From a bacterium (lineage in GTDB: Bacteria > Ratteibacteria > UBA8468 > B48-G9 > DSTR01), in assembly GCA_029551285.1 (NCBI GenBank), contig JAKPFT010000024.1, positions 1,317 through 65,316 of the forward strand: a DNA stretch of 64,000 bases, read 5' to 3'. The notes beneath the pieces are model-generated. The model had not been told where the DNA came from. It did not search any database and saw nothing but the letters and a program-made list of their open reading frames with translations. A program made the translations under genes and the position numbers. Shown here in pieces: positions 1 through 64,000 of the stretch. Every line of letters begins with the position of its first letter. Positions within the stretch are counted from its first letter, which is position 1.

Positions 1-2
1 AG

Positions 3-2444
3 CGTCTGGCCAATATCTACCATGACCGGGAAAATGTGCCGGCGATTCTGACTGTAGCCAACCATGCCAGTAAAATATACCAGTCAGAGTTAGAAATTGT
101 AATTCGCGACCACCGGGACGCAGTCACCGGACGCCAGAGAATTTCGCTTATCTGCCAGGCAGGTAAACGCCAGGAAAAAAAGGTTAACCTTGCCTGTGGC
201 CGCTGGGGTATCTTCAGTGCGGTCCTGACTGAGAAAGAAACTGGCAAAGATCTGGCTGAACTCTGTTACATTAACCTGCCAGCCGTCAGCGAAAGGAACG
301 AACTGATTGGATTTTACGGGTCGGCCTGGAACGAAAGAAATATGGCTATCTTTGAAGACCTGGGAATTGCCTGGATAGCCACTCTGGCCGACGGACAGGC
401 AAGACACATCCGCAGCGAAGGGTTTGAAGAGTTAGTTAGAGTTCTTTCAGTGCCAGCCAGGCACAGAGTGGGTGTGGTTTACGCTACCGAGATTCTTTTT
501 CATCGGCCGCAGCAGGATTTGGTATATCCCGGAACCACCAGCCAGTTTCAGCACCCACCCGAGTTGAGTTTTCTAAAAAAAGACCTGCTGACTTTTGCCC
601 GGAGATTCTGCGGGCAGATTTCCGCCTGGATTCTTCAGGATGAACTTTATGAGGGTAAATGCCCTCTGGAGGCCTGGCCCCTTTACCACAAGGTGGCAGT
701 GGAAGCCATCAGGAAGGCTGACCCGCAGGCGATTATCACGGTAAGCTCGGAACCTTCTTTCCAGGAACGGGTCCTGAAAATCTTGGGCAGAGATTACCTT
801 TCGGCTGTGTGCGATTGCACCTATAATCCTTTGACCTCCTGGAGGTACCAGCATCTTCCCTACCAGCACCTGGCCAGGAAATACAACCTGCCTTTATGGT
901 TCAGCGGTTTCGGTTTTCCGACGACCACCTTTTATCGCACCCGCTCCTCGGAGATGAGCCAGTCACAACCAGATTACAGCGTCCTGGTGGACCGTACCGC
1001 GAAGGTTCTTCTGGCTAATGGCCTGGAGTTTGGCGCTGAACGGTTTCTGCTGTACTCGGCTGTTCCTGTTTTTCTCCATCCGGCGTTTCTGCGGCCCACC
1101 AACATTTATGATGTGGACGGTTCCCTGGTGGCGCTTGTGCCTGCCTACGTGGCGGCTGGTAGAATTCTTCAGGGAGCAACCCAGGCCCGGAAGCTGGCCG
1201 GCCCTGATGAGAACCTGGCGGTTTTTACCTTTATCAAGGGCGGCCACCGATGGCTGGTTTTCTGGGTTGACCCGGGACTGGGTTCCTATGGTAACCATAG
1301 CCCGGGTCAGTATGTTCTGGAAATAGGCCTGAAAGCGCCGGTAATGGATATTTTCGGAAATAACTACCCGGTTACGGAAAAGGACGGAGATACAAGGATC
1401 AGATTCAATGGCGAAGTCTTGCTGGCTGATGTCGGCAACCTGTCAGTGGAAGAGATTTCGTCCCGGGTAAAAGAAAGCCACTTTTCTGACCTCCTTCCGG
1501 TACGGGCAGTGGTCACCGCGGACAGGAAAGGTAACGCTACTCTGGAAATTGTGATGCAGAATGGAACTGACAGGGAAATCAAAGGTGAGCTAACAGTAAC
1601 AGAAGCGAGAGGGCTCCTTGCGGAAGGCGACTGCGTGAGCCGGAAGGCTGTGATACCTTCAGGAAAAGAGGCAGAATTTCGGCTGCCGCTTCAGGAATGG
1701 GCGCTGAAAAAACGGGTTCTTTCCAACAGCCGGGTGACCGTTTGCCTGCCCGGTCGTTCCACCACGGTTAATTTGTGGGCCCTGCCAGCCAGGCAACGTC
1801 AGGTTCCCCCGAAGATAGACGGTTTCCTGAACGACTGGGAAAGAAACAGTCCGGGTTTCATCTATGTTACTACCAGGTCTTCTGGAGGGTACGGCCGCAT
1901 TCAGGCCAGGGAAGGCAGCGAGCACCTCACCCTAATAAACCCGCTTCAGGTGAGGATTTTTGTCTCCTGGGATAAGGAAAACCTTTATCTTGCCGGGCAC
2001 AAGGTGGACCGGGAAATTATTCCTGCTTCCGGTCAGGAATGGCCGGAAGATGGTCTGATTTTCTGTCTGGATAGCAGGTTGAAGGCTGACCTCTTTAACC
2101 CGGTGTGCAATGAGGACGACTACCTTGTTTCTGTTTCGGCGCCGGGAGAAAAAGCCAGAGCCTGCTTGATAGGTAAGGAGGGAGAAAAGATACCCCTTGA
2201 AGCTGCCTGGCAACTGGTCTATCTCGGGGAGGAAAGTGGCTACACTTTTGAAGTGGCTGTGCCCTGGAAAAAGTTAGGGGTGGTGCCGGAGAGCAACATG
2301 ACGCTGGGTTTTGACCTTACTGTTCTGGAAGCGAGCCAGGACAGGGAAAAAAGAATTGAGGCGGCCTGGGCCGGTTACGGCCATTCCTTAAGGACGCCGA
2401 CCGGCTGGGGCCAGTTACTCTTACGGGGGGACGATGGAGACTGA
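3..2444 (+). CDS. 5'-truncated glycan-active protein with C-terminal CBM9/DOMON-like carbohydrate-binding module
   Basis: The frame is open from base 3, with no stop before the listed GTG at 36, so the gene probably starts upstream of the window. The C-terminal ~200 aa (PPKIDGFLNDWE..FVSWDKENLYLAG..YTFEVAVPWKKLG..GFDLTV) resemble the N-terminal modules of the giant proteins at 14.5-25 kb. Confidence 0.8.
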   Translation, partial: RLANIYHDRENVPAILTVANHASKIYQSELEIVIRDHRDAVTGRQRISLICQAGKRQEKKVNLACGRWGIFSAVLTEKETGKDLAELCYINLPAVSERNELIGFYGSAWNERNMAIFEDLGIAWIATLADGQARHIRSEGFEELVRVLSVPARHRVGVVYATEILFHRPQQDLVYPGTTSQFQHPPELSFLKKDLLTFARRFCGQISAWILQDELYEGKCPLEAWPLYHKVAVEAIRKADPQAIITVSSEPSFQERVLKILGRDYLSAVCDCTYNPLTSWRYQHLPYQHLARKYNLPLWFSGFGFPTTTFYRTRSSEMSQSQPDYSVLVDRTAKVLLANGLEFGAERFLLYSAVPVFLHPAFLRPTNIYDVDGSLVALVPAYVAAGRILQGATQARKLAGPDENLAVFTFIKGGHRWLVFWVDPGLGSYGNHSPGQYVLEIGLKAPVMDIFGNNYPVTEKDGDTRIRFNGEVLLADVGNLSVEEISSRVKESHFSDLLPVRAVVTADRKGNATLEIVMQNGTDREIKGELTVTEARGLLAEGDCVSRKAVIPSGKEAEFRLPLQEWALKKRVLSNSRVTVCLPGRSTTVNLWALPARQRQVPPKIDGFLNDWERNSPGFIYVTTRSSGGYGRIQAREGSEHLTLINPLQVRIFVSWDKENLYLAGHKVDREIIPASGQEWPEDGLIFCLDSRLKADLFNPVCNEDDYLVSVSAPGEKARACLIGKEGEKIPLEAAWQLVYLGEESGYTFEVAVPWKKLGVVPESNMTLGFDLTVLEASQDREKRIEAAWAGYGHSLRTPTGWGQLLLRGDDGD

Positions 2445-3561
2445 ATCTTATCTTTTTCTGCAGCGGCAGACACAGGCTTCGCGGTGGCAAAAGTATCTGA
2501 GCCGGCAGTTTCAGGGCATCCCCGGTATTGAGCAGGACAGTGAGGGAAGACTCTGGGCAACCTGGTATGGCGGGGGCAAAGGCGAAGGTCCCGACAATTA
2601 CGTCGTTCTGGTAGTCAGCGAGGATGGAGGGCAAAGATGGAGTCAACCGCTGGCAGTGGTTGACCCGCCGGATAAACTGCGGGCCTTTGACCCCTGCCTC
2701 TGGCAGGACCCTCAGGGAAGGCTGTGGTGGTTCTGGGCTCAATCTTACAGTGAAAAAGAAGGGGAAATCTTTGATGGCCGGGGAGGCGTCTGGGCAACCT
2801 GCTTGATAGACCAGAAGCCTTCTTTGCTTTCTTTTTCCCGGCCGCGGCGGATTGCCAGCGGCGTGATGTTGAATAAACCGATTGTTCTTTCCTCAGGTGA
2901 ATGGATGCTGCCAACCGCTGTCTGGGAATACTGGCCGGTGAAGGATGAAACTTTGGCCGGCGAAAGATTTTCCAACGCCACCGTTTCTGAAGATGCCGGT
3001 ACCACCTTTTATCGCCGTGGTGGCGCCGATGTTCCGGAGCGGTGTTTTGACGAACACATGTTTGTGGAACTGACTGATGGCCGAATCTGGTGTCTGGTGC
3101 GGACCTTCTACGGGATTGGCCAGAGTTTTTCAGCTGACCGCGGCTACACCTGGTCGCCGGGCGAAGATTCCAGCCTTGGCGGACCAAACTCAAGGTTTTT
3201 TATCCGGCGCCTTCATTCCGGAAGGCTGTTGCTGGTAAACCATGCTGACCTTTCGCCGGAAGAAGCCCTGAAGGCAGCCAGGGCAGGAAAAAAGTGGCGT
3301 CGCCGGTCTCATCTCACCGCCTTTCTTTCTGAAGATGAGGGAAAACACTGGCAGGGCGGGTTGCTTCTGGATGAAAGGGAAGGTGTCTCCTATCCGGACG
3401 GCACCCAGACTCCGGATGGTCTCATTCGGATTATTTATGACCGGGACCGTTCTGGAGCCGGCGAGATACTCCTGGCTGGTTTTCGGGAAAAAGATATTCT
3501 GCAGGGCAAGCTGGTGAGCTCCGACTCTTTCCTGAAACGGGTCATCAGCCGTTTGAAGTGA
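2434..3561 (+). CDS. BNR/Asp-box repeat sialidase-like glycosidase
   Basis: Four Asp-box (S-x-D-x-G-x-T/x-W/F) repeats: SEDGGQRW, SEDAGTTF, SADRGYTW, SEDEGKHW. The ATG overlaps the upstream stop by 11 nt, which suggests translational coupling. Confidence 0.85.
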   Translation: METESYLFLQRQTQASRWQKYLSRQFQGIPGIEQDSEGRLWATWYGGGKGEGPDNYVVLVVSEDGGQRWSQPLAVVDPPDKLRAFDPCLWQDPQGRLWWFWAQSYSEKEGEIFDGRGGVWATCLIDQKPSLLSFSRPRRIASGVMLNKPIVLSSGEWMLPTAVWEYWPVKDETLAGERFSNATVSEDAGTTFYRRGGADVPERCFDEHMFVELTDGRIWCLVRTFYGIGQSFSADRGYTWSPGEDSSLGGPNSRFFIRRLHSGRLLLVNHADLSPEEALKAARAGKKWRRRSHLTAFLSEDEGKHWQGGLLLDEREGVSYPDGTQTPDGLIRIIYDRDRSGAGEILLAGFREKDILQGKLVSSDSFLKRVISRLK

Positions 3562-3604
3562 GACCTTTTTCCTTTCAAGAAGAAACAGCAATTCGGGTGG
3601 CTGA

Positions 3605-6070
3605 ATGATTGATTTCCGCAAGATTGGTTTCTGGTTGCCGGAAGGACTGCCGAATAAGGAATACACCATTAGCGATGGGCTTGTTTCGGTGGTCCTGGAC
3701 CGTTCTGGCGGCCTCAATGCCGTTGAGTATCATGGTCCCCGGCGATTAGCCGCAAGGAGAGGGGCCTTTTTCTCCAACGGCATCTGGCGCCGGGAAGAAT
3801 TCTTTTCAGGGCCGGTAATTCATTTCCGTGTGGCAGCCGGTAAGAGGGAAATGGTCGCCCCCTTTAAGAAGGTGGCGCTCTGTCCTTATGGTATCAGTGC
3901 CAGTTTTTCCCTTGGCCGGGAAAAACTCAGCTGGAAAATATGGATAAGAAAAAAAGCCATTCTCATAGAATGGATATGCAGCGGTGAAGTGAAAGTCACC
4001 CTGGTAGTGGAGGAACGCTTTGCCCGTTTTTACAACCAGTACTCCACCTGGGATTTGCCGGAGTTTGATGAGGCAGCGAACGGTTTCCGGTACAATCTGA
4101 AACGAAATTTTTTGGTGGAGGCAGCGCCGGACATGCTGGCTACCGGTCAGCGTTACGAAGCCTGCGGCCTGGTCAGTTGTTTTTCCCCGGTGCGCTGGAA
4201 AAGAGAAAATGACCGTGCCTGGCTGACGGCTCAAACCGAGAAAAACCAGGTGCTCTGTTTTGTCATCACCTTTGGTGAAGATATCCACCAGGTCCTGGCT
4301 ACCCGGCAGGAAGCCATGAAGTTTGCCAGCGACTGGGCCAGGGAGCAATGGCAGCGATATCTTGATTTAGTCAGGAGTTCACCCGGGCTTCTGGCCAGGA
4401 AAGCACCTGTTTTGATGGAAATCATCAGGGTAACCCCGCTGTTTCTTCATTCTCTCCTGCGGGAGAAAAATCCCGTGGAAGTGGCTTTCCGGGCCGCTAA
4501 CCGGGGCTACGGAATCTGGAACGGCTGGGACGGGCAATGGGCCTGCCGGGTGGTCAATGCCTGTCAGGATTTTCCCACGGTGAGGAAATATCTTAATTTT
4601 CTTGACGCCTGCCGGGGACCAAACGGTGCGGTAGCCTTTGCCCTTGATTACGACTTCGGTCCACTTTATGACATCAATCTTCACCACCCGCCATTGGATC
4701 GCCAGTTAGGTGCTGGCTGGACAGTAATCCATGACTGCTGGGCTCTGGAGAATCTCCATGAATACTTTTTTCAGACCGGGGACCTGGCCACCTTAAAGAG
4801 GCATTATCCGAAGGCAGCCGCAGTCTTGCAGACTATAGGGGCTAATGCTGGACCGGAAGGTCTGGTGGAGTCCTGCTTTGGCGGGGCTGACTACAGTCAC
4901 CAGGTGAACCGACGGCAATTTCCAGACCCCAGGGACAATCGCACCATCTCCTCTCGTTTGACCGGTGTGGAAGACATGGGCCTGCTTTATCACGCCTGTC
5001 AGATAGGAGCGGAATTAGCCAGTTTGCTCGGGGACCAACTTACCCTTAGAACCTGTCTGGAACTTTCCGGAAAGGTTGAGTGCAGTTTCCGGAAATACTT
5101 TTTTGATGAAGAAGGTGGATTTTTTCTGGATGCGGTCTGGCCGAAAGATAAACCAGCCTACCGGAACAGATTTTTCCGGCTGACCAGTCTGTTGGCCCTT
5201 TCCGGATACGGTGAACTTCTGGTTATCAACGACTGGGAGACGCTGGCCAATTTTGTCTGGAACAGTCTGACACATCCTGTCTTAGGTTTAAGAGAAGTGC
5301 CAGCGGAGCAGCCTCTGCCGCCAGGCGGCCTAAACCGGAAAGAAAACTGGTTGCAGAATGCCGCCCGGGAAACCCTGCGGCTGGCCCGTCTGGCCGGGCA
5401 TGCCAGGTTGCTGCAACTAATTGTCGGCAAGTACCAGCAGCATTTCCAGCAGGAGAAGGTCATCCGGGAAAACCTGTACAATAATCAGGCCAGTGAGTTC
5501 TTTGATACGAAGAAATTGTACGTTTCCACCTCAGCCTGGCAGGCAATGACGGCTTCGGCCTGGTGGTTTGGACTCCTGGAAGCCGTAGGCGGACTGAGAC
5601 TAGGCCGGGGTCAGTTAGAGTATCTTCCTGGAGAAGGGCTGGGTGATGTGACTGTCAGCAATCTCCGGCTGGCGGGAAGGGTGTGGAAGGTAGTGGTTAA
5701 AGGTCAGGGTCAGTGGGTCTCTTCAATAGTGGTCAACGGCTACCCGCAGTGCCCTGGTTGTTACCAGCTTTTACCTGTGGGGAAGTCTCAATGGCAGACA
5801 GCGCTGATCAGGAAGACTGACCGGCGGGTTTCTCATCCGGTGCTTTTTTCAGCCGGGGCCAGTCAGGTAAAGGTGATTGCCTGTTCTGGCCGGCAACTAA
5901 AATTTAGGCTGACCGGTCCGGGCTTCTCCAGAATCTGGTTTTTTTCCCCAAGCCTGCCCCGGCTTCTCGTGGGAAGAAAGGAGCAACCTTTTTCCTGGAG
6001 CGAAAAGCGCAGGGAAGGGACAGCCGGAATTCTTTACCGTCAGGGAGAAGAAATTACTCTGTGCTGTTAA
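3605..6070 (+). CDS. Large glycoside-hydrolase-like protein of unknown family (possible alpha/alpha six-hairpin type)
   Basis: Uninterrupted 821-aa ORF with no signal peptide, in a co-directional glycan gene context. W/G-rich segments (GYGIWNGWDGQWACR, GAGWTVIHDCWALENL) are reminiscent of six-hairpin glycosidases. The family assignment is weak. Confidence 0.65.
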   Translation: MIDFRKIGFWLPEGLPNKEYTISDGLVSVVLDRSGGLNAVEYHGPRRLAARRGAFFSNGIWRREEFFSGPVIHFRVAAGKREMVAPFKKVALCPYGISASFSLGREKLSWKIWIRKKAILIEWICSGEVKVTLVVEERFARFYNQYSTWDLPEFDEAANGFRYNLKRNFLVEAAPDMLATGQRYEACGLVSCFSPVRWKRENDRAWLTAQTEKNQVLCFVITFGEDIHQVLATRQEAMKFASDWAREQWQRYLDLVRSSPGLLARKAPVLMEIIRVTPLFLHSLLREKNPVEVAFRAANRGYGIWNGWDGQWACRVVNACQDFPTVRKYLNFLDACRGPNGAVAFALDYDFGPLYDINLHHPPLDRQLGAGWTVIHDCWALENLHEYFFQTGDLATLKRHYPKAAAVLQTIGANAGPEGLVESCFGGADYSHQVNRRQFPDPRDNRTISSRLTGVEDMGLLYHACQIGAELASLLGDQLTLRTCLELSGKVECSFRKYFFDEEGGFFLDAVWPKDKPAYRNRFFRLTSLLALSGYGELLVINDWETLANFVWNSLTHPVLGLREVPAEQPLPPGGLNRKENWLQNAARETLRLARLAGHARLLQLIVGKYQQHFQQEKVIRENLYNNQASEFFDTKKLYVSTSAWQAMTASAWWFGLLEAVGGLRLGRGQLEYLPGEGLGDVTVSNLRLAGRVWKVVVKGQGQWVSSIVVNGYPQCPGCYQLLPVGKSQWQTALIRKTDRRVSHPVLFSAGASQVKVIACSGRQLKFRLTGPGFSRIWFFSPSLPRLLVGRKEQPFSWSEKRREGTAGILYRQGEEITLCC

Positions 6071-6152
6071 CGGCTGCCTTTCCTGGAACGCAGATAGTAT
6101 TCCGGGCTTGCTGGACGACCGAGCTAATAGCATTGTCTTTTCTGCGGTAAGG

Positions 6153-6842
6153 TCACTTTCTTTCTCCCGGTTGCTCCGGGGTACGGCTAAACCTGAGTCT
6201 GGGCAGGTTAATGTTTCTCTGGATAGCCAGCAGTCTCAAGCCGAAAACGAAGGCCAAACCAGAGCCAGCGGATAGAACCGGGCTGGCTAAAAGCCACTGT
6301 AACAAGACATAGACTGCGGCTCCGGCGATGGCTGCGGTCGCGTAGATTTCCTTTTGCAAGACCAGGGGAATTTCCGCACAGAGAATGTCGCGCATTATCC
6401 CCCCGGCTGTTCCTGTCATGGCCGCCATGATGACCACCATGATGAAAGACAAGCCCATCCCGGCGGCTTTTTGAGCGCCGCTGATGGTGAATACCGCCAG
6501 TCCAAAAGCGTCTGCCAGCAAAAGTCCCCGGAGGGCCGGGCCCTTCCGGTGCAGGATGAGCAGGGTAACTGCTGTGACGATGAACACTACCCACAAATAA
6601 ACCTGATGTTCAATCCAGAAAACAGGCTGGTCCAGCAGCAGGTCGCGCAACGTTCCGCCGCCGATAGCCGTCACGGTTGCCACAACCAGCGCGCCGAAGA
6701 TGTCCATTTCTTTCCGGACAGCCGTCATCACGCCACTGACGGCAAAAACAGCGACGCCCAGAAGGTCCAACCCGTAGAGAACTCTTGAAGGTTCCACCTT
6801 TTCTCCTTGTTTAGCAGCTGTCAACCGTCCATATTCTAACAC
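6153..6842 (-). CDS. UPF0126 / TRIC-type (YadS/YicG-like) integral membrane protein
   Basis: Two internal repeats carry the UPF0126 signature: AIGGGTLRDLLL and GTAGGIMRDIL. The protein is polytopic and hydrophobic. Confidence 0.8.
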   Translation of the reverse strand: MLEYGRLTAAKQGEKVEPSRVLYGLDLLGVAVFAVSGVMTAVRKEMDIFGALVVATVTAIGGGTLRDLLLDQPVFWIEHQVYLWVVFIVTAVTLLILHRKGPALRGLLLADAFGLAVFTISGAQKAAGMGLSFIMVVIMAAMTGTAGGIMRDILCAEIPLVLQKEIYATAAIAGAAVYVLLQWLLASPVLSAGSGLAFVFGLRLLAIQRNINLPRLRFSRTPEQPGERK

Positions 6843-6908
6843 AGGGAAGGACTTTTCTATTGTCAGGTGCTGGCTCCTGGGTTATGCTGATAGGGATAAG
6901 GAACAGAC

Positions 6909-8018
6909 ATGCGCTTTCTGACTGAATACCGGGATACGGAAAAACTGGAGAGTCTTTATGGCCGCATCAGCAGACTGGCCTCGGGCTTGCCCCGGCTGAA
7001 CCTGATGGAAGTCTGCGGTACCCACACCATGACCATCGGTCGGGCCGGGCTGAGAAGGCGGTTGCCGGAAAATATCAGTTTGCTCTCCGGACCGGGTTGT
7101 CCGGTGTGTGTCACCCCTGACAGCTATCTTGATGCTGCGATAAAGTTAACGGAAAGAAAGAATATTTGTCTGGCTACTTTCGGGGATATGATGAAGGTCC
7201 CTGGCAGCCAGGGAAATTTAGAAGAAAGACAGGGCAGCGAGATTGCGGTGGTTTATTCGCCCCTGGAGGCCCTGGAGATAGCGCGGAAAACTATCAAGGA
7301 GGTTGTCTTCCTGGCCGTAGGTTTTGAAACCACAGCACCATCAGTGGCTTCGGTGGTGCTGACCGCGGCCCGGGAAAAAATAAAAAATTTTTCCCTGCTG
7401 GTGGCCCACAAATTAATTCCCCCGGCCATGGCCTGTCTTCTTCAGGACAGAAAGGTGAAAATTGATGGTTTTATCTGTCCTGGCCACGTGAGCGCTATTA
7501 TCGGAGCCAGACCCTACCGGGTTATTGCGGAAAGATATCATCGCCCCTGTGTCATCGCTGGTTTTGAAATTCTGGATGTCCTTCAGGCGCTTGTGATGCT
7601 GCTGGTTCAATTTCAGGAGAAGAGAGCCGCTGTGGAAATCCAGTACAGCCGCTGTGTCCAGCCGGCAGGTAACCTGAGGGCGCGGCACCTGATGGCTGAG
7701 GTTTTCAAGGTTGGTGACGCTGAGTGGCGAGGGATGGGCGTGATTCCGAAAAGTGGTTTGTTTCTGAAGAAAGAATACTCTGAGTTTGACGCGGTGCGGA
7801 GATTTTCCCTGCAGCTGGTTAAAAGTGAGAAGTTTACCGGCTGCCGGTGCGGAGATATACTTAAAGGTTTAATCGCTCCGCCTGACTGCCCCTGCTTTGG
7901 ACAATCGTGTACTCCGGCCAGGCCAAAAGGACCGTGTATGGTTTCCTCGGAAGGGGCTTGTGCCGCTTATTACCGGTATGAACTGCTGCCCGGGAGAGGG
8001 AAATGGCAGAAGAGTTGA
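6909..8018 (+). CDS. hypD: [NiFe]-hydrogenase maturation protein HypD
   Basis: Motifs MEVCGTHTM, GPGCPVCVTP, GFETTAP and CPGHVS; 369 aa, a typical length. Confidence 0.95.
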   Translation: MRFLTEYRDTEKLESLYGRISRLASGLPRLNLMEVCGTHTMTIGRAGLRRRLPENISLLSGPGCPVCVTPDSYLDAAIKLTERKNICLATFGDMMKVPGSQGNLEERQGSEIAVVYSPLEALEIARKTIKEVVFLAVGFETTAPSVASVVLTAAREKIKNFSLLVAHKLIPPAMACLLQDRKVKIDGFICPGHVSAIIGARPYRVIAERYHRPCVIAGFEILDVLQALVMLLVQFQEKRAAVEIQYSRCVQPAGNLRARHLMAEVFKVGDAEWRGMGVIPKSGLFLKKEYSEFDAVRRFSLQLVKSEKFTGCRCGDILKGLIAPPDCPCFGQSCTPARPKGPCMVSSEGACAAYYRYELLPGRGKWQKS

Positions 8019-9016
8019 TAACTCTGGCTCATGGTAGTGGCGGCAGGCCGATGCAGCAACTTATTCAGGAAGTTTTTCTGAAGTTCTTTGACCATCCTGC
8101 GTTAACCGCTTTGACTGACGCTGCCTGTCTTTCCTGGCCTTCCAGTTACCAGCTGTGTTTTACTACTGATGCCTATGTCGTCCAGCCGCTTTTTTTCCCT
8201 GGCGGTAACATCGGAAAGTTAGCCTTCTGCGGCACCATCAACGACCTGGCGGTCAGTGGCGCCCAGCCTCTTTACCTCTCCTGTGCTTTCATCATAGAAG
8301 AGGGATTCAGCGTTGCCTTACTGGAGAAAATTCTGGCCTCAATGAAACAAATGGTCTGTCAGACCGGCGTGGCGGTGGTGACCGGCGATACCAAGGTGGT
8401 GGAAAGGGGGAAACTTGACGGTCTGTGCATCGCCACCTCAGGTGTGGGTATCCGGCCGGCCAGCCTCAAACTTTGCCGGGAAAGCCTGCGGCCAGGGGAT
8501 AAGGTAATTGTCAGCGGTCCGCTGGGCGACCACGAAATCGCCATCCTCTCTGCCAGAGGGAAATTCCAGTTAGAAACAAGGTTAGCCAGCGACTGCGCTC
8601 CTCTGCACAGCCTGACGGAAAGGATGCTGAAGGTGGAACCAAACCTTCGTTTTATGCGGGACCCCACCCGCGGGGGGCTGGCTGCGGTGCTGAATGAAAT
8701 CGTTTCCGGTCTGAAGGTCGGTATTCTTATTGAAGAGAAACTATTACCGGTGCGAAAAGAAGTGGCTGCCTGTTGCGAAATCCTTGGTCTTGACCCACTC
8801 TTGCTGGCCAGTGAGGGCCGGCTGGTGGCTGTTGTTCCGGAGAAGACAACCGGGCAGGTTCTGACCGTGATGAAGCGTCATCCGCTGGGCCGGCAGGCCA
8901 GGGTGGTCGGACAGGTGATTTCCGACCAGCCCGGCCGGGTGCTGATGAAAACACTTGGCGGTTCTACCAGACTGGTGGAAATGCCAGCCGGTGTTCAGCA
9001 GCCAAGAATTTGTTAG
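8003..9016 (+). CDS. hypE: [NiFe]-hydrogenase maturation protein HypE
   Basis: PurM-like fold signature LAHGSGG near the N-terminus and the C-terminal PRIC motif. Overlaps hypD by 16 nt. Confidence 0.95.
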   Translation: MAEELITLAHGSGGRPMQQLIQEVFLKFFDHPALTALTDAACLSWPSSYQLCFTTDAYVVQPLFFPGGNIGKLAFCGTINDLAVSGAQPLYLSCAFIIEEGFSVALLEKILASMKQMVCQTGVAVVTGDTKVVERGKLDGLCIATSGVGIRPASLKLCRESLRPGDKVIVSGPLGDHEIAILSARGKFQLETRLASDCAPLHSLTERMLKVEPNLRFMRDPTRGGLAAVLNEIVSGLKVGILIEEKLLPVRKEVAACCEILGLDPLLLASEGRLVAVVPEKTTGQVLTVMKRHPLGRQARVVGQVISDQPGRVLMKTLGGSTRLVEMPAGVQQPRIC

Positions 9017-9025
9017 GGGGAAACA

Positions 9026-9634
9026 GTGGAGATTGTTACTCTGGTGGTGGGCGAAATACCCACCAATTGCTACCTGGTTGGCTGTCAGAAAACCGGAGAA
9101 GCCCTGGTGATTGACCCGGGGGCAGAACCGGAAAAGATTAAATGCAAACTGCAACAGAAAGGCTGGCAGGTGCGGCTTTTAGTTATTACCCATGGACACG
9201 GCGACCATCTGGCAGCCGGTCAGGAACTGGACTGGCCGATTGCGATTCATCCGGCGGATGCCCGATGTCTGCTTGACCCGTGGAAAAATCTTTCGGCCCT
9301 CTTTGGCGCTCCCTGTATCCTGAGAGAACCGCAACAATTACTGGAGGAGGGACAGACCATTGTGGTCGGCGATTTCCATCTGGAGGTAGTACACACGCCG
9401 GGTCATACCCCGGGAAGCATCTGTCTGCTTGGCCGAAAGGAAAAGGTGATTTTTACCGGCGATACCCTTTTTGCTGAGGGGGTGGGCCGGACCGACCTGC
9501 CCGGCGGCTGCGAGCAGGAATTATGGAGTTCTTTACAGGAAAAACTTCTTCCGCTGGATGGGGACTTCACCATCTATCCTGGCCATGGCCCGGCGACAAG
9601 TCTTTCCCTGGCTCGTTCCTTCCTCAACTGCTAA
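9026..9634 (+). CDS. MBL-fold metallo-hydrolase (glyoxalase II-like)
   Basis: THGHGDH metal-binding motif, with HTPGHTPG and D..F..G..R.D downstream. GTG start preceded by GGGGGA. Confidence 0.85.
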   Translation: MEIVTLVVGEIPTNCYLVGCQKTGEALVIDPGAEPEKIKCKLQQKGWQVRLLVITHGHGDHLAAGQELDWPIAIHPADARCLLDPWKNLSALFGAPCILREPQQLLEEGQTIVVGDFHLEVVHTPGHTPGSICLLGRKEKVIFTGDTLFAEGVGRTDLPGGCEQELWSSLQEKLLPLDGDFTIYPGHGPATSLSLARSFLNC

Positions 9635-9643
9635 AGCCTTAAC

Positions 9644-11062
9644 TCAGGTTTTGCCTGAAGCGTGAGGCAAGAGAGGTTGATGGGGCCGGCCGGGTATCAA
9701 TCTTTCTCCATCAGTAAACCCTTCAGGGCGGTTCTTCAGTTTTGTTATCAGCCTTTCTCTCCACACCAATAGCCGCGGCTGGTACTCAGGCCGGCAGGCC
9801 AGGTTGTGGAGTTCGCCAGGGTCGTCCTGCAGATTGAACAGTTGTTCCTCGCCGGTCGCGGTAAACCAGCAGTACTTCTCCTTCCCATCGGTCAGGAAAT
9901 GGTTGGCCTGGGGATAACTATAACAGGAAGCGTGCTCGCCGTGAAGATACTCTCTCTCCAGGGTTTTTTTCTTCCCCCGGAGGATCGGCGCCAGGCTCTG
10001 TCCTTCCACTGTTTCCGGGATGGGTATGCCGGCTAACTCTAAGATGGTGGGCATGATGTCCTCAAGGGATACCGGGCAAGAACAGGTCTGCCCCGGTTGA
10101 ACTTCCGGTCCCTGAATCAGGAAGGGAATTCTGGCTGAGCCTTCGTAGGGATAAGCCTTTCGGAAAAGGTAGTGGTCGCCTAACATTTCTCCATGGTCAG
10201 AGGTGAAAATTATGTAAGTGTTTTTGGCCAGGTCCCCTTTCAGGCCGGTATGGCTGCCCAGAAGCCGGTAAAGCTGGTCGTCAACATGGTTGATCAATCC
10301 GTAATAACCTGCGCGGGCCGCTCTCAGCGCTTCCCCCTGAAGGTTTACCCGGTAACTCTGAACATGGCTGCCCCTGCCGTCCCGTTCCGGCGGCTTCGCC
10401 CAGTCTCCCAGATAAGGCGGGGGAATCTGGCTCCGGAGGTACCTTTCCAGATAGAAAGCCGGCGGGACCAGGGGAGGGTGTGGAGCGATAAAGGAAACTA
10501 CCAGCAAAAACGGGCAGGAGGGGTCACGGCGCTTTAAGAAGTGAAGAGCCTGGGTTACGGTCCAGGTGGTTGGATGAAATTTCTCCTGTAGGTGCCAGGG
10601 TCTGGCGGTCCAGCCGTTTCCAGAGATGCCATGGTCCCAGTAGCCGGCCGGACAATTGTCCTGATGGTTGGTGAGAAACTCCATGTAATCATCTTCAAAA
10701 ATTACCATTTCGTCAAACCCGTATCGCTGGCGACGGGGCCAGAGGTGCATGTTTCTCCCCACGAGAAAAGTGTGATAGCCGGCGGCTTTCAGGACTGAAG
10801 GCAACGTCGGTGGGGCAGTCCATTCAAGACCATCATGGTAGCCGACCATACCGTGGGTAGCTGGATACTGGCCGACCATCAGGGAGCGTCTGGCCGGCAC
10901 ACAACTGGGGCAGGTACTGTAGGCTCTGGTAAAATGCACGCCCTGGCCACCGATGTGGTCAATGTTGGGCGTCAGCAGTACCGGATGGTTCTCCAGGGAA
11001 AGGCAGTCTCCCCGATGCTGGTCGGTCATGATTAAGATAAAGTTTGGTCTTGTGTCTTTCAT
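9644..11062 (-). CDS. Cys-type sulfatase (arylsulfatase A family)
   Basis: N-terminal NFILIMTDQHRGD and the formylglycine motif C-V-P-A-R-R-S (CxPxR). Strong RBS AAGGAGGTGGT before the ATG. Confidence 0.9.
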   Translation of the reverse strand: MKDTRPNFILIMTDQHRGDCLSLENHPVLLTPNIDHIGGQGVHFTRAYSTCPSCVPARRSLMVGQYPATHGMVGYHDGLEWTAPPTLPSVLKAAGYHTFLVGRNMHLWPRRQRYGFDEMVIFEDDYMEFLTNHQDNCPAGYWDHGISGNGWTARPWHLQEKFHPTTWTVTQALHFLKRRDPSCPFLLVVSFIAPHPPLVPPAFYLERYLRSQIPPPYLGDWAKPPERDGRGSHVQSYRVNLQGEALRAARAGYYGLINHVDDQLYRLLGSHTGLKGDLAKNTYIIFTSDHGEMLGDHYLFRKAYPYEGSARIPFLIQGPEVQPGQTCSCPVSLEDIMPTILELAGIPIPETVEGQSLAPILRGKKKTLEREYLHGEHASCYSYPQANHFLTDGKEKYCWFTATGEEQLFNLQDDPGELHNLACRPEYQPRLLVWRERLITKLKNRPEGFTDGERLIPGRPHQPLLPHASGKT

Positions 11063-11117
11063 ACCACCTCCTTGCTGGAAATGTCAGTGCCACCTGGAGA
11101 GACAGAACTTGACAGGC

Positions 11118-12236
11118 CTAATTTCTTCCTGACAGTTTCCACTTCAGGTCCAGATAATACCGGAAATTGTCGTAGGGTACATCCGGAGGAATGGCGTGGT
11201 CAATGTGGGGGATGTAACCACCCTGTTCCAGCAGCACCGGTATCTTAGAGTAAAGTTCCTGCTCAATGGCTTTCCTATCTGCTGCCAGGGCGCGCTTATC
11301 CAGTCCGCCACAGAAAACGATTCCCCGGCCAAATTTTTTCCGCAACCTTCTTGGATCCATCCCGGAAGCCTGTTCCAGCGGCCAGAAGCAGTTGATGCCG
11401 GCTTCCAGCCACAGAGGAATGAGCACTTCAATGTCTCCGTCAGAATCCACCCAGAAACTGAAGATGCCGGCTCGTTTCAGCCGGTCAATTATCCGGCGGT
11501 AGGGTTTGAGAAAAAATCTTCGGAAAATCTCCGGGCCGAAAAGCGGTCCGCCCTTGCCAGCGCAGTCTTCAAAAAAATTGAAGTAGTCAAACCTGACTTC
11601 CTGGAGAGCCTTTTCCACCAGAGAGAGGAGAAACTCACTGGCAAACTCCACCATTTCTTCCACCAGGGCGGCATCGTCGTAAAAGAGATAAGAGATTTTT
11701 TCCGTACCTGCCCAGCGCCGCAGGTGGGAATAGAGGCCAAAGGAACCGTTACCCAGCAGACACAGCGGATAATCACGGTTCTGCCACATCTTCACCTGCT
11801 GGTCCCACCAGAGCGGGTAGCGGATGGGCGTCAAAGGATTAAACCTTTTTTTCATCTCCTGCCAGGAGTTTCTATCCTTTACTGGAAACTCCAAGTAGTT
11901 ATCCATGCATGACCTGGTACCACCGACGGTGCCTTCTTTAAGGGCTTTGGTGATAACCCCGTTTTCGTGACGGGCAATAATGTAGCGGTCAGTTTCCTCA
12001 ATCACGCGGTACTCAAACCGGGGGATAGGTCCACAGTCAACTCGGGCAAAGGCCCGGCGGTCCAGACGGAAGAATGGCTCGCCTTCAAACATGTCGCCGC
12101 AGTAAACCTGGTCTTTCGGCAGTCCCTCCTGAAACCACCTCTGCCTGGTCTGTCCCCACAGACCCAGTTCGTAATTGGGTACCCACGGAGTAACTTCGCC
12201 GGCCATAAGCTGCCGGAAACATTCAAGGTATTCCAT
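11118..12236 (-). CDS. Uroporphyrinogen decarboxylase (URO-D) family protein
   Basis: URO-D/MtaA-like length and C-terminal GGYIPHIDHAIPPDV-type segment. I place the start at the ATG at 12236 (MEYLECF..), which is preceded by GGGAGGG-TAAA. The longer track ORF (to 12320) runs through three hairpins. Confidence 0.75.
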   Translation of the reverse strand: MEYLECFRQLMAGEVTPWVPNYELGLWGQTRQRWFQEGLPKDQVYCGDMFEGEPFFRLDRRAFARVDCGPIPRFEYRVIEETDRYIIARHENGVITKALKEGTVGGTRSCMDNYLEFPVKDRNSWQEMKKRFNPLTPIRYPLWWDQQVKMWQNRDYPLCLLGNGSFGLYSHLRRWAGTEKISYLFYDDAALVEEMVEFASEFLLSLVEKALQEVRFDYFNFFEDCAGKGGPLFGPEIFRRFFLKPYRRIIDRLKRAGIFSFWVDSDGDIEVLIPLWLEAGINCFWPLEQASGMDPRRLRKKFGRGIVFCGGLDKRALAADRKAIEQELYSKIPVLLEQGGYIPHIDHAIPPDVPYDNFRYYLDLKWKLSGRN

Positions 12237-12251
12237 TTTACCCTCCCTGAA

Positions 12252-12349
12252 GTAATCCCTCACGGGATTACTTTCATAGGGGCGCACGCCCCTCTGACGG
12301 TCGCTACCGCTCCCTGTCACCCCACGGGGGAAACCAGACTGTTTCCCCC
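12252..12349 (-). other. Three consecutive GC-rich stem-loops in the intercistronic spacer
   Basis: Read on the minus strand: GGGGGAAAC-AGUCUG-GUUUCCCCC (12349..12326), AGGGGC-GUGC-GCCCCU (12294..12279), and GUAAUCCC-GUGA-GGGAUUAC (12271..12252, GNRA-type loop). The last one ends 4 nt before the GGGAGGG RBS. Confidence 0.5.
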
Positions 12350-12358
12350 GTACACCCC

Positions 12359-14449
12359 CTAATCCGCATCGGAATTTTTCAAATTCCGATACTCTGAAAT
12401 AGCCTGCCGCCGCAACAGTGCCGGTAATTTCTTCCGGGTAAGAAGCGTCACCAGTTCCTGGCTGCGTCGTTCAATTCTTTCCAAACTGGCTGGAGAAAAC
12501 ATAGCCACCCACTCTGCCGGAACCTGACTGGCACCGGAAAGGGCTCCGGCCAGCATTGCGGCCCGGCCGGCAATGGTATCCGCGTCCCGGCCAATATTGG
12601 TGCCACCGATGGCGGCCTGGCGGACATTCCCCCGGGCGATCTTGAACATCGCCAGGGAAAGACCCCACACTTCCAGCGGGTCAATCATGTGGTAGAAAAG
12701 ACAGCGCCGGTACAGTTGTTCTCTCGCCCGGAGAACATCGTCGTAGCGGTCAGCGATTTCCAGACAGGTAGCCAGGTACTCCCGGCAGCTGGCAAAGGCT
12801 CTCCGGTCAAAGGTCAGAAGTGGCCTTTCCGGAGCCACCTGCAAGGCTGTGGCGCAGACAGTTTCCACTGTGGCGTCCGGTTTCAATGCCTCGGCGACCG
12901 TAGCCGCCATCATGGAAGCCGCCAGCGCATCCAGTCCTCGCTGGTACATATAGGCAATCGCCAGAGCATCAATGGCGGCAAATTCCGGGTCTGCCAGATG
13001 GTAAATACCCACCGGCTCCAGGCACATTACGGTAGAGCCGGTAACCACCGACCAGTGGCCGACAATTCTGGGGTCCCATCCTTCCCTGATGCGGTCGTAT
13101 GCATGGCCCATACACCAGATGTAAAAGTGGTCCCGGTTAAGTTTTTCCATCCAGGTCCTGCCGAAATCTCTGGCCATGACCGGTCGGCCGTCAGCCTTGA
13201 GGTAGGTTTCCACCAGGAGCATGGCCATCTGGTTGTCGTCTTCGCCTTCCAGCCGGGAAGGGTCAAGGATGGTTTTTACCCCGCCCGGATATTTTTCTTC
13301 TATCTCCCACCAGAATTTCCCTTCTACCGGAGAACCCATAGCGTTGCCAATTGCACCTGCGAGGAGGCACCCCTTAACCTTCTCTTTCAGGGAAGGCCTT
13401 CCTGGAGTTTTCTCCCCGGCTAATGCTTTAACCGCGACCACAATTTGTTTCTCCTGGTCCAGCCTTCTTTGAACAATTTCCGGAAACGAGTTCCACTCAG
13501 CCAGTTTCGTCTGAGCCCAGGCCAGCCATGTTTCCGGAAAAGACTTCAGCCCGTTTCTGGCTCCGGCCATCGCTCCGGCGATGGTGCCAGCGTAGGCCGC
13601 CACCTGCATGTAGTCTGAGGAAAGAACAGCCAGCCGTACCAGTTTCTCCGGCTGGTCAAGATACCTGGCTACCAGCGGCAGGACGAATCTGACCGGATTA
13701 TAGGCCAGCCAGGTGGTCCGGACGGTTGGCTCCGGTTCGTGTTTTCTCTGGAAAAGACTCCGGAGTAATTCTTCTTCCTGAGCAAACCGCAGCCTTTTCA
13801 GAACCCAGTCCAGTTCGTAGAACAGTTCCCGGTTGTGCTCAAAGGCTACTTTCATTACAGTTTCCACCACCTCTGAACCTGGCAACTCCGGGTCAAAACA
13901 GGCCGCGATGGCCGCTGCCGCCAGGGCCGCCCAGTCAGCGCCAAGCCGTGGCTGGGCAACGCTGGCTAATTCCACGCCGTCCAGATAGGCGTAGTCAGGC
14001 CGGGCAAAGTGGTAAGCGGCGACCGCGGGCATGGCGGCGGAAACAAATCCCGCCGGACAAGTTAGGGTACCGGCCAGTCTGGGGTTCATGCCTTCCTTCA
14101 AAATTTCCTGGACTGTGTGCAGTGAATCCCAGAAGATAGCCGGAGCGGAAATCCCCGGATGGTCGCGGAAAACTCCGGCAAAGTCTTCGGGACTTGCCCG
14201 GCCATTTGCTTTCAGGTACGCCTGGACACCGGCGTCAATCAGGGCCACCGGCGAAACCGGTCCCATCCTGTTTTTTTCTGGCTGGTAATCTTCAAGGCGG
14301 TTGAGATTGAGACTGAAGAAATCTTCCGGGGCCAGAAGTGGAAACTGCTGAGGCTTCACAGTTCTGGCCCAGCCCAGCTCAGCGCCGATGACCGCACCAG
14401 CCAGACATCCACAGACCCGTTCCTGGACAGGTAAGTTCTTGACGGGAAT
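12359..14449 (-). CDS. Two-domain ADP-ribosylglycohydrolase family protein (apparent ATT start)
   Basis: The second domain has KVKGCLLAGAIGNAMGSPVEG and GGTNIGRDADTIAGRAAMLAGALSG. The first-domain N-terminal motif ERVCGCLAGAVIGAELGW is encoded in frame upstream of the first canonical start (GTG 14359). AAGGAGG (14461..14455) lies 5 nt before an ATT at 14449..14447. Confidence 0.8.
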   Translation of the reverse strand: MPVKNLPVQERVCGCLAGAVIGAELGWARTVKPQQFPLLAPEDFFSLNLNRLEDYQPEKNRMGPVSPVALIDAGVQAYLKANGRASPEDFAGVFRDHPGISAPAIFWDSLHTVQEILKEGMNPRLAGTLTCPAGFVSAAMPAVAAYHFARPDYAYLDGVELASVAQPRLGADWAALAAAAIAACFDPELPGSEVVETVMKVAFEHNRELFYELDWVLKRLRFAQEEELLRSLFQRKHEPEPTVRTTWLAYNPVRFVLPLVARYLDQPEKLVRLAVLSSDYMQVAAYAGTIAGAMAGARNGLKSFPETWLAWAQTKLAEWNSFPEIVQRRLDQEKQIVVAVKALAGEKTPGRPSLKEKVKGCLLAGAIGNAMGSPVEGKFWWEIEEKYPGGVKTILDPSRLEGEDDNQMAMLLVETYLKADGRPVMARDFGRTWMEKLNRDHFYIWCMGHAYDRIREGWDPRIVGHWSVVTGSTVMCLEPVGIYHLADPEFAAIDALAIAYMYQRGLDALAASMMAATVAEALKPDATVETVCATALQVAPERPLLTFDRRAFASCREYLATCLEIADRYDDVLRAREQLYRRCLFYHMIDPLEVWGLSLAMFKIARGNVRQAAIGGTNIGRDADTIAGRAAMLAGALSGASQVPAEWVAMFSPASLERIERRSQELVTLLTRKKLPALLRRQAISEYRNLKNSDAD

Positions 14450-14478
14450 AGTTTCCTCCTTGTTGTCTTCGGCGGGAA

Positions 14479-14508
14479 ACGATAGCGCACAAATCCAGCC
14501 AGTGTCAA
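14479..14508 (-). promoter_or_regulatory. Possible sigma70-type promoter upstream of the ADP-ribosylglycohydrolase gene
   Basis: Minus strand TTGACA (14508..14503), 18-nt spacer, TATCGT (14484..14479). It is preceded by an 8-bp hairpin GGGCGGGU-ACAGA-ACCCGUCC (14529..14509), which starts 14 nt downstream of the upstream TAG stop codon. Confidence 0.3.
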
Positions 14509-14542
14509 GGACGGGTTCTGTACCCGCCCCTGAAAGGAAACT

Positions 14543-17500
14543 CTATTCGGCTTCCACCACCAGTATTCTAAAGGAGTGGGCTTCGCAGAGATAAGGTTCA
14601 TCAATCAGGAGCCGACCGTCGCGAAAGCCGGTTTTCACCGTCTGGCCGGTTTCGGCATCAAACACCCGTTTGACACTTACCGGCTTTTCGGCGTCAGCCG
14701 GCACACCGCTGGTAGCCAGAATTACCCCGGCCGGAGAAAAACTTGTTCCGCCCAGATAAGTATCCTTCTTGCCGGTATTGAAGAAGACCAGCACGCCGGT
14801 CTTCATCCAGGGATTCTGGTAGAGAGAAACAGCGATCCCTTCTGGTGTGCGGACAAAAGGTGAGCTCATCCAGTAGCCCATGAAGAGGCATCTTTCCGGT
14901 TTCTCGTATTCCACTAAATAGTTCAGTTTGCGGATTAAGTCAGGGTCAAAAACCGGTCCGATGTCATGAAGCAGCAGGATACCGTCAGCGCTTCTTTTCA
15001 TGCGGCGGTCGTTTTCCGGCGTGGAGCCGCGGAAACGGGTCAGGTAGCTAGGTTTGACAGCCATGACCGTACTCTTGGGTCTGGCGGCTGCCCGGAAGAA
15101 GTCCAGGCTACCATAATGGTCAAGGGTGGAGATATCGTTGGAAGATGGTCCCCAGAACCCTTCCACCATCCAGTAAATCTGGCACCAGGAAAGTTCCACC
15201 TGGGTATTGATCGCCCAGCACGGCGGCCGCATGTGCTGCCAGCCCAGCACATTAAGTCTCTTGCAGAGTTGACGCCGGTAAATCAGGTTCCACTTCTCAT
15301 CCAGCCGGTCAAGTTCCGGGTCATATTCCGTAACGGTTCCGGTATAACAGTTGTCCCACCAGGTTCCGTTGATGCCAGCCAGGTCAATCAGTCTGTCGTG
15401 GTACCAGACGAAGAAGTCAATCATGCTGGCAGGCCAGTTAACCCGGGCGGCGGTTAACTGTTGGGGTGTTTTCCACTGGATAGTGTGACCATAATTCCAC
15501 CTTTCCGCAAATTTCAGGTCAGGACTGGGCTTCCAGTTGCTGCGTCCCAGCCATTCGCCGCCGAAAGTTTCAAATTCCGGAGCGGCCAGTCCAGTCATCC
15601 ACTGAGAGCCGTAGAGCATAATCCTGTCGGCGCTACCCTCGCGAATCATCTTTCCCAGCCGGTTGTACCAGTGGTCATACCGTTTCTCAGGATTATCTTG
15701 CCTGCTGTTGCCGTAAAGCAGGAACTTGCGTAGTTCCTCATAGTCTTTTCGTTCTGGCAGGGAGAAGGAGTCCACAGCGTCGCCGTAATAACGATAGCCG
15801 GACGTATCGTGAGCGATATTGCTGACCCTGGTGCGATACCGAACATCGTTGGGTTTAATCGGCGCTGCCTGAAGAGCAAAACGAATTTTCCTTGGTTTAT
15901 CCACCAGTAGCGGCCCGCTGAGGAAACGAACTCTTAATAGAACATTTCCATTCGGCTGTCTTTCTACCCTGACGCAGGCATCATCATCCTTCAGGTGCCA
16001 GCCGGCATCGCTCCAGGCAAAAAACCACAGTCCGCGGTCACCGTTGCCCACAAAGGTAATCGGAGCAAACGACTTCCAGTCTTTTTTCAGGTCAAAAGGA
16101 CCTCCGCGGCCAAACTTATCTCCCCGGCCCAGCGAGGTGCTGAGATAGCACACCCCGGGCTTCTCAGGGATGCCGCCGTGGTAACTGTTGTCCACACCGC
16201 CGCCCAGCCGCTGCACGTAGAGAGTGTCAATGGGAAAGGCTGGTTGCTGTCTGGCAGGGGCAGCCTGGCGCAGCTCCGCCACCAGCTCAAGATAGTCCAA
16301 GGTTACTGGTTTTTCCGGGAGAAGAGACAGTTCCACCTGGTACCAGCCGTCATACTCAAGAAAGGCCTTTGTGGCTACCTGAAGCGGGCCTAAACGACCT
16401 GAACCGGAAACTTCTGCCCGGTGAGCAGCCACTGAGTCAATTTTTCCGGTGGCTTCGCTGGCTGTGACCAACTTTTTCTCCATGGAAGCCTCCAGCCGCA
16501 GTGGCCAAGCCAGTAAAGGCTCCTGCCGGCCCGCAGTTCCTGAAGGCGGTGCGGTAAGAATCTGCTCCAGCAACCCTAAGGGTCCTATCTGGTAAATCCG
16601 GCCCCACATTCCGACCGCGTTGTTCAGGCCTTTGCCCACGAAGAATTTTCTACCAGCACCGGTGAGATAAACCGGATTGAGTTCCAGGGGATCAAACGGT
16701 GGAATGACTTCGTCGGACAGGCCTAGTTTGTTGTGCTCAAACGGAAAGTGCTTCCGGCAGAAGCTCTCGGTTTTTTCAGCGACGGCGGTGCCAGCGGAAG
16801 AATAGAGACGAAAGATGGCCTGGTACTCACCGTCGGCCAGTTCCGGCAGAACGAAGAAGGTTTCACCAGCTCCAGCCACAAGGCTTCCTGAACTGCTGGC
16901 CAGGGTTTTTTTCTCCCCTTTTTTGCACACCTCAACCGTGAAGCGAGCGGCTGACTTTATCTTTTCTGGCACGCCAAAAAAGTCAACATCCACTTTTGCC
17001 AGGGCCCTGGAAGAATAAGGCAGGTAGGCAAATACAGTCTCCCACTCTCCGCTTTGCGGTCGTCCGGCCACCCAGGGGTCCCAGTATTTGGCGCGCCAGG
17101 CCGGCGTCATTTTCATAAAGGGCATCCGGTGCTGGAAAAGAACAGTTTCTTTCTTCCCTTCCCGCCAGAGCGCGCTGACTTCTAACAGATTGCGCTTGCC
17201 CTCCAGTTCCACTTCTGATACCGGCAGGGAAGACTTCCTGAAGGTAAGCAGTTGCCTCTGCCCCAGGGACACAGTCGTTGTTTGTTCTTCCTGAAAAAGG
17301 GTGCGGCCCTCAGCGTCTTCCACCAGAAATCTCACCACAACCTGCTGCGGCTGGGCTTGTTTCCCGACAACCTCCACCGTGGCGGCCAGATTTCCTTCCA
17401 TAACCTCACCCAGTTTGCTCAGCCGGAAAGCCGGACAGCCGGCGTCAAAACTGACCTGGCCGAAACGCTGCCAGTCCATCCAGCTGGTGCCGACCCAGCC

Positions 17501-18181
17501 AGCAAAGTACATGCCACCAGTATCAGCGGCTCGCACCAGTTGCATCACCACACTGTTTCCCGGAAACTGGCTCAGTTTAAGAGCGTCGGCTTTGACAGAA
17601 AGTTCCATCTCCCAGTACTGGTCGGTGACTGTGCACCTGACTTCTCCGCCGGTGGACCAGAGGTCTTCGGTTCCCGGGGTGCCGTTAAAATAATGGCAGT
17701 CATGCATCGCTCCCAGAGCGTTAACCACCATCTTGTAAAAGCCCTTGCCAGGTTTGCCGGCATCTTCCCGGGCATGGGTGAGAATCTGGATTTCCACATG
17801 GTCGCCCCAGAGGACATCAGGGTCATCGTGCTCCTTTACCCGGCCCACCGGATAAGTTCCCCGGGGATGAGGCGAGTGCATCCCGATATAAAGGGTATCC
17901 CCGTAATATCCGAGGTACCACAGCACCTGCTGGGCTTCTGGTAGCAGAAACTCCTTTCCGAGGGGATTGCCGCAGACGCCGGTAAACACACAGGCATCCT
18001 GCCACTCGCTTTTTTCCAGACGGCCGTCAATTTTTATTGGTTGAGCCAGCGCCGGCACGCGCAGCTGCGGGAAGAAAACTCCCGCCGGTGTGTTCTTGGC
18101 TGCCTGACTATAGTGGAATGAACTGGAAAACATCATTGCCAGCATCCCCCATAAAATTAACCGTCGCATCTTTTCCTCCAT
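14543..18181 (-). CDS. Giant secreted protein, paralog A: CBM9/DOMON-like N-terminus plus putative TIM-barrel glycosidase-like C-terminus
   Basis: Signal peptide MRRLILWGMLAMMFSSSFHYSQA. N-terminal PIKIDGRLEKSEWQD..DHVEIQIL module. C-terminal region has the motif GINGTWWDNCY shared with the paralogs. Confidence 0.85.
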   Translation of the reverse strand: MEEKMRRLILWGMLAMMFSSSFHYSQAAKNTPAGVFFPQLRVPALAQPIKIDGRLEKSEWQDACVFTGVCGNPLGKEFLLPEAQQVLWYLGYYGDTLYIGMHSPHPRGTYPVGRVKEHDDPDVLWGDHVEIQILTHAREDAGKPGKGFYKMVVNALGAMHDCHYFNGTPGTEDLWSTGGEVRCTVTDQYWEMELSVKADALKLSQFPGNSVVMQLVRAADTGGMYFAGWVGTSWMDWQRFGQVSFDAGCPAFRLSKLGEVMEGNLAATVEVVGKQAQPQQVVVRFLVEDAEGRTLFQEEQTTTVSLGQRQLLTFRKSSLPVSEVELEGKRNLLEVSALWREGKKETVLFQHRMPFMKMTPAWRAKYWDPWVAGRPQSGEWETVFAYLPYSSRALAKVDVDFFGVPEKIKSAARFTVEVCKKGEKKTLASSSGSLVAGAGETFFVLPELADGEYQAIFRLYSSAGTAVAEKTESFCRKHFPFEHNKLGLSDEVIPPFDPLELNPVYLTGAGRKFFVGKGLNNAVGMWGRIYQIGPLGLLEQILTAPPSGTAGRQEPLLAWPLRLEASMEKKLVTASEATGKIDSVAAHRAEVSGSGRLGPLQVATKAFLEYDGWYQVELSLLPEKPVTLDYLELVAELRQAAPARQQPAFPIDTLYVQRLGGGVDNSYHGGIPEKPGVCYLSTSLGRGDKFGRGGPFDLKKDWKSFAPITFVGNGDRGLWFFAWSDAGWHLKDDDACVRVERQPNGNVLLRVRFLSGPLLVDKPRKIRFALQAAPIKPNDVRYRTRVSNIAHDTSGYRYYGDAVDSFSLPERKDYEELRKFLLYGNSRQDNPEKRYDHWYNRLGKMIREGSADRIMLYGSQWMTGLAAPEFETFGGEWLGRSNWKPSPDLKFAERWNYGHTIQWKTPQQLTAARVNWPASMIDFFVWYHDRLIDLAGINGTWWDNCYTGTVTEYDPELDRLDEKWNLIYRRQLCKRLNVLGWQHMRPPCWAINTQVELSWCQIYWMVEGFWGPSSNDISTLDHYGSLDFFRAAARPKSTVMAVKPSYLTRFRGSTPENDRRMKRSADGILLLHDIGPVFDPDLIRKLNYLVEYEKPERCLFMGYWMSSPFVRTPEGIAVSLYQNPWMKTGVLVFFNTGKKDTYLGGTSFSPAGVILATSGVPADAEKPVSVKRVFDAETGQTVKTGFRDGRLLIDEPYLCEAHSFRILVVEAE

Positions 18182-18186
18182 GTAGG

Positions 18187-19908
18187 TTATTTTAAAAGCA
18201 GGAGCCGGTAATCATGCCTTTTTATCGGTAGCGCCTTGACCTGACAGTCCCGGAACTCAAAGACCTGGCCATTTTCCGGGTCAGTGACGGCTGAAACCGG
18301 CCGGTCTAAAAGGTTTTTTTCGGAGAATTTTACCGTGACCTCGGCTTCTGCTTCGCCTTCGTTGAAAAGAACTATCAGCGCCGCAGGAGCCAGTCCAGGC
18401 TGGTGCCGCCGGTAAACGGTAGCCGCTATTTTGCTGCCTTCCACTTTCACAAAAGGGTCACTGCGCCACCACGGAACCCATTCCGTAGAAGGTTCAAAGT
18501 AGCCGAAGTCCCGCAGGATAGCCACCAGTTTTTTCCATTCTTCCCGGTCCACCCTTCCCTGGGTAACCCCTGCATCGGCCAGGAGCGCCATGCCCAGGAT
18601 ACACCTGGTCTGGATTTTTCTGGTATTTTCGTGCGTCAGGCTGGTAAGTTCCACCGGGTTGCCGGTGTAGCGTCCTAACAGTACCTTATAGCCGTTTAAG
18701 TCTCCAGTGTTGTCCAGCAGGTCCATCTTTTCGCTGCGCATGTAGACCCAGCTTTCCACGCCCCAGTTGTACTGGAGAAAACTGCTAATAGGGCCAACAT
18801 TGTTGGGAGCGTAATAACCGTGCCAGGGCCGAACACCGTTGATTTCCGCACAGGTGGCCATCCGTTTCATCATCTGCCGCATCAGGCTGATGTTGAAGAT
18901 TCCCTGAACGCGGCCGTCATCCCGGATATAGCCGGTACCCAAGATGGGATTGCCTGAAGACCAGAAGCGGTCGTGGTCCCACCAGTAGCCGTTCAGCCCG
19001 CACCTTTTCTGATGCTGGTCGTAAGCGTACACCCGGCAGTCAACCGCGGAAGGTGTCAGGTCCATGTAGGAGCGCATCTGCTGTCTTGGTTCAGTCCAGA
19101 CTCCCCAGGGAGTTTTAGCGTCCTTATAGTGCGGGTCAGGCATTGGTTTCTGGTAGGTCTTGCCCAGCCATTCGCCGGAGTAGGTGTCATATTCAGGCAT
19201 GGCCAGCCCGGAAGTGTTGGTGGCGACATACCAGACGGCTAAGGGTTCAAACTTAGGACCAGCTGCAGTCAGGGAACTCTTGACGGCTTCGGCTTTTTTC
19301 TCTTCAATCTGTTTCCGGAAAATCTCGTAGTGCTCATCCTTATAGAAACTGATGGTTGGCCCGGTGCCATAGGCCCAGAAGCAGGAGAGAGACCCAACGA
19401 CCGGCGCGTTATAGAATTCCTTCACCCAGCCCTGCCAGATGCGGTAACGGTAATCATCCGGGCAGGGTTTCTCAGGCAGCGCCTGCAGCATGAATTCAAT
19501 CGTGCGGCTGGAGCTCATCCGGTAAGTTCTGTTAGCCAGTCTGGCTCTCATCACCGGACCAGAGCGGTCTCTTTCCAGGAAAAACGAGGGTTTTCTATCG
19601 TCCAGCATCCAGCCGCGGTCAGAATCAGCGCACCAGAGGAAGGCTCTTTCGCCATCGGTCAGACAGGCAAAGGGCAGGAAGGTTCCTGAGATGTTAGGAC
19701 AGGCCGGCAGTTTAGAAGAGTCCCAGAAAGGACCCGTTGTTCCGGGAACGGTTCCCACCTTCTGGTCCCTGCCGGAACGGTAAACATTGTAAGCGTCAAG
19801 GCCCTGAAGAGAAATCACCAGGTCCATTAATTCCACGATGGCCAGCCCAGCAGGTTCTAAGTCAAGCCGGTAGAAGATGGTGCCGTCGTATTCTGTGTTG
19901 GCTTCCAC
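18187..19908 (-). CDS. C-terminal part of giant-protein paralog B (separated from its N-terminal part by one in-frame TGA)
   Basis: Homologous to the C-terminal halves of the 1212-aa and 1166-aa proteins (GLNGYWWDHDRFW vs GINGTWWDNCY / GINGYWFDNQPVW). The listed start is a GTG with only a weak AAGG upstream. Confidence 0.75.
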   Translation of the reverse strand: MEANTEYDGTIFYRLDLEPAGLAIVELMDLVISLQGLDAYNVYRSGRDQKVGTVPGTTGPFWDSSKLPACPNISGTFLPFACLTDGERAFLWCADSDRGWMLDDRKPSFFLERDRSGPVMRARLANRTYRMSSSRTIEFMLQALPEKPCPDDYRYRIWQGWVKEFYNAPVVGSLSCFWAYGTGPTISFYKDEHYEIFRKQIEEKKAEAVKSSLTAAGPKFEPLAVWYVATNTSGLAMPEYDTYSGEWLGKTYQKPMPDPHYKDAKTPWGVWTEPRQQMRSYMDLTPSAVDCRVYAYDQHQKRCGLNGYWWDHDRFWSSGNPILGTGYIRDDGRVQGIFNISLMRQMMKRMATCAEINGVRPWHGYYAPNNVGPISSFLQYNWGVESWVYMRSEKMDLLDNTGDLNGYKVLLGRYTGNPVELTSLTHENTRKIQTRCILGMALLADAGVTQGRVDREEWKKLVAILRDFGYFEPSTEWVPWWRSDPFVKVEGSKIAATVYRRHQPGLAPAALIVLFNEGEAEAEVTVKFSEKNLLDRPVSAVTDPENGQVFEFRDCQVKALPIKRHDYRLLLLK

Positions 19909-19974
19909 CCGTACCTTGAGCGGGCCTAATTTCCCCCTGGCTCTAAGCCGGCAATTGTGGCCGGAAATTTTCTC

Positions 19975-21633
19975 TCAGGAAGGCCAGTCCACCGGCTGGA
20001 TAATTTCCTCCCGGCCGTTAATCAGGGCTTTCAGGCTGACCGGGGCCGCCAGAAGTTCTGCTCCCTGAGAGACCACAGAGGTTAACAATCCGGTATCGCC
20101 AAAGGTGTATTTCCTTCCCCAGGCGAGGACCGATTTTTCAGAAACGACCAGTGGTGTGAAAGGTTTCACCACAATTTCTTCCTTGCCCGCGGAGGTGTTT
20201 TCCCAGGGATAACTCCGGATGGTGAAAGGGTCAGCCTGGCTGGCCAGGACGCGACCATCTTTTGCTAAAATCTCTACGACCGCCTGGTAGTCTCCGTCAG
20301 GCAGAAACGGAACTGCCTCCAGAATTTTTCCCTGTCCGTCGGGTAAAATGTAGCCTTCTGCGGAAAGAAGTGTCCGGACATCGCCGGTTCTTATCAGTCG
20401 CAAACGGAACCGGGGTGCCTGCCTGATCTCCGGGCTTATCCGCAGAATATCCACCTCCACGGAAGCCTCAATCTTCTGGGCTGTGTGGTAGTAGCAGGTG
20501 TGCATCACAGGCTGGCCGGCCTCTTTTCTGGAAGCAGCGATAAAATCGTACAGTTTTTCCTTGATATTGGGGGGAGTTTTCGCAAAGGGATACTCTGCCT
20601 GAAATATCTTCTTCCCGTCAGCGCTGGTTACCTGGACCGAGATGGTGTTCCCCTTCAAATTCTGATATTCCCACCTGATTTCTCCTTCCCCGGTGAGGGC
20701 TAAGTTGGGCTGGTGAAATCTTAAAGTTTTTACCGTCTCGTCAGTGAAGGCAACTTTTTCCTCACGGAAGTATATTTCTCTGTCCTTCTGGTCAAGAACT
20801 TTGACCGAGACTGTTATTTCCGGCAGGCCTCTTTTCCCTTTAAGTTTCACCGGAAGGTCCAGCAAACCGTCCATGGGTCGGCCCATGCTGGTAATCTGGA
20901 CCGCAGGGGTGCGGGAGTCAAAAATAATCTCTGGCATCAGGTCCCACTCTGTCCAGGCCACTGGCTGCCAGGCGTAGTAGTAAGAACCAGGGTCGCCGGC
21001 ACTCACCAGCTGGGCAAACCAGCGGGTGCCATCTGCCGGTGCTTTCTCCAGGGCGAAACTCTTGAAAGGAATGGCCATTTCCAGGGACCATTCCCGGTCA
21101 GTTAACTGACACTTCACCCGGGCGCTGGACTCCCACTCAAAGCCAAACCAGCCCACTGCATGCTCCATGCGGTGGTCAAATACTGCGCCGTAAGGATTGG
21201 TTATAATCTTGTAAAAGTAGTTTCGCATCGCCATCGGTCTTTCCGGAAGCGTACAGAACTGGATTTCCACGTGGTCATCATAAAGGATGGAATTCACATC
21301 CTGGGCAATGCCGCCCCGGTCTCCCTGCTTGACGCTGGCCTTGACGGTGCCTGGTGGGTAAACGGGCATTTTCTGGGCCAGATAAAGATAGTCGGTATCG
21401 TAGCCTATCCACCAGACTGGTTGAAGGTCAGAAGGTATCATCAACCGGTTGCGATAATCGCGAAAACCGGTGATGGCTGACATGCAGGCCCATTCTTCCG
21501 GGTTAATCTGGCCGTCAATCACCGGAGGTTTTTCTACCCGCGGCAGGCGCAGTACCGGAATGGAAAGATTGTCTCCGGCCAGGACAAGAACCGGCAACCA
21601 CCAGATAGCCAGCAGAAAAATCTTCCGTTTCAT
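19975..21633 (-). CDS. N-terminal part of giant-protein paralog B (signal peptide plus CBM9-like module)
   Basis: Signal peptide MKRKIFLLAIWWLPVLVLAG and PPVIDGQINPEEW..DHVEIQF module. Ends at the TGA at 19977..19975, which is in the same frame as the downstream 18187..19908 ORF. Confidence 0.8.
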   Translation of the reverse strand: MKRKIFLLAIWWLPVLVLAGDNLSIPVLRLPRVEKPPVIDGQINPEEWACMSAITGFRDYRNRLMIPSDLQPVWWIGYDTDYLYLAQKMPVYPPGTVKASVKQGDRGGIAQDVNSILYDDHVEIQFCTLPERPMAMRNYFYKIITNPYGAVFDHRMEHAVGWFGFEWESSARVKCQLTDREWSLEMAIPFKSFALEKAPADGTRWFAQLVSAGDPGSYYYAWQPVAWTEWDLMPEIIFDSRTPAVQITSMGRPMDGLLDLPVKLKGKRGLPEITVSVKVLDQKDREIYFREEKVAFTDETVKTLRFHQPNLALTGEGEIRWEYQNLKGNTISVQVTSADGKKIFQAEYPFAKTPPNIKEKLYDFIAASRKEAGQPVMHTCYYHTAQKIEASVEVDILRISPEIRQAPRFRLRLIRTGDVRTLLSAEGYILPDGQGKILEAVPFLPDGDYQAVVEILAKDGRVLASQADPFTIRSYPWENTSAGKEEIVVKPFTPLVVSEKSVLAWGRKYTFGDTGLLTSVVSQGAELLAAPVSLKALINGREEIIQPVDWPS

Positions 21634-21649
21634 TTTTCCCCTCGGCTGG

Positions 21650-24600
21650 TTAAGGTTGACTCTGGAATAAAATCAGGCGAAACTCGCGGCCAGGCACAGT
21701 CAGTTTAACCTGCGGTTTTTCTTTTTCGCCGAAGGGAGCCAGAGCCTGCCCGATTTCCGCATCCTGGAACTGTCCGGCTTTTCCCGCCAGAGAAGACACA
21801 GACAGGGTAAGTTCACCTTCCATGACTTCTTTTTCCGGGTTCACCACCACGGCCAGAATAGCGCCGGTTTTCTCGTTCCGGTAAAGGCTTACCAGACCGT
21901 TTTTCCGGGAGAAGGAAACATACTGGCTGTTGCGCCAGTAAGGCAAAAACTTCACTTTTTCGGTAAAGAAACCAAACCTTCTCAGGGCGGTGACCACTTT
22001 TTCAAATTCCTTTTTATTCACCCGGGATCCGTCCACCCCAAAATCATGGAGCAGGTTCAGACCAAGCACACTTCTGGAGCCATGCACGGCTGCCGGTGAC
22101 TGGTCCAGGTTGGTGCAGGTGTGGCCGGGGATTCTTCTCATCCGGGTGATGGCCCGGAACCGGCCCACCGGGTCAAGCGGGGTTGCCTCCACCTCAACAA
22201 CCCTGGAGATAATGTCGTAATGACGCCGTTGCTCTAAGGTTTCAAAGAGGTCTCCACCATAACGGTAAATGTAGGCATCCATTTCAATGTTCCAGACCCA
22301 GCCAGCCGTGGAAAAGACAGGAGCCAGGCTGACCAGGTTGCAAGATTCCAGCCCCGCTTCCCGGGTGAGATTAAACAGGCGCCAGAAAAGTTCATCCCGG
22401 GCAAACAGGCAGTAGTTTGGTCTGAGCTGGCCCTCAGAAGTGAGATAGGCTCTCCCGGTGGAAACATTCTTGCCTGGCCAGACAGGCTGATTGTCAAACC
22501 AGTACCCGTTAATCCCCAACTTCTGGCAGTTCTGCTTATAATGCCAGATGCGGCAGTCAACATTACTCTGAACCAGGTCAGCGCCGGTAGGACCAAGTTT
22601 CTTCGGCTGGCTGCGCCAGTCCTGCTGAAGAATTTCCGGACCGTGCCAGGGCACCCGGGCATGGACATCAGAGTCTTTGTATTCTGGGAAAGGTTCCACC
22701 GGTGTTTCTCCGCACCACTCTCCGGAAAAAGTGTCAAACTCTTCCATGGCCTGGCCCAGCATTGCTCCGGAGTTGTAGAGGATAGTCAGCAGATTTTCGG
22801 GGACACCCTGGGGGAAGGTTTTTCTTTTCCACTTTTCTATTGCGGCCCCCAATCTTTCATAATCCTCTTCTGATCCCGGGGTGATGGAATCCACTCCGTT
22901 GCCCCAGTAACCGTAGCCAGCGGTATCCTGAATTTTCCACGGAATCTCTCCCCATTCCCGGCTGCGCCGGTCCGGTGGCTCGGGTTTTACCGGAACGGCT
23001 AAGAGGGCAAAGGTAACCTGAAGGGGCTGTTTAATCAATCTGGGCGCATTGACGAACCGGATTCTCAGGTTAACTCCGTCCTGGTCCCGGGTAATCGCCT
23101 GGGAAGGCAGGGAATAATCCAGCAGCCAGGTCTGGTCGCTATCAGCGTACCACCACAGACTGACATCTCCGTTGCCCACCGCGATGGCCGGCGTAAACAG
23201 ATTTTCTTTTTTCTCCGTGAGGTTGCTCCACGGCTCCGGGGTAGCCGGGAGGGCACCGTAAAACCAGTTGCTCCGATAACCGTAGTAGGTATCAGGATAG
23301 CGGCCCAGGGGGATCACCAGTTCCATCTTTTCTACCGGCGCCGGCCTGGACGGGGCAATGGTCAATTTTACCTGATACCAGCCGTCGCACCGGAGAAAAC
23401 TTTCCGTGGAAAAGTGAAGGTCACCGGATTTTGCCTCTGCGCGGCAGTCAACCCGGGCCGGTGCGATGCGGGTAATCGTGGTCCGGGCCAGGGACAGATT
23501 AACAGGAACGGAATTGACTTCCAGTCTGACCGGACCACAGATGGTTGTTCCCGGCAGTTCTGTTTCTTCGGTCGTCACGATGCTGGCAGGCAGTCCCAGA
23601 TCCCCCAGATAATACTGCCTGCCCCAGGGAGAAAGCATCATTTTCGCCCGGTCAACTCTGATGGGCCGAAAAGGGGCATAGGCCTGGTCAGTGAAGCCAA
23701 TTCTGTTGTGTTCCCAGGGGAAAAGTTTTCTGACAAACTCCAGGGTGACTGGCTTGCCCACTATTTGCCCCTCAGCGGAAAAAAGCTCCCCTGTCACCCG
23801 GTATTGACCCTGTTCCAGTTTAAGATTATCCCAGTGGATGTTACCTTTTCCTTCTTTAAGGGGGATAGTCTCCTGCCGGAGAAACTGGCCAGTTTCCAGC
23901 CGGGTTAGTCTGAGTTGACAGCGAGCGGCTTTCTTTACTTCTTCCGGAAGGAAGGAATAACTGGTGTTTACCCAGAGGTCCATTGACTGAAAGTAGGGAT
24001 AATGGGCGCAACCTAATTCCCAGAGCTGCTTTAATTCTGACTCGTAGGGCCAGGTACCGTAAGGCCAGTGGGCCAGCCGGCGGTACTCCTTTGGCGTCAC
24101 CGGGAAAAACTGCAGCATCGCATTGTAGAGATGGTCAGAACCGCTGCTTGCTTCCACGCAGAAACGACCGCTCCAACCTTTCCGAAGTTCAATGACTCTC
24201 AGGTCAGGCCTGACCCAGACCGTCTCCGCGGGCTTCAACGCTAGCTCTTTTTTTTCTTCAAAAAGGGATTGGTCGCCGCTTTCCACAGAATAGCGCAGAG
24301 ACACGGTTCTGGTTTCTGACCACGGGTTGCTCAGCCGGAAGACAGGCTGGCTTTTCATCCCGCGCAGGTCTCCGGTTTCCAGCAACTGAAAGGCAGGAAC
24401 CTTTCCGGAAAAGATAAGAGCGCCGGCATCGCCTGGCGAGTAGTGGACCGAGCCGTTCCATTCGCCGTAGGCGGCTGAACCCAGCCCGGGATAGGTCCGC
24501 TCCCGGATAAACAGTCCGCGCCAGACACTGCCCTCTTCCGGCGCTGAAGTCAGGCCAAAGGAAGAAAAAGGGATGGCCATTTCCACATCCCAGGTGGTTT

Positions 24601-25150
24601 CCCCGCGGCCGGCTTTCACCCGGGCCTGGCTTTCCCATTCCAGGCCAGCCTGGTGGTAAGGTTTACCCCGGTCTTCTGGACGGAGACACTGGTCGCTGTA
24701 AGTGCCCAGGGCGTTGACATGAAACTGGTAGGTGGCTTCCCTCAGAATAAAGATGACTGTCCAGTGGTCTTCGCCTTCAATCCTGTCTGCCGCGTCGTGC
24801 TGGGTGGTCCTGGCATTCACGCCGTCAGGGGGAAGGAGTGAACGCAGTCCCACATAAAGCCACTTCTGGTCGTAACTGAGGAAGACCCAGCCCTGCATTG
24901 GCGCCGGAAGGATATAGGCCCACCTGGAATAAAGGCCGGTGAAAGCCAAACTTTCCTTCCATTCTTCTAGGTTAAACTTTCCGTCAATCTCAGGGCCGTT
25001 TTTTACCAGGGGTAAGCCAGCCTGGGGAAAATCGCTCTGGTACCACGCCTTCTTAATCTTCGGGGCTGCAGGCAGGGAAAAAACAGGAAATAACAAGGCA
25101 AAAGAAAGCAAACAAACCACCCGCTTCTGATCCGTGCCTGGCGGATGCAT
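21650..25150 (-). CDS. Giant secreted protein, paralog C (CBM9-like N-terminus plus glycosidase-like C-terminus)
   Basis: 1166 aa with a hydrophobic signal-like N-terminus VVCLLSFALLFPVFSLPAAP. Collinear similarity to paralogs A and B along the whole length. Confidence 0.85.
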   Translation of the reverse strand: MHPPGTDQKRVVCLLSFALLFPVFSLPAAPKIKKAWYQSDFPQAGLPLVKNGPEIDGKFNLEEWKESLAFTGLYSRWAYILPAPMQGWVFLSYDQKWLYVGLRSLLPPDGVNARTTQHDAADRIEGEDHWTVIFILREATYQFHVNALGTYSDQCLRPEDRGKPYHQAGLEWESQARVKAGRGETTWDVEMAIPFSSFGLTSAPEEGSVWRGLFIRERTYPGLGSAAYGEWNGSVHYSPGDAGALIFSGKVPAFQLLETGDLRGMKSQPVFRLSNPWSETRTVSLRYSVESGDQSLFEEKKELALKPAETVWVRPDLRVIELRKGWSGRFCVEASSGSDHLYNAMLQFFPVTPKEYRRLAHWPYGTWPYESELKQLWELGCAHYPYFQSMDLWVNTSYSFLPEEVKKAARCQLRLTRLETGQFLRQETIPLKEGKGNIHWDNLKLEQGQYRVTGELFSAEGQIVGKPVTLEFVRKLFPWEHNRIGFTDQAYAPFRPIRVDRAKMMLSPWGRQYYLGDLGLPASIVTTEETELPGTTICGPVRLEVNSVPVNLSLARTTITRIAPARVDCRAEAKSGDLHFSTESFLRCDGWYQVKLTIAPSRPAPVEKMELVIPLGRYPDTYYGYRSNWFYGALPATPEPWSNLTEKKENLFTPAIAVGNGDVSLWWYADSDQTWLLDYSLPSQAITRDQDGVNLRIRFVNAPRLIKQPLQVTFALLAVPVKPEPPDRRSREWGEIPWKIQDTAGYGYWGNGVDSITPGSEEDYERLGAAIEKWKRKTFPQGVPENLLTILYNSGAMLGQAMEEFDTFSGEWCGETPVEPFPEYKDSDVHARVPWHGPEILQQDWRSQPKKLGPTGADLVQSNVDCRIWHYKQNCQKLGINGYWFDNQPVWPGKNVSTGRAYLTSEGQLRPNYCLFARDELFWRLFNLTREAGLESCNLVSLAPVFSTAGWVWNIEMDAYIYRYGGDLFETLEQRRHYDIISRVVEVEATPLDPVGRFRAITRMRRIPGHTCTNLDQSPAAVHGSRSVLGLNLLHDFGVDGSRVNKKEFEKVVTALRRFGFFTEKVKFLPYWRNSQYVSFSRKNGLVSLYRNEKTGAILAVVVNPEKEVMEGELTLSVSSLAGKAGQFQDAEIGQALAPFGEKEKPQVKLTVPGREFRLILFQSQP

Positions 25151-25164
25151 TTGCTGGTCTCAGT

Positions 25165-25938
25165 TCACGGTACTGGCGCGGTGTAGGGCCAGCAACCAGG
25201 ATAAGTGGGATAAGAACTTCCCCCGCCAATGTACCAGCGGTTGGGTTCATCAACCTTCCACTGGTGAAGGAAGAGGTACTCTACATGGCCGTCAGCAAAA
25301 AGGAGATTGCAGGCACGGGCGTGGGGAAAACTTAAAGGTTGACTAAAAGCAGAACCGGTGAAATAGGTATCCCAGGGTTTGACATCGGCTAACATGGCCC
25401 GTTTGTCTGGTTTGAAGACCTTCCCTAACTTTACCGGTACCTGGGCAAAATTCTGCCGGCTTCCACCAACACCCCTTTCCGTGTATTGCCAGACAGAGTT
25501 AATGCCGTAAGTGGAACGGCCCCAGCGCATGACGCTTCCCCAGAGATGCGGCCAGTCACGATAAGTGTTCTGGCAACTGGCCGTCCAGTTGACCTTGTTT
25601 TCGGCCGCCGGACAGAAAACCACGCCGTGGAGCCGATTGTAACAGACCGGGCCTGTATTTCGGTCAGTATCCGCCATGTTCAGGTAACGGTCGTTGTCAG
25701 TTAAGCACTTGACCCAGCCCTGGGAGGGACCATAGGCGTCGTTATAGGGCAACCAGTCGTTATAATCCTGGGAGTACATGTGGAAAGCCAGGCCGATTTG
25801 CTTCAGGTTATTCAGGCAGGTAGTCTGTCTGGCTTTTTCCTTCGCCCCGGAAAGAGCCGGCAGCAGCATCGCTGCTAAAATCGCAATGACCGCAATTACC
25901 ACCAGCAACTCAATCAGCGTAAATCCCTTACCTCTCAT
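25165..25938 (-). CDS. Prepilin-type N-terminal cleavage/methylation domain protein (DUF1559 / H-X9-DG pseudopilin-like)
   Basis: MRGKG|[24 protein letters not shown] class-III signal with Glu at +5. C-terminal [12 protein letters not shown] (H-X9-DG). RBS GAAAGGAGGTGG. Confidence 0.9.
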
Positions 25939-25984
25939 CAGCCACCTCCTTTCAGGTTGGAACTTATGCCTTTCATCTTACCCT

Positions 25985-26013
25985 ATATTAACAGATTTAT
26001 TTTTCGCTGTCAA
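25985..26013 (-). promoter_or_regulatory. Sigma70-type promoter for the minus-strand pseudopilin/giant-protein block
   Basis: Minus strand TTGACA (26013..26008), 17-nt spacer, TAATAT (25990..25985), about 45 nt upstream of the ATG at 25938. Confidence 0.6.
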
Positions 26014-26081
26014 GTGTGGTCGGTTTTTCAATTCTGTTTTCTCTGCTATACTAACTGTCACATCCATAATTGGGAGGGACG

Positions 26082-28316
26082 ATGTGGAGGAAAAATTGGT
26101 TGGTCTTGCTCGGGTTTTTGCTGCTCTCCGGTCGGGCCGATAGTGCAGAAAAGAGCCACTACTGGGAATTGGGCTGGGGTCTGTACGGCGGGGAAGGGCT
26201 GGACGCGGCCAGGTTTGACTGGCACATGGTTTGCTTCGGGAATATCCCGGCTGACCAGCGCACCGTGGATAGTCTGAACGAAATTCTGAAACTGAATCCA
26301 GAGCACAAACTTCTTATCCGGGTCTGGCCGATTGGAGGGCTGGGTGACTGTCCCGAGAACAGGTATCAGGCCACGCTTTTTCACTATCTTTATCAGCCGG
26401 GAGTCCGGGAGAAACTGCTGGCGGAAGCCAGACGCCAGGTGGAACTGGTTTGCCGGGGGGTAAGTCATCCGGAAAATGTTTACGGCTGCTGCTTCCTGGA
26501 GGAAATGCCAGGGCACTTCACTGGCGGCGGTTTTTCCCCTAACTGGAAGAAGGGCGACCCTCTGCCGTGGGATATGAAAAGATTTCAGAAGGAGATTGAA
26601 GCCGAACTGGGAGAACCGTTGGACTGGAGCAGTGAGAAACACCGGCTCTGGTGGGGGAAAAAGTACTGCGAGGTACTGAAGGAGATCAACCGCACCATCA
26701 AGGAGGCCAGCGGTGGCAAACCTGTTTTTTACTACCAGGCTACTGGCTACTATACCCTGGACCATCTTGATCTGCCCTTCGCTAAGGGAAAATCTCTTCA
26801 GGTGGTGCCGATTCGCTACCGGGACATTCTTCTGCCAGGGGTTTGTGATGGTATTTTTGGCTATCCCAATAACCAGGCCATCTGGGAGAATCAGACCCAG
26901 TCCATGGTGAATAAGTACCGGTGCCTGATGTTCAGCCAGTTGTCCATGCCGCCAGGGATGAGGCTGTGCCGGTTTGACGAAATGGTAATGTTATCCAGGT
27001 GGAAAAGCCCAGGCAATGTCGGAACTTTTCTCTACGGAACCCACGGACGAAAGCAGAAAGCCTGGAACGAACTGGAATATCAGGATGCTGATAGTTACTG
27101 GACGCTGACTGACCATATTCGGCACTTTGCCTGGACCCGCGGCATCGGGCTGGATGTGGTCAACCGGAACTTGAAACCGCGGCTGGGACTGGTCTATGAC
27201 CTGAGAAATCTGAAGAAGGGAGAGTTCGCCCATTTTCAGGTCCAGATTACCAATGTCAGGGAACCGTCCTGGTACGGCGGGAATGCCGAAGAGGCTACCC
27301 TGCGCAATGTCCGGGTAACCCTTTCCCTGCCGAAGGGTTTTGCTATCCCGGTCACTAACAACGCTTCTCCAACCCTGAATCTGGGAGACATCCCGGGGCA
27401 GTCAGTTAAGTTAGCCGACTGGTGGGTTCAGGCTGAGACTGACCGCCCGGTTATTTCCGCGCAGAAACCGGTAAGGATCACTGTGCAGGCCGGGGAAAGT
27501 CTTAAAGAAGAGACCGTGGCTACCGAACCGGCTGCCAGTCTTCCTTCTTTTGAGACCAGAGAAATCCGGCGTTCTGGCGAGAAGTGGGTTGAGCCTCTTT
27601 ATCACTGTGATAAGGTCCCATCCGTGGTGGAACTTCGGCCGTTGCAGGAGATTGTTAATCCGCAGTTAAAGTTGGGCCAGCGCGTGGCGACCTATCAGGG
27701 GGTGCTGGAGCCAGATGTGCGGCTGGTGATAGGACCAGGCGCCAGAGCCAGGCTTTACCCGGTGTCGCTTTTTGAAGAAAAGGCGGGAATTTTTCCGGTG
27801 ACGGCTGATGGTCCCGGCGTGTTCCAGAGCGGCTACATGGTCCACGGCACGCCGCCTGTGGTGGTCCGGCCAGGCAGAAAGTACCTTCTAACCCTGACCG
27901 GGTGGGCGAAGGAAGGTGGAAATTCCCTGGTCCTGGCCAGGTTTACCGGTCGGGTGAAAGGGAAAAAGCAACCGGAAATCAAAGATATTTCCTGCCTGGC
28001 CAACAGGTTCAGCGACACAGAAAAAACAATTTCTCAGGAGATTGAAGTACCGGAGTTTGAACAGGGCGATGTGACCCTGCGTCTGATGTTCTACCGCTTT
28101 CAGTCAAGGGGTGTGGTCTGTTACCGCAGTTTTGACCTGAAACGGGCTGACATTCCTGCTGAAGGGCAGGATGTCAGTTCCAGGCTTCAGGGTACGCTAC
28201 CTGATTTGACCTACCCCTTTACTGAGTGGACTTACCGGGATGTCTCTGACCCGGATAGGTACGGCAGACCAATTCTTAAATTGCGTTTTCTACCACAAGA
28301 CCAGGTAAGCGACTAA
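26082..28316 (+). CDS. Secreted hypothetical protein (possible glycosidase-like)
   Basis: ATG at 26082 preceded by GGGAGGG. Signal-like MWRKNWLVLLGFLLLSGRADSAE. Uninterrupted ~744-aa ORF. No family recognised. Confidence 0.75.
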   Translation: MWRKNWLVLLGFLLLSGRADSAEKSHYWELGWGLYGGEGLDAARFDWHMVCFGNIPADQRTVDSLNEILKLNPEHKLLIRVWPIGGLGDCPENRYQATLFHYLYQPGVREKLLAEARRQVELVCRGVSHPENVYGCCFLEEMPGHFTGGGFSPNWKKGDPLPWDMKRFQKEIEAELGEPLDWSSEKHRLWWGKKYCEVLKEINRTIKEASGGKPVFYYQATGYYTLDHLDLPFAKGKSLQVVPIRYRDILLPGVCDGIFGYPNNQAIWENQTQSMVNKYRCLMFSQLSMPPGMRLCRFDEMVMLSRWKSPGNVGTFLYGTHGRKQKAWNELEYQDADSYWTLTDHIRHFAWTRGIGLDVVNRNLKPRLGLVYDLRNLKKGEFAHFQVQITNVREPSWYGGNAEEATLRNVRVTLSLPKGFAIPVTNNASPTLNLGDIPGQSVKLADWWVQAETDRPVISAQKPVRITVQAGESLKEETVATEPAASLPSFETREIRRSGEKWVEPLYHCDKVPSVVELRPLQEIVNPQLKLGQRVATYQGVLEPDVRLVIGPGARARLYPVSLFEEKAGIFPVTADGPGVFQSGYMVHGTPPVVVRPGRKYLLTLTGWAKEGGNSLVLARFTGRVKGKKQPEIKDISCLANRFSDTEKTISQEIEVPEFEQGDVTLRLMFYRFQSRGVVCYRSFDLKRADIPAEGQDVSSRLQGTLPDLTYPFTEWTYRDVSDPDRYGRPILKLRFLPQDQVSD

Positions 28317-28628
28317 GGTAGTGTCAAAAAAGGATGAAAGAAGAGTGAAAAGAAAGGGAACAAACTGGCTCACTCAAGGTGCTCCGGCACAGACAAGAAC
28401 TACGCCGAAATCGGTCGCTCGGCGAACTCGCTCGCCATCTGGCGAGCTGGAGACACCGCCGAGTAAGGTATTGCGTCCCGGATGGACTTGTCCGGGCCGC
28501 TTACCGAGCGCTGCCGCTTTTCGTCTTGTCTTGTATCTGTGCCTTCGCAAATCGTTCGCCAGTTATTCCCTTCCTTTTTTGACAATGGAGAGAAAGCGGA
28601 GAGATAAGGAAAGGCAGAACCATTGACA
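28317..28628 (+). ncRNA. Structured intergenic element, copy 1 (candidate cis-acting RNA / structured repeat)
   Basis: Starts immediately after the TAA at 28314-16. Nested complementary segments are detailed in the findings. Near-identical copies lie at 35.1 and 39.5-40.1 kb. That it is a repeat is certain; RNA function is inferred. Confidence 0.6.
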
Positions 28629-28697
28629 GAAGCAAGAAAAGACAAAGAAAAGCTTTTATAAGTCTTTGACAGAACCGGGCTTTTAACAGGAGGCAAC

Positions 28698-29474
28698 ATG
28701 GTGACAAAAACCAGGCTGGTTTTCTCCGCAGTGGTTCTGCTGGCCGAAGTTCTTTGCTCAGCGGAGAAAAATTTAAGTTTTCCAGTTGGTATCTACTTTA
28801 ATCCGATAAGAGAAGAACCCAGGGCGGTCACTTACGGCTATGAAGGAGTGAGAATTGCCCTGGAGGAAAACGGGTTTGACGATGTCCGTTACATCAAATC
28901 TTTCCACCCGGAAGAACTAAAAGACATCCGGGTGCTCATCATTTCCTCAGTGCAACGTTATCCTTCTGCCTGGGATTTGAACCAGGTGCGAGAGCAGCAG
29001 AGAAAATTTGTAGAAACTGGTGGTGGGTTACTCCTCATCCATGAAGCCATCGGCTGGCGCGGCGTCTTCAAGGACAATCCAGTCTTCCAGGAAATCGGCC
29101 GCGGGGTCGCCTACGACGGGAAAACATTCGCGCCGGTTCAGGTAACCCCCCTGGTGGTAGTTGATAAAAACCATGCTATCACCAGGAATCTTCCGGAAAG
29201 CTTCGCCATGCAGTATGACTGCGCTCCGTTGAAGCCAGGCCCGAAAGGCAGGGTTTTGATTAAACTGGCTGACGAGGCCTATGTTCGGGGCCAGAAGGTC
29301 AAACTGGATAATCTGGCAGCGCTTATCGTGGGTGAACATGGCCGGGGACGGGTAGTGCTGATGGGTCCCTTAGTCGGTCTGGCGCGGCTTCCCCGGGAGA
29401 TGGAAAATCCTCCTCAGGGTGGCGAACTTCAGATGTTGCTCAACGCGGTGAAATGGGCGGCCGGCCTTGACTAA
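28698..29474 (+). CDS. Secreted hypothetical protein, possibly ThuA / class-I glutamine-amidotransferase-like fold
   Basis: Signal-like N-terminus. RVLIISS..GGGLLLIHEAIGW..GRVVLMG pattern. RBS AGGAGG before the ATG. The fold call is weak. Confidence 0.7.
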   Translation: MVTKTRLVFSAVVLLAEVLCSAEKNLSFPVGIYFNPIREEPRAVTYGYEGVRIALEENGFDDVRYIKSFHPEELKDIRVLIISSVQRYPSAWDLNQVREQQRKFVETGGGLLLIHEAIGWRGVFKDNPVFQEIGRGVAYDGKTFAPVQVTPLVVVDKNHAITRNLPESFAMQYDCAPLKPGPKGRVLIKLADEAYVRGQKVKLDNLAALIVGEHGRGRVVLMGPLVGLARLPREMENPPQGGELQMLLNAVKWAAGLD

Positions 29475-30139
29475 TGACCGGTGGGCCAGCCACAGTCTCT
29501 TATCCGGGCAGTGCTCGGCGTAACTTCCAGCACCACAAAACCACCGTGGCGCAGGGGACCAGGATTGATTAGCAGCGTCGGTCCTAATTCATCCTTCCCG
29601 CTGGCTTCATGAATGTGGCCGCAAAGACAGACGACCGGCTTTTTCTCTTCAATGAAAGTCCTGACGGCCTGGCTGCCCACGTGCCGACCGGAACGCACCA
29701 GGTCAAGTCTTGTCCCGAATGGTGGTTGATGAGCCAGCAGCAGGAAAGGAGTTTTTTCCGGCAATGACTGATAAGCCGAGGCCAGGAGTGCCTGAAGTTG
29801 ACCTTCCGTCAATTCGCCTGGGGTGTACACCGGACAGGGCAGGGAAAAACCTATTCCCAAAAATCCTATCCCCTGGATGAATCTGGTCTGCCCATGAAGA
29901 CTAAGACCTTCCTTCCGCAGATAATCTTCCACAACCTTTTCGTCACAGTTGCCGGCGACGGCTAACACATCCGGGAAATAGCGCCGTATTTCTCCAATCA
30001 CCCTCGCCGCTTCTGCCCGGCCACCAAAATTCGTCAGGTCTCCTGAAACCAGCACCAGGTCTACCTGGCCTACCTTCTCGGCCAGGCCGGACAGGCCGGT
30101 GATATCTCCGTGAATGTCAGAAAGACCTAAAATAACCAT
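29471..30139 (-). CDS. Metallophosphoesterase (calcineurin-like, YfcE/MJ0936-type)
   Basis: Motifs DIHGD, GDLTNFG, GNCD and GHIH in canonical order. I place the start at MVILGLSDIHG (30139) rather than the 319-aa track ORF. Confidence 0.85.
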   Translation of the reverse strand: MVILGLSDIHGDITGLSGLAEKVGQVDLVLVSGDLTNFGGRAEAARVIGEIRRYFPDVLAVAGNCDEKVVEDYLRKEGLSLHGQTRFIQGIGFLGIGFSLPCPVYTPGELTEGQLQALLASAYQSLPEKTPFLLLAHQPPFGTRLDLVRSGRHVGSQAVRTFIEEKKPVVCLCGHIHEASGKDELGPTLLINPGPLRHGGFVVLEVTPSTARIRDCGWPTGH

Positions 30140-30202
30140 TTTTCTGCCTTTTTTAGAAGATATTACCACAGCTTGCCCTCGGGTGCTACAATAGAAACTG
30201 CG

Positions 30203-31741
30203 ATGGACAGAAGCAAAAAAGTTTTCCTGGTGAAGAATGGCCAGCCGGTGGCCGCAGTTTATCTTCCGCAGGGTGTCGGCCAGGAGACCAGACAGGCCAG
30301 CCAGGAATTGGTTCGGGTCATTTACAGGTCCACCGGTGTCAAACTTCCCGTGACCACTGAAAAATCCCTCTCGCCCGGTCAAACCCTGATTCAATTTTCT
30401 ATCAGGCGTGCTGGCAACCGGAAATTCCAACTGCCGCCGGAGGATAGTTTCATCATTTCTGCCCGGACCGGAGAAATTAAAATTCTGATTTCCCGTCCGG
30501 AAGTTCTGCCGGTGGCGGTGGCCAGATTTTTAGAGGAAACAACCGGTGCCAGATGGTTCTTTCCCGGTCCAGCCGGTGAAGATATCCCGTTAAGGAAGGA
30601 TGTTTTCTTCCTGGCCGGAAGGAAAAGTTACCAACCTGCCTTTGCCTGGCGCAGCCTTGGCTGGAAAGATAACTCCTCTGTAGAAGTGTGGCAGAAGAAG
30701 AATGGCCTGTTACGTTTTCCGATTAATCGCGGCCATGCCTACTCGGAAATTTTGCCCCGGCGGCTCTTTCGCTCCCATCCGGAATTCTTTTCCTTAATCT
30801 GCGGCCGGCGAAGAATAAATCCCAGCCAGATGTGTTTTTCCGCGCCAGGCATCCTGGAACAAACCCTGAATTATGTGGCCAGAGTTTTTCAGGAAAATCC
30901 TGGTCTGGTGGCTGTCTCCCTCTGTCCGGCTGATGTAGACTATTTCTGCGAATGCCATCGCTGCCGGCAGGGAGAAAATCCCACCCGTTACTACGACCTT
31001 TACGTGCGGGAGCCGGCTTACGGTTACGGTGGTCCAGGGTTCGCCGCCCATCTTTCTGAACGGGTTTTTCGTTTCACCAATCGGGTGGCAGATGAAGTAG
31101 CGCGGAAATTTCCTGGCAGGTACTTGATCGTTTACGCTTACGGTGCCTATCGTTACCCTCCGGAAGGGATAAGAATCAGGGATAATGTCATTATCTGGTT
31201 GACCACCACCTGCCTGGGCTGGTGGAACCCGGAAAGGAAAAAGTTAGAGATACAGAGGATCAAAGCCTGGCGCCAGGCCGCCAGAAATATCGTAATCTTT
31301 GAAGCCCTTTCTAACCAGGCCTGGCCAGAAGTTCCCAGGATAGCGCCCCGCCTGGTGGCCGAAAGTCTTAGAACTTACCGCCGGTTGGGCATTCGGGGAT
31401 TTTACTCGCAAATGTTTGGCGACTTCGGCACCAATCTGCCCAATTATTACCTGGCCGCGAGGTATCTCCGGGATACCAGACTTGACTATCAGAAGGAACT
31501 GGCCAGTCTGCTCCAGCGCTGTTTTGGGCCAGCAGCCCGGGCGGTGAAAAAGTACTGGGAGATTCTCTCTCAAGCCTGGCAGGATCTGACAGAGGACGGC
31601 ACTCTGGAGGGAGCCCGCTCGCTGATCAACCCCCACAACGAGTATCTACATCTGGCCAGGCTTTACCCGGAAAGGGTACTCCGCCAGGCGGAGAAAGCCC
31701 TGAGGGAAGCAAGAAAGCTGGCTGGCAATACACAGAATTGA
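30203..31741 (+). CDS. DUF4838-family glycan-active protein (short paralog)
   Basis: Shares the Cys cluster FCECHRCRQ with FWCQCPECL, EWCRCPRCR and ACRCAQCL of the paralogs at 45-53 kb, and the GHAYSE/HPEFF region. Start chosen at MDRSKKV (30203). Confidence 0.8.
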   Translation: MDRSKKVFLVKNGQPVAAVYLPQGVGQETRQASQELVRVIYRSTGVKLPVTTEKSLSPGQTLIQFSIRRAGNRKFQLPPEDSFIISARTGEIKILISRPEVLPVAVARFLEETTGARWFFPGPAGEDIPLRKDVFFLAGRKSYQPAFAWRSLGWKDNSSVEVWQKKNGLLRFPINRGHAYSEILPRRLFRSHPEFFSLICGRRRINPSQMCFSAPGILEQTLNYVARVFQENPGLVAVSLCPADVDYFCECHRCRQGENPTRYYDLYVREPAYGYGGPGFAAHLSERVFRFTNRVADEVARKFPGRYLIVYAYGAYRYPPEGIRIRDNVIIWLTTTCLGWWNPERKKLEIQRIKAWRQAARNIVIFEALSNQAWPEVPRIAPRLVAESLRTYRRLGIRGFYSQMFGDFGTNLPNYYLAARYLRDTRLDYQKELASLLQRCFGPAARAVKKYWEILSQAWQDLTEDGTLEGARSLINPHNEYLHLARLYPERVLRQAEKALREARKLAGNTQN

Positions 31742-31743
31742 CC

Positions 31744-32070
31744 ATGGCGGCCGTCAAAGAATGTCTGGCCTTAGAAGATATGGGCTTGCCTCCTTTCTAT
31801 TTCGCGGCGTGGCTTGCTCCCTCCTATGACTTCAGGTTCTACCGGGCCCTGGCCAGGGGGAAGGACAAACGACTTCTTATCCACGCTCTCCAGCGAGCGA
31901 TTGGCGCCTGGGAAAAAAGGGAGAAATTCGTCAGAAAACTGGCCGGAAAACATGTCCTGAGCGAAACTCTTCTTCAGAGAAACAGGCGGTTTGACCCACG
32001 TCCGGTGCTGACCCGGATGCTGAAAATAGTCAGGGAGATGGACGCTCTCTCCAGGAGGACTGGAAAATGA
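31744..32070 (+). CDS. Hypothetical helical protein
   Basis: ORF begins 3 nt after the upstream stop. No recognisable motif. May correspond to the helical region that follows the DUF4838 core in the longer paralogs. Confidence 0.45.
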   Translation: MAAVKECLALEDMGLPPFYFAAWLAPSYDFRFYRALARGKDKRLLIHALQRAIGAWEKREKFVRKLAGKHVLSETLLQRNRRFDPRPVLTRMLKIVREMDALSRRTGK

Positions 32071-32140
32071 CGCAACGGTGGCGGCACCTTCTCCTGGTAC
32101 CTTGTCTTGTGCCTTTCATCCTTGAGGCTCACTGGCAGGA

Positions 32141-32950
32141 ATGGTCAACTACTCCGGTCAGCCCCAGCATAACCTCAGGATAAGAGTCCCGGAAGAATAC
32201 TGGAAATACGTGGCTGGCTGGGTCAGCCGGGATTGCGGCGCCTGTCTTCTAAGAGTAGAAAATGGCCAGATTCTCGTGCCGGAGGTCCTTTACGGAGGCA
32301 CAGTAATTCTCGGTCGGGACCAGAAGGAGGTAGACTTCTGGGTGAAGAAAAACCAGAACCGACCGTGGCTGGCGAGAAACAATCTGACCACCCCTAAAGG
32401 TTATGGTCGCTGGTATAATCGGCAGATTGCTCCGGAAAAAGTACCGGATGGCTACTGCCTCAGCCGTTATCGGGCTGGTACCCATGAACGGCACGAATAT
32501 CTCTTTGCGGATATCCTGGCCCCCGAGTTGGTGACGGCCGGTCAGAAAGCCGAAATCAGCCTGAAAATTCTCCAGACCAACTTCGATTACCTGGAATACT
32601 GGCAGCTGATATTCTCGGAGATGAATACCGGCCGGCAGGAGGCTGTGGCTATAGCCTTGCCTGAGGGAAATCATCACGCCGAAGGAACTAAACTTACCGG
32701 GGAAACCCTGGTTACCTGGTGGCAACCTGCTATTCCCGGAGTTTACCAGGTTTATCTGGGCTATCGCATGGTCAGGCTTGACCACGACGGCGAACCTTTC
32801 CTGGAACCGGAAAATGTCGCTGCTGGTTACAGCGGCAGCACTCCGGCTAATCTTTTCCTGAAGAGTCAGCCCCTGGTGAAAAGACCGTGCCTTGACCTGG
32901 TGCGCGGTTTGAGAATCAAGGTTAAGCCTGCGGCAGGCGGAGAAGCCTGA
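32141..32950 (+). CDS. Hypothetical protein
   Basis: 269-aa ORF with no motif recognised. Its 3' end overlaps the convergent amidohydrolase gene by 29 nt. Confidence 0.55.
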   Translation: MVNYSGQPQHNLRIRVPEEYWKYVAGWVSRDCGACLLRVENGQILVPEVLYGGTVILGRDQKEVDFWVKKNQNRPWLARNNLTTPKGYGRWYNRQIAPEKVPDGYCLSRYRAGTHERHEYLFADILAPELVTAGQKAEISLKILQTNFDYLEYWQLIFSEMNTGRQEAVAIALPEGNHHAEGTKLTGETLVTWWQPAIPGVYQVYLGYRMVRLDHDGEPFLEPENVAAGYSGSTPANLFLKSQPLVKRPCLDLVRGLRIKVKPAAGGEA

Positions 32951-33836
32951 GGGCGTTGTCCCGCATGATTTTCCTGAAGACCTCTTCACTGATTTTTCCT
33001 GTGGCGTGCCAGTTCAACAGCAACTCCATTGTCCGAAAAGGCATGCCTACCTGACAGTAATCGGTGCCAAAAAGGAGTTTATCCTGAAATTCAGTAAGAA
33101 ACTCTGGCCCGTAGTTTTCGTCCCGGCTTAGGGCTGCCGCGGCATCTGAGAGTTCCGCGTAAAGGTTTTCGTAACGGCGCAGTAACTTCTGGACAACACC
33201 CTCCTCTTTCACCGGACCAAGAGGAAAGTCTATGTGAACCTGACAGCCGTCTGGCCGGAAAACAGACTTCCGCTGCCCTGGAGTTTCTAACGGCGCAATC
33301 TCTGCCCAGAAAACCGGCCCGTGAGCAATCATCACCAGATCAGGAAAACGCTGCAGCGTATGCTCCAGTTGGGGAAGCCCCGGGTCATCGTAAAGTCCGA
33401 AGTCCCCTCCAACCCGGTCAGAACCGTCAAAGGTAACCGGTAAGCCAGTCGCCTGGGCGTGTTTGAAAAGGTTCTGCACCAGCGGATGCATCATCGGCAG
33501 ATTTAGCATTACTTCGCCGACCCCTCTGCAGCCTAAGTCTCGGTAATAACGGAGAAGCCTGTCTAAGGGAGCATCAACCGCATTCGTCAGGGCTCTGGGG
33601 TCAATGTTACAGAAGGGGATAAAACGGTCTGGGTACTTTTCTACCATTTCCAGGATATCTTCGTTGGCCTGCGGCAGGTAAATCTCCGGGCTGACCACTG
33701 GAAGGAGAACCCCCTTTTGAATGCCGATCTGGTCGTAACGCTCCAGAACCTGTTCCGGCGTGGGAAACCGGGTCACAAAAGGCACTGGCTTGCGGTAGGC
33801 GTGCGCATGAATATCAATAAACATTTTCTCTTCCAC
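32922..33836 (-). CDS. Amidohydrolase-2 family metal-dependent hydrolase (TIM barrel)
   Basis: N-terminal FIDIHAHAY (HxH metal motif); ~300 aa, a typical length. Confidence 0.8.
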   Translation of the reverse strand: MEEKMFIDIHAHAYRKPVPFVTRFPTPEQVLERYDQIGIQKGVLLPVVSPEIYLPQANEDILEMVEKYPDRFIPFCNIDPRALTNAVDAPLDRLLRYYRDLGCRGVGEVMLNLPMMHPLVQNLFKHAQATGLPVTFDGSDRVGGDFGLYDDPGLPQLEHTLQRFPDLVMIAHGPVFWAEIAPLETPGQRKSVFRPDGCQVHIDFPLGPVKEEGVVQKLLRRYENLYAELSDAAAALSRDENYGPEFLTEFQDKLLFGTDYCQVGMPFRTMELLLNWHATGKISEEVFRKIMRDNALRLLRLPQA

Positions 33837-33925
33837 GGCTGGCTCTCCTCAAACTCCTTCTTACTCTACCTTTCTTCTGCCATCTTCGTCAACCGGCTGG
33901 CCACCATGACAAAAACACATGGGAG

Positions 33926-33955
33926 TTGACAGCAAAAGCAGCCTGGTGGTATAAT
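33926..33955 (+). promoter_or_regulatory. Sigma70-type promoter of the GntR/LacI-type regulator gene
   Basis: TTGACA (33926-31), 18-nt spacer, TATAAT (33950-55), 37 nt upstream of the ATG at 33992. Confidence 0.65.
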
Positions 33956-33974
33956 TGTTGCAAGAAGACAATAT

Positions 33975-33990
33975 AATACCAGCGGGTATT
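33975..33990 (+). promoter_or_regulatory. Perfect 6-bp-arm palindrome AATACC-AGCG-GGTATT abutting the regulator start codon
   Basis: Seen directly: AATACC at 33975-80 and GGTATT at 33985-90. Could be an operator or an RNA hairpin covering the ribosome-binding region. A second inverted repeat, ATTGT-N9-ACAAT, overlaps the -10/+1 region. Confidence 0.35.
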
Positions 33991-33991
33991 T

Positions 33992-35113
33992 ATGCACAGG
34001 GGTAAAGCTCGGCCGCTTTATGCAGGTATCTACCTGGAACTGAAGGATAAAATCCAGCAGGGAAAACTTAAGGTTAACCAGCGGATGACCGAGCGGCAAC
34101 TGAGTCACCGGTACCAGGTCAGCCGGGTCACCATAAGAAAAGCCCTCTCCCTTTTAGTCAGAGAAGGTTATCTCCACCGCCTGCCTCGTCTGGGAACTTT
34201 TGTCACTTCCACTTCTTCGGCTCCTGGAATCTTCCCCGGCCGGTATAGCAATCATACCATTGGCATTCTCATTCCCTGTATCACCTTTTCCCTTTACGCC
34301 GGCATCGTCCGGGGCGCTGAAGATTTTCTTCTGACCCGGGATTACACCATTATGGTGGGCAGTTACGATGCTAATCCTGAGCGGGAAAAGTCATACCTGG
34401 AAAGATTTACCTGCCAGGGTATCTCCGGTCTGGTCATCGCTCCCAGTTACAATTCCAGGCCTGATGTTTATCTGGAGTTGCTGGTAAAAAGAAATATTCC
34501 CTTCGTCCTGGTGGATACTCCCCTGCCAGGGATTGACGCCGATGTGGTCCAGACCGACGGAGTGAAGGGCGGCTATCTGGGGACTAAACAATTGATTGAG
34601 ACTGGCTGCCAGAAGATTGCCTTCCTGTGCGGCCATCTGGGTCGCTGTTCCAACTCCTCTTTCCGGCTTCAGGGTTATCGCCAGGCCATCGTGGAAGCAG
34701 GTTTAGATTTCAATCCCGAACTTATCTTTGAAGGCGACTTCTCCAGAGAGTTCGGATACCAGACAGTAAAAAAACTGCTCTCCCGGGAAAGTATTGACGG
34801 TATCTTCTCAGCCAATGAACCCATTACCTTAGGGGTTCTGCAGGCAGTGAGCGAACTTCCTGATGACAGGCGGAAGGAAATTTTAGTAGTTTCCTTTGAC
34901 GAGATTTCCACGCCGGTTGAATATTCCAGCCCTTTAATGGTGGTGCGGCAACCGCGGATGATGATTGGCCAGGTAGCCGCTCAGATTCTGTTAGAGCGCA
35001 TTAAAGAAAAAAAGCGGCAGGAGAATTCTGCTTACCGGCAGATTTTCCTCTCCCCGGAATTGAATGGCTCCAGATTTCTGGAAAAAACGGTTTTCTCAGA
35101 GGTGAACGGCTAA
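33992..35113 (+). CDS. Transcriptional regulator: GntR-type winged HTH fused to a LacI/PBP1-type sugar-binding domain
   Basis: N-terminus has the GntR HTH signature ([41 protein letters not shown]). The C-terminal ~280 aa are periplasmic-binding-protein-like ([23 protein letters not shown]). Confidence 0.85.
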
Positions 35114-35427
35114 GGGTAGTGTCAAAAAAGGAAGAAACAAGAATGAAAAGAAAGGGAACAAACTGGCTCACTCAGAATGCTCCGGCACAGACAGGGACTA
35201 CGCCGAAATCGGTAGCTCGGCGAACTCGCTCGCCAGGGGGCGAGCTCAGACACCGCCGAGTAAGGTATTGCGTCCCGGATGGAATTGTCCGGTCCGCTTA
35301 CCGAGCGCTGCCGCTTTTCGTCTTGTCTTGTATCTGTGCCTTCGCAAATCGTTCGCCAGTTATTCCCTTCCTTTTCTGACAATGGAGAGGAAGCGGAGAG
35401 AGATAAGGAATGGCAGAACCATTGACA
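35114..35427 (+). ncRNA. Structured intergenic element, copy 2
   Basis: Starts immediately after the regulator TAA (35111-13). About 90% identical by eye to copy 1. Lies between the regulator and the pseudopilin-like operon. Confidence 0.6.
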
Positions 35428-35501
35428 GAATTAGAAAAGACAAAAAAGAATTGAAGTCCTTCACAGAACCAAGAAACAGGAGCCAACTATCAGGAGGAAA
35501 G

Positions 35502-36113
35502 ATGGAAAAGAAAGGATTTACGCTGATTGAGTTGCTGGTGGTCATTGCGATTATTGCGATTTTAGCCGCGATGCTGCTACCGGCTCTGTCGACGGCAAGA
35601 GAAAAGGTCAGGGAAGCCAGCTGCCTGAACAACCTCAAGCAGATTGGCCAGGCGATTCACATGTACCTTAATGATTATGAATTTTGCTGGTTCCAGTCAG
35701 GAGAAGCCGGCCGACAGCCGCGCTGGTATGACCCGTGGGTTTTGCCCAAATACTGCGGTGGCGGGACTGTAGCGACCAACAAAGTTTTTAAGTGCCCTTC
35801 TCATAGGCAGTGGCCTGTCTGGGGAACTCAGTCAAGTTACGCCATGAACTTTTATCTTGACCCAACCTACACCGGAATTCTCCACTCCGGACCTGACACC
35901 CTTAGCCGACGCGCCCATCTGGTAATCTTTGCTGACGGAAGCGGTAGCAATCATACCTTCTCTGGCAGCCATCTTACGCGTTTAGGACCCCGCCACACCA
36001 AAAGAGGTATTAACTTTCTTTATGTTGACGGCCATGTGCAGCTGGCCAGACCAGGAGATCTACCGGAGGATGTCTTTTTCGCCAATAATAGTAAGAAAAC
36101 CGTTGTCTGGTAA
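35502..36113 (+). CDS. Pseudopilin-like protein 1 (prepilin-type N-terminal methylation domain, DUF1559-like)
   Basis: MEKKG|[37 protein letters not shown] before the ATG at 35502; the track ORF from 35268 runs through the repeat element. C-terminal [11 protein letters not shown] motif. Confidence 0.9.
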
Positions 36114-36128
36114 AACGAGGAGGGAGAA

Positions 36129-36950
36129 ATGGAGAGAAAGAGTTCGGGCTTCACTTTAATTGAGTTGCTGGTGGTGGTAGCCATCATTGCTATTCTGGCC
36201 GCGATGTTGCTTCCGGTTCTGGGCAAAGTCCTGGAGAAGGCTTCCCGGTCGAACTGTCTTAACAACCTGAAGCAGATTTACCTCGCCTGCTGGATGTACG
36301 CCAGCGATTACGAAGACCGATTACCGGCTTTTGGTAGCGATTACACCACCTGGACAGCCAACGACAGTTATACCCTTCTATGCGGACGGGTTCCCAATGC
36401 CACCGGTCCAGGTAGTGTAATACCCAGATATATTGACAATCCGAATATTCTCCAGTGCCCCAGCCGGAAAAAAACTGCGTTTGATGTTAGTGTGCGCAAC
36501 GACCCGGCTCAGGCGTTCCGCCTTGGCAATCTTAACATTGGCTACACCATTGCCTCCGGTTTGCATATGCGGCGGGAACCCAACTACCGGGTGGTAGCCT
36601 GTGACCGAAAATGGAGTACCAGCACCAATGCTTGCACCGGTACAAGCCGGGGTAACGGCTGGTGCATCAACGGCTGGTATAATCAGCCCAGAGACAATGA
36701 CAGTACAAGGTTTTTCTCCAGCTCGGAAGGTATCCCCAACCACTGGCCGGACGGTCTAAATGTGGCTTACCTGGACGGCCATGTCGCCTGGGTGCCGATG
36801 GGGCCAATGATTGATGTTATCCCGCCAACTCAGCAATGGAACACCCATGTCCGCGGCTGGCATCTGGGGGCGGCGCCTGACCTTTCCAATCCCCAGATGG
36901 CTACCGCTTACACAAGCCCGAACGCCATTATGATGAGAGAGCCGTTCTGA
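36129..36950 (+). CDS. Pseudopilin-like protein 2 (DUF1559-like)
   Basis: MERKSSG|[24 protein letters not shown]; C-terminal [13 protein letters not shown]. Confidence 0.9.
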
Positions 36951-36968
36951 AAATGGAAAGGAGGAAAG

Positions 36969-37601
36969 ATGGAAAAGAAAGGATTTACGCTGATTGAGCT
37001 TCTGGTGGTCATTGCGATTATTGCGATTTTGGCCGCGATGTTGCTTCCGGCTCTGTCCAGGGCAAGAGAAAACGCCCGGCGGGCCAGCTGCGTGAATAAC
37101 ATGAGACAGATCGGTCTGGCCGTGGCCCAGTACTGTCAGGATTGGAACGGAAGTTTCCCGCAAAACACTTCGGGAGGAGACAATCCCGCCAACGCTTCCT
37201 GGTGCCGCCGTCTTTACCAGCAGGGCTACATCAAGGACAAGAAAATTGTCATCTGTCCTTCAGCCAGAAAATGGGGTACCTTTATGTTTAACTACGACAC
37301 CTGGAACGCTCCTTTAACCTACAGCGTACCAAGCTCGCCCAGTGAGGCCTATGCCGGCAACCTCAGCTTTGTCAGAGATACCTCCAAAGCAATTTACCTT
37401 CTGGAAGGGTACTGGTTTTACAACGGTGTTTATTATGGCTGGCACTGGGTGGGCAAGGTTACCAGCACCGCAAGCTGCCTGAACCCTGTTAGCGGCGACC
37501 GAAAACCCCATCCCAGGCATAACCTGAAACTGAATTTTCTCTTTATGGACAACCACGTGGAGTACCTGGCCGTGGAAGATATTGCCAATCTGGTCTGGTA
37601 G
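36969..37601 (+). CDS. Pseudopilin-like protein 3 (DUF1559-like)
   Basis: MEKKG|[24 protein letters not shown]; C-terminal [17 protein letters not shown] (DG replaced by DN). Confidence 0.9.
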
Positions 37602-37620
37602 TTGGAAAAAGGAGGCCGAG

Positions 37621-38382
37621 ATGAGAGGGAGAAAGGGTTTTACCCTGATTGAGCTGTTGGTGATTATTGCGATTATTGCCATCCTGGCAGCGATGCTTCT
37701 TCCAGCCCTGGAAAAGGCCAGGAAAAAAGCTGAGCAGGCAGCCTGTATGAATAACCTGAAACAATTAGGGCTCGCTTTGCGGATGTACTGGGATGACTGG
37801 GATGAGCGGATTATTCCCGCCTGGCTGGGAGCGCCGCCTGGCGGATTGGGTGCCCAGCCCCAGCCAAGAAGGCCGGCCATCTGCGAACTTCTCTATGTTA
37901 ATAACTACATCAACAACACCGAACTCTGCCGGTGTCCAGCCTGGGGATTTAAGAGAACCCGGTATCCCTATGAACCTAACCTTACCTGGGGATGGAGTGG
38001 AGCAGGCTACTATGCTGGAGGTACCAACCCGAATATCCCTGCCGCTGGCGTGTTCCTGTTTGTCTTTGACTACGGGTTTAACGGCATGTGGCCTGGCCAG
38101 GGTTCTGGTTTTGGCGACTGGAGTAAGAAGTTGAAGGATGTGCAGCGGCCTTCCCAGATTGTGGCTATGAGTGAAGCCAATGTTTCTGGCTATCTGGATA
38201 ACGCCTATTACAACAACACCTTTGCCGCTTTCACCAGGCCAGTCATCAGTCCTTCTTCCTATTATGGCCAGCCCTGGAAGGTACCCCTTCACCTCACAGG
38301 TTTCAACTATCTTTTCTTTGATGGCCATGTGGAATTCCTGTCCGCTCAACAGGCCTCAGACATCAGATACTGGATACCCTGA
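37621..38382 (+). CDS. Pseudopilin-like protein 4 (DUF1559-like)
   Basis: ATG at 37621 after AAAAAGGAGG. MRGRKG|[25 protein letters not shown]-terminal [12 protein letters not shown] (H-X9-DG). Confidence 0.9.
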
Positions 38383-39510
38383 ATGGTTGGTGCCAGAAGA
38401 ATCCCTGGAGATCTGAAGATAAAGGGTAACAGGAAGTTCTGCCTGACTGGAGTGTTGGTCCTTTTCTTCTGTTCCTGCCTTCAGGGAGCCGGCTGGCTTG
38501 ACCGGGCTTATCCCTGCCGGCAAAAAATCACCATCAGCGATGGTTTCTACCTCATCGGTTCGGACCTGAAAAACTTTCCGCTCCTGTTAGTTTTATCTGA
38601 CGGCAGCAACCCGCTTTTCCAGAAAGCGAAACCGGACGCTGCTGACATCACCTTCACCGCGGATGATGGAACCACCAGACTACCTCACGAGATAGAAATC
38701 TTTTCTCTCTCGCCGGCCAGGCTGGTCTGCTGGGTGGTCCTTCCTTTTCTTTACGCGGACCGGGAAACCGCCATTTATCTTTATTACGGTTCTTCCCAAC
38801 CCCTGGCTTGTCTGCCGGCTACGGATGTCTGGAAGGAAGGTTTTCTGGGTGTCTGGCACTTTCAGGACGCAGTGGCCCCGGATGGCAGAGCGGTGGCCGT
38901 CAAGAATTCTGCCGGAAAAACTCTGACCGGCCTGACTAATAGCAACTTCGCCGTTGAAGGAAAAATCGGCCAGGGGATGGCTGGCACAGTCAGTTTTGAC
39001 CGGAAGGATGGTCCGGAATTTACCCCGGAAACTTCTTTCAGCGCTGAGGCCTGGGCCTTCTGCAGCGAAGTACCCTTCCGGACAACGCTGTCGGTGCTGG
39101 GGAAGGGTTCCGGTGGCCGTGGCTGGTCGCTTTACTGGCATGAGGCTGGCCGGTGGCAGACCAATATCACCCATGACTACCGGAACGAAAACACCCGCTT
39201 TTACCTGATGGCACCTGACCAGCCAGCCGGTCAGTGGCGACATCTGGCGGTCACTTACGAAGCGGAAAGCAGAAAACTGCGACTTTTTGTTGACGGCCTG
39301 GAGAAAGCCTCAGGGAGAGTGCCAGACGGAATTAAGGAGTTTTCCGTGGCTTCACCTTTTTCTATCGGTGGAATTAAAGGAAGGATAGACGAAGTCAGAC
39401 TTTCTCAGGTAGCCCGTTCTCCAGACTGGGTGGCAGCCTGTGAAAAAAATCAGCGTCAGCCTGGCCGTTACATCCGGTTTGGAAAGGAAGAAGTTGTTAC
39501 TCATTCCTGA
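38383..39510 (+). CDS. DUF2341 plus LamG (concanavalin A-like lectin) domain protein
   Basis: N-terminal hydrophobic anchor. The DUF2341 pattern reads W..Y.CRQKITI..NFPLLLVL..DITFTADDGTTRLPHEIEIF..WVVLPF..IYLYYG. The C-terminal LamG-like segment reads WRHLAVTYEAESRKLRLFVDG..GRIDEVRLSQVARSPDWV. The ATG directly abuts the upstream stop. Confidence 0.85.
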   Translation: MVGARRIPGDLKIKGNRKFCLTGVLVLFFCSCLQGAGWLDRAYPCRQKITISDGFYLIGSDLKNFPLLLVLSDGSNPLFQKAKPDAADITFTADDGTTRLPHEIEIFSLSPARLVCWVVLPFLYADRETAIYLYYGSSQPLACLPATDVWKEGFLGVWHFQDAVAPDGRAVAVKNSAGKTLTGLTNSNFAVEGKIGQGMAGTVSFDRKDGPEFTPETSFSAEAWAFCSEVPFRTTLSVLGKGSGGRGWSLYWHEAGRWQTNITHDYRNENTRFYLMAPDQPAGQWRHLAVTYEAESRKLRLFVDGLEKASGRVPDGIKEFSVASPFSIGGIKGRIDEVRLSQVARSPDWVAACEKNQRQPGRYIRFGKEEVVTHS

Positions 39511-39517
39511 AAGGAAA

Positions 39518-39826
39518 AAGTAGTGTCAAAAAAGGAATGAAAGAAGAATGAAAAGAAAGGGAACGAACTGGCTCACTCAGAATGCTTCGGCACAGACAAG
39601 GACTACGCCGAAATCGGTTGCCCGGCGAACTCGCTCGCCATCTGGCGAGCTCAGACACCGCCGAGTAAGGTATTGCATCCCGGATGGACTTGTCCGGTCC
39701 GCTTACCGAGCGCGTGCGCTTTTCGTCTTGTCTTGTAGCTGTGCCTTCGCAAATCGTTCGCCAGCTGTCCCCTTCCTTTTTTGACACAGTGGAAAGGAGA
39801 GGGAGAGAGACAAGGACAGGCAGAAC
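39518..39826 (+). ncRNA. Structured intergenic element, copy 3 (first unit of a tandem pair)
   Basis: Conserved GTAGTGTC begins 9 nt after the TGA at 39508-10. Has a perfect 16-bp terminal complement, GTGTCAAAAAAGGAAT.. / ..CTTCCTTTTTTGACAC. Confidence 0.6.
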
Positions 39827-40134
39827 CAAAAAAGGAATAAAAGAGGAATGAAAAGAAAGGGAACGAACTGGCTCACTCAAGGTGCTTCGGCACAGACAAG
39901 GACTACGCCGAAATCGGTTGCTCGGCGAACTCGCTCGCCCGGGGGCGAGCTCATACACCGCCGAGTAAGGTATTGCGTCCCGGATGGACTAGTCCGGTCC
40001 GCCTACCGAACGCGTGCGCTTTTCGTCTTGTCTTGTATCTGTGCCTTCGCCAATCGTTCGCCAGCTGTCCCCTTCCTTTTTTGACAGTGGGGGGAGGAAG
40101 ATCGGGAAGATAAGGACAGGCAGAACCATTGACA
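39827..40134 (+). ncRNA. Structured intergenic element, copy 4 (second unit of the tandem pair)
   Basis: Exactly 300 nt downstream of copy 3 (TTGACA at 39781 and 40081; ATGAAAAGAAAGGGAAC at 39548 and 39848). Its 5' end lacks the GTAGTGTC segment. Confidence 0.6.
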
Positions 40135-40201
40135 GGCATAAGAAGACACTAAAAAACAACTCAACATTCTTGACAGGCCAAGAGAAACCTGGAGGCAGAA
40201 A

Positions 40202-43200
40202 ATGAAAAAGGTGCTGCTGGTGGTGTTAATTTCTGGTGCCCTTTGCACCGGGACAACCCTCAGCGCTGAAGGCCTGCCCTCTTTTGTCAACTGGTCGTAT
40301 CAGGACGCCTATCAGCGAGACAATGGCTGCCGCAACCTGATTTCCCTAAACGGGTGGTGGCGCTGGCAACTGGCTGGGAAGGAAGTCTCGCCACCAGAAA
40401 CAGGCTGGGGCTATCGGAAGGTACCCGGCTACGGTATCAACTTCAATGTTCTGGAGGCTAACGGCCAGATTTGGAAACTGAAGCCGGAAGAAAAATGCAG
40501 CCTCTGCTGGGTGGAAAGAGAGTTTACTGTGCCTTCAGAATGGAGCGGAAAGAAGGTTCAGGTAATCTTTGAATCCATTGAAGGAGACGGCGAGGTCTGG
40601 CTGGACGGACAAAGGTGTGGTTACACCTGGGACGGATGTGTCTATGCCCTGGAACTGAAACCACCCTATCGCACCAGCCCCTACCGGCTTTCCGTGAAGT
40701 CAAACGGCGTGGTAAGCAATGTCTGGCTGAAGGCGCTACCGGCTGGGCCGGTAATCACTGACGCTTATCTTTCCACCTCGGTGAGGAAGATGACCGCCAC
40801 CATAAGAGCCAGGGGTACTGGAAAACCGGAGAATAAATTGAAGGTGGTGATTACCGACTACCGTCAACCTGACAGAATTGTCCGGAGCGCCGGACCATTT
40901 TCCCTTCAGGCTGATGGCCAGGGCTGGAAACTGGAACAGGAGTTTGACTGGAAGGATGCTAAACTCTGGTCCCTGGAAAGCCCGAATCTCTATAACTACT
41001 ATCTGGAACTTTCTGACAGGCAGGGCAAAGTTATTGACCGGATCTTCCCCATCCGGTTCGGCTTCCGGGAAGTCTGGATCAAGGATGGCTCTTTCATGCT
41101 CAACCATCAGCGAATCACCATCACCAACGATATCCACTCTCCTTTAGCCATTCATCCTGCCAGAAACATGGGCCGCTCTTATAGTCCCTATACTGACGAG
41201 GACACCTGGCGCCGGATTATCAGAAGGTGGAAGGACCTTGGCGTCAACTGCGCTGAATACCGGTGGGGTGGAAATATTGATGACGAACTTCTTTTCCGGG
41301 TGGCTGATGAAGAAGGTTTTTTCATCACCATGAGCGTGCGAGGACTGGAACGAAATCCTGTCGTCCGGTCCATCCCGGCAATGGCTGCTTACAACTACGA
41401 TGTCAACGCTTATCTGATTTTTCCCCGGCGGCACTGCCCCTGTGTGCCCTTTTATTATCTGAGCAGCCTGGCTAACGCCTGGGACTATGCCCCCTTTCAC
41501 TTAGGGGAAGACTTTGATACCGAAAAACTTTTTGGAAAGAGCAACAAGGAAGAAAGAGACCTGATAGAAAAACTTGACCCGGTAAGAGCGCCGATCTCTG
41601 GTTCTTACAGCGGCGGTGGGAAAACCGAACCTTTCCACTCCTCCATGAACTACATCGGCATTCACGTTGACCTGCAATCCTACGAGAACTGGCCGCTGCG
41701 GTGGTCACAACACCGGAACAAACCGCTGCTGACTTACGAAATGGCTGTTCCGCCCTACATTGCGGAATGGTACCAGCGGCCTTCCCGGGGAACCCAGGCC
41801 CATGGTGTCCCTGGAGTTCTTCCCTTTTTTATGGAATGTGGCGCCATCTACCTGGGCGAAGAGCCGTATCTTCTGGAGCCGAAAGAAAAAATTGCCGGAT
41901 GGCTGGAAAACGTGGCAAAAGGGAAAAATCCAGGCTATCCGGCCCGGGGCGGCAGTTTGACCTACGAGAAGGTGGCGGAAATCTGCACTCATCATGTCTT
42001 TCGTTCCTGGAAGACCTATGGGGTCAATATGGGCTTTTTCGTCCAGACAAGGGAGTTTTTTGAAGAGCCGCGGATGGTTTTTCAACCGGTCAAGGTTGAC
42101 CCCAGACAGCCCGGCATCTTTCCCGACGCAGCTATTACAGAGCACATTTTCACCATGGGTCCTTTGCGACCACTGGGAGAAATTGCGCGAAAAGCCCTGA
42201 GCAAGCTTCTAATTTATATCGGCGGACCAAACGGAGAATTCACCCTGAAAGACCACTGTTACACCTCAGGAGAAACTATCACCAAAGCCGTGGTCATGCT
42301 GAATGAGTACGAACGAGCACTAACCGTATCCGGGACCTGGCAACTGTGCCAGAAAAACGGGCCGGTGCTTCTTTCCGGCAGCTGGCCAGCCACGGTCTTG
42401 CAACCCGGTGAGATTGCTCCAGCCAGGGTCCATCTCAGTCTGACCGCACCAGCAGTTAAAGAAAGGACTGATTTTGTGCTGAAACTGAAGGCCCAGGCTG
42501 ACCAGCCCGGAAGTCTGGAAGACGAATTTTCGCTGACAGTTTTCCCGCCAGCAGGCAAGCCCGTGGTGAAACCAGGTACCCAGATTTTTGTTTATGACCC
42601 GGTAGGTGATACCAGCCAGCTCCTGCGGCAGGCTGGCCTCAATTTCCAACCGGTCACCGACAGTCTTCCTGACCCGGAAAACGGCCTTTTAATTGTTGGC
42701 CGCAACTGTCTTAAAGGAGAGCCTGGCCAGATGTTTAACAGACTCCTCTACCGAAAAATGACCTATGATTTTGCCACCAATGTAGCCAACGGAATGAGGG
42801 TGCTTATCTTTGAACAGGCCCTGAATAATCTCTGGGGACTGAAAACTGAACAGGCCCGCTGGCGAAGAACCTTTATCACCGCACCAGGCCATCCTGTCTT
42901 TCAGGGCCTGGAAGCCAGCGATTTTCTTTATCTGAAGGGACACGGCAACCTCGTTGACCCTTATCCTGAGGAACCGCCAGCCACCACGGACCGAATTGCC
43001 GGCAGCCGCTTTCCCCGCTGGGGTCTGGACAATACGGTGGTAACTTATTCTCTGGTGAGGCCGCAGTTGGGCGCCTGTCGTTCTCTGCTTTCCTGCGGTT
43101 TTGACCTTCAGGAAAGCGCCCTGCTGGAGGTGGCCGCGGGCAGGGGAAGGATGATTTTCTGCCAGGTGGATGTCACCAACCGCTACGGCCAAGACCCGGT

Positions 43201-43684
43201 GAGCACCAGACTGGTAAACAATCTCCTCCACTACCTGAGCCATGCGGCGCCGCCAGACCCGACAGTGCCCGGGCCAGTTGACCTGGTTCGGGAAGGGCTG
43301 GATGAGGCTCCGCTTCCGGTCAGTACGGAGAAGGTTTTTATGGTGGACAGACCGGCCGGTCCTATTTCCTGGGGGATTACCCTGGCTGACCTTTATTTTG
43401 AAGGATTCCTGGACCTGCCGGTGATGAAATCGCCGGAAGGAAAAAGATACCTTTACTGGCCACTACCCGGGAAAAAGGAAGTCGCCCATACGCTGAACCG
43501 GAGAAACTTCAAGACCAGGTGGCAGCGGATGAAATCTTTAATGATTCTTTCGGCCCTGACCATCAACCAGGGTGGCACCTCAGAGACTTTTCCCAGGCCG
43601 GCGCTGCAAAATGATAGCGAGGAACTTTATCCTCAGGAGTGGCTGGAAGGATTTGTCCATCCTTATACCCTGATGCAATGGTGA
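40202..43684 (+). CDS. Large secreted GH2-like protein (family 2 sugar-binding / beta-sandwich N-terminus)
   Basis: Signal peptide MKKVLLVVLISGALCTGTTLSAEG. SPNLYNYYLEL..IRFGFREVWIKDGSFMLNHQRITI matches the GH2 beta-sandwich-to-barrel linker signature, as also seen in the GH2 gene at 60.6 kb. Catalytic residues were not verified. Confidence 0.75.
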   Translation: MKKVLLVVLISGALCTGTTLSAEGLPSFVNWSYQDAYQRDNGCRNLISLNGWWRWQLAGKEVSPPETGWGYRKVPGYGINFNVLEANGQIWKLKPEEKCSLCWVEREFTVPSEWSGKKVQVIFESIEGDGEVWLDGQRCGYTWDGCVYALELKPPYRTSPYRLSVKSNGVVSNVWLKALPAGPVITDAYLSTSVRKMTATIRARGTGKPENKLKVVITDYRQPDRIVRSAGPFSLQADGQGWKLEQEFDWKDAKLWSLESPNLYNYYLELSDRQGKVIDRIFPIRFGFREVWIKDGSFMLNHQRITITNDIHSPLAIHPARNMGRSYSPYTDEDTWRRIIRRWKDLGVNCAEYRWGGNIDDELLFRVADEEGFFITMSVRGLERNPVVRSIPAMAAYNYDVNAYLIFPRRHCPCVPFYYLSSLANAWDYAPFHLGEDFDTEKLFGKSNKEERDLIEKLDPVRAPISGSYSGGGKTEPFHSSMNYIGIHVDLQSYENWPLRWSQHRNKPLLTYEMAVPPYIAEWYQRPSRGTQAHGVPGVLPFFMECGAIYLGEEPYLLEPKEKIAGWLENVAKGKNPGYPARGGSLTYEKVAEICTHHVFRSWKTYGVNMGFFVQTREFFEEPRMVFQPVKVDPRQPGIFPDAAITEHIFTMGPLRPLGEIARKALSKLLIYIGGPNGEFTLKDHCYTSGETITKAVVMLNEYERALTVSGTWQLCQKNGPVLLSGSWPATVLQPGEIAPARVHLSLTAPAVKERTDFVLKLKAQADQPGSLEDEFSLTVFPPAGKPVVKPGTQIFVYDPVGDTSQLLRQAGLNFQPVTDSLPDPENGLLIVGRNCLKGEPGQMFNRLLYRKMTYDFATNVANGMRVLIFEQALNNLWGLKTEQARWRRTFITAPGHPVFQGLEASDFLYLKGHGNLVDPYPEEPPATTDRIAGSRFPRWGLDNTVVTYSLVRPQLGACRSLLSCGFDLQESALLEVAAGRGRMIFCQVDVTNRYGQDPVSTRLVNNLLHYLSHAAPPDPTVPGPVDLVREGLDEAPLPVSTEKVFMVDRPAGPISWGITLADLYFEGFLDLPVMKSPEGKRYLYWPLPGKKEVAHTLNRRNFKTRWQRMKSLMILSALTINQGGTSETFPRPALQNDSEELYPQEWLEGFVHPYTLMQW

Positions 43685-44274
43685 GTGCTCCCTTCAGAAA
43701 AAGGAGAACTCTTCTCCGGAAGGTTTTCACCGGCGCCGGGCTGCTCTGTCTGGCAGCAGTGCTGATGCTGAACTTTGCCCGGGTTCAAATCGGCGGCCGG
43801 GAATGCGACCGGCAGGCAAGAATCGCCAGGGAAATGGTGACTATGGCTGATTTTCTCGTGTGTTTCCGGAAGGCCCACGGAAGATACCCGGCCACATCAG
43901 AGCAACTCCAGGCAAAACAATGGCTGCCCTTGATACCCCATCATTGGCACCAGCATTACCGGTATGTGCCACCTTCTATTGACCCGGTGCCAGCCGGCAC
44001 TGTCCTTTTCTTTCAGCGCCGACCCTCCTGGCATTTCCACGGCCTGGCCTTTGGCCAGTTGCGGGTTTTCTGCGTGATAGAAGAAGACGGCCAACCGGTT
44101 CAGTCCTGGTTCTGTGTTCCCAGAAACCGCTATAACGGCTCTCTCCGGAAGATATTTTTCTGGTACTTTCTCTTTCATCCCTTTACCGGTCCAGGAGAGA
44201 TTACACCTGAAGAAGCCCAGAAGTACGCTGATTACCAGGCAATCTTAAAAAAACTACGAGGAGGTAAAAGATGA
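43678..44274 (+). CDS. Membrane-anchored hypothetical protein
   Basis: ATG at 43678 overlaps the upstream stop (ATGGTGA). N-terminal basic stretch plus TM segment GAGLLCLAAVLMLNF. Confidence 0.6.
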   Translation: MVSAPFRKRRTLLRKVFTGAGLLCLAAVLMLNFARVQIGGRECDRQARIAREMVTMADFLVCFRKAHGRYPATSEQLQAKQWLPLIPHHWHQHYRYVPPSIDPVPAGTVLFFQRRPSWHFHGLAFGQLRVFCVIEEDGQPVQSWFCVPRNRYNGSLRKIFFWYFLFHPFTGPGEITPEEAQKYADYQAILKKLRGGKR

Positions 44275-45041
44275 GCACCAAGACACACCTTGGGGTGGCT
44301 TTTTTACTTCTTTTTTCCACTGTTTCTCTGGCCTGGGAAATTCTCAATCCCCGGCCCCTGGAAAGTCAAAAGCAAGAGGAAGTTATCATCAAAGGTTCAG
44401 AAAGATTCGTCAACCGCCAGTATGAGGAAAAGTTTCCCCTGGCTGAAAAGTTGAAGGAGCAGGGCTGGTTCTTTGTTGACCTGAAGCCTTACTGCAATGT
44501 CAACATCTTTTCTGAAGCCGGACTGACCACGCCGGTTAAGTATCCTTACATGAACGTGGGCAAACAGGTCTTCTACGGCGTCCCTTTTGAAATTATCCCT
44601 CCGGAAAGCAATGACAACAGGACGGCAATCGCTCTGGCTTCCACCTATCTGCTCACCAACACCCTGCCAGACAGTGTGGAAGTCCCGGTTGGTCGCAAAA
44701 GCGTGGTCTTCTACTTTCTGCACACCACCTACTACACCGACCCGTCTGGCCAGCAGTACTACCGCATTAACTACGAAGATGGTACCAGCCAGGAAATAAA
44801 AATCATTGGCCGGGTCCACTGCGGGGACTGGTACCACGCTGATACCCGTATCTACACGGAAGATGTCCACTACGTCTTAGTGCCAGCCGCTAAAGACTCT
44901 AAAACCTTCCACCGGAACATGCACATCCTCCAGTGGAAAAACCCTTTTCCCGAAAAGGTGGTGAAATCTATCATTTTCCATTCTGACAGAAAGGCACCGA
45001 TGGGTATCTTTATCGTGGCCGTTACCGGTCACGCCGGGTAA
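44271..45041 (+). CDS. Secreted hypothetical protein
   Basis: ATGA start/stop overlap with the upstream gene. Signal-like MSTKTHLGVAFLLLFSTVSLAWE. No motif recognised. Confidence 0.65.
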   Translation: MSTKTHLGVAFLLLFSTVSLAWEILNPRPLESQKQEEVIIKGSERFVNRQYEEKFPLAEKLKEQGWFFVDLKPYCNVNIFSEAGLTTPVKYPYMNVGKQVFYGVPFEIIPPESNDNRTAIALASTYLLTNTLPDSVEVPVGRKSVVFYFLHTTYYTDPSGQQYYRINYEDGTSQEIKIIGRVHCGDWYHADTRIYTEDVHYVLVPAAKDSKTFHRNMHILQWKNPFPEKVVKSIIFHSDRKAPMGIFIVAVTGHAG

Positions 45042-45056
45042 CAACATGGAGAAAAA

Positions 45057-47411
45057 ATGAGCATGAAAAAAACTGTATTTTTCTTTCTGCTAACTGCAAC
45101 CCTGGTCCCGGGTCAGGAGGCTTCTCTAAGCCTCACCATTGACTCCCTGAAAGGTATTTACCTTGCGGCGCCGTTAGGCGAGGTGGAGCAGGAAACAGTT
45201 TCTTTTCTTCAGGAAGGTTTCCAGAAGTTTTACCAGGTTTCCCTGCCCCTTCTTTCTGAAAGTCTTCCCGAGCCAGTAGTGGTGCTTGGCCGAGCCGCGG
45301 CCCTGAAAGAAAAACTGGTCAGCGAATCCGAGCTGGAAGCCCTCAGGCCGGACGGCTACCTCATCCGGACCAGCCGTCAACGTCTGGTGATCGCCGGAGC
45401 AGACTCCTGGGCAACCTACTATGGAGTAGTGGGGTTTTTCCAGCAAGCCGGGGCAAAATTTTTCCGGGCCATCGCCGGAAAGTTCAAACCCTGGCCCTGG
45501 TTCCAGGTACCCTTTCCGGAAAATCCGGAGAGAAAAATTTCCCTTTCCCTGAAGGAGAAACCTGTCTTTGCCTACCGCTGTGGTGGGTGTCCTGTCTTCC
45601 GGCAGAGCCGGCTGGCTGACCCGAAGAAAGGCGCTACCCCGGAAATTTTTGATGCTGCTAAAACCGGTTCTAATCTGTGGATTGACCACACGGCCGGGTA
45701 CCTGGTGCCGAAACTTCTTTATTACGACCAGCATCCCGAGTACTACGCCATGGGCAAGGACGGTAAAAGAATTGCCAAAAACGGCTTCAATGACCATCAA
45801 ACTCCCCTTTGCCTTTCCCATCCTGATGTCACTAAAATCTCCATTGAGAGAGCCTTAGCCTGGATTGAGAAAAATCCGCACGAACGTTTCTTCATGATTA
45901 CCTACGGTGATACCAACTTCTGGTGTCAGTGCCCGGAATGCCTGAAGATGGACCCGGTCCCAGGGCAATACGCCACCAGACTTCTCACCTGGGTCAACGC
46001 CATCGCCAGGGAAGTAGCCAGGCGTTACCCGGACAAAATCCTGATTACCTTTGCCTATGCTGGTTCCGATACCGCGCCACCCGGGATCAGACCGGAACCA
46101 AATGTGTGGGTTTGTGGTTCCACGGGCCTGGGGAATCTTCCCTTCTGGGACCACGCTTTTGCCGGTGAGCCACCAGACTGGCTGAAGCAGAATATGGCCA
46201 AGGTTGATGGCTGGTTGAAAATTGCTCCCCACCAGTATCTGGTTTGCGAATACTTAAGCAACGTCTATCTTCCAGCCATGCTGGATACCACTGCTTCCAG
46301 ATTAAAGACTTACGGTAAAAAAGGATTGCGCGGAGTCCTTTTTACTTACGGGGCTCCAGCCAATTTCCGCAGCCTCTGGAATTATCTCTGGGGTCAGTTG
46401 ATGTGGAACCCGGACCAGGATGTGGAACAGCTCACCCGGGAGTTTCTAACTTTTGCCTATCCGGCTGCGGCCGAGCCGCTTTTCAGGTTTTTCCAGCTCA
46501 GCCGCCAGCGTTACCAGGAAACCCTGAAGGAGAAAGCCGGACTGGACCAGATGTATCCGAAGGGATACTACCAGGCTAAGTTTGTTCAGGAAGCCCTGAC
46601 CTGCTTTCAACAGGCTGAGGAAAAACTGGCCAAAGAAAATGCCCTGCTGAAAGAAATCCAGAATGAAGAAGCCCTGTTTCTGCAGAGCGTGTTAGAACAT
46701 CCCCCTGCACTGCAGTTGACTGAAGAACTGAGAAAAATTGTGGCTCTCGGCTTTAACCGGCTCAGTGCCCTGGGAAAAGCCACCGGCAAAACCGCTGACT
46801 TCTTAAGCCGTGTTAACAGCCTGGCGCTTGATGTTGAAAGAAGAATTCCCGGATACCGAGAGCTGATAGAAGAAGTTTTTGGTCAGTTGCCTGAAGGACA
46901 GCCGGTAAAACTTGCTGACGGCTTGCGGCTACCGCCGGAAATGTTTCTCCGGGCCGATTTAGGACCGACAACCAGCGCCGACTGGGTGCATCCTGACTAC
47001 AAGTTTCCCCCGAAGACTTACGTGGGGGTGCTGCAGTCAGCCAGGGACTCCCGGGGCCGGCCAACCAGTTCCGTGATGGTGGCAAAATTCAAACTGCTGG
47101 AGAAAATCTCTGGTCCGGCTACCCTGGAATTGGAAGGTCAGGACGCTATTACCAAATGGGCGGCTGGCAATCAGCGGGCAATGAGTTTTCAGGCCGCCAT
47201 GAAAATCAGCCTCAACGACCAGGAAATCTATTCCGGTCCGGCTGGTTTTGTCCGGGGCAACTGGTCACGCCGCAGTTTCCAGATTAAACCTGGAATTCTT
47301 CAGGCAGGAGAAAACACTCTAAAAATCGCCAATATCAGCCAGGGATGGGCCTTTTCCACCTGTTACCTGTTAATCAGCGATGCGGTACTGAGATGGGGTC
47401 AGTCCAATTAA
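45057..47411 (+). CDS. DUF4838-family glycan-active protein, paralog 1
   Basis: Signal peptide. GH20b-like N-domain (LVIAGADSWATYYGVVGFFQQAGAKFF). HPEYYAM; Cys cluster FWCQCPECLKMD; MWNPDQDVEQLTREF. C-terminal beta-sandwich-like tail. Confidence 0.85.
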   Translation: MSMKKTVFFFLLTATLVPGQEASLSLTIDSLKGIYLAAPLGEVEQETVSFLQEGFQKFYQVSLPLLSESLPEPVVVLGRAAALKEKLVSESELEALRPDGYLIRTSRQRLVIAGADSWATYYGVVGFFQQAGAKFFRAIAGKFKPWPWFQVPFPENPERKISLSLKEKPVFAYRCGGCPVFRQSRLADPKKGATPEIFDAAKTGSNLWIDHTAGYLVPKLLYYDQHPEYYAMGKDGKRIAKNGFNDHQTPLCLSHPDVTKISIERALAWIEKNPHERFFMITYGDTNFWCQCPECLKMDPVPGQYATRLLTWVNAIAREVARRYPDKILITFAYAGSDTAPPGIRPEPNVWVCGSTGLGNLPFWDHAFAGEPPDWLKQNMAKVDGWLKIAPHQYLVCEYLSNVYLPAMLDTTASRLKTYGKKGLRGVLFTYGAPANFRSLWNYLWGQLMWNPDQDVEQLTREFLTFAYPAAAEPLFRFFQLSRQRYQETLKEKAGLDQMYPKGYYQAKFVQEALTCFQQAEEKLAKENALLKEIQNEEALFLQSVLEHPPALQLTEELRKIVALGFNRLSALGKATGKTADFLSRVNSLALDVERRIPGYRELIEEVFGQLPEGQPVKLADGLRLPPEMFLRADLGPTTSADWVHPDYKFPPKTYVGVLQSARDSRGRPTSSVMVAKFKLLEKISGPATLELEGQDAITKWAAGNQRAMSFQAAMKISLNDQEIYSGPAGFVRGNWSRRSFQIKPGILQAGENTLKIANISQGWAFSTCYLLISDAVLRWGQSN

Positions 47412-47424
47412 CGAAGGAGAAAAA

Positions 47425-50250
47425 ATGGCGAGAAAAATGCTAATGCTGCTTCTGGTTTCCCTGATAGTCTCGGGAAACCTTTACTCTCTGGAAAAGGTGC
47501 TGGTTCTGGAAGACTGCCAGAGCAACCGCTGGCAGGGAAAAGGTGCACCACAGACCTGTCAGTACCAGCCACCTCTTGGCCAGGCAAGGCCGGGACTAAA
47601 GGTAAGTTTGCCAGCCGACATTTTCCTTCCTCTGGAGGCTAACTTAGAAGGAGCCGGCAGTCTGGCCTTACGCGCTGCTTACCAAAATCCGGTGAAAATC
47701 ATTCTGAGAATAAAAAGCGGGGAAGGCAATTTTTCCGTTCAGTTTTCCGCTGGTCCGGGTGAAGAGGTTGTTCTTCTTCCCCTGGGTGTCTTTGAACGGG
47801 CAGCCAGCACAGCCGGCTGGGAAAAAATTGACGGGATACAAATCCTGGCCGAAACTGACTCTCAGGCGAAAACCACCGGTTTCACCTTGCTGGGCCTTCA
47901 GGTCCTGCCGCCGACAACCACGGTGGCTGGCGAAGAGCTTTTCCTGGTGCGGCCGGTCAATAGAATCAATCCAGTTGGACACGCCTGGCCACTTTACGCC
48001 ATTCTGTCGGAAGCAGTCTATCCGGAGAAAACAGAGCAATCTCCACCGGTCTTGCAACGGTTGTTGAAGGAAATGTACGGTCTCACTCTGCCGGTCAACC
48101 CGAAAACACTCTCCGCTGCCCAAGGAATTAAAAATGTGATCCTGATGGGTCCGGAAGCGGCCCTCAAATCCGGTACAGTGAGCCGGACTCAACTGGAAGA
48201 ACTGGGCTATTTTGGCCTTTTCGTGAAAGCGGAAGACGGCTTGGTGACGATTGCCGGCCTTAACCGGCACGGCACCGCCTATGGCACCTATGCTTTCTTA
48301 GAAAAACAGGGCTGCCGCTTTTTCGGTGGAAACTGCCAGCAGATTCCACGGAAAGAAGAGAAAGTAGTTCTTGCCTGTCAGTTCCAGGACAAGCCCTTCT
48401 TTCCTGGACCGCGCATCGGGCCAGGCTATGAAATTTACGGAGCGCCCTCTGACGCCTGGGGACTGGCTAACAAGGCTGAAAACCAGGAGTTTTTCACTGA
48501 CATCTCCTGGGGATGGCGGGAACATACCGCCGGCTACCTGGTTCCCAGACAACTTTACTACGACAAACACCCTGAGTATTTCCGTCTTCAAGGAGATGGC
48601 ACCCGGTTACCGAAGGATACCAGCAATTTTCGTACTGTGATCTGTACCACCCATCCTGATGTCCTGAAGATTTCTGCCGAACGCGCCCTGAGATGGATTG
48701 GCCTGCAGCCTGACCGGAAGTTTTTCTCCATCACTCAGGGGGATGACCATGAGTGGTGCCGTTGTCCCCGCTGCCGCTCCATGGAGTACCAGAGTGGTAA
48801 TTACAGTGATATGATGCTTTACTGGGTTAACTATGTTGCCAGAGCGGTGGCGAAAAAGTATCCGGACAAAGTGCTGATTACTTACGCCTATGGTCCCACC
48901 CAGCCACCGCCGGTCAAGCTGAAACCGGAGCCCAATGTTTACGTTTTTTACTGCGCCTGGCCGAATGCCACTTCTGCGCCCTGTGGCATCCGGGACTTTG
49001 ACGCTCCGGAAAACTATCTGGCCAAACACGAAATTGAAGGCTGGCTCAAGGTGGCTCCTGGCCGGGTGGGACTTTACGACTACAACGCTTACGGCTGCTA
49101 CACCTTAAACGGGATGGCCTGGAAGGTTAAATGGTGCGCCCGTCGCAACATGTGCGGCTTTATGTATTGCGGAATCAACCAGTCCTTTCAGCCGCTGTTC
49201 CGCTATGTCCACTCCAAACTGAACTGGAATCCCTTGCTGGAAGTAGCAACCCTGAAGCATGATTTTATTTACGCTTATTACGGTGCCGCGGCACCGGTGA
49301 TGGAAAAAATTATCAACTCCATCTATGACCGGATTGAGTACGGTCACTATGATAGCCGTATGCACGGGGTTCCGCCGGCTGACTACTGGAGCAAACCTTT
49401 TGTTACAGAAACCCTGGCCCTTTTTGACCAGGCTATCTCGCTTTTGCCTGGGGACCGCCGGGGATTAACAAGCGAGGTAATTAAGGACCGAAACTGGTTT
49501 GTGGATAACTGCCTGGCCGCGACCAGACCAGCCGGCCGGAAATATACAGAGGAAGAACTGGAAGTCTTCGCTCTCTGCCTGAAGGAATACATCGCCAGAT
49601 GGCTGGCTGAACACGCTGAACAGGTAAACAAGGCCTGGAAAGAGAAGAAAAAAGCCCCTGGCTATGAGGAAATCGCCAGCAAACTCTGGAACTGGGCCAG
49701 AATCAAGGTGGAAACTGACCTGCCGGAAAACGAGGTGCCGCCTGTCCTGACAAGGTTGATGACTAACCCGGTGGAAACCATTAAGAAGGAGATGGTCACG
49801 AATTTTGTAGAAAAAATCCCGGACGGCTTACGTATCAGCGCTCACGCCTTCACCGGTGGCCAGGTGTGGTCAAAATACGGCTGGCTGTGTGAACCTAAGG
49901 ATGGGGCCATCGTGCGGGGAACAATGACAGAATTTTCCCGGATGCAGGCCAGATTCACCCTGGACCGGTTACCGCCAGGAGAAAAGGCTTTTCTGGAAAT
50001 AGAAGGACAGGATAGCGATAAGTACTGGTGCCAGCCGGTTCCCATTCAGATTCTGGTCAATGGCAGGAAGGTTTTTGAAGGACGCAACGGCTTCGTCAAA
50101 AGAGGATGGTCCCGTCAGACCTTTCCTCTGCCTGAAAATGTCCTGAAAACAGGCGAAAATGTGATTGAAATTCGCAACTTGGCCAACAGCGACAGTCTGA
50201 TTTCCCACTGGGTAATTATCCATGAGGTACTGGTAAAATTTCGCCACTGA
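47425..50250 (+). CDS. DUF4838-family glycan-active protein, paralog 2
   Basis: Signal peptide; VTIAGLNRHGTAYGTYAFLEKQGCRFF; HPEYFRL; EWCRCPRCRSME; LNWNPLLEVATLKHDF. Confidence 0.85.
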   Translation: MARKMLMLLLVSLIVSGNLYSLEKVLVLEDCQSNRWQGKGAPQTCQYQPPLGQARPGLKVSLPADIFLPLEANLEGAGSLALRAAYQNPVKIILRIKSGEGNFSVQFSAGPGEEVVLLPLGVFERAASTAGWEKIDGIQILAETDSQAKTTGFTLLGLQVLPPTTTVAGEELFLVRPVNRINPVGHAWPLYAILSEAVYPEKTEQSPPVLQRLLKEMYGLTLPVNPKTLSAAQGIKNVILMGPEAALKSGTVSRTQLEELGYFGLFVKAEDGLVTIAGLNRHGTAYGTYAFLEKQGCRFFGGNCQQIPRKEEKVVLACQFQDKPFFPGPRIGPGYEIYGAPSDAWGLANKAENQEFFTDISWGWREHTAGYLVPRQLYYDKHPEYFRLQGDGTRLPKDTSNFRTVICTTHPDVLKISAERALRWIGLQPDRKFFSITQGDDHEWCRCPRCRSMEYQSGNYSDMMLYWVNYVARAVAKKYPDKVLITYAYGPTQPPPVKLKPEPNVYVFYCAWPNATSAPCGIRDFDAPENYLAKHEIEGWLKVAPGRVGLYDYNAYGCYTLNGMAWKVKWCARRNMCGFMYCGINQSFQPLFRYVHSKLNWNPLLEVATLKHDFIYAYYGAAAPVMEKIINSIYDRIEYGHYDSRMHGVPPADYWSKPFVTETLALFDQAISLLPGDRRGLTSEVIKDRNWFVDNCLAATRPAGRKYTEEELEVFALCLKEYIARWLAEHAEQVNKAWKEKKKAPGYEEIASKLWNWARIKVETDLPENEVPPVLTRLMTNPVETIKKEMVTNFVEKIPDGLRISAHAFTGGQVWSKYGWLCEPKDGAIVRGTMTEFSRMQARFTLDRLPPGEKAFLEIEGQDSDKYWCQPVPIQILVNGRKVFEGRNGFVKRGWSRQTFPLPENVLKTGENVIEIRNLANSDSLISHWVIIHEVLVKFRH

Positions 50251-50262
50251 AAAGGAGACCCG

Positions 50263-53200
50263 ATGAAGACAAGAACAATCCTGATACTATTACTGGTCAT
50301 GGCTTCTGGCCTGGCTGCCTTTGACCTGCGGACGCTGAAGTCTATCCAGGTGGCTCAGCCAGTGGCCTGGCCGGAAAAAGAGGCCGCGGAAGAGTTAAAC
50401 CGGAGATTGAAATCCCTTTTGGCGCTGGAAGTCCCCATTGCCACCGGGCCGGTGCAGACCTCAGAACCAGCCATTTTCGTAGGACGAGAAGCCGCCACCG
50501 CTTCCGGCCTGGTCAGCAAGGACGAACTGGAAGCCCTCAGGTACGATGGTTACCTGGTCAGGATTTCCCCCTCGGGAATTGCCCTGGCCGGGTACCGTGC
50601 CAGGGGAACTCTTTATGCAACTTATGCTCTCCTGGAAAAAATGGGGCTAAAACTCTACCCGGGTCACCGCTCTTTAGGAACTATAGAAAGTATTCCCCGG
50701 ATAATGCCGACCTCCCTGCCTGAAGGCAGTTTCTCTTCCAGACCTTTTTTTGAATACCGCAGTCTCCTGGACTACCTTGACCGGGGAATGTTTGGAGGTT
50801 CCTGGCAGGACCTGGGTAATCCCCAGGAAGCCGCCAATCAGGAAATTCTTGGCCGGCAGGCACAAAAAACCTGGTTGCCAGGCGAGTGGCTGGGCAGTGA
50901 CCATACGGCCGCCTACCTGGTGCCGAAACAACTGTACTACGACAGCCACCCGGAATACTTTGCCGTCTCTGGCGGGAAACGGTTGCCCCGGGAAACTCTG
51001 ATGCAGAGAATGTCTCTTTGCCTGAGCAATCCTGAGGTTCACCGGATTGCTGCAGAAAGAATGCTGGAGTGGATGAATCTTCAGAACGACAGGAGGTTTT
51101 TCTACTGTACCGACGCTGACGCTGATGCCTGTCGCTGCGCGCAGTGCCTGGCCTTAGATTACTTCCATTACTACTGCACAGACCGTAACCTGGCCTGGGT
51201 TAATTCGGTGGCCAGCGCGGTGGCTAAAGCCCATCCGGAAAAAAGACTTTTTGCCTTCGCCTATGGTCCGACGGTGAAACCGCCGGTTAAGGAGAAACCA
51301 GCCGCCAACGTCATTGTGCTTTACTGTCCCTGGTACTGGAGCTCAGCAGGGGTGCGCTATGCTTCCTGGGCTCACCCTAAAAACATCACGGCCATGGAAG
51401 AATTCATGGGCTGGGCAATGAAGTTTCCTGACCAGATGGGTGTTTATGACTACCCGGGACATGGCGCCTGTCTCTGGCTGGCCGGCCATATAGACCGGGT
51501 CAAGTGGTATGCCAGGAATCGGGTAAGAACAGTTTACTGCTGTGGCACACCCACGCTCTTTGACGGTCTCTTTCTCTATGTCATCAGCCGCCTGAACTGG
51601 GATCCCTACCTTGACTCGGAAAAGCTGATAGAGGAATACGTCAGGGTAGCCTACGGCCAGGCTGCCCCACCAGTTTTGCAGTATCTTGAGTTAGACCGCG
51701 AATTAGCCACTTCCGGCCCAGGTCACATCCTTGCTGATAAGGAACATATGAGGCTGGGAAGAAATCTTCTGAGACAGGCCTGGCAGCTGGCCAGTAAGGA
51801 TTCTGCGGAGGTACAGTGTAAGTTAGCCTTTGACATCCTTACCTTCCTTACCGACCGCTTTTCTTACTTTGCCCCCCGGCGTCAGAGTTCTCTCTCCGAG
51901 CAGGAGATCCGGGAATATCAGGAAGATGTTATCTGGTATCTCAACAGCAGCCATCTTCTTATGGCCGAGGCACTCCGGAGAAAAAGTCAATGGCTGAAAA
52001 ATTCCCTGGAAAAGCAAATGAAGGAAACCCTGGAGTCCCTTAACCTGAAGTACGAAGAAATCGTGGAGGACCCGGCCAGGGATAAGAAGGAACCGCCTAC
52101 TCCGGAACAGATTAACAGCCGTATCATTGTCCATCCTGAAGTCATCATCAAAGAGCTATCACCAAAGTTAGAGCCGCCTTCAGAACGTCGTCTGGTCCCT
52201 ATCGTTGACCCTGCCCGGGAAAAGGAGGTACAGCCCTGGTCAGTGGAGTCAACCCTTCCGGAAACGGCCAGCAGCCCCGTCAAAAAATTATCTCAGGTCA
52301 ACCCGGGACAGTCGGTTCCTGCCGTCAGCGTCAGCCTCCCTTTGACTAAACTGCCCAGTTTTCACCTGCCCATTTCAGAAAAAGGAAAGAAAACTATTCG
52401 GGCCGGTTCCTTTGCTCTGGTTAAGAAATTAGCCACTCCGGTAAATATCTCCGGATGCGATTTCGTCGAGTTTCACCTGGCCAGTTCTACCAGTGTGCCG
52501 GCCACCTTTTACCTTGACCTCACCGGCATTACCGGGGTGCGCAGCGACATCCTTCTTCATCCCGGCGAGCAGATTGTCAGAATGGATTTAAGACAGCATG
52601 CCGCTTGCGCCTGGGCCAGGCAAAAAGAAAAATGGGACGGGACTATCTCCGGAGTGAAAATTGAATTCTGGCCCCAGGACAATTTTTATCCCCATCCTGA
52701 GGTTAAAGATGCAGAAGTACAACTGCTGAGTGTTTCTGCCATGAACTATTCCCACCAGCCATCAGATTTGCCCTATCAGGGGAAGGTCGTCTGGCTAACG
52801 CAGTTTCGGCCCAACCTCACCTATAATCTACCTGTGCCCAGGCAACTGTGGCGGAAACGACCCAACAAGACAGCCGATAGAGATAATTATGAAGGCGAAC
52901 GGTTCCGCACTTTCACGGCTGACCGGTGTCTGACACCGCTGCGGGCTATTCTGACCGGCCAGGGGGTTTCCCCGGCGGAAGTCAGAGCCGCCGAAGCCTT
53001 ACAAGCCTATCTGAAGAAACTCTTCGGAATAACCCTGCCTATAAATCCACCAGGCGCAAGCATTGACGGCCAGACGGGCAATGCCTTCCTGCTGGGCCAG
53101 GCGGCCGCTCTGGCCAGCCAGCGGGTCAGCCGGGAAGAACTCCAGTTTGCAGGACCTGAAGGCTTTGTTATCCGGGCCCACCAGGGTGTAGTAATTATTG

Positions 53201-53613
53201 CCGGTCTATCACCTGAAGGTACCGCTTACGGGGTCGCCCGGTATCTGGAAGACCACGGCGTCAGGTTCTTCCAGCCAGAGACCAGGGAAAAACTGCCGGA
53301 TTTAAGCGCTGCTTTCCTGCACGAACTCTACCTTCTGGACTGGCCTTACCTTTCCAGAAAAGGCTTAACGGCTGGCTGGCAGCTTGGCTGTCAGAACGCT
53401 TACCAGCCGGCTCCTTCTTCAGGAAGTCCGGCTGAGGTGGAAAAAATTGCCGAAGCCATTAAGGACTGCTGCCGGAAAAATCAGTCAGTTCCGGAGGAAC
53501 TCTTCAGCCAGGCTACCACATCCAACTTAGGCCTGTATGTAGCCGCCAAACTTCTCTGGAATCCTTTTCTGGATACCAGCCGGCTCATCAGGGAATTTGA
53601 AGAGAAAAAATAA
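50263..53613 (+). CDS. DUF4838-family glycan-active protein, paralog 3, with a degenerate second unit at the C-terminus
   Basis: Signal peptide; IALAGYRARGTLYATYALLEKMGLKLY; HPEYFAV; ACRCAQCLALD; LNWDPYLDSEKLIEEY. The last ~225 aa repeat the N-domain (VIIAGLSPEGTAYGVARYLEDHGVRFF) and the terminal LLWNPFLDTSRLIREF segment, but lack the Cys-cluster core. Confidence 0.85.
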   Translation: MKTRTILILLLVMASGLAAFDLRTLKSIQVAQPVAWPEKEAAEELNRRLKSLLALEVPIATGPVQTSEPAIFVGREAATASGLVSKDELEALRYDGYLVRISPSGIALAGYRARGTLYATYALLEKMGLKLYPGHRSLGTIESIPRIMPTSLPEGSFSSRPFFEYRSLLDYLDRGMFGGSWQDLGNPQEAANQEILGRQAQKTWLPGEWLGSDHTAAYLVPKQLYYDSHPEYFAVSGGKRLPRETLMQRMSLCLSNPEVHRIAAERMLEWMNLQNDRRFFYCTDADADACRCAQCLALDYFHYYCTDRNLAWVNSVASAVAKAHPEKRLFAFAYGPTVKPPVKEKPAANVIVLYCPWYWSSAGVRYASWAHPKNITAMEEFMGWAMKFPDQMGVYDYPGHGACLWLAGHIDRVKWYARNRVRTVYCCGTPTLFDGLFLYVISRLNWDPYLDSEKLIEEYVRVAYGQAAPPVLQYLELDRELATSGPGHILADKEHMRLGRNLLRQAWQLASKDSAEVQCKLAFDILTFLTDRFSYFAPRRQSSLSEQEIREYQEDVIWYLNSSHLLMAEALRRKSQWLKNSLEKQMKETLESLNLKYEEIVEDPARDKKEPPTPEQINSRIIVHPEVIIKELSPKLEPPSERRLVPIVDPAREKEVQPWSVESTLPETASSPVKKLSQVNPGQSVPAVSVSLPLTKLPSFHLPISEKGKKTIRAGSFALVKKLATPVNISGCDFVEFHLASSTSVPATFYLDLTGITGVRSDILLHPGEQIVRMDLRQHAACAWARQKEKWDGTISGVKIEFWPQDNFYPHPEVKDAEVQLLSVSAMNYSHQPSDLPYQGKVVWLTQFRPNLTYNLPVPRQLWRKRPNKTADRDNYEGERFRTFTADRCLTPLRAILTGQGVSPAEVRAAEALQAYLKKLFGITLPINPPGASIDGQTGNAFLLGQAAALASQRVSREELQFAGPEGFVIRAHQGVVIIAGLSPEGTAYGVARYLEDHGVRFFQPETREKLPDLSAAFLHELYLLDWPYLSRKGLTAGWQLGCQNAYQPAPSSGSPAEVEKIAEAIKDCCRKNQSVPEELFSQATTSNLGLYVAAKLLWNPFLDTSRLIREFEEKK

Positions 53614-53681
53614 GTCCGTTGGGTTGGAAAGGTGACTGGCACTGAATAAACCAAACCCGTACTAAAATTCCGACTAGTGAA

Positions 53682-53930
53682 AGTAGTGCAGAAGTGTGTC
53701 TGACTTCGGAAAGATTTCTGCGCACACGCCTTGCCGCAGACAAGACTACGCAGCTAATCGGTCGCGGGAGCGAACTCATTCGCCTTCTGGCGAACTGGAG
53801 ACACCGCCGGGTAAGGTGGGCGTCCCGGATTATGTTTTTCGGGAGGCTTACCGAACGCTGCCGCTTTGGCTGCTTGTCTTGTAGCTGCGCCATCGGGATA
53901 GCGTGGCTTGAAATCTCCCCTCGTTGACAC
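53682..53930 (+). ncRNA. Structured intergenic element, copy 5 (diverged; supplies covariation)
   Basis: The core 53733-53890 aligns to copies 1-4 at roughly 80% identity by eye. The flanks differ in sequence but remain mutually complementary. Confidence 0.55.
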
Positions 53931-53972
53931 CCTGGTTCTTATGTCGAAATTTTGGAAATCCGTGAGCCTGAC

Positions 53973-54001
53973 TTGACATTAATGCCGGAAGGTAATTTAC
54001 T
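53973..54001 (+). promoter_or_regulatory. Possible sigma70-type promoter for the small ORF at 54048
   Basis: TTGACA (53973-78), 17-nt spacer, TTTACT (53996-54001). The -10 matches 4 of 6 positions. Confidence 0.25.
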
Positions 54002-54047
54002 AAAAGGGGAAGCTGTTATCATACCTGTTGGCTGTTGAGTGACCGGA

Positions 54048-54260
54048 ATGAAAGATCAGTTTCCTGGAAAGCCGCCGATAGAGGAACTTAAAGGTAAATC
54101 TCCGGAAGAGATTGCAGCCATTGCCGAGGAGATTGCCCGGGCCAATTCTGAACCGGAGTACACTGTCTGGAGTCTGGCAAAACGACAAATTATTGTCCTG
54201 GTCGTTCTCTGGGTCCTGGCGCTGCTGGTACTGCTGCTGGTGCCATTTTTTGTTAAATAG
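54048..54260 (+). CDS. Small C-terminally anchored membrane protein (hypothetical)
   Basis: 70-aa ORF from the ATG at 54048. Acidic N-terminal half and one strong TM segment, IIVLVVLWVLALLVLLLVPFFV. Confidence 0.4.
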   Translation: MKDQFPGKPPIEELKGKSPEEIAAIAEEIARANSEPEYTVWSLAKRQIIVLVVLWVLALLVLLLVPFFVK

Positions 54261-54263
54261 AAA

Positions 54264-54282
54264 AAGGCTTTCCCCGGGCCTT
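54264..54282 (-). terminator. Weak hairpin plus U-run downstream of the usp gene
   Basis: Minus strand AAGGC-CCGGGGAAA-GCCUU followed by UUUUUC. Only a 5-bp stem. Confidence 0.25.
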
Positions 54283-54287
54283 CCCCT

Positions 54288-54746
54288 TCAACTGGAAGCC
54301 TTAGCCCTGATGACCAGAACCGGGCACGCCGCGGTCCGAATAACCCTTTCCGCTACAGAACCAAACAAAAAGTGATTGAACCCGGTTCGGCCGTGGGTGC
54401 AGATGGCTATCAGGTCCACCTGATAGTGGCTGGCCAGTTCGGCGATGGATTCGGCTGGCTGGCCCAACCGCACCACTGTTTTGACCTTCAGTTTCCTGTC
54501 TTTCTGGAGTAAGCGTTCGGCCAGTTTCTTCAGGTTATTTCTGGCTGAGGAGAGCATTTCTTTCTCGTACCTGGTGACATCAAAGTTCAGCGAAGGCGGA
54601 GAGACAGGAATGGGCTGGACTATGTGGCCAATGATAATCTGGGCTCTGAAAGACCGGGCCAGGGTAATAACAGTCTCCATAGCCTGTTCCGCTAAGGCAC
54701 TGAAGTCTGTCGGCCAGAGTATTCTTTTTATCTTCTTCACCATCAC
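54288..54746 (-). CDS. Universal stress protein (UspA family)
   Basis: ILWPTDFS..; C-terminal LIAICTHGRTGFNHFLFGSVAERVIRTAACPVLVIR (ATP-binding G-x2-G-x9-G-S/T motif region). Confidence 0.9.
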   Translation of the reverse strand: MMVKKIKRILWPTDFSALAEQAMETVITLARSFRAQIIIGHIVQPIPVSPPSLNFDVTRYEKEMLSSARNNLKKLAERLLQKDRKLKVKTVVRLGQPAESIAELASHYQVDLIAICTHGRTGFNHFLFGSVAERVIRTAACPVLVIRAKASS

Positions 54747-54771
54747 CTCCAGGTTTTCCGAGTAAGACGGT

Positions 54772-54981
54772 TTACTCCAGGTTGAAAAACATGGACATCA
54801 AATAGCCCAGCGCAAAAGAGATGAGACCAAAAGCAGCAAAGAGCGCCACCTTCTGGCCGCTGCCGCCAGCCATAGCATAGCCCACTGCGCCAAGAATCAT
54901 GACAAACCCCACCCGGGGACCCAGCCAGGCTAAGGTTTCTGCCAGATCTTCAAGCCAGACTTTCAGACCCATCAGCCTCAC
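54772..54981 (-). CDS. Small two-TM membrane protein (hypothetical)
   Basis: 69-aa hydrophobic ORF, co-directional with and 25 nt upstream of usp. Confidence 0.4.
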   Translation of the reverse strand: MRLMGLKVWLEDLAETLAWLGPRVGFVMILGAVGYAMAGGSGQKVALFAAFGLISFALGYLMSMFFNLE

Positions 54982-55074
54982 CCGCTTCCATTATACTTCT
55001 TTTCCCGGAGAAGAAAAATTTCCCTGAAGGCGGAACTTTGAAGTAGACTATGGCGTCACCCTGAAGAGGAAACC

Positions 55075-55887
55075 ATGGCCGAATGGTTTAGCGAACTTTC
55101 TCCAGTCTGGCAGTCTTTTCTGGCGACTGTATTTACCTGGGCGATGACGGCCGCCGGAGCGGCCCTGGTCTTTTTTTTTAAAACCGCCTCCAGAAAGGTC
55201 CTTGATCCCATGTTGGGTTTTTCTGCCGGGGTGATGTTAGCGGCCAGCTTCTGGTCTCTGCTGGCTCCCGCGATTGCCTTAAGTGCCGCTTCCGGACAGT
55301 CAGCCTGGATGGCTCCGGCCATCGGGTTTGCGGCCGGCGGCTTTTTCCTCTGGCTGGCGGACAAGATTCTGCCCCATCTGCACCCAGGATTTCCGGCATC
55401 TTCGGCTGAAGGGTTAAAAACTTCCTGGCAACGTTCCATCCTTCTGGTTCTGGCCATTACCCTGCACAACATCCCGGAAGGGCTGGCGGTCGGAGTCTCC
55501 TTTGGAGCCGCAGCCAGTCACTTACCCGGGACATCTCTTCTGACAGCAGTTTCGCTGGCCTTAGGTATTGGCCTGCAGAATCTTCCGGAAGGTACCGCGG
55601 TAGCCTTACCGCTGCGACGGGAAGGAATGTCTCTGGCAAGGAGTTTCTGGTACGGGCAGCTTTCAGGAGTGGTGGAACCGATGGCCGCGGTCGCTGGAGC
55701 GGCCGCGGTCCTGGCGATTAAACCGGCTCTGCCCTACGCGTTGAGTTTTGCTGCTGGCGCCATGATTTTTGTCGTGGTGGAGGAACTGATTCCCGAATCC
55801 CAGTTAGGCCAGCAGACAGACCTGGCTACCTTAGGTACCATCGCTGGTTTTCTGACGATGATGGTGCTGGATGTGGCTTTAGGGTAA
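55075..55887 (+). CDS. ZIP-family divalent metal transporter (ZupT-like)
   Basis: [10 protein letters not shown] and [10 protein letters not shown] motifs; polytopic; ~270 aa. Confidence 0.9.
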
Positions 55888-56556
55888 TCACCGCGCTTTA
55901 ATCGCCAGAATACGCGCCAGGTCTCCGGCCCGGTCAATGCTGTCAATCATCTCTTCCAGGGTATCAATAATTTCGTAAACAATCAGCAACCTCGGACCGC
56001 TCAGGTCAGAATTAAGAAGCAGCAGCATCAACTCGCGTTTGCGGTCATCGCCCTCTTCTTCCAGAGTTTCAATCTGGGCGCAGTGTTCCAGAACCTTCTC
56101 GGTACCGTTCTGCACCAGCGCCATGATGGCCTGCTTTAACTTTTCTGCGGCCTTGACCGCCAGCAGACTATCCTCCACCACCCGCTGCATCAACTCCGGT
56201 GCCAGCGGTTCCTGAATGAATTCTAACAGGCGGGCTACACCTTTGGCATTGTCCGCGATGTCGTTGAGGGCTTCATTCAGAAACATTAAGTCCTCGCGGT
56301 CAGGCGGCAGCAACATCCCCCGGGAAAGTTCCTCCATCATCATCCGGCGAATTTCATCACCTTCATGCTCAGCCTGTTTCACCGCGTTGATGGCCTGGGC
56401 TTTATTCTCATGGTCACGCTGAGCCAGTGACTCCAGAGCCCTTTTTAGTTCCCGCACGCAGGTCAACGACCTGGTGACGTGACTGAGGGCATCATTGAGA
56501 ATTTTCTTCTCCTCCCTTTCTCCCAGCCAGGCCAGAATATTGTGTGTCCTTGCCAT
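55888..56556 (-). CDS. DUF47 / PhoU-like phosphate transport regulator (YkaA-type)
   Basis: Helical protein directly downstream of a PiT gene, the classic pairing. Start placed at MARTHNILAW (56556) after AAGGAGGC. Confidence 0.8.
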   Translation of the reverse strand: MARTHNILAWLGEREEKKILNDALSHVTRSLTCVRELKRALESLAQRDHENKAQAINAVKQAEHEGDEIRRMMMEELSRGMLLPPDREDLMFLNEALNDIADNAKGVARLLEFIQEPLAPELMQRVVEDSLLAVKAAEKLKQAIMALVQNGTEKVLEHCAQIETLEEEGDDRKRELMLLLLNSDLSGPRLLIVYEIIDTLEEMIDSIDRAGDLARILAIKAR

Positions 56557-56566
56557 GAAAGCCTCC

Positions 56567-57529
56567 TTACATGAATAATACCACCAATTTAACCACAGCC
56601 CAACTGATCGCGCCGGCGACCACTGGCGTGACAGCCCAGGTGACAAAGATATCCCGGACCAATCTTAGATTAAGTGCTTTTATTCCGGTGGCCAACCCCA
56701 CGCCAAAGATGGCCCCCACAATGGAATGAGAAGTGGACACCGGTATTCCCCAGAGTGTGTAAAGATGGACGTTCACGGAAGAAGCAATCTCCGCTGCCAC
56801 CGTCATCAGAGGCGTCAAATTAGTAATCTGAAAGCCGATGGTCTCAATCACCCGGTGTCCCCAGGTAACCACACCCAGAAGAATGGCTGCGGCTCCGATT
56901 ACGGCGGCCTGCTGTGCGGAAAACTTACCTGTTCCGGTAAGCAACCCTGTCGCGTTGGCCACATCGTTGCCACCCCAGGTGAAGGCCAGGTACATACTGG
57001 TCAGGTAAATCAAAACTACAATAAGACGGTCGCCAATCTTTCTTACCGCCGGCCGGCCAAAAATCCAGGCCAGAAAAGGGTAAAGAACCAGGGCAAAAAT
57101 TGCTGAGCCTAACGGTGTCACTATCCAGCAGATAACAATCTGACTCATCTTTTCCCAGAGCACCACGGTGTGGCAGGCCAGCCCGGCGCCAGCGACACCA
57201 CCCACAATGGCATGGGAAGTGGAAACCGGAAACTTAAGGTAGGTGGCCAACGTCACCCAGGAAGCGGCCCCGAAGACAGCGGCAAAAGCGATCGTCATAG
57301 CCTGCTGATGGGGTAAACTGGCCAGGGGCACAATGCCCTTCCCGATAGTTTTAATTACCTGCCCACCAAGCAGGACGGCTCCCAGAAAACAGAAGACACA
57401 GGTAAGGACGATGCCAGTCCGGACCGACATAACTCCGGAACCAATGTCTGCGCCAACACAGTTGGCCGCATCGTTGGCTCCCATTGACCAGCCCATGTAA
57501 AGCGCACACAGGAAGGCTAAGAGGAGCAT
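56567..57529 (-). CDS. Inorganic phosphate transporter, PiT (PHO4) family
   Basis: Duplicated signature GANDAANCVG and GGNDVANATG; polytopic. Confidence 0.9.
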   Translation of the reverse strand: MLLLAFLCALYMGWSMGANDAANCVGADIGSGVMSVRTGIVLTCVFCFLGAVLLGGQVIKTIGKGIVPLASLPHQQAMTIAFAAVFGAASWVTLATYLKFPVSTSHAIVGGVAGAGLACHTVVLWEKMSQIVICWIVTPLGSAIFALVLYPFLAWIFGRPAVRKIGDRLIVVLIYLTSMYLAFTWGGNDVANATGLLTGTGKFSAQQAAVIGAAAILLGVVTWGHRVIETIGFQITNLTPLMTVAAEIASSVNVHLYTLWGIPVSTSHSIVGAIFGVGLATGIKALNLRLVRDIFVTWAVTPVVAGAISWAVVKLVVLFM

Positions 57530-57616
57530 CTTTTTCCCTCAACTATTTCTAACAAACTCTCTTAAGGATAACATGCTCTTTCAACCGCAGCGAGAGCAAG
57601 AGCCGTTTATCCCCTG

Positions 57617-59041
57617 TTACGGCGCTGGCTCCAGCAGATAATAATTGCCAATAATGCGGCTCAGTACGTAGTTTTTCTTAAGCTCGCGGAGGAAAGCCGG
57701 AGTAAAAAATACTGACTGCTGCTGGTAACTTTCAGCGCTGACGATGATGGCTGAGAATTTTTTCTGCTGCACCATTTTCAAGAGGGGCTCTTCCTGCCAG
57801 CGACCAACCACGGCTAACCGGGCAAACTGATAGGGCTGCAGGAAAATTTCCTTACCAGAAAGTAGCAGGTAGCCCGGGTCCTCACAGATGACAGGTTCAG
57901 CCAGAGGACCAAGGTAACCGCGCAGAAGCTGACCAATTTCCCGCTCCACCTTTCCCGGGGTCAAACCAGAAACCGCCGCGGGCACTTCCTGACCATAGGT
58001 TCTGGTGAAAACCGGCGCTGGCTTCAGTGGCAGATAAAGGAAAAGCTGGGCCAGCGCTAAAAGATAAGTCGTCTGCCGGGGCTGGCTAAGGCTGAACAGA
58101 AACCCGAAGGCGAGACTTCCGGCGGCTACCATCTCCAGATAGTAGTTTTCCTCAGCCCCCACCTTAAGACTGCCAGCAAGAGCGACCAGCACCAGCAGCC
58201 AGTAAAACTGCCAGAACCTTTCCGCTCTGCCTTTCAGCACCAGAACAATGGCTGCCAGCAGGAAAGGATGCCGGCCGAAAACCTGTACCAGAAGATGACC
58301 GAACTGTTTCCAGGAAAGTCCGAGCAGATTCATCTGCCAGAAATGCTGCCAGAAAGCCTCTGCCCGGAATAAGATGGCGACCAGGAAAAACAGAGTCAGA
58401 AAAATCAGAAAACTCAGAAGGAAGATCAAACCTCTTTTCTTCTCCATCCAGCCCCGGCCACAGGCCAGAGCCGCGGCCAAGAAAAATGGTTTTACCGAAA
58501 GGGCTGAGGCGCTCAAAAGACCACACCAGATGGCTCCAGCCTTAGAACGACTTTTCTCGGTGAGAAATAAACTCGCCAGAGTTAGCGTCAGACCTGTGGT
58601 GTCTGGCTGGACCACAGCAGTAGCATAAAGGGTAACCGGCGAAAAAAGAAAAAGCGCTCCGCAGGCCACTGCCGCCGTGAGACCCGCTTTCTTTTTTACC
58701 ATCAGGATAATCAACCAGGCGCCAGCCAGCAGGGAAAGAAAACTCACCAGCCGTCCAGGGAAGAACAGACCCATCTTTGAGCCCACCCGCTGAAGTGGCC
58801 AGACCAGGAAATAAAAAGTTGGAGGATAAGGATTGTGGAGATAAGGACCGGTAGGGGAAACAGCCGGATAGAGACTGGCTCCCTTTATCAGGCGAAGCAC
58901 CCAGTTGGTCATCACCCCTTCCCGGTAATGAAGTGGATAAGGGAAGAAAAGACAACCAAGCGCATGGCGAAAAAAGAAAAACAAACTGGCCAGACAAACC
59001 AGCCAGACAACCACTTCTAATTGCCGCTTTGTGCTTTTCAT
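57617..59041 (-). CDS. Polytopic membrane protein, possible PMT/ArnT-like glycosyltransferase
   Basis: About 10 predicted TM segments followed by a ~120-aa soluble tail. Adjacent to a clearer PMT/ArnT-like gene. The function call is weak. Confidence 0.6.
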   Translation of the reverse strand: MKSTKRQLEVVVWLVCLASLFFFFRHALGCLFFPYPLHYREGVMTNWVLRLIKGASLYPAVSPTGPYLHNPYPPTFYFLVWPLQRVGSKMGLFFPGRLVSFLSLLAGAWLIILMVKKKAGLTAAVACGALFLFSPVTLYATAVVQPDTTGLTLTLASLFLTEKSRSKAGAIWCGLLSASALSVKPFFLAAALACGRGWMEKKRGLIFLLSFLIFLTLFFLVAILFRAEAFWQHFWQMNLLGLSWKQFGHLLVQVFGRHPFLLAAIVLVLKGRAERFWQFYWLLVLVALAGSLKVGAEENYYLEMVAAGSLAFGFLFSLSQPRQTTYLLALAQLFLYLPLKPAPVFTRTYGQEVPAAVSGLTPGKVEREIGQLLRGYLGPLAEPVICEDPGYLLLSGKEIFLQPYQFARLAVVGRWQEEPLLKMVQQKKFSAIIVSAESYQQQSVFFTPAFLRELKKNYVLSRIIGNYYLLEPAP

Positions 59042-59045
59042 GCCT

Positions 59046-60620
59046 CTACCGCCTTCGCCTCACCAGAATCAGGGAAAGCCGGTCGACAAAGCCCAATCCC
59101 TGAAAGTGATGGTTACCGGTTGAGAGGGAAATCACGCTGTTGTTAGCCACGACCTGGCCATCAATCATCAACTCCTGACCAACCCAGGAAATTTGATACT
59201 CACCCGCAATCGGTATTTCTACATCTGAACCTTCCATCGCCAGCAGGGACCGGTCAATACTCAGTCCGGGCATGTAAACTTCAGTATTGCCCACCGGCTG
59301 ATAATGCATTTTGATGAAATCCTGGAGTTCCACCGGCATCTCCTTTACCCGGTAGTCAAAAATAACCACCGGATAGTTCAACCTCTGAAGTTCCCTGATG
59401 GTCTCCCCGGCGTATCTCCCAGGGTCAATCATCGCCATAATTCCCCGATGCATACAGGCGTGAAAACCGACATGTGGCCGGTAGAACATCAATCCCCTTC
59501 CGTCAAACACCGGACCACGGCCCGGGTCAACTTTCTCCACCAGAGCCATAGTCGCCAGGTCCTTTCTGTTACCATGAACATCACCGCTCCAGAGCCGCAC
59601 CAGTCCCGGCAAAGAACCAGCCAGAACCATTACCACCAGGGCCAGCCCCTGTTGAGGAAAGGATTTCAAGAAAAGCGAAAGGGTCAAGGAAGCCGCTATG
59701 GCCAGGGCAGGGAAAAGGGGCAGGAAAGTTTGCCGGTATGGTTCTGGTATCACAAAAATTCCCAACAGACTCCCTCCCAGTGCCCCCACAAGGACCAGGC
59801 TGCGTTCTGGTTTCTCCAGAAATCCAGCTAAAACTCCGGCCAGAGCCAGACCCGCCAGGCCTGCCGCGGTGGCGAAGGCTTCAAAGAGATAACCCTGCGG
59901 AGAGAAACGGTGCCGCCAGAAAATATTATTAATGAGCGCCAGTCTGAGAAACTCCGGAAAGAGTCGGTTCAGCGCAAGGTAAACAATCAGGGGTAAACAG
60001 CTACTGGCTGCTCCCAGAAAAAGAAGAAGGATAGCCGCCGCTGACTGAGTAAAAAGAAAGACAAGAACCAGACCAAAAACAGGAAAGATGTATTTGCCGG
60101 AAAAAAGCACGGTTAATCCAGCCAGAAGACCGACCAGAAAAGATTTTCCGTAACCGGGGGGCCTTGCCTCAGTTTCCAGAAGGCCCAGCACCGCCAGTGT
60201 AAAAGTGAGTATCGCCGGGGCTTCCGGTCTGGCTTCGGTCATCTTTCCGGCAAACATGGGCACCCAGGCTAAAAGCCAGGTAGCACCAAGGGCTGGCCAG
60301 GTACCATCCTGCCGCTTGCCAAACCGATAAATTACTACCAGCGTGGCCCCTGCGCAGAGAAGACTTATCGCCCGGAAAAGAAAAATGAGCCATGGTCCCT
60401 CAGGCAGGCGCAGCAGCGGGGAAAGAAGAAGATGGTAAAAAGGTACGTGGTGCTCAAAGAAGTCGCGGAAAGGAAGAACTCCCCGGCTGATTAACCAGGC
60501 TATGTGGATATGCTGAAATTCATCCTCGTCAAAATAACGCCAGCCAGCCAGTCCCAGCCAGCCCAGAGCCATCAACAATTTAACCAGGAAGGCCCAGGGA
60601 AAATTTCTGATTCTGGCCAT
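59046..60620 (-). CDS. PMT/ArnT-like (GT39/GT83-type) membrane glycosyltransferase
   Basis: The first-loop acidic motif YFDEDEFQHIH resembles the DE(x)HF motif of GT-C enzymes. Polytopic, with a C-terminal soluble domain. Confidence 0.7.
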   Translation of the reverse strand: MARIRNFPWAFLVKLLMALGWLGLAGWRYFDEDEFQHIHIAWLISRGVLPFRDFFEHHVPFYHLLLSPLLRLPEGPWLIFLFRAISLLCAGATLVVIYRFGKRQDGTWPALGATWLLAWVPMFAGKMTEARPEAPAILTFTLAVLGLLETEARPPGYGKSFLVGLLAGLTVLFSGKYIFPVFGLVLVFLFTQSAAAILLLFLGAASSCLPLIVYLALNRLFPEFLRLALINNIFWRHRFSPQGYLFEAFATAAGLAGLALAGVLAGFLEKPERSLVLVGALGGSLLGIFVIPEPYRQTFLPLFPALAIAASLTLSLFLKSFPQQGLALVVMVLAGSLPGLVRLWSGDVHGNRKDLATMALVEKVDPGRGPVFDGRGLMFYRPHVGFHACMHRGIMAMIDPGRYAGETIRELQRLNYPVVIFDYRVKEMPVELQDFIKMHYQPVGNTEVYMPGLSIDRSLLAMEGSDVEIPIAGEYQISWVGQELMIDGQVVANNSVISLSTGNHHFQGLGFVDRLSLILVRRRR

Positions 60621-60622
60621 CT

Positions 60623-63124
60623 TTAACGCGTAAAGAGGAAATTTCTTCTCAGGGAGAAGTTGACGCGAAACTCACCGCCAGCACTCACGCGGGCTTTCCC
60701 CGGGGGGGCTTGAGTGACAGCAGAGACATCTTTCAGAGGAGAGAGAAACCAGCCGGTTTCTGTTTTCTCGCCGAAGTCAACCTCCACCGGGCTGAGCTGT
60801 CCCGCGGTGATTTTCACCTGCCGGGAAACTTCCGGCCAGTTAGGGGCCTTCACCACCAACGGATAGTCTCCCGGCGGAAGGGGCAGAAGAAGTCCGACCG
60901 AAGGATAAACCGGCACCCTGACTCCCGAAAAAATCACAAAGGCATTTTCCACCGGCCGACCGGAGGCGGTAGTTTGAACCTTTAACACGCCTGGCCTGGA
61001 TGGCTGACCGACGTCAAAGGGGCTGCTGTTGGTATAAATCCATTCACCCTGGCTATCAGTCACCTCCACCCAGAAAGTGTGGAGAACACCGGGAATGGTG
61101 CGGGAAGCAGGAAAGTTGACACTGCCTATTTCTGCCTGCCGGTGACCGTCCACATCAAAAGCAATGACACCTCTGGCTAACTCAGTGATGCCCCTCAGAA
61201 TTTTCCAGGTAGCCGTCAGCCGGCTGGCCTTCAGTCCTCTGGGGTTGAAGTAACGAAGGGAAACCCTCCAGGAACCATCAGCCGGACAGAGAGCATTGTC
61301 TTCGCACAGAAAAAGGCGCAGGTCTCCCCGCAAAAGATTAGCCGCGGTATAAGCCAGAAGTTTGCCCTGGCGCTTCTCCTCCAGAAGACCGTGGTAACAA
61401 AGGGTATTATCCCGATGAAAATCACTCAGGGTCCAGAGAGAGACTCCGCAGATGTGCTCCGAGGCTGTGGCCGCGTATTGAAAACCAAACCTGACCACAT
61501 GGTCCTGGTAGGTTTCCGAACCGCGCGATTGGTCTCCGTAGCCACCATCCAGCCGGCCAGGATTAGCCAGCGCACCCTGCTCCGCTACCCAGACAGGTTT
61601 ACCCGAAGCCGCCTGCAAAACCAGCGGTAGATTCTCCCTCAGAGCATAAACGCTTTTGGAATGGTACCAGCCGTAGTGAAAATTTCTGGCCAGAAAATCC
61701 ACCAGTCTGGTGGACTCAAGTTCCGCCGCGGAAGCAAAGACAATCGTCACCGGCCGGCTGCTATCTAAGGAGCGAACCAGACCGGTGGCTTTCTCATTGT
61801 AAAGCGGGGTGCCGTGCTGTTCGTTAGCCACCCCCCAGAAACAAACACAGGCGTGATTGCGCAAGGTGGCAATCATCTCTTCTATCTGCGGCTTCAACCA
61901 GAAACGCCAGGCCGGCTCTGATTCGGCAAAAACCTTTTTAATCTGCCAGGAAGGAATCTCCGAGAAGACAATAATACCCAACCGATCGCAAAGCTCGTAC
62001 AACAGTGGATGGTTGGGGTAATGGCCCGGCCTTAAGGTGTTGGCGTGGAACACATTTTTCAAAAGGGTCAGGTCTGCCTCCCGCATGCTCTCGGTAAGAC
62101 ACGGACCAGCGCCGGGATATTCCTCATGCTGGCCAAAGCCCTGGAGCCACAGCCGTTGATTGTTCAGGTAGAAAAAACCCTGGCGCAAAGAAATCTCCCT
62201 CAGCCCCAGGGGAAAAGAAACAACCTGCCAGCCACCGTACTTCCATCCAAGGTTAAGCGTGTAAAGATAAGGGTCTTCCGGAGACCATAACCGGGGTTTT
62301 TCCACGGGCAATTCCAGCCGAACCGGCAACGCCCCTCCGGGTTTGACAGAGACACTGACTTCCCGGGCAACCACCAGACCGGTTTCTGCTTTCACCTGGG
62401 CTGAAAGAACACCGCGGTAATTCCTGGCGGTATCATTTTTCATGGTGGCTTCTACGGTAAGAAGAGTCGGCCCTTTCTCCGGAACACTTACTCTGGTGGA
62501 GATTCCTTCAGGATAAACAGGAGTCCGGTGCAAGAGATAAACTTCCCGATAAAGACCGCCGAAAGACTGCCAGCCCAAGTGTCGGGAAGGAATGGTCTCT
62601 TCTGAAAGACGGTTGTCCACTCTTACCACAATCTCGGCTCTTAAACCAGGTTTGACCAGGGAAGTAATCTCAAAATAGAATGGTGTGTAGCCTCCCCGAT
62701 GCACCCCCGCATAACGACCGTTCACCCAGACATCAGCCACATGCATGGCTCCCAGGAAAACCAGAATAACCTGCTGGTTCCAGTGCCGGGGAATAATGAA
62801 AGACTTAGCGTACCAGCCCAGACCGGTGTAAATGGGATAGGTCACCTGACCCGGCCGTTTTCCCCAGACACCAGGGACGGCTACCGGACGCCAGCTGCTC
62901 CGGTTCCAGGAATTTTGATACCAGCCAGCCTCAGCACCCTCGTCTTTCGGGTCTTCCAGAAAAAACCAGGTACTGGAAAGGTCCAGCGAATCGCTGAACG
63001 CCATGTCTCGCAAGGGGAAAGAGGCGGCACTCACCCGGGAAGCAACAATGCCTGTCAGAAAAAAAAGACCGGCTGACAGCATCCGGGAAAGACGAACAAA
63101 TTCAGGTAAGGACCGGAAGGACAT
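60623..63124 (-). CDS. Glycoside hydrolase family 2 (beta-galactosidase / beta-glucuronidase-like)
   Basis: Signal-like N-terminus. PYLYTLNL..PLGLREISLRQGFFYLNNQRLWLQGFGQHEEY, NTLRPGHYPNHP, acid/base WGVANEQ, candidate nucleophile VWVAEQG. Confidence 0.9.
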   Translation of the reverse strand: MSFRSLPEFVRLSRMLSAGLFFLTGIVASRVSAASFPLRDMAFSDSLDLSSTWFFLEDPKDEGAEAGWYQNSWNRSSWRPVAVPGVWGKRPGQVTYPIYTGLGWYAKSFIIPRHWNQQVILVFLGAMHVADVWVNGRYAGVHRGGYTPFYFEITSLVKPGLRAEIVVRVDNRLSEETIPSRHLGWQSFGGLYREVYLLHRTPVYPEGISTRVSVPEKGPTLLTVEATMKNDTARNYRGVLSAQVKAETGLVVAREVSVSVKPGGALPVRLELPVEKPRLWSPEDPYLYTLNLGWKYGGWQVVSFPLGLREISLRQGFFYLNNQRLWLQGFGQHEEYPGAGPCLTESMREADLTLLKNVFHANTLRPGHYPNHPLLYELCDRLGIIVFSEIPSWQIKKVFAESEPAWRFWLKPQIEEMIATLRNHACVCFWGVANEQHGTPLYNEKATGLVRSLDSSRPVTIVFASAAELESTRLVDFLARNFHYGWYHSKSVYALRENLPLVLQAASGKPVWVAEQGALANPGRLDGGYGDQSRGSETYQDHVVRFGFQYAATASEHICGVSLWTLSDFHRDNTLCYHGLLEEKRQGKLLAYTAANLLRGDLRLFLCEDNALCPADGSWRVSLRYFNPRGLKASRLTATWKILRGITELARGVIAFDVDGHRQAEIGSVNFPASRTIPGVLHTFWVEVTDSQGEWIYTNSSPFDVGQPSRPGVLKVQTTASGRPVENAFVIFSGVRVPVYPSVGLLLPLPPGDYPLVVKAPNWPEVSRQVKITAGQLSPVEVDFGEKTETGWFLSPLKDVSAVTQAPPGKARVSAGGEFRVNFSLRRNFLFTR

Positions 63125-63126
63125 GT

Positions 63127-64000
63127 CTATTTAACCGTTGCCGCTTGCCGCAGCAACCCCTGGAAAGCAGAAACTATTTCTTCCTCCAGTTTTACCAGCT
63201 CGGCCAGCCGCTCTTCCGGGACATAGCGACCCAGGGAAATTTTCTGACGCACCGGCAAGGTCCTTATCTTATCCATCTCCACCCCTTTTTCCAGAGCCTG
63301 GCTGGCTAACCGGTGAAAAGTCATAATGGCATGGAGCATCAGAAACTGTTTTTTCAGCGTGGTGTAGGCATCCCGTTCGTCAAAAGCACTCTGGTGCAGA
63401 AAATCCTCCCGGAGAGAACGGGCGGTTTCCAGAATCAGCCTGTCGGAAGCAGAGAGTGTCTCCATTCCGACCAGCCGAACGATCTCTAACAGTTCCGCTT
63501 CCCGCTGGAGAAGAGAAAGAGCCTCCTTCCTTTCCCGGGCAAAGTCAGGCGCAATCTCCCGGGACAAAAACGGAACCACGCTTTCGTCGTAAAGGGAATA
63601 ACTATTTAGCCAGTTGATGGCCGGAAAGTGACGCTGGTAAGCCAGCCGGTCATCCAGCCCCCAGAAGACCTTAACTACCCGCAGGGTCATCTGCACCACC
63701 GGGTCGGTTAAGTCTCCACCCGGCGGGCTAACCGCTCCGATGATGGAGAGAGAACCTTCCCGTTCAGGTTTTCCCTGGCAGTTAACCCGGCCCGCTCTTT
63801 CGTAGAAAGAGGCCACCGCTGTTCCTAAATAGGCCGGATATCCCTCCTCGCCCGGCATCTCTTCCATTCTCCCTGAGATTTCTCTCAGGGCTTCAGCCCA
63901 GCGACTGGTGGAATCAGCCATCAAAGCCACTGAATAACCCATGTCCCGGAAGTATTCCGCAATGGTGACCCCGGTATAAACAGAGGCTTCTCTGGCAGCC
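63127..64000 (-). CDS. atpA: V/A-type ATP synthase catalytic subunit A (3' part; 5' end outside the window)
   Basis: REASVYTGVTIAEYFRDMGYSVALMADSTSRWAEALREISGRMEEMPGEEGYPAYL is the conserved A-subunit core. The frame stays open to the window edge. Confidence 0.9.
   Translation of the reverse strand, partial: AAREASVYTGVTIAEYFRDMGYSVALMADSTSRWAEALREISGRMEEMPGEEGYPAYLGTAVASFYERAGRVNCQGKPEREGSLSIIGAVSPPGGDLTDPVVQMTLRVVKVFWGLDDRLAYQRHFPAINWLNSYSLYDESVVPFLSREIAPDFARERKEALSLLQREAELLEIVRLVGMETLSASDRLILETARSLREDFLHQSAFDERDAYTTLKKQFLMLHAIMTFHRLASQALEKGVEMDKIRTLPVRQKISLGRYVPEERLAELVKLEEEIVSAFQGLLRQAATVK

Follow-up and report, generated by a model that had tools for sequence, protein, structure and literature searches.

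A folded, modular repeat family of BOX-like organisation, probably a non-autonomous MITE, upstream of unrelated genes in an uncultured digester bacterium

BOX elements are composites of boxA, tandem boxB and boxC modules whose transcripts fold; in S. suis the same boxB is found between either of two different end-module pairs (PMC3049150). In the BrickBuilt MITE of P. gingivalis a tandem repeat lies between a leader and a tail, and the ends are small inverted repeats (PMC4596501). In the Correia (NEMIS), ERIC/IRU and BIME repeats, RNA folds change the processing, stability or read-through of host mRNAs (PMC3049150), and for the IS6/IS26 and IS1 families ends of the form GGnnnTG are reported together with an 8-bp duplication (PMC6807381).

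The repeat family described here occurs in the 64,000-nucleotide stretch of DNA that we analysed (the window) and in related metagenome contigs. Its likeness to the BOX elements of S. pneumoniae and S. suis is one of architecture alone, with an end module, a variable number of tandem internal modules and another end module; the hosts are unrelated and the modules differ in size. Both are intergenic and non-coding, with extensive predicted RNA folding and co-transcription with neighbouring genes, the latter being probable for the present family, and the S. suis end-module pairs are paralleled by two subfamilies here (PMC3049150). The internal module of the present family is ~300 nt long and multi-branched, compared to ~45 nt for boxB, and its strict co-orientation, distance of 19–23 nt to the start codon and clear ~8-bp duplications set it apart. 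With BrickBuilt it shares the order of leader, tandem repeat and tail, small inverted-repeat ends, restriction to a species, an always intergenic position and tens of copies (PMC4596501). BrickBuilt, however, has a 23-nt repeat unit, lies 49–591 nt from coding sequences with no fixed spacing and has promoter activity in both directions, whereas no promoter-like site is found in the present element. Like the Correia, ERIC and BIME repeats it is a small non-coding repeat with inverted ends inserted in intergenic regions that are transcribed (probably so in the present case), but those are simple hairpins or palindromes of 35–155 nt, compared to a 265-nt multi-helix body and tandem amplification here. 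Two features recall the IS6/IS26 and IS1 families: GGTAGTG and GGTTCTG, the outer ends, have the form GGnnnTG, and the duplication is ~8 bp long. One of the two subfamilies, however, has unrelated ends and longer duplications (7–11 bp). The family is small (<~600 bp per unit), non-coding and dispersed, and has terminal inverted repeats, target-site duplications and an empty site. Since the core features of MITEs are present, apart from a partner IS, which is not found in the ~380 kb searched, we assign it to the known class of composite MITEs and conclude that it is probably a new, lineage-specific, non-autonomous modular MITE with BOX-like organisation, inserted upstream of many unrelated genes.

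Four + strand copies with 88–92% mutual identity lie at ~28317–28628, 35114–35427, 39518–39826 and 39827–40134 of the window. A direct-repeat search places them at 28325–28596, 35122–35393, 39527–39798 and 39827–40098, alignment adds a fifth, diverged copy at ~53682–53942, and a 24-base pattern with gaps, derived from the conserved core, finds exactly these five sites in the window versus none expected. The five + strand copies proposed in a sequence-only reading of this DNA are thus all present. That reading had traced the structured part; the repeated units are longer, with a purine-rich spacer and a conserved tail that end at 28676, 35470 and 40179, and an outer 18-nt inverted repeat of copy 5 had been missed. 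The stop codons upstream are TAA (28314–28316), TAA (35111–35113) and TGA (39508–39510), and copies 1, 2 and 3 begin 1, 2 and 10 nt later. The features are as follows.

28317–28676, + strand: copy 1, a complete main-type unit
28317–28328, + strand: left end of copy 1, GGTAGTGTCAAA
about 28322–28584, + strand: structured body of copy 1
between the body and the right end, + strand: purine-rich spacer of copy 1, terminating in GGCAGAACC, then the tail
28665–28676, + strand: right end of copy 1, TTTGACAGAACC
28677–28684, + strand: GGGCTTTT, right-hand copy of the 8-bp target-site duplication of copy 1 (8/8 in locus L001)
35115–35470, + strand: copy 2, a complete main-type unit between a GntR/LacI-type regulator gene and the first prepilin-like DUF1559 gene (ATG at 35502)
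39520–40179, + strand: copies 3 and 4, an array in which two ~300-nt modules in tandem share one tail
39520–39819 and 39820–40128: the two array modules, with the junction GGCAGAACC/AAAAAAGG; the tail occupies 40129–40179
53662–53955, + strand: copy 5, second subfamily, 294 nt, with 18-nt terminal inverted repeats CTAAAATTCCGACTAGTG ... CTTATGTCGAAATTTTGG
53653–53661 and 53956–53965, + strand: degenerate target-site duplication of copy 5 (7/8), AAACCCGTA on the left and AAATCCGTGA on the right
28400–28699, − strand: 99-aa ORF annotated by public gene callers across copy 1, judged spurious; no Pfam match

Several neighbouring genes of the window are themselves repeated. Directly 3′ of copy 2 (35502–38382) there are four tandem paralogous genes that carry a prepilin-type N-terminal methylation motif and the beginning of DUF1559 (repeat family D2). 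Three large tandem paralogues with DUF4838 and GH67-N-like domains (45057–53613; repeat families D3 and D4) sit in a CAZyme-rich locus with GH2, sulfatase and ThuA genes.

Alignment separates two subfamilies, the main type and the copy 5 type. In the main type, GGTAGTGTCAAA forms the left end. It is followed by tandem ~300-nt modules, numbering from one to at least five, then by a tail of ~55 nt and by TTTGACAGAACC as the right end. Each module comprises a ~265-nt multi-branched fold and a purine-rich spacer finishing in GGCAGAACC. The left boundary is sharp at (G)GTAGTGTCAAAAAAGG, upstream of which the flanks are unrelated between loci, and internal modules begin GCAGAACCAAAAAAGG. The tail after the last module is conserved (...GGCAGAACCATTGACAGAAACAAGAAAAGACTAAAAAACAACTTGAAGTCTTTGACAGAACC), with conservation reaching ...GACAGAACC. 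The tandem period is 296–302 nt, with up to four or five copies in tandem at some loci; units of the family as a whole measure 294–360 nt. In reverse complement (GGTTCTGTCAAA), the main-type right end imperfectly repeats the left end (GGTAGTGTCAAA), with 11 of 14 positions matching in copy 1 and 9 of 14 in copy 2. The copy 5 type is 294–295 nt long and contains the same ~170-nt core with a different 5′ domain, which includes a cUUCGg hairpin, and it is closed by the 18-nt terminal inverted repeats CTRAAATTCCGACATAAG...CTTATGTCGGAATTTYAG. The ends of the two subfamilies, the GGTAGTGTCAAA type and the CTRAAATTCCGACAT type, are unrelated. That two vehicles with unrelated ends share the ~170-nt core suggests that the core itself is under selection. 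As a separate observation, each main-type module opens with AAAAAAGGAATAAAAGAGGAATG (e.g. 39529–39556 in the window), in which a Shine-Dalgarno-like GAGG is followed by an ATG or GTG ~20 nt past the preceding GGCAGAACC, a spacing that resembles that between the right end and the real start codon.

The search of related metagenomes that the sequence-only reading had proposed yielded 45 loci besides the window (numbered with an L below). All of them come from sister samples of anaerobic digesters, and many lie at the ends of contigs. An nhmmer profile search over the window and the recovered loci gives 80 hits, representing 41 distinct full-length copies. The window itself comes from an anaerobic-digester metagenome population; its ThuA gene recurs in identical form on several contigs of sister samples and on the JGI contig Ga0116245_10000402, and a ThuA homologue with 70% identity belongs to “candidate division TA06 bacterium ADurb.Bin417”. 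Scanning GTDB species representatives with the 24-base gapped pattern produced two hits, in Gemmatimonadales and Sulfotelmatobacter, which we reject as chance matches in coding DNA with no similarity beyond the anchors. Viral contigs gave no match in the same kind of scan, nor did plasmid and phage collections in blastn searches. The covariance models of Rfam 15 give no hits at gathering thresholds across the 64-kb window and nothing credible in permissive searches (E ≤ 10 for copy 1, E ≤ 1 for copy 5), in line with the sequence-only reading, which had recognised no riboswitch, leader or sRNA family in the element.

All these sequences are short-read metagenome assemblies, in which array sizes may be collapsed or inflated and some junctions mis-assembled. 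The same downstream operon, with genes of 186, 346, 250, 219 and 383 aa, is preceded by two modules in L028 (3051–3627) and by at least four in L022 (6226–7402); either the module number varies here in the manner of a VNTR or the difference is an artefact of assembly. From position 28325 onwards, L001 and the window are 99.8% identical. Upstream of that (L001 1–2627) they are unrelated, L001 having a GATase gene and one additional module, the window a 748-aa ORF. The differing upstream neighbour of copy 1 is due either to strains recombining at the repeat or to a chimeric join through it.

Direct repeats of ~8 bp abut both ends of the whole main-type unit in several loci. In L001 the duplication GGGCTTTT matches at all eight positions; its left-hand copy is kept in L001 and absent from the window, which has a different upstream neighbour. 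Seven of eight positions match in L014 (TGATTAAA/TGATTACA by eye; CGTGATTA/CCTGATTA in the positions read by the script), L017 (GTTTAGCC/GTTTTGCC), L037 (GGTTGCGG/GGTTGCAG) and L052 (AGGCAGGG/GGGCAGGG). With one mismatch allowed, such matches occur in 6 of 12 main-type units (permutation p = 0.0046); five of the six matches lie exactly at the right end, and the sixth, at the copy 3–4 array of the window, overlaps the start codon of the gene and was rejected as a target duplication for that reason. An exact k-mer, position-blind duplication test, which was run first, gave no signal. Duplications are clear in only about half of the complete main-type units; in the others, copies 1–3 of the window among them, they are absent or degenerate. 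For the copy 5 type, a perfect 11/11 duplication (AAACCCCGATG) abuts both ends of the element in L034, compared to 7/8 for copy 5 itself.

A sister species, whose ThuA is 74% identical, retains the gene order 1039-aa gene, GATase, ThuA, Metallophos and DUF4838 and provides an empty-site reference. Its GATase and ThuA genes overlap by 4 nt (ATGA; L054–L056, 5315–6771), and its 12.7-kb stretch, recovered from three samples, contains no repeat copy in any of them; the loci of the next ThuA homologue are free of copies too. At the GATase–ThuA junction of L001 two modules and a tail are inserted. Removal of this insertion and of one copy of the duplication restores ...GGC TTT TAA, with the stop codon 14 nt before the ThuA ATG. 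No autonomous IS or transposase with matching ends, and no solo ends, are found in the ~380 kb of the window and recovered loci. The sequence-only reading had held that copies at random positions and orientations, with target-site duplications and no covariation, would make the family a plain MITE. Inverted ends, duplications and an empty orthologous site are indeed found, but the placement and orientation of the copies are strongly non-random, and there are some compensatory changes.

A co-oriented ORF follows 26 of the 27 distinct arrays, starting within 40–153 nt. In 18 of 20 cases the main-type right end lies 19–23 nt before the start codon, with the Shine-Dalgarno sequence starting 13–14 nt past the end; the copy 3–4 array, for example, ends 22 nt upstream of the GH2 gene ATG at 40202. 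Upstream neighbours are co-directional or divergent, and the stop codon of a co-directional neighbour often touches the element or is supplied by its GGTAG. Many main-type insertions lie in very tight operon junctions, where purifying selection alone would fix the insertion position, but the 19–23 nt spacing persists where the non-coding region is long (L017, L035 and L031+L051, the latter probably the ribH locus). Such strict co-orientation and fixed spacing are atypical for MITEs. The downstream genes are functionally unrelated and encode ThuA, prepilin-like DUF1559, GH2, lumazine synthase, class IV aminotransferase, DHDPS family, ZnuA, thioredoxin-like, ExbB, Gfo/Idh/MocA, RidA-like, GspE and LTXXQ proteins, which makes a ligand-specific riboswitch very unlikely.

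The co-orientation and the position of the right end ~13 nt upstream of the Shine-Dalgarno sequence indicate that the main type, in operon junctions and 5′ leaders, is probably co-transcribed as part of the mRNA leader. In L031 a sigma-70-like promoter, TTGCCA-17-TAGAAT, points into an array 24 nt downstream, which would place the main type inside a long leader transcript. The 110-nt gap that lies there between a divergent gene and the three-module array contains back-to-back divergent sigma-70-like promoters (L031 3499–3549), CTGGCA-17-TATAAT on the − strand and TTGCCA-17-TAGAAT on the + strand. Copy 5 type elements are found upstream of promoters, as in L046, where a perfect TTGACA-17-TATAAT lies 14 nt past the element. 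A promoter scan finds no promoter-like sites within or between modules, and terminator-like sites are at chance level. Promoters picked by hand upstream of L018 and downstream of copy 5 of the window were not confirmed by the scan, and recurring TTGACA motifs were rejected as –35 boxes, having no –10 partner and lying too near the Shine-Dalgarno sequence.

Folding of copy 1 recovers the nested helices of the sequence-only reading, with a minimum free energy of –115.5 kcal/mol (z = –4.8). When this structure is placed on a 40-sequence alignment, 89% of cells are paired, compared to ~40% for slid partners. As the same reading had noted, the hairpin loops vary between copies (ATCT, AGGG, CGGG, TTCT) and the stems are retained. 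Covariation across the copies, which are close relatives, is real but modest: nine pairs change on both sides, compared to 4.3 ± 1.2 in shuffles. Most of these belong to the hairpin GCUCGCC/GGCGAGC, to the arm GUAAGG...CUUAC and to the long-range helix CACAG/CUGUG. Although the fold is conserved, the strand evidence does not favour a + strand RNA. The − strand folds better in 37 of 40 copies (mean –111.7 versus –102.9 kcal/mol for the + strand), with mixed preferences among copy 5 type copies. Departures from Watson-Crick consensus pairs in the main subfamily are more often A·C (18 positions) than G·U (11), so an enrichment of G·U over A·C, as evidence of a + strand RNA, finds no support. A tail hairpin seen by eye (AAAGACU/AGUCUUU) is too A/U-rich and variable to claim.

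The evidence speaks in several ways for a host-selected, cis-acting structured leader RNA, in which the ~170-nt core would be a functional domain acting in translation initiation, mRNA stability or processive antitermination, and mobility the means of its spread. The core is conserved across subfamilies with unrelated peripheries and ends, compensatory changes occur in two of the hairpins (b and c) and the long-range helix, the copy 5 type has a cUUCGg loop, and co-orientation, near-fixed spacing to the Shine-Dalgarno sequence and ATG, and the L031 promoter upstream of an array all suit a leader; with no Rfam match, such an RNA would be new. The size of 170–270 nt, the multiple helices, the intergenic position and the compensatory changes also recall structured RNAs in Rfam such as OLE, raiA, HEARO and EAR, but the present element matches no covariance model, has an incoherent gene association, is found in one population and carries inverted ends and duplications. 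The downstream genes have no common function, one to at least five tandem copies would be odd for a sensor domain, the copy 5 type in L046 lies upstream of a promoter and thus outside the leader, the − strand is better folded with A·C departures exceeding G·U, and the sister species lacks the element. We therefore consider this reading unlikely, though deserving of some weight. What stands of the cis-acting RNA family first proposed is an element that is real, non-coding, highly structured and absent from Rfam, with the main type very probably within transcripts; a dedicated cis-acting RNA is not supported, given the inverted ends, duplications, empty site, unrelated downstream genes, variable tandem number and modest covariation. 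The MITE reading has difficulties of its own in the lack of an autonomous IS with matching ends in ~380 kb, the clear duplications in only about half of the complete main-type units, the strict co-orientation and spacing even next to long non-coding regions, the occurrence of the same core in two vehicles and the excess of two-sided pair changes. A further reading, which we hold to be rather improbable, is that of a mobile leader module with fixed-orientation insertion ~13 nt upstream of the Shine-Dalgarno sequence. The ~170-nt RNA core, in the leaders of dozens of unrelated genes, would then form a genome-wide post-transcriptional layer, and would have been captured by two unrelated vehicles as the selected cargo. 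To our knowledge, target selection close to ribosome-binding sites is not described for bacterial transposons.

The head-to-tail arrangement with a regular period of 296–302 nt and the stable folds might also suggest that each ~300-nt unit is a separate sRNA gene, promoter and terminator included, in a tandem series of the NsiR1 or LhrC kind. This is very improbable, as no sigma-70-like promoter is found and terminators are at chance in or between units in a host that uses canonical promoters, single units have sharp ends and duplications, and the purine-rich spacer between units lacks a compact hairpin followed by a U-tract. A comparably poor candidate is a DNA-level recombination site that bounds gene cassettes, as in integrons (attC) or shufflons, with the fold acting in single-stranded DNA. 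Integron attC sites are imperfect palindromes of 57–141 nt at the 3′ ends of single-gene cassettes, beside an intI integrase gene. Copies that start directly after the stops of co-directional genes, folding of both strands and the different upstream neighbours of the same downstream operon in the window and L001 would agree with such a site. The element, however, is unlike attC in sequence and in size (265–300 nt plus tail, 265–360 nt in all), lies in multi-gene contexts and also between divergent genes, and the proteins scanned around its arrays include no integrase or recombinase. The neighbour differences are accounted for by homologous recombination between repeats or by chimeric assembly, and the flanking duplications point to transposition rather than site-specific recombination. 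The least probable reading is a small protein, for which there are 86–101 aa ORFs on the + strand of copies 1 and 2, starting from the GTG in GGTAGTG, and the 99-aa ORF on the − strand, where one frame is stop-free in 23 of 40 copies. On the + strand, any one frame is open in at most 6 of the 40 copies, the frequently open − strand frame is due to the pyrimidine-rich composition, frame-shifting 1-nt indels are frequent, and variation by codon position (100/146/162) shows no periodicity. One such indel, CTGGAGAC in copy 1 versus CT-CAGAC, had been pointed out from the sequence and is real, and the judgement then made that a conserved peptide is unlikely holds, as no frame is conserved. The 99-aa ORF across copy 1 was rejected as spurious on the same grounds, together with the lack of a Pfam match.

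We thus favour a modular MITE, for which the following course of events may be proposed. A DDE transposase supplied in trans would have inserted the element, leaving ~8-bp target duplications; the GGnnnTG ends and the 8-bp duplication would be compatible with a transposase of the IS6/IS26 or IS1 family. The module may then have been amplified locally into tandem arrays, with recombination homogenising the copies. A second subfamily, the copy 5 type, carries the same ~170-nt core between unrelated 18-nt inverted repeats. Main-type copies are retained only in operon junctions and 5′ leaders, pointing with the downstream gene, and this orientation bias could be due to selection against a polar orientation or to an oriented choice of target. 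The folded RNA probably alters the stability, processing or read-through of the host transcript, as that of BOX, ERIC, BIME and Correia elements does.

This repeat family breaks short-read assemblies and may produce chimeric joins, and it attracts spurious ORF calls and can be mistaken for a novel riboswitch-like RNA. It also offers a clear case in which the large folded module of a probable MITE is tandem-amplified in mRNA leaders and operon junctions; the host is an uncultured digester bacterium with relatives among MAGs labelled candidate division TA06. The orientation and the spacing of 19–23 nt raise the question of whether a bacterial transposon may choose its targets by translation-start signals or whether, alternatively, only those insertions survive that form a working leader.

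Follow-up and report, generated by a model that had tools for sequence, protein, structure and literature searches.

The BOX elements of Streptococcus pneumoniae are modular intergenic repeats (boxA-boxB(n)-boxC, with a unit of ~45 nt) that have a stable predicted structure. The Correia elements of Neisseria and the ERIC (IRU) elements of enterobacteria are simple hairpins of 100-160 bp, which are found in both orientations and with a TA duplication or none; they are co-transcribed and either affect the processing or stability of the mRNA (RNase III cuts Correia hairpins) or provide parts of promoters. Among the insertion sequences, IS256 generates a target duplication of 8-9 bp, and IS257-type ends read GGTTCTGTTGCAAAGT. 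For the IS6 family, a published review describes ends with a GG tip and the motifs cTGTt and caaa, along with 8-bp direct repeats and two known MITEs, of 227 and 336 bp (PMC7986276). A GG tip together with TGT at positions 6-8 is present in the terminal inverted repeats (TIRs) of both IS26 (GGCACTGTTGCAAA) and the IS256-family member ISCth4 (GGCAGTGTAAATA) (PMC8477213).

The window analysed here, the whole of a 64,000-nucleotide stretch of DNA from an uncultured digester bacterium, contains a repeat family, D1, that we consider likely to be a lineage-specific, high-copy, non-autonomous, DDE-type, MITE-like transposon co-transcribed in operons. Like the MITEs of IS6 and IS256, the element is non-coding, a few hundred bp long and present in many copies, has GG/TGT inverted termini and an 8-bp duplication, and has empty sites in a relative; it differs from them in that its interior is a conserved multi-branched fold (predicted) rather than just two IS ends, in that its units are multiplied in tandem, an untypical feature for a MITE, and in that its insertions are strictly in sense orientation and close to stop codons or ribosome-binding sites (RBSs). 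With the BOX elements it shares the modular build of head, variable tandem middle and tail, the gene-proximal, intergenic position and a stable predicted structure, whereas its unit is ~300 nt rather than ~45 nt long, it has clear inverted termini and 8-bp duplications, and its host belongs to another phylum. Like the Correia and ERIC elements it is an interspersed imperfect palindrome in (here probably) transcribed intergenic regions; however, it measures at least 360 bp, is multi-branched, occurs in one orientation only and is accompanied by 8-bp duplications. The family is new, and unusual in its structured core, its tandem units and its strict sense orientation at stop-codon/RBS junctions.

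A first-pass annotation of the window had pointed out that the second copy fills the gap between a regulator gene and the first of the pseudopilin-like genes, and this is the case. The regulator gene (33992-35113, + strand; GntR and periplasmic-binding Peripla_BP domains, Pfam) ends with the TAA at 35111-35113, the pseudopilin-like gene (35503-36113, + strand; N_methyl, DUF1559) starts with the ATG at 35503, and the 388 nt between them (35114-35501) are occupied by copy 2. The host probably belongs to the PVC group, to judge by its pseudopilin/DUF1559, sulfatase and glycosidase genes and by a single homologue with the label Omnitrophica. Copy 2 is a complete type-A cassette of head, one full unit and mini-unit on the + strand (35115-35470), its boundaries being the points where the similarity among copies stops. 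Its left TIR, GGTAGTGTCAAAAAAGG, with the GG tip and TGT at positions 6-8, spans 35115-35131. From 35120 to 35381 extends a multi-branched hairpin domain, which according to the predicted fold and to covariation consists of a long imperfect rod and a junction with at least three hairpins. The A-run at 35124-35129 is, as had been noticed, the opposing 5' arm, and the pyrimidine tract TTCCCTTCCTTTTCT (35363-35377), in which the basal helices were correctly said to end, is the 3' strand of the closing stems. There follow a purine-rich linker of variable length and sequence (35382-35419), which ends with the unit-junction motif GGCAGAACC, and the mini-unit (35420-35470), a truncated and degenerate unit composed of box 1, an A-rich stretch, a weak hairpin and box 2. 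Box 1 is a TTGACA (35422-35427); box 2, a degenerate TTGACA box (35459-35470), is the right TIR, which reads CTTCACAGAACC in copy 2 and TTTGACAGAACC in the family consensus (reverse complement GGTTCTGTCAAA). A 34-nt core probe gave 2 matches against 0.00 expected.

In total the window harbors four copies of ~272 nt on the + strand, starting at 28317, 35115, 39519 and 39819 (the last two in tandem), and a fifth, divergent one near 53700. Copy 1, a type-A cassette (28317-28676, + strand), starts 1 nt after the upstream TAA (28314-28316) and is followed by a ThuA-like gene (ATG 28698). Copies 3 and 4 together form a type-A cassette of two tandem units with a 300-nt period (39519-40179, + strand), which lies between the TGA (39508-39510) of a LamG-domain gene and the ATG (40202) of a GH2 gene. 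Copy 5 is a type-B element (53662-53955, + strand) with a core of 76% identity and the termini CTAAAATTCCGAC ... GTCGAAATTTTGG. Cassette sizes in the window range from 356 to 661 bp.

Outside the window a sequence-pattern search found ~80 copies, 88-95% identical, on 55 contigs of metagenomes from a small number of digester samples; the population is represented in the samples JGI 3300010338 and 3300009654 and ENA ERZ795045/46/60. The contigs often break inside the repeat. The internal ORFs of the element gave no Pfam match; this result and the 1-nt indels among copies argue against a coding remnant of a transposase. A viral-contig scan and a plasmid blastn search with the element yielded no matches.

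Two types were distinguished by alignment. In type A, the multicopy type, the 5' arm is rich in purines and the 3' arm in pyrimidines. The head of the cassette is GGTAGTGTC, directly upstream of which the left flanks are unrelated, and at internal unit junctions GGCAGAACC is joined to AAAAAAGG. The last unit is followed by a tail of ~110-130 nt, which is kept among loci up to TTTGACAGAACC, then by a variable stretch of 10-25 nt that leads to an RBS and an ATG. By eye, the tail resembles a truncated, degenerate unit (GAAAAGACTAAAAAACAACTTGAAGTC compared with GAAAAGAAAGGGAACAAACTGGCTC of the full unit), and intermediate deletion forms of it are found at L113 and L120. Because the junctions and the tail read in this way, the cassette is composed of a head, n units (from one to at least four) and a mini-unit. 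Tandem arrays have a period of 300 nt, and the longest, on contig L102, has as many as 4 complete units, with partial ones at either end of the contig; at a single locus the number of units varies between samples (2 in L124 versus at least 4 in L118). In type B, the core is that of type A at 75-85% identity and the outer parts differ, being closed by AAATTCCGACATAAG ... CTTATGTCGGAATTT and bounded by the end CTRAAATTCCGACATAAG. Type B is located at 53662-53955 of the window and at L132, L147/L150, L156 and L108.

The ends of the type-A cassette are inverted repeats. The left one is kept at 25 left ends, upstream of which the sequence is unrelated, and the right-end consensus TTTGACAGAACC was derived from 37 tails. 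Both carry the GG tip and TGT at positions 6-8, the left end GGTAGTGTCAAAA and the reverse complement of the right end GGTTCTGTCAAAG being identical at ~12 of 15 positions, and the flanks outside are unrelated among loci. The TTGACA boxes of the tail are the cores of these inverted repeats (reverse complement CTGTCAAA). As compared with IS26 and IS257, the element has the GG, the TGT at 6-8 and the CAAA, but two bases between the TGT and the CAAA of TGTTGCAAA are missing (TGTCAAA). The TIRR of ISCth4 (GGCAGTGTAAATA), the sole member of the IS256 family compared, agrees with GGTAGTGTCAAAA at 10 of 13 positions and with the head at L117, GGCAGTGTCAAAA, at 11 of 13. The termini match both the IS6 and the IS256 TIRs in part only.

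Direct repeats of 8 bp begin immediately 3' of the right end. For 12 loci both flanks were available; in these, the 8-mers directly outside the left and the right end of a cassette agree at 4.75 of 8 positions (59%), versus 2.17 of 8 (27%) for non-cognate flanks, and the cognate value was reached in 0 of 100,000 permutations (p<5e-5); the cassette boundaries for this test were chosen after inspecting the data, although in a scan of flank identity from k = 3 to 14 a strong signal was obtained at k = 8 only. Examples of flanking pairs are TGATTAAA/TGATTACA, GTTTAGCC/GTTTTGCC and AGAAGAAA/AGAAGGAA. The duplication is clear at some loci only (7/8 at L109, L113 and L134). Within the window it is kept only at copies 3 and 4, where AAGGAAAA (39511-39518) and AAGAGAAA (40180-40187) agree at 6 of 8 positions, copies 2 (2/8) and 1 (3/8) having no discernible duplication. 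A looser test, in which 24-nt flanks were aligned locally, did not reach significance (p = 0.09), as the purine-rich flanks align with each other. Type-B elements have direct repeats, too: at L132 AAACCCCGATG is found on both sides, at L150 the flanks read ACCTGAA and ACTTGAA, and copy 5 is flanked by AAACCCGTA (53653-53661) and AAATCCGTG (53956-53964).

Empty sites are present in the relative L161, which is the closest with respect to the regulator (62% amino acid identity) and has an operon syntenic with that of the window. In this relative the regulator, the pseudopilins, the LamG protein and the GH2 enzyme are encoded in a single tight operon with gaps of 15 nt between regulator and pseudopilin and of 7 nt between LamG and GH2, at which places the window has spacers of 388 nt and 691 nt, respectively; the element core is absent from the 21 kb of L161. 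Since the copies are 88-95% identical, are flanked by target duplications and have empty sites in a relative, they are recent insertions and not an evolved regulon leader.

From these findings we propose that the termini, of the form GGnnnTGT, would be recognised by a DDE transposase acting in trans, which by terminus and duplication length would be of the IS256 or of the IS6/IS26 type. The cassette would insert with an 8-bp target duplication and would prefer purine-rich 8-mers on the sense strand just 3' of stop codons and at ribosome-binding regions, and as a result of such a preference the copies would all face the same way at operon junctions and in 5' UTRs. Upstream promoters would then co-transcribe the copies with their flanking genes, in the case of copy 2 from 33926. 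A tblastn search of 343 kb with an approximate Tnp26 query revealed no cognate transposase. The sole transposase gene seen near a copy, the rve/IS481-like gene at L116, was rejected as the partner: it is AT-rich and unrelated.

The orientation of the cassettes is uniform. All 37 right flanks (37/37) lead to an RBS and an ATG on the same strand, and for ~19 of the 26 left ends the distance to the stop codon of a co-directional ORF is between -34 and +19 nt; at three loci the upstream ORF enters the element and ends at a stop codon inside it. The target 8-mers are 74% purine on the strand of the element, and because of this both the position at stop codons and Shine-Dalgarno (SD) regions and the orientation could follow from target choice. 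Integron attC sites are likewise imperfect palindromes that begin within a few nt of the preceding gene's stop codon, and their genes, too, all face the same way. The element is, however, two to five times longer than attC and has 8-bp duplications, no integrase or attI was seen, and the genes flanking it are conserved operon or housekeeping genes that are contiguous in the relative; size, duplications and conserved synteny thus ruled out an attC site.

According to Pfam, the genes 3' of the cassettes encode PGK, lumazine synthase, a ClpB-like protein (Clp_N), aminotransferase IV, H+-PPase, ExbB, a T2SS ATPase, an SDR, a GGDEF regulator and a nucleoside hydrolase, to which the window adds the ThuA-like, the pseudopilin and the GH2 genes. 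They belong to glycolysis, riboflavin synthesis, chaperones, amino-acid metabolism, transport, signalling and glycan use, and an association with a single pathway or gene class, as a regulon leader needs, was not found among them. Glycan use comes in only through the genes that happen to lie in this window, and the proposal of the first-pass annotation that the element gates glycan-utilisation operons is not supported, in view of the cassettes 5' of PGK, lumazine synthase, ClpB-like, aminotransferase IV, H+-PPase, ExbB and GGDEF genes.

The same annotation had taken the element for an intrinsic terminator with an expanded hairpin. Its place between cistrons could indeed suit a conditional terminator, an attenuator or a translation-control leader of a glycan-utilisation operon, and the geometry that had been noticed, an A-run 5' and a T-run 3' of the stem as in intrinsic terminators including the bidirectional ones with A-tract and T-tract, is present (T6 in copies 1, 3 and 4). 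The pyrimidine tract is, moreover, predicted to switch between the 5' arm in the minimum free energy (MFE) structure and the adjacent purine linker in the centroid, as attenuators do. The terminator itself was not borne out. A scan of 27800-40400 for G+C-rich hairpins (stem of at least 5 bp, loop of 3-8, T-run directly 3') found no site resembling a terminator at the 3' ends of copies 1-4; the 17 sites in this region compare with 16.8 expected from shuffling, and the sole match inside the element is a weak 5-bp internal hairpin. The partner of the T-run is located ~240 nt upstream, the stem adjacent to it is not G+C-rich, and in place of a compact G+C-rich hairpin at the T-run the element has a stem that encloses a multi-helix domain of 260 nt. 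The element also forms arrays (3 to at least 4 units) between promoter and gene, essential genes included; at L129/L154 ribH is preceded by an array of 3 units, 21 nt upstream of which is a promoter of the form TTGCCA-17-TAGAAT, and up to 3 or 4 tandem units were counted between a sigma-70-like promoter and ribH. The resemblance of the tract to an anti-SD sequence had also been pointed out, but the partners predicted for it are the 5' arm or the purine linker and not the SD of the gene. These points, the presence 5' of many kinds of housekeeping genes, and the near identity of the copies with their target duplications and empty sites make a regulatory terminator or leader improbable. A secondary role of the element as a processing site or attenuator is conceivable.

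How the genes behind the cassettes are transcribed bears on another reading, namely that the element is a mobile promoter, the outward TTGACA of the right end or of box 1 providing a -35 or a whole promoter to the downstream gene. IS6-family ends supply outward -35 boxes. A perfect TTGACA faces the gene at a distance of 5 nt from the right tip, and another one lies ~50 nt upstream of the tip. At some loci no co-directional gene immediately precedes the cassette, and in copy 2 the promoter scan found TTGACA-18-AAGAAT (35422-35451). Across the copies, however, there is no conserved -10 after either TTGACA box and thus no conserved sigma-70 promoter in the tail: the 16-18 nt after box 2 lead to the RBS and not to a -10, and after box 1 the consensus reads AAAACA/TAAAAA and lacks the invariant final T. 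The remark of the first-pass annotation that no convincing -10 follows the boxes therefore stands, since the AAGAAT of copy 2 is not kept in other copies. In addition, sigma-70 promoters of canonical form are found in both the organism and its relative, and at L129, where the upstream gene is divergent, one of these lies upstream of the cassette. We regard a mobile promoter as a slim prospect. A sigma-54 or ECF promoter in the tail was rejected: TGGCAG-N5-TTGAC occurs in the window copies only, and most copies read, by eye, TTGCAAAACC.

A consensus sigma-70-type promoter (33926-33955, + strand; TTGACA-18-TATAAT with TG, 12/12) is located upstream of the regulator gene, and L161 has an equivalent one (TTGACA-17-TATAAT). 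We infer from these sequences that the cassettes are co-transcribed with their flanking genes and largely read through, the promoter at 33926 being the probable source of transcription through copy 2. The genes downstream of copy 2 probably depend on read-through from 33926, as had been suspected; this agrees with a tail devoid of a conserved promoter and with the tight, element-free operon of L161.

Reading the element as a transposon leaves one property to be accounted for, the fold of its core. The hairpin predicted for copy 2 (35120-35381), closed by GUCAAAAAAGGAA / UUCCUUUUCUGAC and with a basal stem that forms a 13-15-bp duplex, has a free energy of -109.9 kcal/mol (z = -3.8). In an alignment of 36 sequences 98.2% of the cells pair, and 9 pairs are changed on both sides, versus 3.6 +/- 1.1 in shuffles and 0-2 in slid controls, the structure used for this count having been derived from that alignment itself. 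The predicted fold of type B again has a long rod and a junction as in type A, and the two types differ, by eye, in compensated helices (GCCGAAA/UUUCGUC versus GCAGCCAA/UUGGCUGC and CACAG/CUGUG versus CGCAG/CUGCG); variation among copies is concentrated in the loops. A search of Rfam 15 gave no match at the gathering score in the window and, at E values up to 10, nothing plausible on copy 2 or copy 5; L102, L150 and L156 had no match except an unrelated tRNA. A ribozyme or a viroid-like tandem repeat was rejected by the lack of an Rfam match at E up to 10. The predicted fold is real as a property of the single strand, and it may serve an RNA function, transposition or the tolerance of the element in transcripts, or reflect templated mutation or gene conversion.

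A fold kept by compensatory changes is not expected of simple MITEs, and the presence of one core between two kinds of termini, hence in two subfamilies, hints at a function beyond selfish spread. The multi-helix core could be a functional RNA cargo that acts in cis on the host operon once it is co-transcribed, for example as a site of RNase III/E processing by which the flanking cistrons become independent in stability, as a 5' stabiliser or as a structured, purine-rich spacer that resists the loading of Rho. Such a property would let the element persist in the sense orientation only, in accord with the 37 of 37 co-oriented cassettes, and is compatible with mobility. Besides the pairing, the two-sided and compensated changes, the variable loops and the basal duplex, the composition is consistent with this: purines account for 65-69% of the bases that the MFE fold of the sense strand leaves unpaired, in line with the purine-rich flanks of the first-pass annotation, and windows with C>G make up 29-42% on the + strand as compared with 49-63% on the - strand. 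The composition skew is modest, however, and its support for Rho avoidance weak. The predicted fold of the minus strand is no less stable (z = -6.0), and on helices predicted for both strands the count of G-U versus A-C cells, 3 versus 9 in type A and 11 versus 7 in type B, does not assign the strand. Compensation in short hairpins can also come from templated (quasi-palindrome) mutation or from gene conversion. An RNA cargo is therefore possible but, on balance, doubtful. Similarly doubtful is its combination with the transposon into an element adapted to life in operons, a mobile intercistronic RNA domain in which the core would be functional and the transposase strand-specific for purine-rich stop/SD junctions. 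If this were true, the RNA core would make an untranslated insertion of ~0.4-1.2 kb harmless or even useful to the operon, e.g. by resistance to Rho polarity or by processing.

For the annotation of this lineage, the finding of a likely transposon puts aside a misleading interpretation, that of a glycan-sensing riboregulator, and the element should be masked as a repeat. The repeat also disrupts metagenome assemblies, in which contigs end inside it, and the variable number of units at one locus is a possible strain marker. For the biology of the bacterium, the family provides a clean natural case of a non-coding transposon that sits at dozens of stop-codon/RBS junctions, among them those of pgk, ribH and a clpB-like gene, and always in one orientation. 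It raises the questions of how operons work with 0.4-1.2 kb of structured untranslated RNA between their cistrons and whether an IS256- or IS6-like transposase can choose its targets by strand and context.

The number of tandem units of about 300 nt in a type-A cassette, the multicopy form of the repeat with a purine 5' arm and a pyrimidine 3' arm, is polymorphic between samples. The metagenome contig segments L124:3049-3633 and L118:6227-7402 represent one locus, with tail and downstream gene identical; they come from different samples and carry two units (L124) versus at least four (L118).

The folded core varies as well. A divergent type-A copy on the minus strand of another contig (L138:3550-3845; 81% identity) has, in the alignment of the copies, two hairpins exchanged for other sequences, with the pairing kept and a loop lengthened; the substituted arms are GCCCAC/GTGGGC and CCTGTCCCG/CGGGACAGG. 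Type-A copies in the window contain a small internal hairpin, GAGCG-NNNN-CGCUU (35303-35316, 28506-28519 and 39708-39721), which is followed by UUCGUCUUGU. Its loop tetranucleotide (CUGC, GUGC, AUCC or GUCC) is among the positions most variable between copies.

The syntenic relative L161 does not carry the element. Its regulator gene is preceded by a divergent promoter region (L161:9790-9960) with a stretch that is first pyrimidine-rich and then purine-rich and that matches the repeat's 5' arm over 37 nt at 81% (AAAAAGGAGAGAGAAAACAGAATGAAAAGGAGGGGAA); adjoining it is GGGGTAGTTGACAG, followed further on by TATAAT. The match is either a chance product of low complexity or a clue to where the 5' arm came from.

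About 430 nt upstream of a type-A copy on L116 lies an AT-rich gene for an rve/IS481-like transposase of 322 amino acids (L116:1091-2059, minus strand), the composition of which looks foreign to the host and the ends of which are unrelated to the repeat. Type-B copies share the core and have different termini. On L150 such a copy is separated by about 75 nt from a tRNA gene (L150:941-1012; 73 bits) on the opposite strand. Downstream of the type-B copy in the window are a 73-aa ORF (54039-54260), in which a hydrophobic C-terminal stretch, judged by eye, possibly forms one membrane helix, and a convergent 152-aa ORF (54288-54746) that by eye looks like a universal stress protein.

Some of the other repeated DNA in the window belongs to paralogous genes. 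The families D2 and I1-I4 are the prepilin N-terminal parts of such genes: four pseudopilin-like genes in a row begin with segments of about 185 nt (35492-35676, 36125-36309, 36959-37143 and 37614-37798) that are 62-82% identical in DNA, among themselves and to an inverted partner at the 5' end of one gene 10 kb distant on the opposite strand (25741-25929). Families D3, D5 and D8 are blocks common to three large paralogous tandem genes with DUF4838/GH-like domains (45057-53613).

At the left ends of the cassettes on L104, L131 and L149 the upstream ORF continues for about 34 nt inside the type-A element and terminates at a TAA within its 5' arm (GGAATAAAAG). At these three loci insertion has replaced the native stop codon, and the upstream ORF has gained about 10 codons.

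Follow-up and report, generated by a model that had tools for sequence, protein, structure and literature searches.

The window analysed in the present study, a 64,000-nt stretch of bacterial DNA (GCA_029551285.1, JAKPFT010000024.1:1317-65316), carries four tandem genes for prepilin-type proteins of the DUF1559 family (W1 to W4), followed by a gene for an exported LamG protein. Together they make up the front half of a conserved operon for glycan degradation, the first gene of which specifies a GntR/LacI-type sugar-sensing regulator. A fifth DUF1559 gene, W5, lies on the other strand. The features are as follows.

14543..25150, minus strand: exported giants, three paralogs that match GH123_N weakly (1166 aa; 552+573 aa; 1212 aa)
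25165..25938, minus strand: W5, DUF1559 prepilin-type, 257 aa, first in the minus-strand operon (Pfam, signal motif)
33926..33955, plus strand: sigma-70-type promoter consensus matched at 12/12 positions, TTGACA-18-TATAAT plus a TG extension (consensus match only)
33992..35113, plus strand: sugar-type regulator, GntR winged-helix and LacI-type periplasmic-binding-protein sensor (Pfam)
35115..35450, plus strand: dispersed structured intergenic repeat of about 300 nt, between the regulator gene and W1
35502..36113, plus strand: W1, DUF1559 prepilin-type, 203 aa (ORF, Pfam/NCBIfam profiles, ortholog comparison)
36129..36950, plus strand: W2, DUF1559 prepilin-type, 273 aa (ORF, Pfam/NCBIfam profiles, ortholog comparison)
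36969..37601, plus strand: W3, DUF1559 prepilin-type, 210 aa (ORF, profiles, orthologs, structure model)
37621..38382, plus strand: W4, DUF1559 prepilin-type, 253 aa (ORF, Pfam/NCBIfam profiles, ortholog comparison)
38383..39510, plus strand: exported DUF2341 and LamG (concanavalin-A-like) protein, 375 aa (ORF, Pfam, model)
39520..40156, plus strand: the same structured repeat twice in tandem, between the LamG and GH2-like genes
40202..43684, plus strand: exported GH2-like protein with a signal peptide, 1160 aa (profiles; 80–82% identity to orthologs)
43678..44274, plus strand: 198-aa protein, variable in position among relatives, with a single hydrophobic segment at its N-terminus
44271..45041, plus strand: exported 256-aa protein without known family (83–86% identity to orthologs)
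45057..53613, plus strand: three exported DUF4838 proteins of 784, 941 and 1116 aa (Pfam)

The identity of W1 to W4 and their linkage in an operon are close to certain. The ORFs lie in tandem with spacers of 15, 18 and 19 nt and the LamG gene starts directly past the W4 stop codon, all as the initial annotation had described. The mechanical ORF of W4 starts further upstream, at a TTG at 37582. Two related MAG loci (L002 and L003), from genomes at about 65–90% protein identity, carry one-to-one orthologs of the four, and there the regulator, four pilins, LamG, GH2-like, 256-aa and DUF4838 genes form one operon with gaps of 7–91 nt and proteins 44–91% identical. Identity among the orthologs is uneven: W3 (85–91%) is the most conserved gene of the operon and W4 follows at 83–85%, while W1 (49–51%) is fast-evolving and W2 (44–46%) the fastest. 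The regulator, which gives Pfam matches to GntR, Peripla_BP_1, Peripla_BP_3 and Peripla_BP_4, keeps its position in both related loci, and a protein of the same architecture stands ahead of a DUF1559 gene in a further locus, L164. The sigma-70-type consensus lies upstream of the regulator gene, and a promoter-like sequence, TTGACA-18-AAGAAT, occurs at 35422-35451 in the repeat copy before W1. In the relatives the repeat is absent from the regulator–W1 junction (gap 15–17 nt), and the gap from the LamG gene to the GH2-like gene is likewise repeat-free (7–15 nt); the element of about 300 nt is inserted at two operon junctions in the window lineage.

All of the enzymes encoded downstream of W1 to W4, and the partners of W5 as well, start with Sec-type signal peptides as read from their sequences. 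Hexosaminidases of families GH163 and GH185 have a catalytic domain of the DUF4838 type (PMC10570127), and the 198-aa protein gave no family match in the profile search. A regulator, non-catalytic envelope proteins and exported glycoside hydrolases under common control are also the ingredients of the SusC/SusD loci of Bacteroidota, but in the window the envelope component is pilin-like, and no SusC or SusD homolog, nor any Pfam match to SusD or to a TonB-dependent receptor, was found among its ORFs. A Pfam search of the plus-strand operon likewise found no sugar transporter domain.

Each of the five DUF1559 proteins, W1 to W5, begins with a short basic leader followed by G|FTLIELL, so that the class III signal with Glu5 described earlier can be read in all of them. 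N_methyl (PF07963) scores above its gathering score in all five and TIGR02532 above its cut-off in W1 to W4. Matches to PF07596 (DUF1559/SBP_bac_10) also exceed the gathering score of 23.3 bits (W1 35.5, W2 24.3, W3 45.7, W4 32.9 and W5 46.5), with alignments confined to the first 30–50 of the 268 profile positions (about 2–53). The H-X9-DG C-terminus attributed to these proteins holds exactly for W4 and W5, whereas W1 and W2 read H-x10-DG and W3 reads H-x9-DN; among the tandem four, only W4 (21.2 bits) passes the cut-off of 19 for TIGR04294 (H-X9-DG), W1 and W2 scoring 18.3 and 16.6 and W3 being unreported. In an alignment of 58 sequences, F6-E10, C41, C96, H184 and D194 are invariant. The structure model of W3 (pLDDT 77) consists of a long helix (8-58) and a small beta-sheet, and comparisons with PDB entries by sequence, profile and fold give only major pilins and GspG, matched over the helix. 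W1 to W4 are shown to be old paralogs within a single enormous family, which counts 64,518 clusters (50% identity, E<=1e-30) and of which Planctopirus limnophila carries 68 paralogs, two being essential (PMC10632474). Their N-terminus is the one found in major type-IV pilins or in the GspG pseudopilin, and their small, highly variable heads carry an invariant cysteine pair.

They share their architecture, N-terminal signal, cysteine pair and C-terminal His/Asp with the DUF1559 family of Planctomycetota, Verrucomicrobiota and Lentisphaerota, as well as the habit of occurring in several copies per locus region alongside genes for exported proteins, and NCBI names their orthologs 'DUF1559 domain-containing protein'. 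They differ in being short by the standards of the family, and the closest MAG bears the label Candidatus Omnitrophota. At the level of annotation W1 to W4 are ordinary, and the useful lead is the recurring module. The searchable literature yielded no CAZyme operon containing a conserved four-gene DUF1559 set followed by a LamG gene.

The number and sizes of the four genes had been taken to recall the minor pseudopilins GspH/I/J/K, a likeness that comparison with the known families does not support. Models of GspH, GspI and GspJ match about 20–40 N-terminal residues at 16–31 bits, against cut-offs of 44–80, and the T2SS I, J and K Pfam families match none of W1 to W4. A GspK-type cap subunit would lack Glu5, which W1 to W5 all keep within FTLIELL. 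The best pilin-model matches are instead to the major pilins GspG, PilA and ComGC, but GspG itself (TIGR01710, cut-off 88.85) reaches at best 41.7 bits, in W3 over profile positions 1–88 of 134, with W1, W2 and W4 at 31–38 bits. Authentic minor pilins, encoded at the control locus L041, do produce scores past the helix with the PilV and GspH models. Judged on these profiles, W1 to W4 are not classical minor pseudopilins, since all four belong to a single family, match pilin models over the N-terminal helix only and retain Glu5. The Verru_Chthon cassettes also present four pilin-like genes recurrently in the PVC group, but here too the matches are N-terminal only (TIGR02596 at most 23.9 against 70, TIGR02599 at most 17.9 against 256.5).

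Two well-known systems offer partial parallels. In the Pul T2SS of Klebsiella, the major pseudopilin PulG and the minor pseudopilins PulH/I/J/K serve with pullulanase under MalT control. The window resembles it in having pseudopilin genes with a GspG-like helix (best NCBIfam match TIGR01710) that would be co-regulated by sugar with a large secreted glycanase, but it is without GspC-F, GspL-O and secretin genes and without members of the minor-pseudopilin families. As claimed at the outset, domains of a T2SS/T4P ATPase, platform protein, secretin or prepilin peptidase were found in none of the window ORFs of at least 180 aa. The second parallel is the type IVa pilus module, in which the gene order is fimU-pilVWX-pilY1: here also, four pilin-like genes precede one for a non-pilin, Sec-exported putative adhesin and the machinery lies elsewhere, but the window has no PilV, PilW, PilX or PilY1 matches and its four pilin-like proteins are all of one family.

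The LamG protein contains DUF2341 (PF10102, residues 85-140) and Laminin_G_3 (PF13385, residues 211-351), both above their cut-offs. It had been described as a membrane-anchored DUF2341+LamG protein; the domains are there, but anchoring is doubtful, as the N-terminus (basic residues, 15 hydrophobic residues and finally LQGA|G) reads as a cleavable Sec signal. The structure model (pLDDT 82) matches lectin-type jelly rolls, including, at rank 43, the lectin module of Streptococcus sanguinis PilC (7oa8). In the system of that species with the modular minor pilin PilC (PDB 7oa8) and PilB (PMC8179133), a concanavalin-A-like lectin fold is associated with type IV filaments, but there the lectin module forms part of a pilin, whereas the window protein has a Sec-type signal in place of a prepilin signal and an additional DUF2341 domain. 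An MSHA-type, MshQ-like identity is not supported by the neighbouring genes: the DUF2341 and LamG architecture fits, but no Msh family matches, and the label 'MshQ' given by JGI to one 30%-identical LamG homolog is an automatic name only.

These observations bear on the proposal that W1 to W4 form a GspH/I/J/K-like cap and the LamG protein its tip lectin, giving a lectin-tipped pseudopilus for polysaccharide capture or enzyme display. Besides the lectin-type fold and the correspondence of a conserved four-pilin set and lectin-fold gene to the fimU-pilVWX-pilY1 order, the proposal can draw on the translational coupling of the LamG gene to W4 (a 0-nt gap in the window, a 4-nt overlap in L002) and on a second LamG_3 and DUF1559 neighbour pair, under a LacI regulator, in a Lentisphaerae MAG. 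Against it stand the unmatched GspH/I/J/K, PilV/W/X and PilY1 models, which, unlike those of the minor pilins of L041, fail past the helix, and the Glu5 and single family fold common to all four. DUF2341-LamG proteins are moreover widespread across bacteria and archaea, and pilin-like genes lie within 10 kb in just 3 of 64 such loci; the link between LamG and pilins is lineage-specific. A LamG homolog in a Lentisphaerales MAG sits with a homolog of the 256-aa gene and a GH42 gene, and no pilin gene is present in the 1.5 kb of contig upstream of it. DUF1559 genes elsewhere, in six unrelated contigs, are also mostly single and not in sets of four. The case for the LamG protein as a tip adhesin is weak, favoured by coupling and fold but not by the company its homologs keep, and a lectin-tipped pseudopilus seems improbable.

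The association of DUF1559 genes with large exported proteins is not confined to the plus-strand operon. W5 heads the minus-strand block, as had been noted, and is followed at gaps of 5–66 nt by the exported giants, the 552+573 aa pair being a split copy. At eight further DUF1559 sites, drawn from the six unrelated contigs, a co-oriented exported neighbour of about 900–1170 aa, mostly CAZyme-like, was found at six, and with the two window sites added eight of ten adjoin such a protein. The sample is small (n=10), but the pairing of pseudopilin-like and CAZyme genes proposed from the window is borne out by these sites and by the single tight operon in two related genomes. So is the presence of a sugar-type regulator next to DUF1559 genes, with LacI, GntR-PBP, AraC or IclR proteins at 6/10 sites. 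The partner families differ (GH42/GLMA, cellulase/GH39-like, pectate-lyase/PA14, CBM9, LamG_3, GH2-like and GH123_N-like), and no docking domain common to these enzymes was detected at the BLAST level.

Such adjacency could in principle be a by-product of paralog expansion, operon shuffling and a dense supply of CAZyme genes, the DUF1559 proteins having a general envelope role. The family is huge, and in Tuwongella immobilis the members are evenly spread round the genome (PMC8567305). In addition, the L162 site and the second, PadR/HAAS site of L164 are without a large exported neighbour or CAZyme partner. However, gene order and tight spacing are kept in the related loci despite protein identities as low as 44%, W3 and W4 are among the most conserved proteins of the operon, and eight of ten sites with a co-oriented neighbour of that length would arise by chance with a rough probability of <1e-6, on the assumption that 8% of genes are that long. 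Adjacency without any specific coupling is, on balance, improbable.

The repeated pairing suggests a role for the DUF1559 family in exporting or displaying enzymes, or else in capturing glycans. For the last of these, the proteins would be glycan-binding or uptake components whose heads bind oligosaccharides released by the co-encoded enzymes, in a Sus-like arrangement without SusC/D; they might be periplasmic binders anchored in the inner membrane, or retractile fibres that pull glycans in. Trp, Tyr and Phe are abundant in the heads (W 3.8–5.6%, W+Y+F 11–18%, compared with a W+Y+F of 4.5–9% in three cytoplasmic proteins of the window), a composition that would fit glycan binding and protein binding equally well. 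Sugar-type regulators are predicted to govern their expression, the operon has neither SusC/D nor another transporter domain, and the Pfam short name of the family is SBP_bac_10. On the other hand, no fold or sequence similarity to solute-binding proteins or carbohydrate-binding modules was found, and many planctomycete members of the family lie beside exported proteins in general (PMC8567305). The need for four different binders at one locus would also be left unexplained, and a role in glycan binding or uptake is considered unlikely.

The reading we prefer, as a tentative possibility, is that W1 to W4 serve as adaptor pseudopilins specific to their locus and rely on a shared machine whose genes lie elsewhere. 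A prepilin peptidase, also encoded elsewhere, would cut them at G|F, and the N-terminal helix would hold them in the inner membrane, from which they may enter, or prime, a short pseudopilus of a shared T2SS/T4P-type machine. Their variable heads would recognise the co-expressed exported LamG, GH2-like and DUF4838 proteins, and these may then cross the outer membrane or stay at the cell surface once a sugar signal activates the operon. W3 and W4 could be the conserved core that contacts the machine, with W1 and W2 the fast-evolving, exposed parts. The use of a T2SS/T4P-type machine is an assumption, because the ATPase, platform protein, secretin and prepilin peptidase are absent from the window, and the adaptor idea is without direct precedent since classical T2SS are not known to need cargo-specific pseudopilins. 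A search for RNA runs containing the sequence found none.

It could be speculated further, although this is rather doubtful, that the hundreds of DUF1559 paralogs of PVC-type bacteria are a modular 'address' system in which each sugar-regulated locus has its own adaptor. If so, that adaptor would connect a shared pseudopilus machine to the giant exported glycan-degrading enzymes of the locus, or to its glycan; bacteria without SusC/D loci would have in it a counterpart to them, and the four-pilin and LamG set would be an elaborated, multi-subunit adaptor. DUF1559 proteins (N_methyl and SBP_bac_10) are among the largest paralog families of Planctomycetota, Verrucomicrobiota, Lentisphaerota and related lineages, with tens of copies per genome. 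Gene neighbourhoods tie members of this family both to regulators of the sugar type and to exported enzymes, of about 900–1170 aa, that degrade glycans, and this evidence provides a concrete, testable hypothesis for how such bacteria may export, display or feed their polysaccharide-degrading enzymes.

Five genes in the window encode prepilin-type proteins of the DUF1559 family, four in tandem on the plus strand (W1-W4) and a fifth on the minus strand (W5), each passing both the Pfam N_methyl (PF07963) and DUF1559/SBP_bac_10 (PF07596) models. The ORF list reproduced exactly the finding of the initial annotation on the tandem genes, whose spacers measure 15, 18 and 19 nt, and the gene for a DUF2341-LamG protein does follow with a 0-nt gap, position 38383 being the base directly 3' of the W4 stop codon.

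Genes and signals of the two DUF1559 operons
14543-25150, minus strand: three paralogous GH123_N-like giants (~1170-1210 aa) with signal peptides, following W5 in its operon
25165-25938, minus strand: W5, DUF1559 gene (Pfam)
33926-33955, plus strand: candidate sigma-70 promoter, a perfect match to the extended consensus (TTGACA, 18 nt, TG, TATAAT), 37 nt upstream of the regulator gene
33992-35113, upstream of W1: regulator with GntR-type HTH and LacI-type sensor (Pfam)
35502-36113, plus strand: W1, 203 aa (ORF list, Pfam)
36129-36950, plus strand: W2, 273 aa (ORF list, Pfam)
36969-37601, plus strand: W3, 210 aa (ORF list, Pfam)
37621-38382, plus strand: W4, 253 aa (ORF list, Pfam)
38383-39510, plus strand: LamG protein, 375 aa, DUF2341 and Laminin_G_3 (Pfam)
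40202-43684, downstream of the LamG gene: GH2-like protein, 1160 aa
44271-45041, plus strand: 256-aa exported protein, no family match

All five prepilin-type proteins carry the class-III signal ascribed to them, a basic leader of 5-7 residues followed by G|FTLIELLV with Glu at +5. The H-X9-DG C-terminus claimed for the group is exact in W4 and W5, while the spacer is ten residues long in W1 and W2 and the closing pair is DN in W3; among W1-W4, only W4 passed the cut-off of the corresponding model (TIGR04294). A homology search with W3 gave more than 7,990 relatives (a lower bound), named in their sources as 'DUF1559 domain-containing protein' or 'prepilin-type ... H-X9-DG protein' and, among the matches listed, at most ~45% identical across most of the W3 length except for its ortholog. 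With a 58-member profile, the number of matching clusters (formed at 50% identity) was 64,518 at E<=1e-30, rising to 261,499 at E<=1e-10, and residues F6-E10, P27, C41, N44, Y55, C96, H184 and D194 (W3 numbering) are invariant in the 58-member alignment. The W3 model (pLDDT 77) is of pilin type, with a predicted helix at 8-58, a small sheet and low-confidence loops. In sequence, profile and fold searches of the PDB, matches (to major pilins and GspG) were confined to the N-terminal helix, so that the DUF1559 head has no solved relative there.

The four tandem products had been likened to the minor pseudopilins GspH, I, J and K, a reading that fails because family match, the presence of Glu5 in all of them and linkage to machinery are all against it. 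By E-value, the leading NCBIfam matches were to models of major pilins (GspG, ComGC and PilA), with scores that fall far short of the cut-offs, and matches to GspH, GspI and GspJ span only 20-40 N-terminal residues; as a positive control, the true minor pilins of a deltaproteobacterial type IV pilus (T4P) cluster (L041) passed PilV (52.6 vs 52.2) and aligned to GspH over 1-97 of 169. A domain search of window ORFs of >=180 aa found no secretion or pilus ATPase, platform protein, secretin or prepilin peptidase, in agreement with the initial annotation. At the gene level W1-W4 are additions to a known family of unknown function, and their orthologs are already so annotated.

Downstream of W1-W4 lie the GH2-like gene and genes for two proteins of unknown family (198 and 256 aa) and three DUF4838 proteins (Pfam), DUF4838 being the catalytic domain of GH163, which is endo-acting on complex N-glycans, and of the 6-sulfo-GlcNAcases of GH185 (PMC10570127). 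The GH2-like, 256-aa and DUF4838 proteins begin with predicted Sec-type signal peptides. On the minus strand, W5 is the first gene of the giant-protein operon, as had been proposed, and the middle giant is split into ORFs of 552 and 573 aa (18187-21633, minus strand) that align by BLASTP to the N- and C-terminal halves, respectively, of the neighbouring 1166-aa and 1212-aa paralogs; judged by this alignment it is a single giant gene broken by a frameshift or stop codon, either a pseudogene or an assembly error. Known CAZyme models cover only 100-200 residues of the GH2-like and GH123_N-like giants (~1160-1210 aa), and since their bulk is without family assignment they could represent unclassified glycoside hydrolase families. 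The window also encodes a sulfatase, a BNR-repeat (sialidase-like) protein and a second GH2, so that 'glycan-utilisation locus' is a fair label.

JGI metagenome 3300010338 contains the pilin region in a contig of 85.8 kb, and so do three DNA runs, all from activated-sludge metagenomes; a search for expression evidence returned 0 RNA runs with pilin-region sequence. Two MAGs are the closest genomes, one of them (GCA_023818865.1) bearing the label Candidatus Omnitrophota, and in both the genes for the regulator, the four pilin-like proteins, the DUF2341-LamG, GH2-like and 256-aa proteins and DUF4838 form one tight operon, with gaps in one case (L003) of 15, 28, 91, 18, 8, 7, 36 and 20 nt, a 4-nt overlap and a 2-nt gap. 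No other available evidence speaks as strongly for a probable co-expression of the pilin-like genes with the enzymes as the retention of this order and tight spacing in both MAGs. The products have diverged at very uneven rates.

Protein identity of operon products to their orthologs
W3: 85-91%
W4: 83-85%
256-aa protein: 83-86%
GH2-like protein: 80-82%
DUF4838: 74-78%
LamG protein: 68-70%
Regulator: 64-65%
W1: 49-51%
W2: 44-46%

Among themselves W1-W5 are 31-38% identical, mostly in the helix, and W1-W4 are distinct old paralogs, each with one-to-one orthologs. Both extremes of the operon are thus pilin-like, W3 and W4 being the most constrained products and W1 and W2 the least, which argues for non-redundant roles and not mere tandem junk, and suggests a conserved core pair (W3/W4) accompanied by a quickly diversifying pair (W1/W2).

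In the window, the equivalent operon is interrupted by a dispersed structured repeat of ~300 nt, present in five copies that all lie on the plus strand.

Copies of the repeat in the window
~28318-28650, plus strand
~35115-35450, plus strand: opens the junction between regulator and W1
~39520-39820 and ~39820-40156, plus strand: tandem copies, opening the junction between LamG and GH2-like genes
~53700-53960, plus strand: diverged copy

The orthologous junctions of the related MAGs are without the repeat, indicating that it was inserted in the window lineage; as read from these junctions, the ancestral single operon is split in the window into three units with putative promoters, and promoter-like TTGACA boxes occur in the 3' part of the repeat. 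Its core 18-mer matches 75 metagenome contigs, and a 46-sequence alignment contained ~30 true copies (four from the window), the others being chance 18-mer matches; ~26 copies lie in loci L086-L157. True copies come mostly from one sample type, often at contig ends and in tandem runs of 2-4. The repeat breaks metagenome assemblies. It always has the orientation of its flanking genes. At ~20 of 27 evaluable sites its start falls no further than ~25 nt from the stop codon of an upstream ORF in the same orientation. The next co-oriented ATG follows ~190-260 nt past the core 18-mer, i.e., no more than ~100 nt from the 3' end of the repeat. In a 31-copy alignment the plus-strand structure has 47 pairs, 98.4% paired (slid controls, 35-49%), with compensatory changes at 7 pairs, a number reached in 0 of 500 shuffles, and with many one-sided changes to G-U. 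Rfam gave nothing credible, either at gathering thresholds over the whole window or in E-value mode on 39450-40250. An 86-aa ORF within the repeat was judged non-coding because copies differ by 1-nt indels, and a role as a glycan-specific co-regulatory element was rejected since it is flanked by genes of widely varied kinds, housekeeping-like ones among them. The repeat has the look of a structured RNA element that is intra-operonic, strand-locked and so far undescribed, and may be either a new RNA element of this type or a MITE-like mobile promoter/insulator.

For the LamG protein, the initial annotation correctly named both domains and also described a membrane anchor, a description that is doubtful, as the N-terminus, judged from the sequence, resembles a cleavable Sec signal. 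It had further been pictured as the lectin at the tip of a pseudopilus formed by W1-W4. Coupling of its translation to that of W4, and a Lentisphaerae MAG with a second such order of genes (LacI - LamG_3 - DUF1559), speak for a link with pilins. The family occurs across bacteria and archaea, in some members fused to ExbB/MotA (PF01618), and was surveyed with a 5-sequence alignment, a broader 16-sequence alignment being too divergent. Pilin-like genes lay within 10 kb at 3 of 64 DUF2341-LamG loci with usable flanks, namely the two orthologs of the window locus and L041, where the genuine T4P minor-pilin cluster is ~5 kb away with unrelated genes between; their absence from the other 61 led us to reject the family as a general pilus partner. 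One Kiritimatiellae MAG has at least five paralogs (L016, L019, L025, L028, L032), none with pilin-like neighbours. Fold matches of the LamG model (pLDDT 82) are to jelly rolls of lectin type, including the trans-sialidase lectin domain and the binding domains of clostridial neurotoxin and NTNH, and the pilin lectin module of S. sanguinis PilC appears as a predicted fold match at rank 43. In a Lentisphaerales MAG, a 33%-identical LamG homolog is flanked by a GH42 gene and a homolog of the 256-aa protein (L008, 559-1422, directly upstream), and no pilin gene occurs in the 1.5 kb of upstream contig. Lectin folds, this context and the rarity of pilin linkage together place the protein, as far as model and gene order indicate, as an exported lectin-fold protein whose ties to the enzyme set are no weaker than those to the pilins; a lectin-tipped filament is possible and less well supported. 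The same neighbours, and the rank of the 256-aa protein among the best-conserved operon products, hint that the latter may represent a family, so far unrecognised, of accessory proteins in glycan loci.

The recurrent pairing of pseudopilin-like with secreted CAZyme-like genes under a sugar-type regulator, proposed from the window, was largely borne out in the neighbourhoods of six W3 homologs, picked only by full-length similarity or long contigs. One of these (L161) ends at a contig end; the others, with two sites in the window, gave ten evaluable DUF1559 sites.

DUF1559 sites in the compared loci
L159, site 1: AraC regulator (divergent), DUF1559, 1005-aa exported protein
L159, site 2: LacI, LamG_3 (905 aa), DUF1559
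L162: divergent pair of DUF1559 and sulfatase genes; no large exported partner
L163: LacI, GH42, DUF1559, 1163-aa pectate-lyase/PA14 protein, 794-aa protein
L164, site 1: GntR+PBP regulator, DUF1559, 1026-aa cellulase/GH39-like protein
L164, site 2: PadR, HAAS, HAAS, DUF1559; no large exported partner
L165, site 1: IclR regulator (divergent), DUF1559-like, 1083-aa GH42/GLMA-like protein
L165, site 2: DUF1559, 1054-aa CBM9 protein

A co-oriented exported neighbour of ~900-1170 aa is present at 8/10 sites, and a sugar-type regulator adjoins DUF1559 at 6/10. All-against-all BLASTP found the giant partners to be mutually non-homologous and detected no docking domain common to them. The preferred reading, tentative and somewhat short of an even chance, is that W1-W4 would be processed by a prepilin peptidase and built into a short pseudopilus of a machine encoded elsewhere, on which their variable heads would be locus-specific adaptors; most likely they would recruit the exported enzymes expressed alongside them, or hold these in place. 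Its chief competitor is a role in binding or taking up glycans for the heads, which are rich in aromatic residues (W+Y+F 11-18%, vs 4.5-9% in three cytoplasmic window proteins), a composition that fits this role and that of adaptor equally well.

Planctopirus limnophila has 68 paralogs of this family, two of them essential (PMC10632474). The searchable literature on DUF1559/H-X9-DG proteins, and on pseudopilins and polysaccharide in PVC bacteria, offers remarks on family size, proteomics and essentiality and no functional study, and neither the module of sugar regulator, DUF1559 and giant CAZyme nor the four-pilin and LamG set was found in it. The genes themselves would not surprise a PVC specialist; any novelty may lie in how regularly the module recurs and in its conserved four-pilin and LamG elaboration. 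The module turns an old question, the purpose of the many DUF1559 paralogs, into a simple knockout experiment.

Follow-up and report, generated by a model that had tools for sequence, protein, structure and literature searches.

The structured stretch at positions 53682 to 53930 of the analysed DNA belongs to a family of small dispersed repeats. A sequence-only reading had described it as a diverged fifth copy whose compensatory base changes mark a functional RNA. Our analysis indicates, with a probability of roughly 0.65, that copy 5 and its relatives are lineage-specific MITE-like elements with a conserved fold that is expressed in read-through mRNA. The repeats have defined ends and flanking duplications, their distribution is restricted, one insertion site is empty in a relative, and their fold shows covariation; a new MITE-like family with a conserved fold is the best reading of them. 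In one uncultured bacterium they have entered dozens of sites close upstream of genes. The window, by which we mean the whole 64,000-nt stretch, contains five related copies, each on the plus strand and flanked by plus-strand genes. Copies 1-4 occupy units at 28318-28598, 35116-35395, 39520-39798 and 39821-40100, and the diverged copy 5 lies near 53683-53929.

The limits of copy 5 were set with an alignment of five copies of its subfamily, which we call subfamily B. Conservation begins at CTAAAATTCCGAC and finishes at GTCG(G/A)AATTT(CAG/TGG). Copy 5 has an extra outer inverted repeat (CTAAAATTCCGAC at 53662-74 and GTCGAAATTTTGG at 53943-55), indicating that the element spans 53662-53955 and that the interval 53682-53930 was drawn too narrowly. 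The features of this locus are as follows.

53662-53955, plus strand: full extent of copy 5, subfamily B, 294 nt, containing 53682-53930 (five-copy subfamily-B alignment)
53662-53677, plus strand: left terminal inverted repeat CTAAAATTCCGACTAG, pairing with 53938-53955
53938-53955, plus strand: right terminal inverted repeat CTTATGTCGAAATTTTGG, reverse complement AAATTTCGACATAAG
53653-53661, unstranded: left copy of the flanking direct repeat, AAACCCGTA; putative target-site duplication, 7/9 match to 53956-64
53956-53964, unstranded: right flanking direct repeat AAATCCGTG, partner of 53653-61
53712-53729, plus strand: 5' strands of the rod helices, AGATTTC 53712-18 and CACGC 53725-29 (sequence and fold)
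53727-53895, plus strand: conserved core, helices P5-P11 with a four-way junction (covariance model R1, 134.7 bits, E ~1e-27)
53973-54001, plus strand: promoter-like site, TTGACA at 53973, 17 nt, TTTACT at 53996 (read from the sequence; below the scanner threshold)

The reverse complement of the right terminus, AAATTTCGACATAAG, differs from the subfamily-B left-end consensus at one position, and in L037 and L051 (loci from the metagenome search described below are given by L numbers) the terminal repeat is a perfect 15-18 bp (CTGAAATTCCGACATAAG / CTTATGTCGGAATTTCAG). The outer stem that had been proposed to replace the A6/T6 stem of the other copies, AGATTTC 53712-18 with GAAATCT 53910-16 and CACGC 53725-29 with GCGTG 53901-05, is present, and these rod helices recur in longer form in L037, L051 and L058 (GGGAAGATTT/AAATCTTCCC). 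The core of copy 5 has 35 Watson-Crick pairs among its 45, together with 5 G-U and 2 A.C pairs, and holds the pairs noted earlier at 53735-39/53885-89, 53750-57/53866-73, 53779-84/53789-94 and 53824-29/53838-43. Two of these were exactly as described: the hairpin TTCGCC 53779-84 / GGCGAA 53789-94 replaces a C-G pair of the GCTCGCC copies with U-A, and CGCAG 53735-39 / CTGCG 53885-89 replaces an A-U pair of CACAG/CTGTG with G-C, and both stay paired. An 8-bp helix with one U-G pair is likewise rebuilt, with GCAGCTAA at 53750-57 as reported, but its partner TTGGCTGC lies at 53866-73; the interval 53766-73 given for it reads GGGAGCGA and was a typing error. CCCGGA at 53824 pairs with TTCGGG at 53838 through one G-U, as claimed, but the conclusion drawn from that wobble, that the RNA is the plus strand, does not hold for the family as a whole (see below). 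Copy 5 also carries several broken pairs near these stems, such as an A.C at the first hairpin base and a C.C in GCCGCAG/CTGCGCC.

Copy 5 and the promoter-like site are followed by a 73-aa ORF (54039-54260, plus strand) with a C-terminal hydrophobic helix. A 152-aa ORF on the minus strand (54288-54746), which by eye resembles a universal stress protein, converges on it, and there is a terminator-like hairpin at 54226-54245, near these convergent ORFs 3' of copy 5.

A search of metagenomes with a related core pattern returned 57 contigs, mostly from a few data sets of the anaerobic-digester type. In these, nhmmer found 78 hits and R1, a covariance model of the core with 167 positions and 45 pairs, found 76, of which 69 were distinct (53 metagenome contigs plus the window). 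About half of the contigs end within a copy, as expected of a repeat that breaks assemblies. The pattern hits in L001, L008, L012, L030 and L048 were coding-like chance matches and were set aside. The copies fall into two subfamilies. Subfamily A includes copies 1-4 and has cores that are 92% identical. The older group, subfamily B, comprises copy 5, L005 and L031 (both identical to copy 5), L037, L051 (which overlaps a partial copy, L045), L058 and L009; cores in this group are 81% identical. Between A and B the cores are 73% identical, whereas the arms are ~55% identical, near background, and the termini differ. The subfamily-A cassettes of the window are:

28317-28676, plus strand: copy 1, core 28380-28547, termini GGTAGTGTCAAA / TTTGACAGAACC, next start codon at 28698
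35115-35470, plus strand: copy 2, core 35178-35344, flanked by genes for a GntR/LacI-type regulator and a DUF1559 pseudopilin-like protein
39520-40179, plus strand: copies 3 and 4, a tandem pair with tail, cores 39583-39749 and 39883-40049, period 300, upstream of a GH2-like gene

The family has a restricted distribution. In 185,579 species-representative genomes, one scan with a strict core pattern produced no real match, and R1 found no copy in ~78 kb from related genomes, compared with five in the 64 kb of the window. Rfam 15 gave no hits at the gathering score over the whole window, and over 28000-54500, with E up to 5, returned only three chance hits, none within the copies; a known RNA family was rejected on these results. 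A phage or plasmid origin was rejected after BLAST of copy 3 against plasmids and of copy 5 against phages found nothing, and two pattern hits on viral contigs were chance, with no match to the model. The closest named relatives of the window's proteins are from Candidatus Omnitrophica MAGs, and the gene content (DUF1559 pseudopilins, sulfatases, glycoside hydrolases, HypD) would fit an anaerobic glycan degrader of the PVC group (Planctomycetota-Verrucomicrobiota-Chlamydiota). The window also contains four tandem DUF1559/N-methyl pseudopilin-like paralogues (35502-38382) and three tandem DUF4838/GH67N-like paralogues of 784, 941 and 1116 aa (45057-53613). These two sets of paralogues, which have no relation to the element, give rise to repeat families D2-D4. 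A perfect sigma-70 consensus at 33926-33955 (TTGACA, 18 nt with TG, TATAAT), ~35 nt upstream of the GntR/LacI-type regulator gene, indicates that the organism probably uses canonical promoters.

The core structure was drawn from the alignments, with 45 curated pairs. The core, ~165 nt at the tip of the rod, is modelled as a four-way junction of P7, P8 enclosing P9, P10 and P11:

P5: GGCACAG/CUGUGCC
P6: ACAAG/CUUGU, with a hypervariable 2-nt bulge
P7: CGAAA/UUUCG
P8: UCGGU/GCCGA, enclosing hairpin P9
P10: long hairpin
P11: small hairpin

The junction bases GCGAACUC, AGACACC and GAGUAA are invariant. Across 45 distinct cores aligned with MAFFT, 95% of cells were paired and 14 of the 45 pairs changed on both sides, compared with 5.0 ± 1.4 after column shuffles (0/500) and 2-6 when the partners were slid by 1-3 columns. 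A model-based alignment of the 69 distinct copies gave the same picture (95% paired, 14 both-side pairs; shuffles 4.5-5.0 over the two alignments). The substitutions singled out in copy 5 keep pairing, and covariation across the family is above both controls. Thus, the central observation of the sequence-only reading holds across the family. Among the changes, P9 goes from GCUCGC/GCGAGC to GCCCAC/GUGGGC in L026 and L042, P10 from GCG/CGC to UGU/ACA in L042, and a G-C pair becomes A-U in L006 and L026; P7 has a G-C flipped to C-G among subfamily-B copies. P8 and P11 show one-sided changes only. Two other candidates were rejected. An alternative helix, CUCGGCG/CGCCGAG, is broken in subfamily B and in several subfamily-A variants, and a CsrA-type GGA-loop is inconsistent with a loop that varies (GGAAUU in some copies, AAACUU in others).

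Pairing statistics did not identify the strand that acts. The argument from wobbles, that G-U pairs are tolerated only if the plus strand is the RNA, fails in the family: G-U occurs in 14 pair columns and A-C in 15, with only a slight lean to G-U in divergent copies. Moreover, the minus strand was the more stable in 38 of 40 full copies, by a mean of 9.7 kcal/mol, and in 47 of 50 copies for the curated core. The plus strand was better in copy 5 and L051 only, which is why the wobble argument looked convincing when made from copy 5. The z-scores were -3.35 (plus) and -6.24 (minus) for copy 3 and -4.68 (plus, -120.9 kcal/mol) and -5.48 (minus) for the full span of copy 5, with -4.1 for the plus strand of the interval noted earlier. 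Wobble asymmetry is therefore not decisive as a strand test, energy asymmetry points the opposite way for subfamily A, and balanced wobbles with a stable minus strand can neither name the RNA strand nor separate RNA from single-stranded DNA. The poorer thermodynamics of the plus strand in subfamily A count against our preferred explanation. They would be accounted for if the functional molecule were the minus-strand transcript, antisense to the operons and acting as a small RNA or antisense regulator, as would the minus-strand z-scores of -6.2 and -5.5 for copies 3 and 5. We consider this very improbable. A scan revealed no minus-strand promoter-like site beside any copy, and the sole terminator-like hit was one weak minus-strand match within copy 1. 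The plus strand is the better one in copy 5 and L051, and subfamily-A copies are ~92% identical, which brings 38 of 40 close to one observation.

Many of the covariation events are haplotypes common by descent. The fold could be a by-product without selected function: the element would have begun as a palindrome-like transposon, template switching in quasi-palindromes, together with gene conversion between its many copies, would preserve or restore pairing, and the sense bias would reflect only the removal of polar insertions. Compensatory changes are documented to arise, with no RNA function involved, from template switching at DNA replication (PMC8794818), and several properties of the family agree with this mechanism. 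The paired sites lie close together and so are linked by descent; variant modules have been shuffled between copies as haplotypes, with hybrid AU/GC hairpins in 7 copies (A.C plus U.G in P9); G-U and A-C intermediates are balanced; and both strands fold far above shuffles, the minus strand better still. On the other hand, short-range template switching poorly explains P5 and P7, which covary with strands >100 nt apart. The slid-partner control preserves relatedness among the copies and yet yields only 2-6 double-change pairs against 14. Finally, the core keeps many invariant unpaired junction bases at 73% identity between subfamilies whose arms and termini are unrelated. We judge a by-product origin unlikely, and favor a MITE-like element with a maintained fold.

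The ends of the elements are those of a mobile element. The subfamily-A termini GGTAGTGTCAAA and TTTGACAGAACC are inverted repeats, the left end GGTAGTGTCAAAAAA agreeing at 12 of 15 positions with the reverse-complemented right end, GGTTCTGTCAAAGAC, and subfamily B has inverted termini of its own (CTGAAATTCCGAC...GTCGGAATTTCAG). Direct repeats of ~9 bp lie outside the subfamily-A ends: GTTT(A/T)GCCGG in L014, GGTTGC(G/A)GG in L042, GGCAGGG in L057 and AACCATGA(G/A) in L006. L037, in subfamily B, is flanked by a perfect 11/11 repeat, AAACCCCGATG. Over 17 cassettes the flanks matched at a mean of 6.2 of 9 positions, compared with 4.0 for mismatched flank pairs (permutation, 0/20,000), and at 7 or more of 9 in 8 of the 17 cassettes, compared with 3% of the null; the repeats are weak or decayed at several cassettes, including window copies 1 and 2. 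The family thus combines small size without a conserved ORF, terminal inverted repeats, target-site duplication and dispersed copies with an empty site, all features of MITEs.

The empty site comes from L006. Its duplication, AACCATGA, spans the upstream stop codon and the downstream start codon, and in L072 (GCA_964645405.1) the orthologues of the two flanking genes (62% and 57% aa identity) are adjacent, overlap at ATGA and have no element between them; what stands at this overlap is exactly the sequence duplicated in L006. From its sequence, the L072 junction is the predicted empty site for the L006 insertion, in a distant relative (~60% aa identity) rather than a sister strain. A search for empty sites among the fetched loci returned self-matches only, and an exact-protein look-up with the gene upstream of copies 3 and 4 gave no match. 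At copy 1 there is no clean empty site, since the orthologue of the upstream gene precedes a different gene in relatives. In L060 (12236-12327), downstream of a 72% identical orthologue of that gene, a short spacer has CATAGCC..CTGGCAGAACC at its end, before the Shine-Dalgarno sequence, and resembles the short tail variant of L026 and L006; the similarity is not significant by nhmmer, and the spacer may be a relic or a coincidence. Solo tails were absent from relatives at E of 1 or better. The window and ~440 kb of fetched loci yielded neither a transposase gene nor a longer element that ends in these termini. L072 and L073 1464-3247 also carry a regulator-plus-pseudopilin operon like that at 33992-36113 in the window; in these relatives the GntR-type gene and the first DUF1559 gene overlap by 4 nt. 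The equivalent junction in the window carries copy 2; this is a likeness of architecture, not established orthology.

Units of 280-300 nt form cassettes of 294-660 nt. The longest head-to-tail arrays count four, five or more units; the period is 297-303 nt and the junction motif is constant, GGCAGAACC joined to AAAAAAGG. One locus has at least 4 units in L019 (6228-7402) and 2 in L029 (3051-3625), with identical distal units, reflecting either copy-number variation in the array or collapse in assembly. The copy 1 cassette (28317-28697) also precedes a ThuA-like gene in L062 2320-3000 (Ga0116245), there with two units; upstream of the ThuA-like gene is a GATase in L062 and a 748-aa protein in the window. 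This difference would be due either to repeat-mediated rearrangement or to an assembly, possibly that of the window, that is chimeric at the repeat.

Regular arrays and a conserved multi-helix junction are what might be seen if the unit were a new self-cleaving ribozyme that cuts array or polycistronic transcripts to unit length, like satellite-type repeats. We find this scarcely credible. No known ribozyme family matched at E up to 5, the sequence bears no mark of a cleavage site, and unequal recombination is a simpler source of arrays whose unit number differs at one locus (L029, 2; L019, at least 4).

We also rejected protein coding. The minus-strand frame is often open and array periods are multiples of 3, yet the open frame varies by copy; 1-nt indels shift frames, and several copies have stops in all six. 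The periods are nearly all multiples of three (297, 300, 303) in window 39520-40100, L002, L019, L034 and L056, which may be chance. Minus-strand ORFs of 86-153 aa occur in every window copy (28400-28699, 35122-35382, 39497-39958, 40003-40290 and 53588-53893), and in L062 2703-3002, minus strand, public gene calls give a 99-aa "protein". Given that the frames differ between copies, the annotated ORFs are probably spurious.

The position of the elements relative to genes is strongly constrained. In 31 of 33 arrays the first ORF downstream has the same orientation as the element; both exceptions represent the copy-5 locus, which does have a co-oriented ORF, the 73-aa one preceded by a promoter-like site. 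Genes on the upstream side point the same way in 32 cases and are divergent in 7. Copies of subfamily A begin 0-25 nt past the upstream stop codon, and from the structured unit end, as defined by nhmmer, to the next start codon there is ~100 nt of conserved tail, GATAAGGA..GCAGAACCATTGACAGAA..AAGACU-loop-AGUCUUUGACAGAACC. Lying in sense upstream of genes and, in subfamily A, within operon spacers, the copies could plausibly be transcribed by read-through. The motif CAGAACC was considered as a general upstream motif and rejected; outside cassettes it occurs only within genes. The downstream genes are unrelated: they encode PGK, DHDPS, lumazine synthase, AhpC, ClpB, ZnuA, a T2SS ATPase (T2SS-E) and glycoside hydrolases, among others, and 32 downstream proteins contain 66 different Pfam families, none common to more than 2 proteins. 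Three subfamily-B copies lie ~10 nt upstream of a -35 box (L051, TTGACA-17-TATAAT; L037, TTGACT-17-TATTTT; window, TTGACA/TTTACT), which argues against a leader-RNA role for those three.

These positions bear on another reading of the core, as a dedicated cis-acting RNA (for example a leader, an aptamer-like switch or a site to which a global regulator binds) that controls the downstream gene and was merely spread by transposition. Conserved secondary structure with covariation and a four-way junction with invariant bases would be expected of such an RNA, as would sense copies at a fixed ~100 nt from start codons. A pyrimidine tract, CCUUCCUUUUUU, could, as read from the sequence, pair with either of two purine tracts. 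Nonetheless, we regard a dedicated cis-acting RNA as distinctly improbable: the downstream genes have no common function, arrays run to five or more units, the three subfamily-B copies lie outside the transcript of the adjoining promoter, relatives with the same operons and gene order lack the element, the plus strand is not favored thermodynamically, and Rfam has no match. In particular, the unrelated downstream genes, the subfamily-B copies upstream of promoter-like sites and the absence of the element from related genomes make a gene-specific regulatory RNA unlikely.

A plain MITE does not account for everything either. The core is better conserved than the termini, which is the reverse of the usual MITE pattern. 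Since it is conserved above both arms and termini, a minority reading stays alive in which the core would be an RNA payload with a function of its own, namely a leader module that binds a protein or a ligand. Carried on at least two unrelated transposon chassis and placed in sense before dozens of unrelated operons, it would be a mobile genome-wide regulator in an Omnitrophota-like bacterium. Subfamilies A and B do have the core in common, and neither arms nor termini. We hold this reading to be quite unlikely, and continue with a MITE-like element whose fold is maintained.

In the model that we favor, each element has terminal inverted repeats, a long imperfect rod of two arms and a core at the rod tip. 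Insertion leaves the ~9-bp direct repeats, one insertion split the gene pair that in a relative overlaps at ATGA, and head-to-tail arrays have formed by multiplication of the units. A DDE-type transposase, of the common cut-and-paste class and encoded elsewhere in the genome, would move the elements. Such an enzyme is expected to insert them both ways, so the sense bias would have to be put down to selection. Only sense copies in the short spacer before a gene would survive, being transcribed within the operon mRNA. In the opposite orientation, the mRNA would contain a more stable fold and a long U-rich run, predicted to be polar on downstream genes. The sense strand, with its purine-rich tail and TTGACA motifs, would keep the downstream gene expressed. 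The core fold itself would be maintained by selection, most probably as a stable structural module in read-through RNA, either a barrier at mRNA ends or to processing or a protein-binding site, and would not be a gene-specific sensor.

These findings temper the original interpretation. That pairing is kept while sequence changes is borne out by the 95% of paired cells and the 14 of 45 pairs, but the assertion that this is not expected from a mere repeat does not survive, as the element is itself a transposon-like repeat. Neat compensatory changes between repeat copies are insufficient to call a functional RNA; a transposon-like repeat shows the same pattern. The conserved hairpin fold is real, and a purpose-built functional RNA is not thereby proven. 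For work on bacterial repeats and operons, the points of interest are a core conserved above the ends that a transposase should need, a single orientation always just before a gene, insertions that split translationally coupled gene pairs, and variable numbers of units per array. In practice the effects are modest: metagenome assemblies of this lineage break, and may be scrambled, at the repeats, whose minus-strand ORFs are being annotated as genes.

Several known repeats resemble the family in part. Correia elements of Neisseria and ERIC sequences of enterobacteria have a role in RNase processing. Both are MITEs that place long hairpins in read-through mRNA and may carry promoter hexamers at their ends (PMC3184786). 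They are simple near-palindromes of 100-160 bp found in both orientations, whereas the present family has a branched core at the tip of a rod and a single tolerated orientation. GTAG-tagged REPs, which are mobilised by RAYT transposases, have an unpaired GTAG at one end, are intergenic and often follow stop codons (PMC3733652). Subfamily A likewise starts with GGTAG, is intergenic and often follows stop codons, but the GTAG may be a coincidence: each REP is one GC-rich hairpin of 20-40 bp, tagged GTAG or CGTC and lacking target duplications, compared with branched elements of 280-400 bp and ~9-bp duplications here, and no RAYT gene was seen in the window or the fetched loci. REP2 of Neisseria and IR-A/IR-B of Borrelia lie in sense just upstream of many unrelated ORFs, with stem-loops and promoter-like motifs (PMC3184786), a placement and content that the present repeats have as well. 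REP2 is without terminal inverted repeats and includes the RBS and ATG. By contrast, the present elements have inverted termini, and the Shine-Dalgarno sequence and the start codon, being beyond the duplicated target, are those of the host gene.

A further likeness is to bcr1 of the Bacillus cereus group, a MITE-like repeat of ~155 bp that is transcribed with neighbouring genes and whose compensatory changes keep a branched, cruciform-like RNA fold (PMC3184786). Like bcr1, the present family is a dispersed transposase-less repeat with short flanking direct repeats and a fold with compensatory changes (PMC3184786). The two have no sequence similarity, and bcr1 is transcribed, whereas transcription of the present elements is a prediction. 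The present elements are two to three times longer, with duplications of ~9 bp compared with 5 bp for bcr1, and they further differ from it in their tandem arrays, in a core that exceeds the termini in conservation and in their near-absolute sense orientation.
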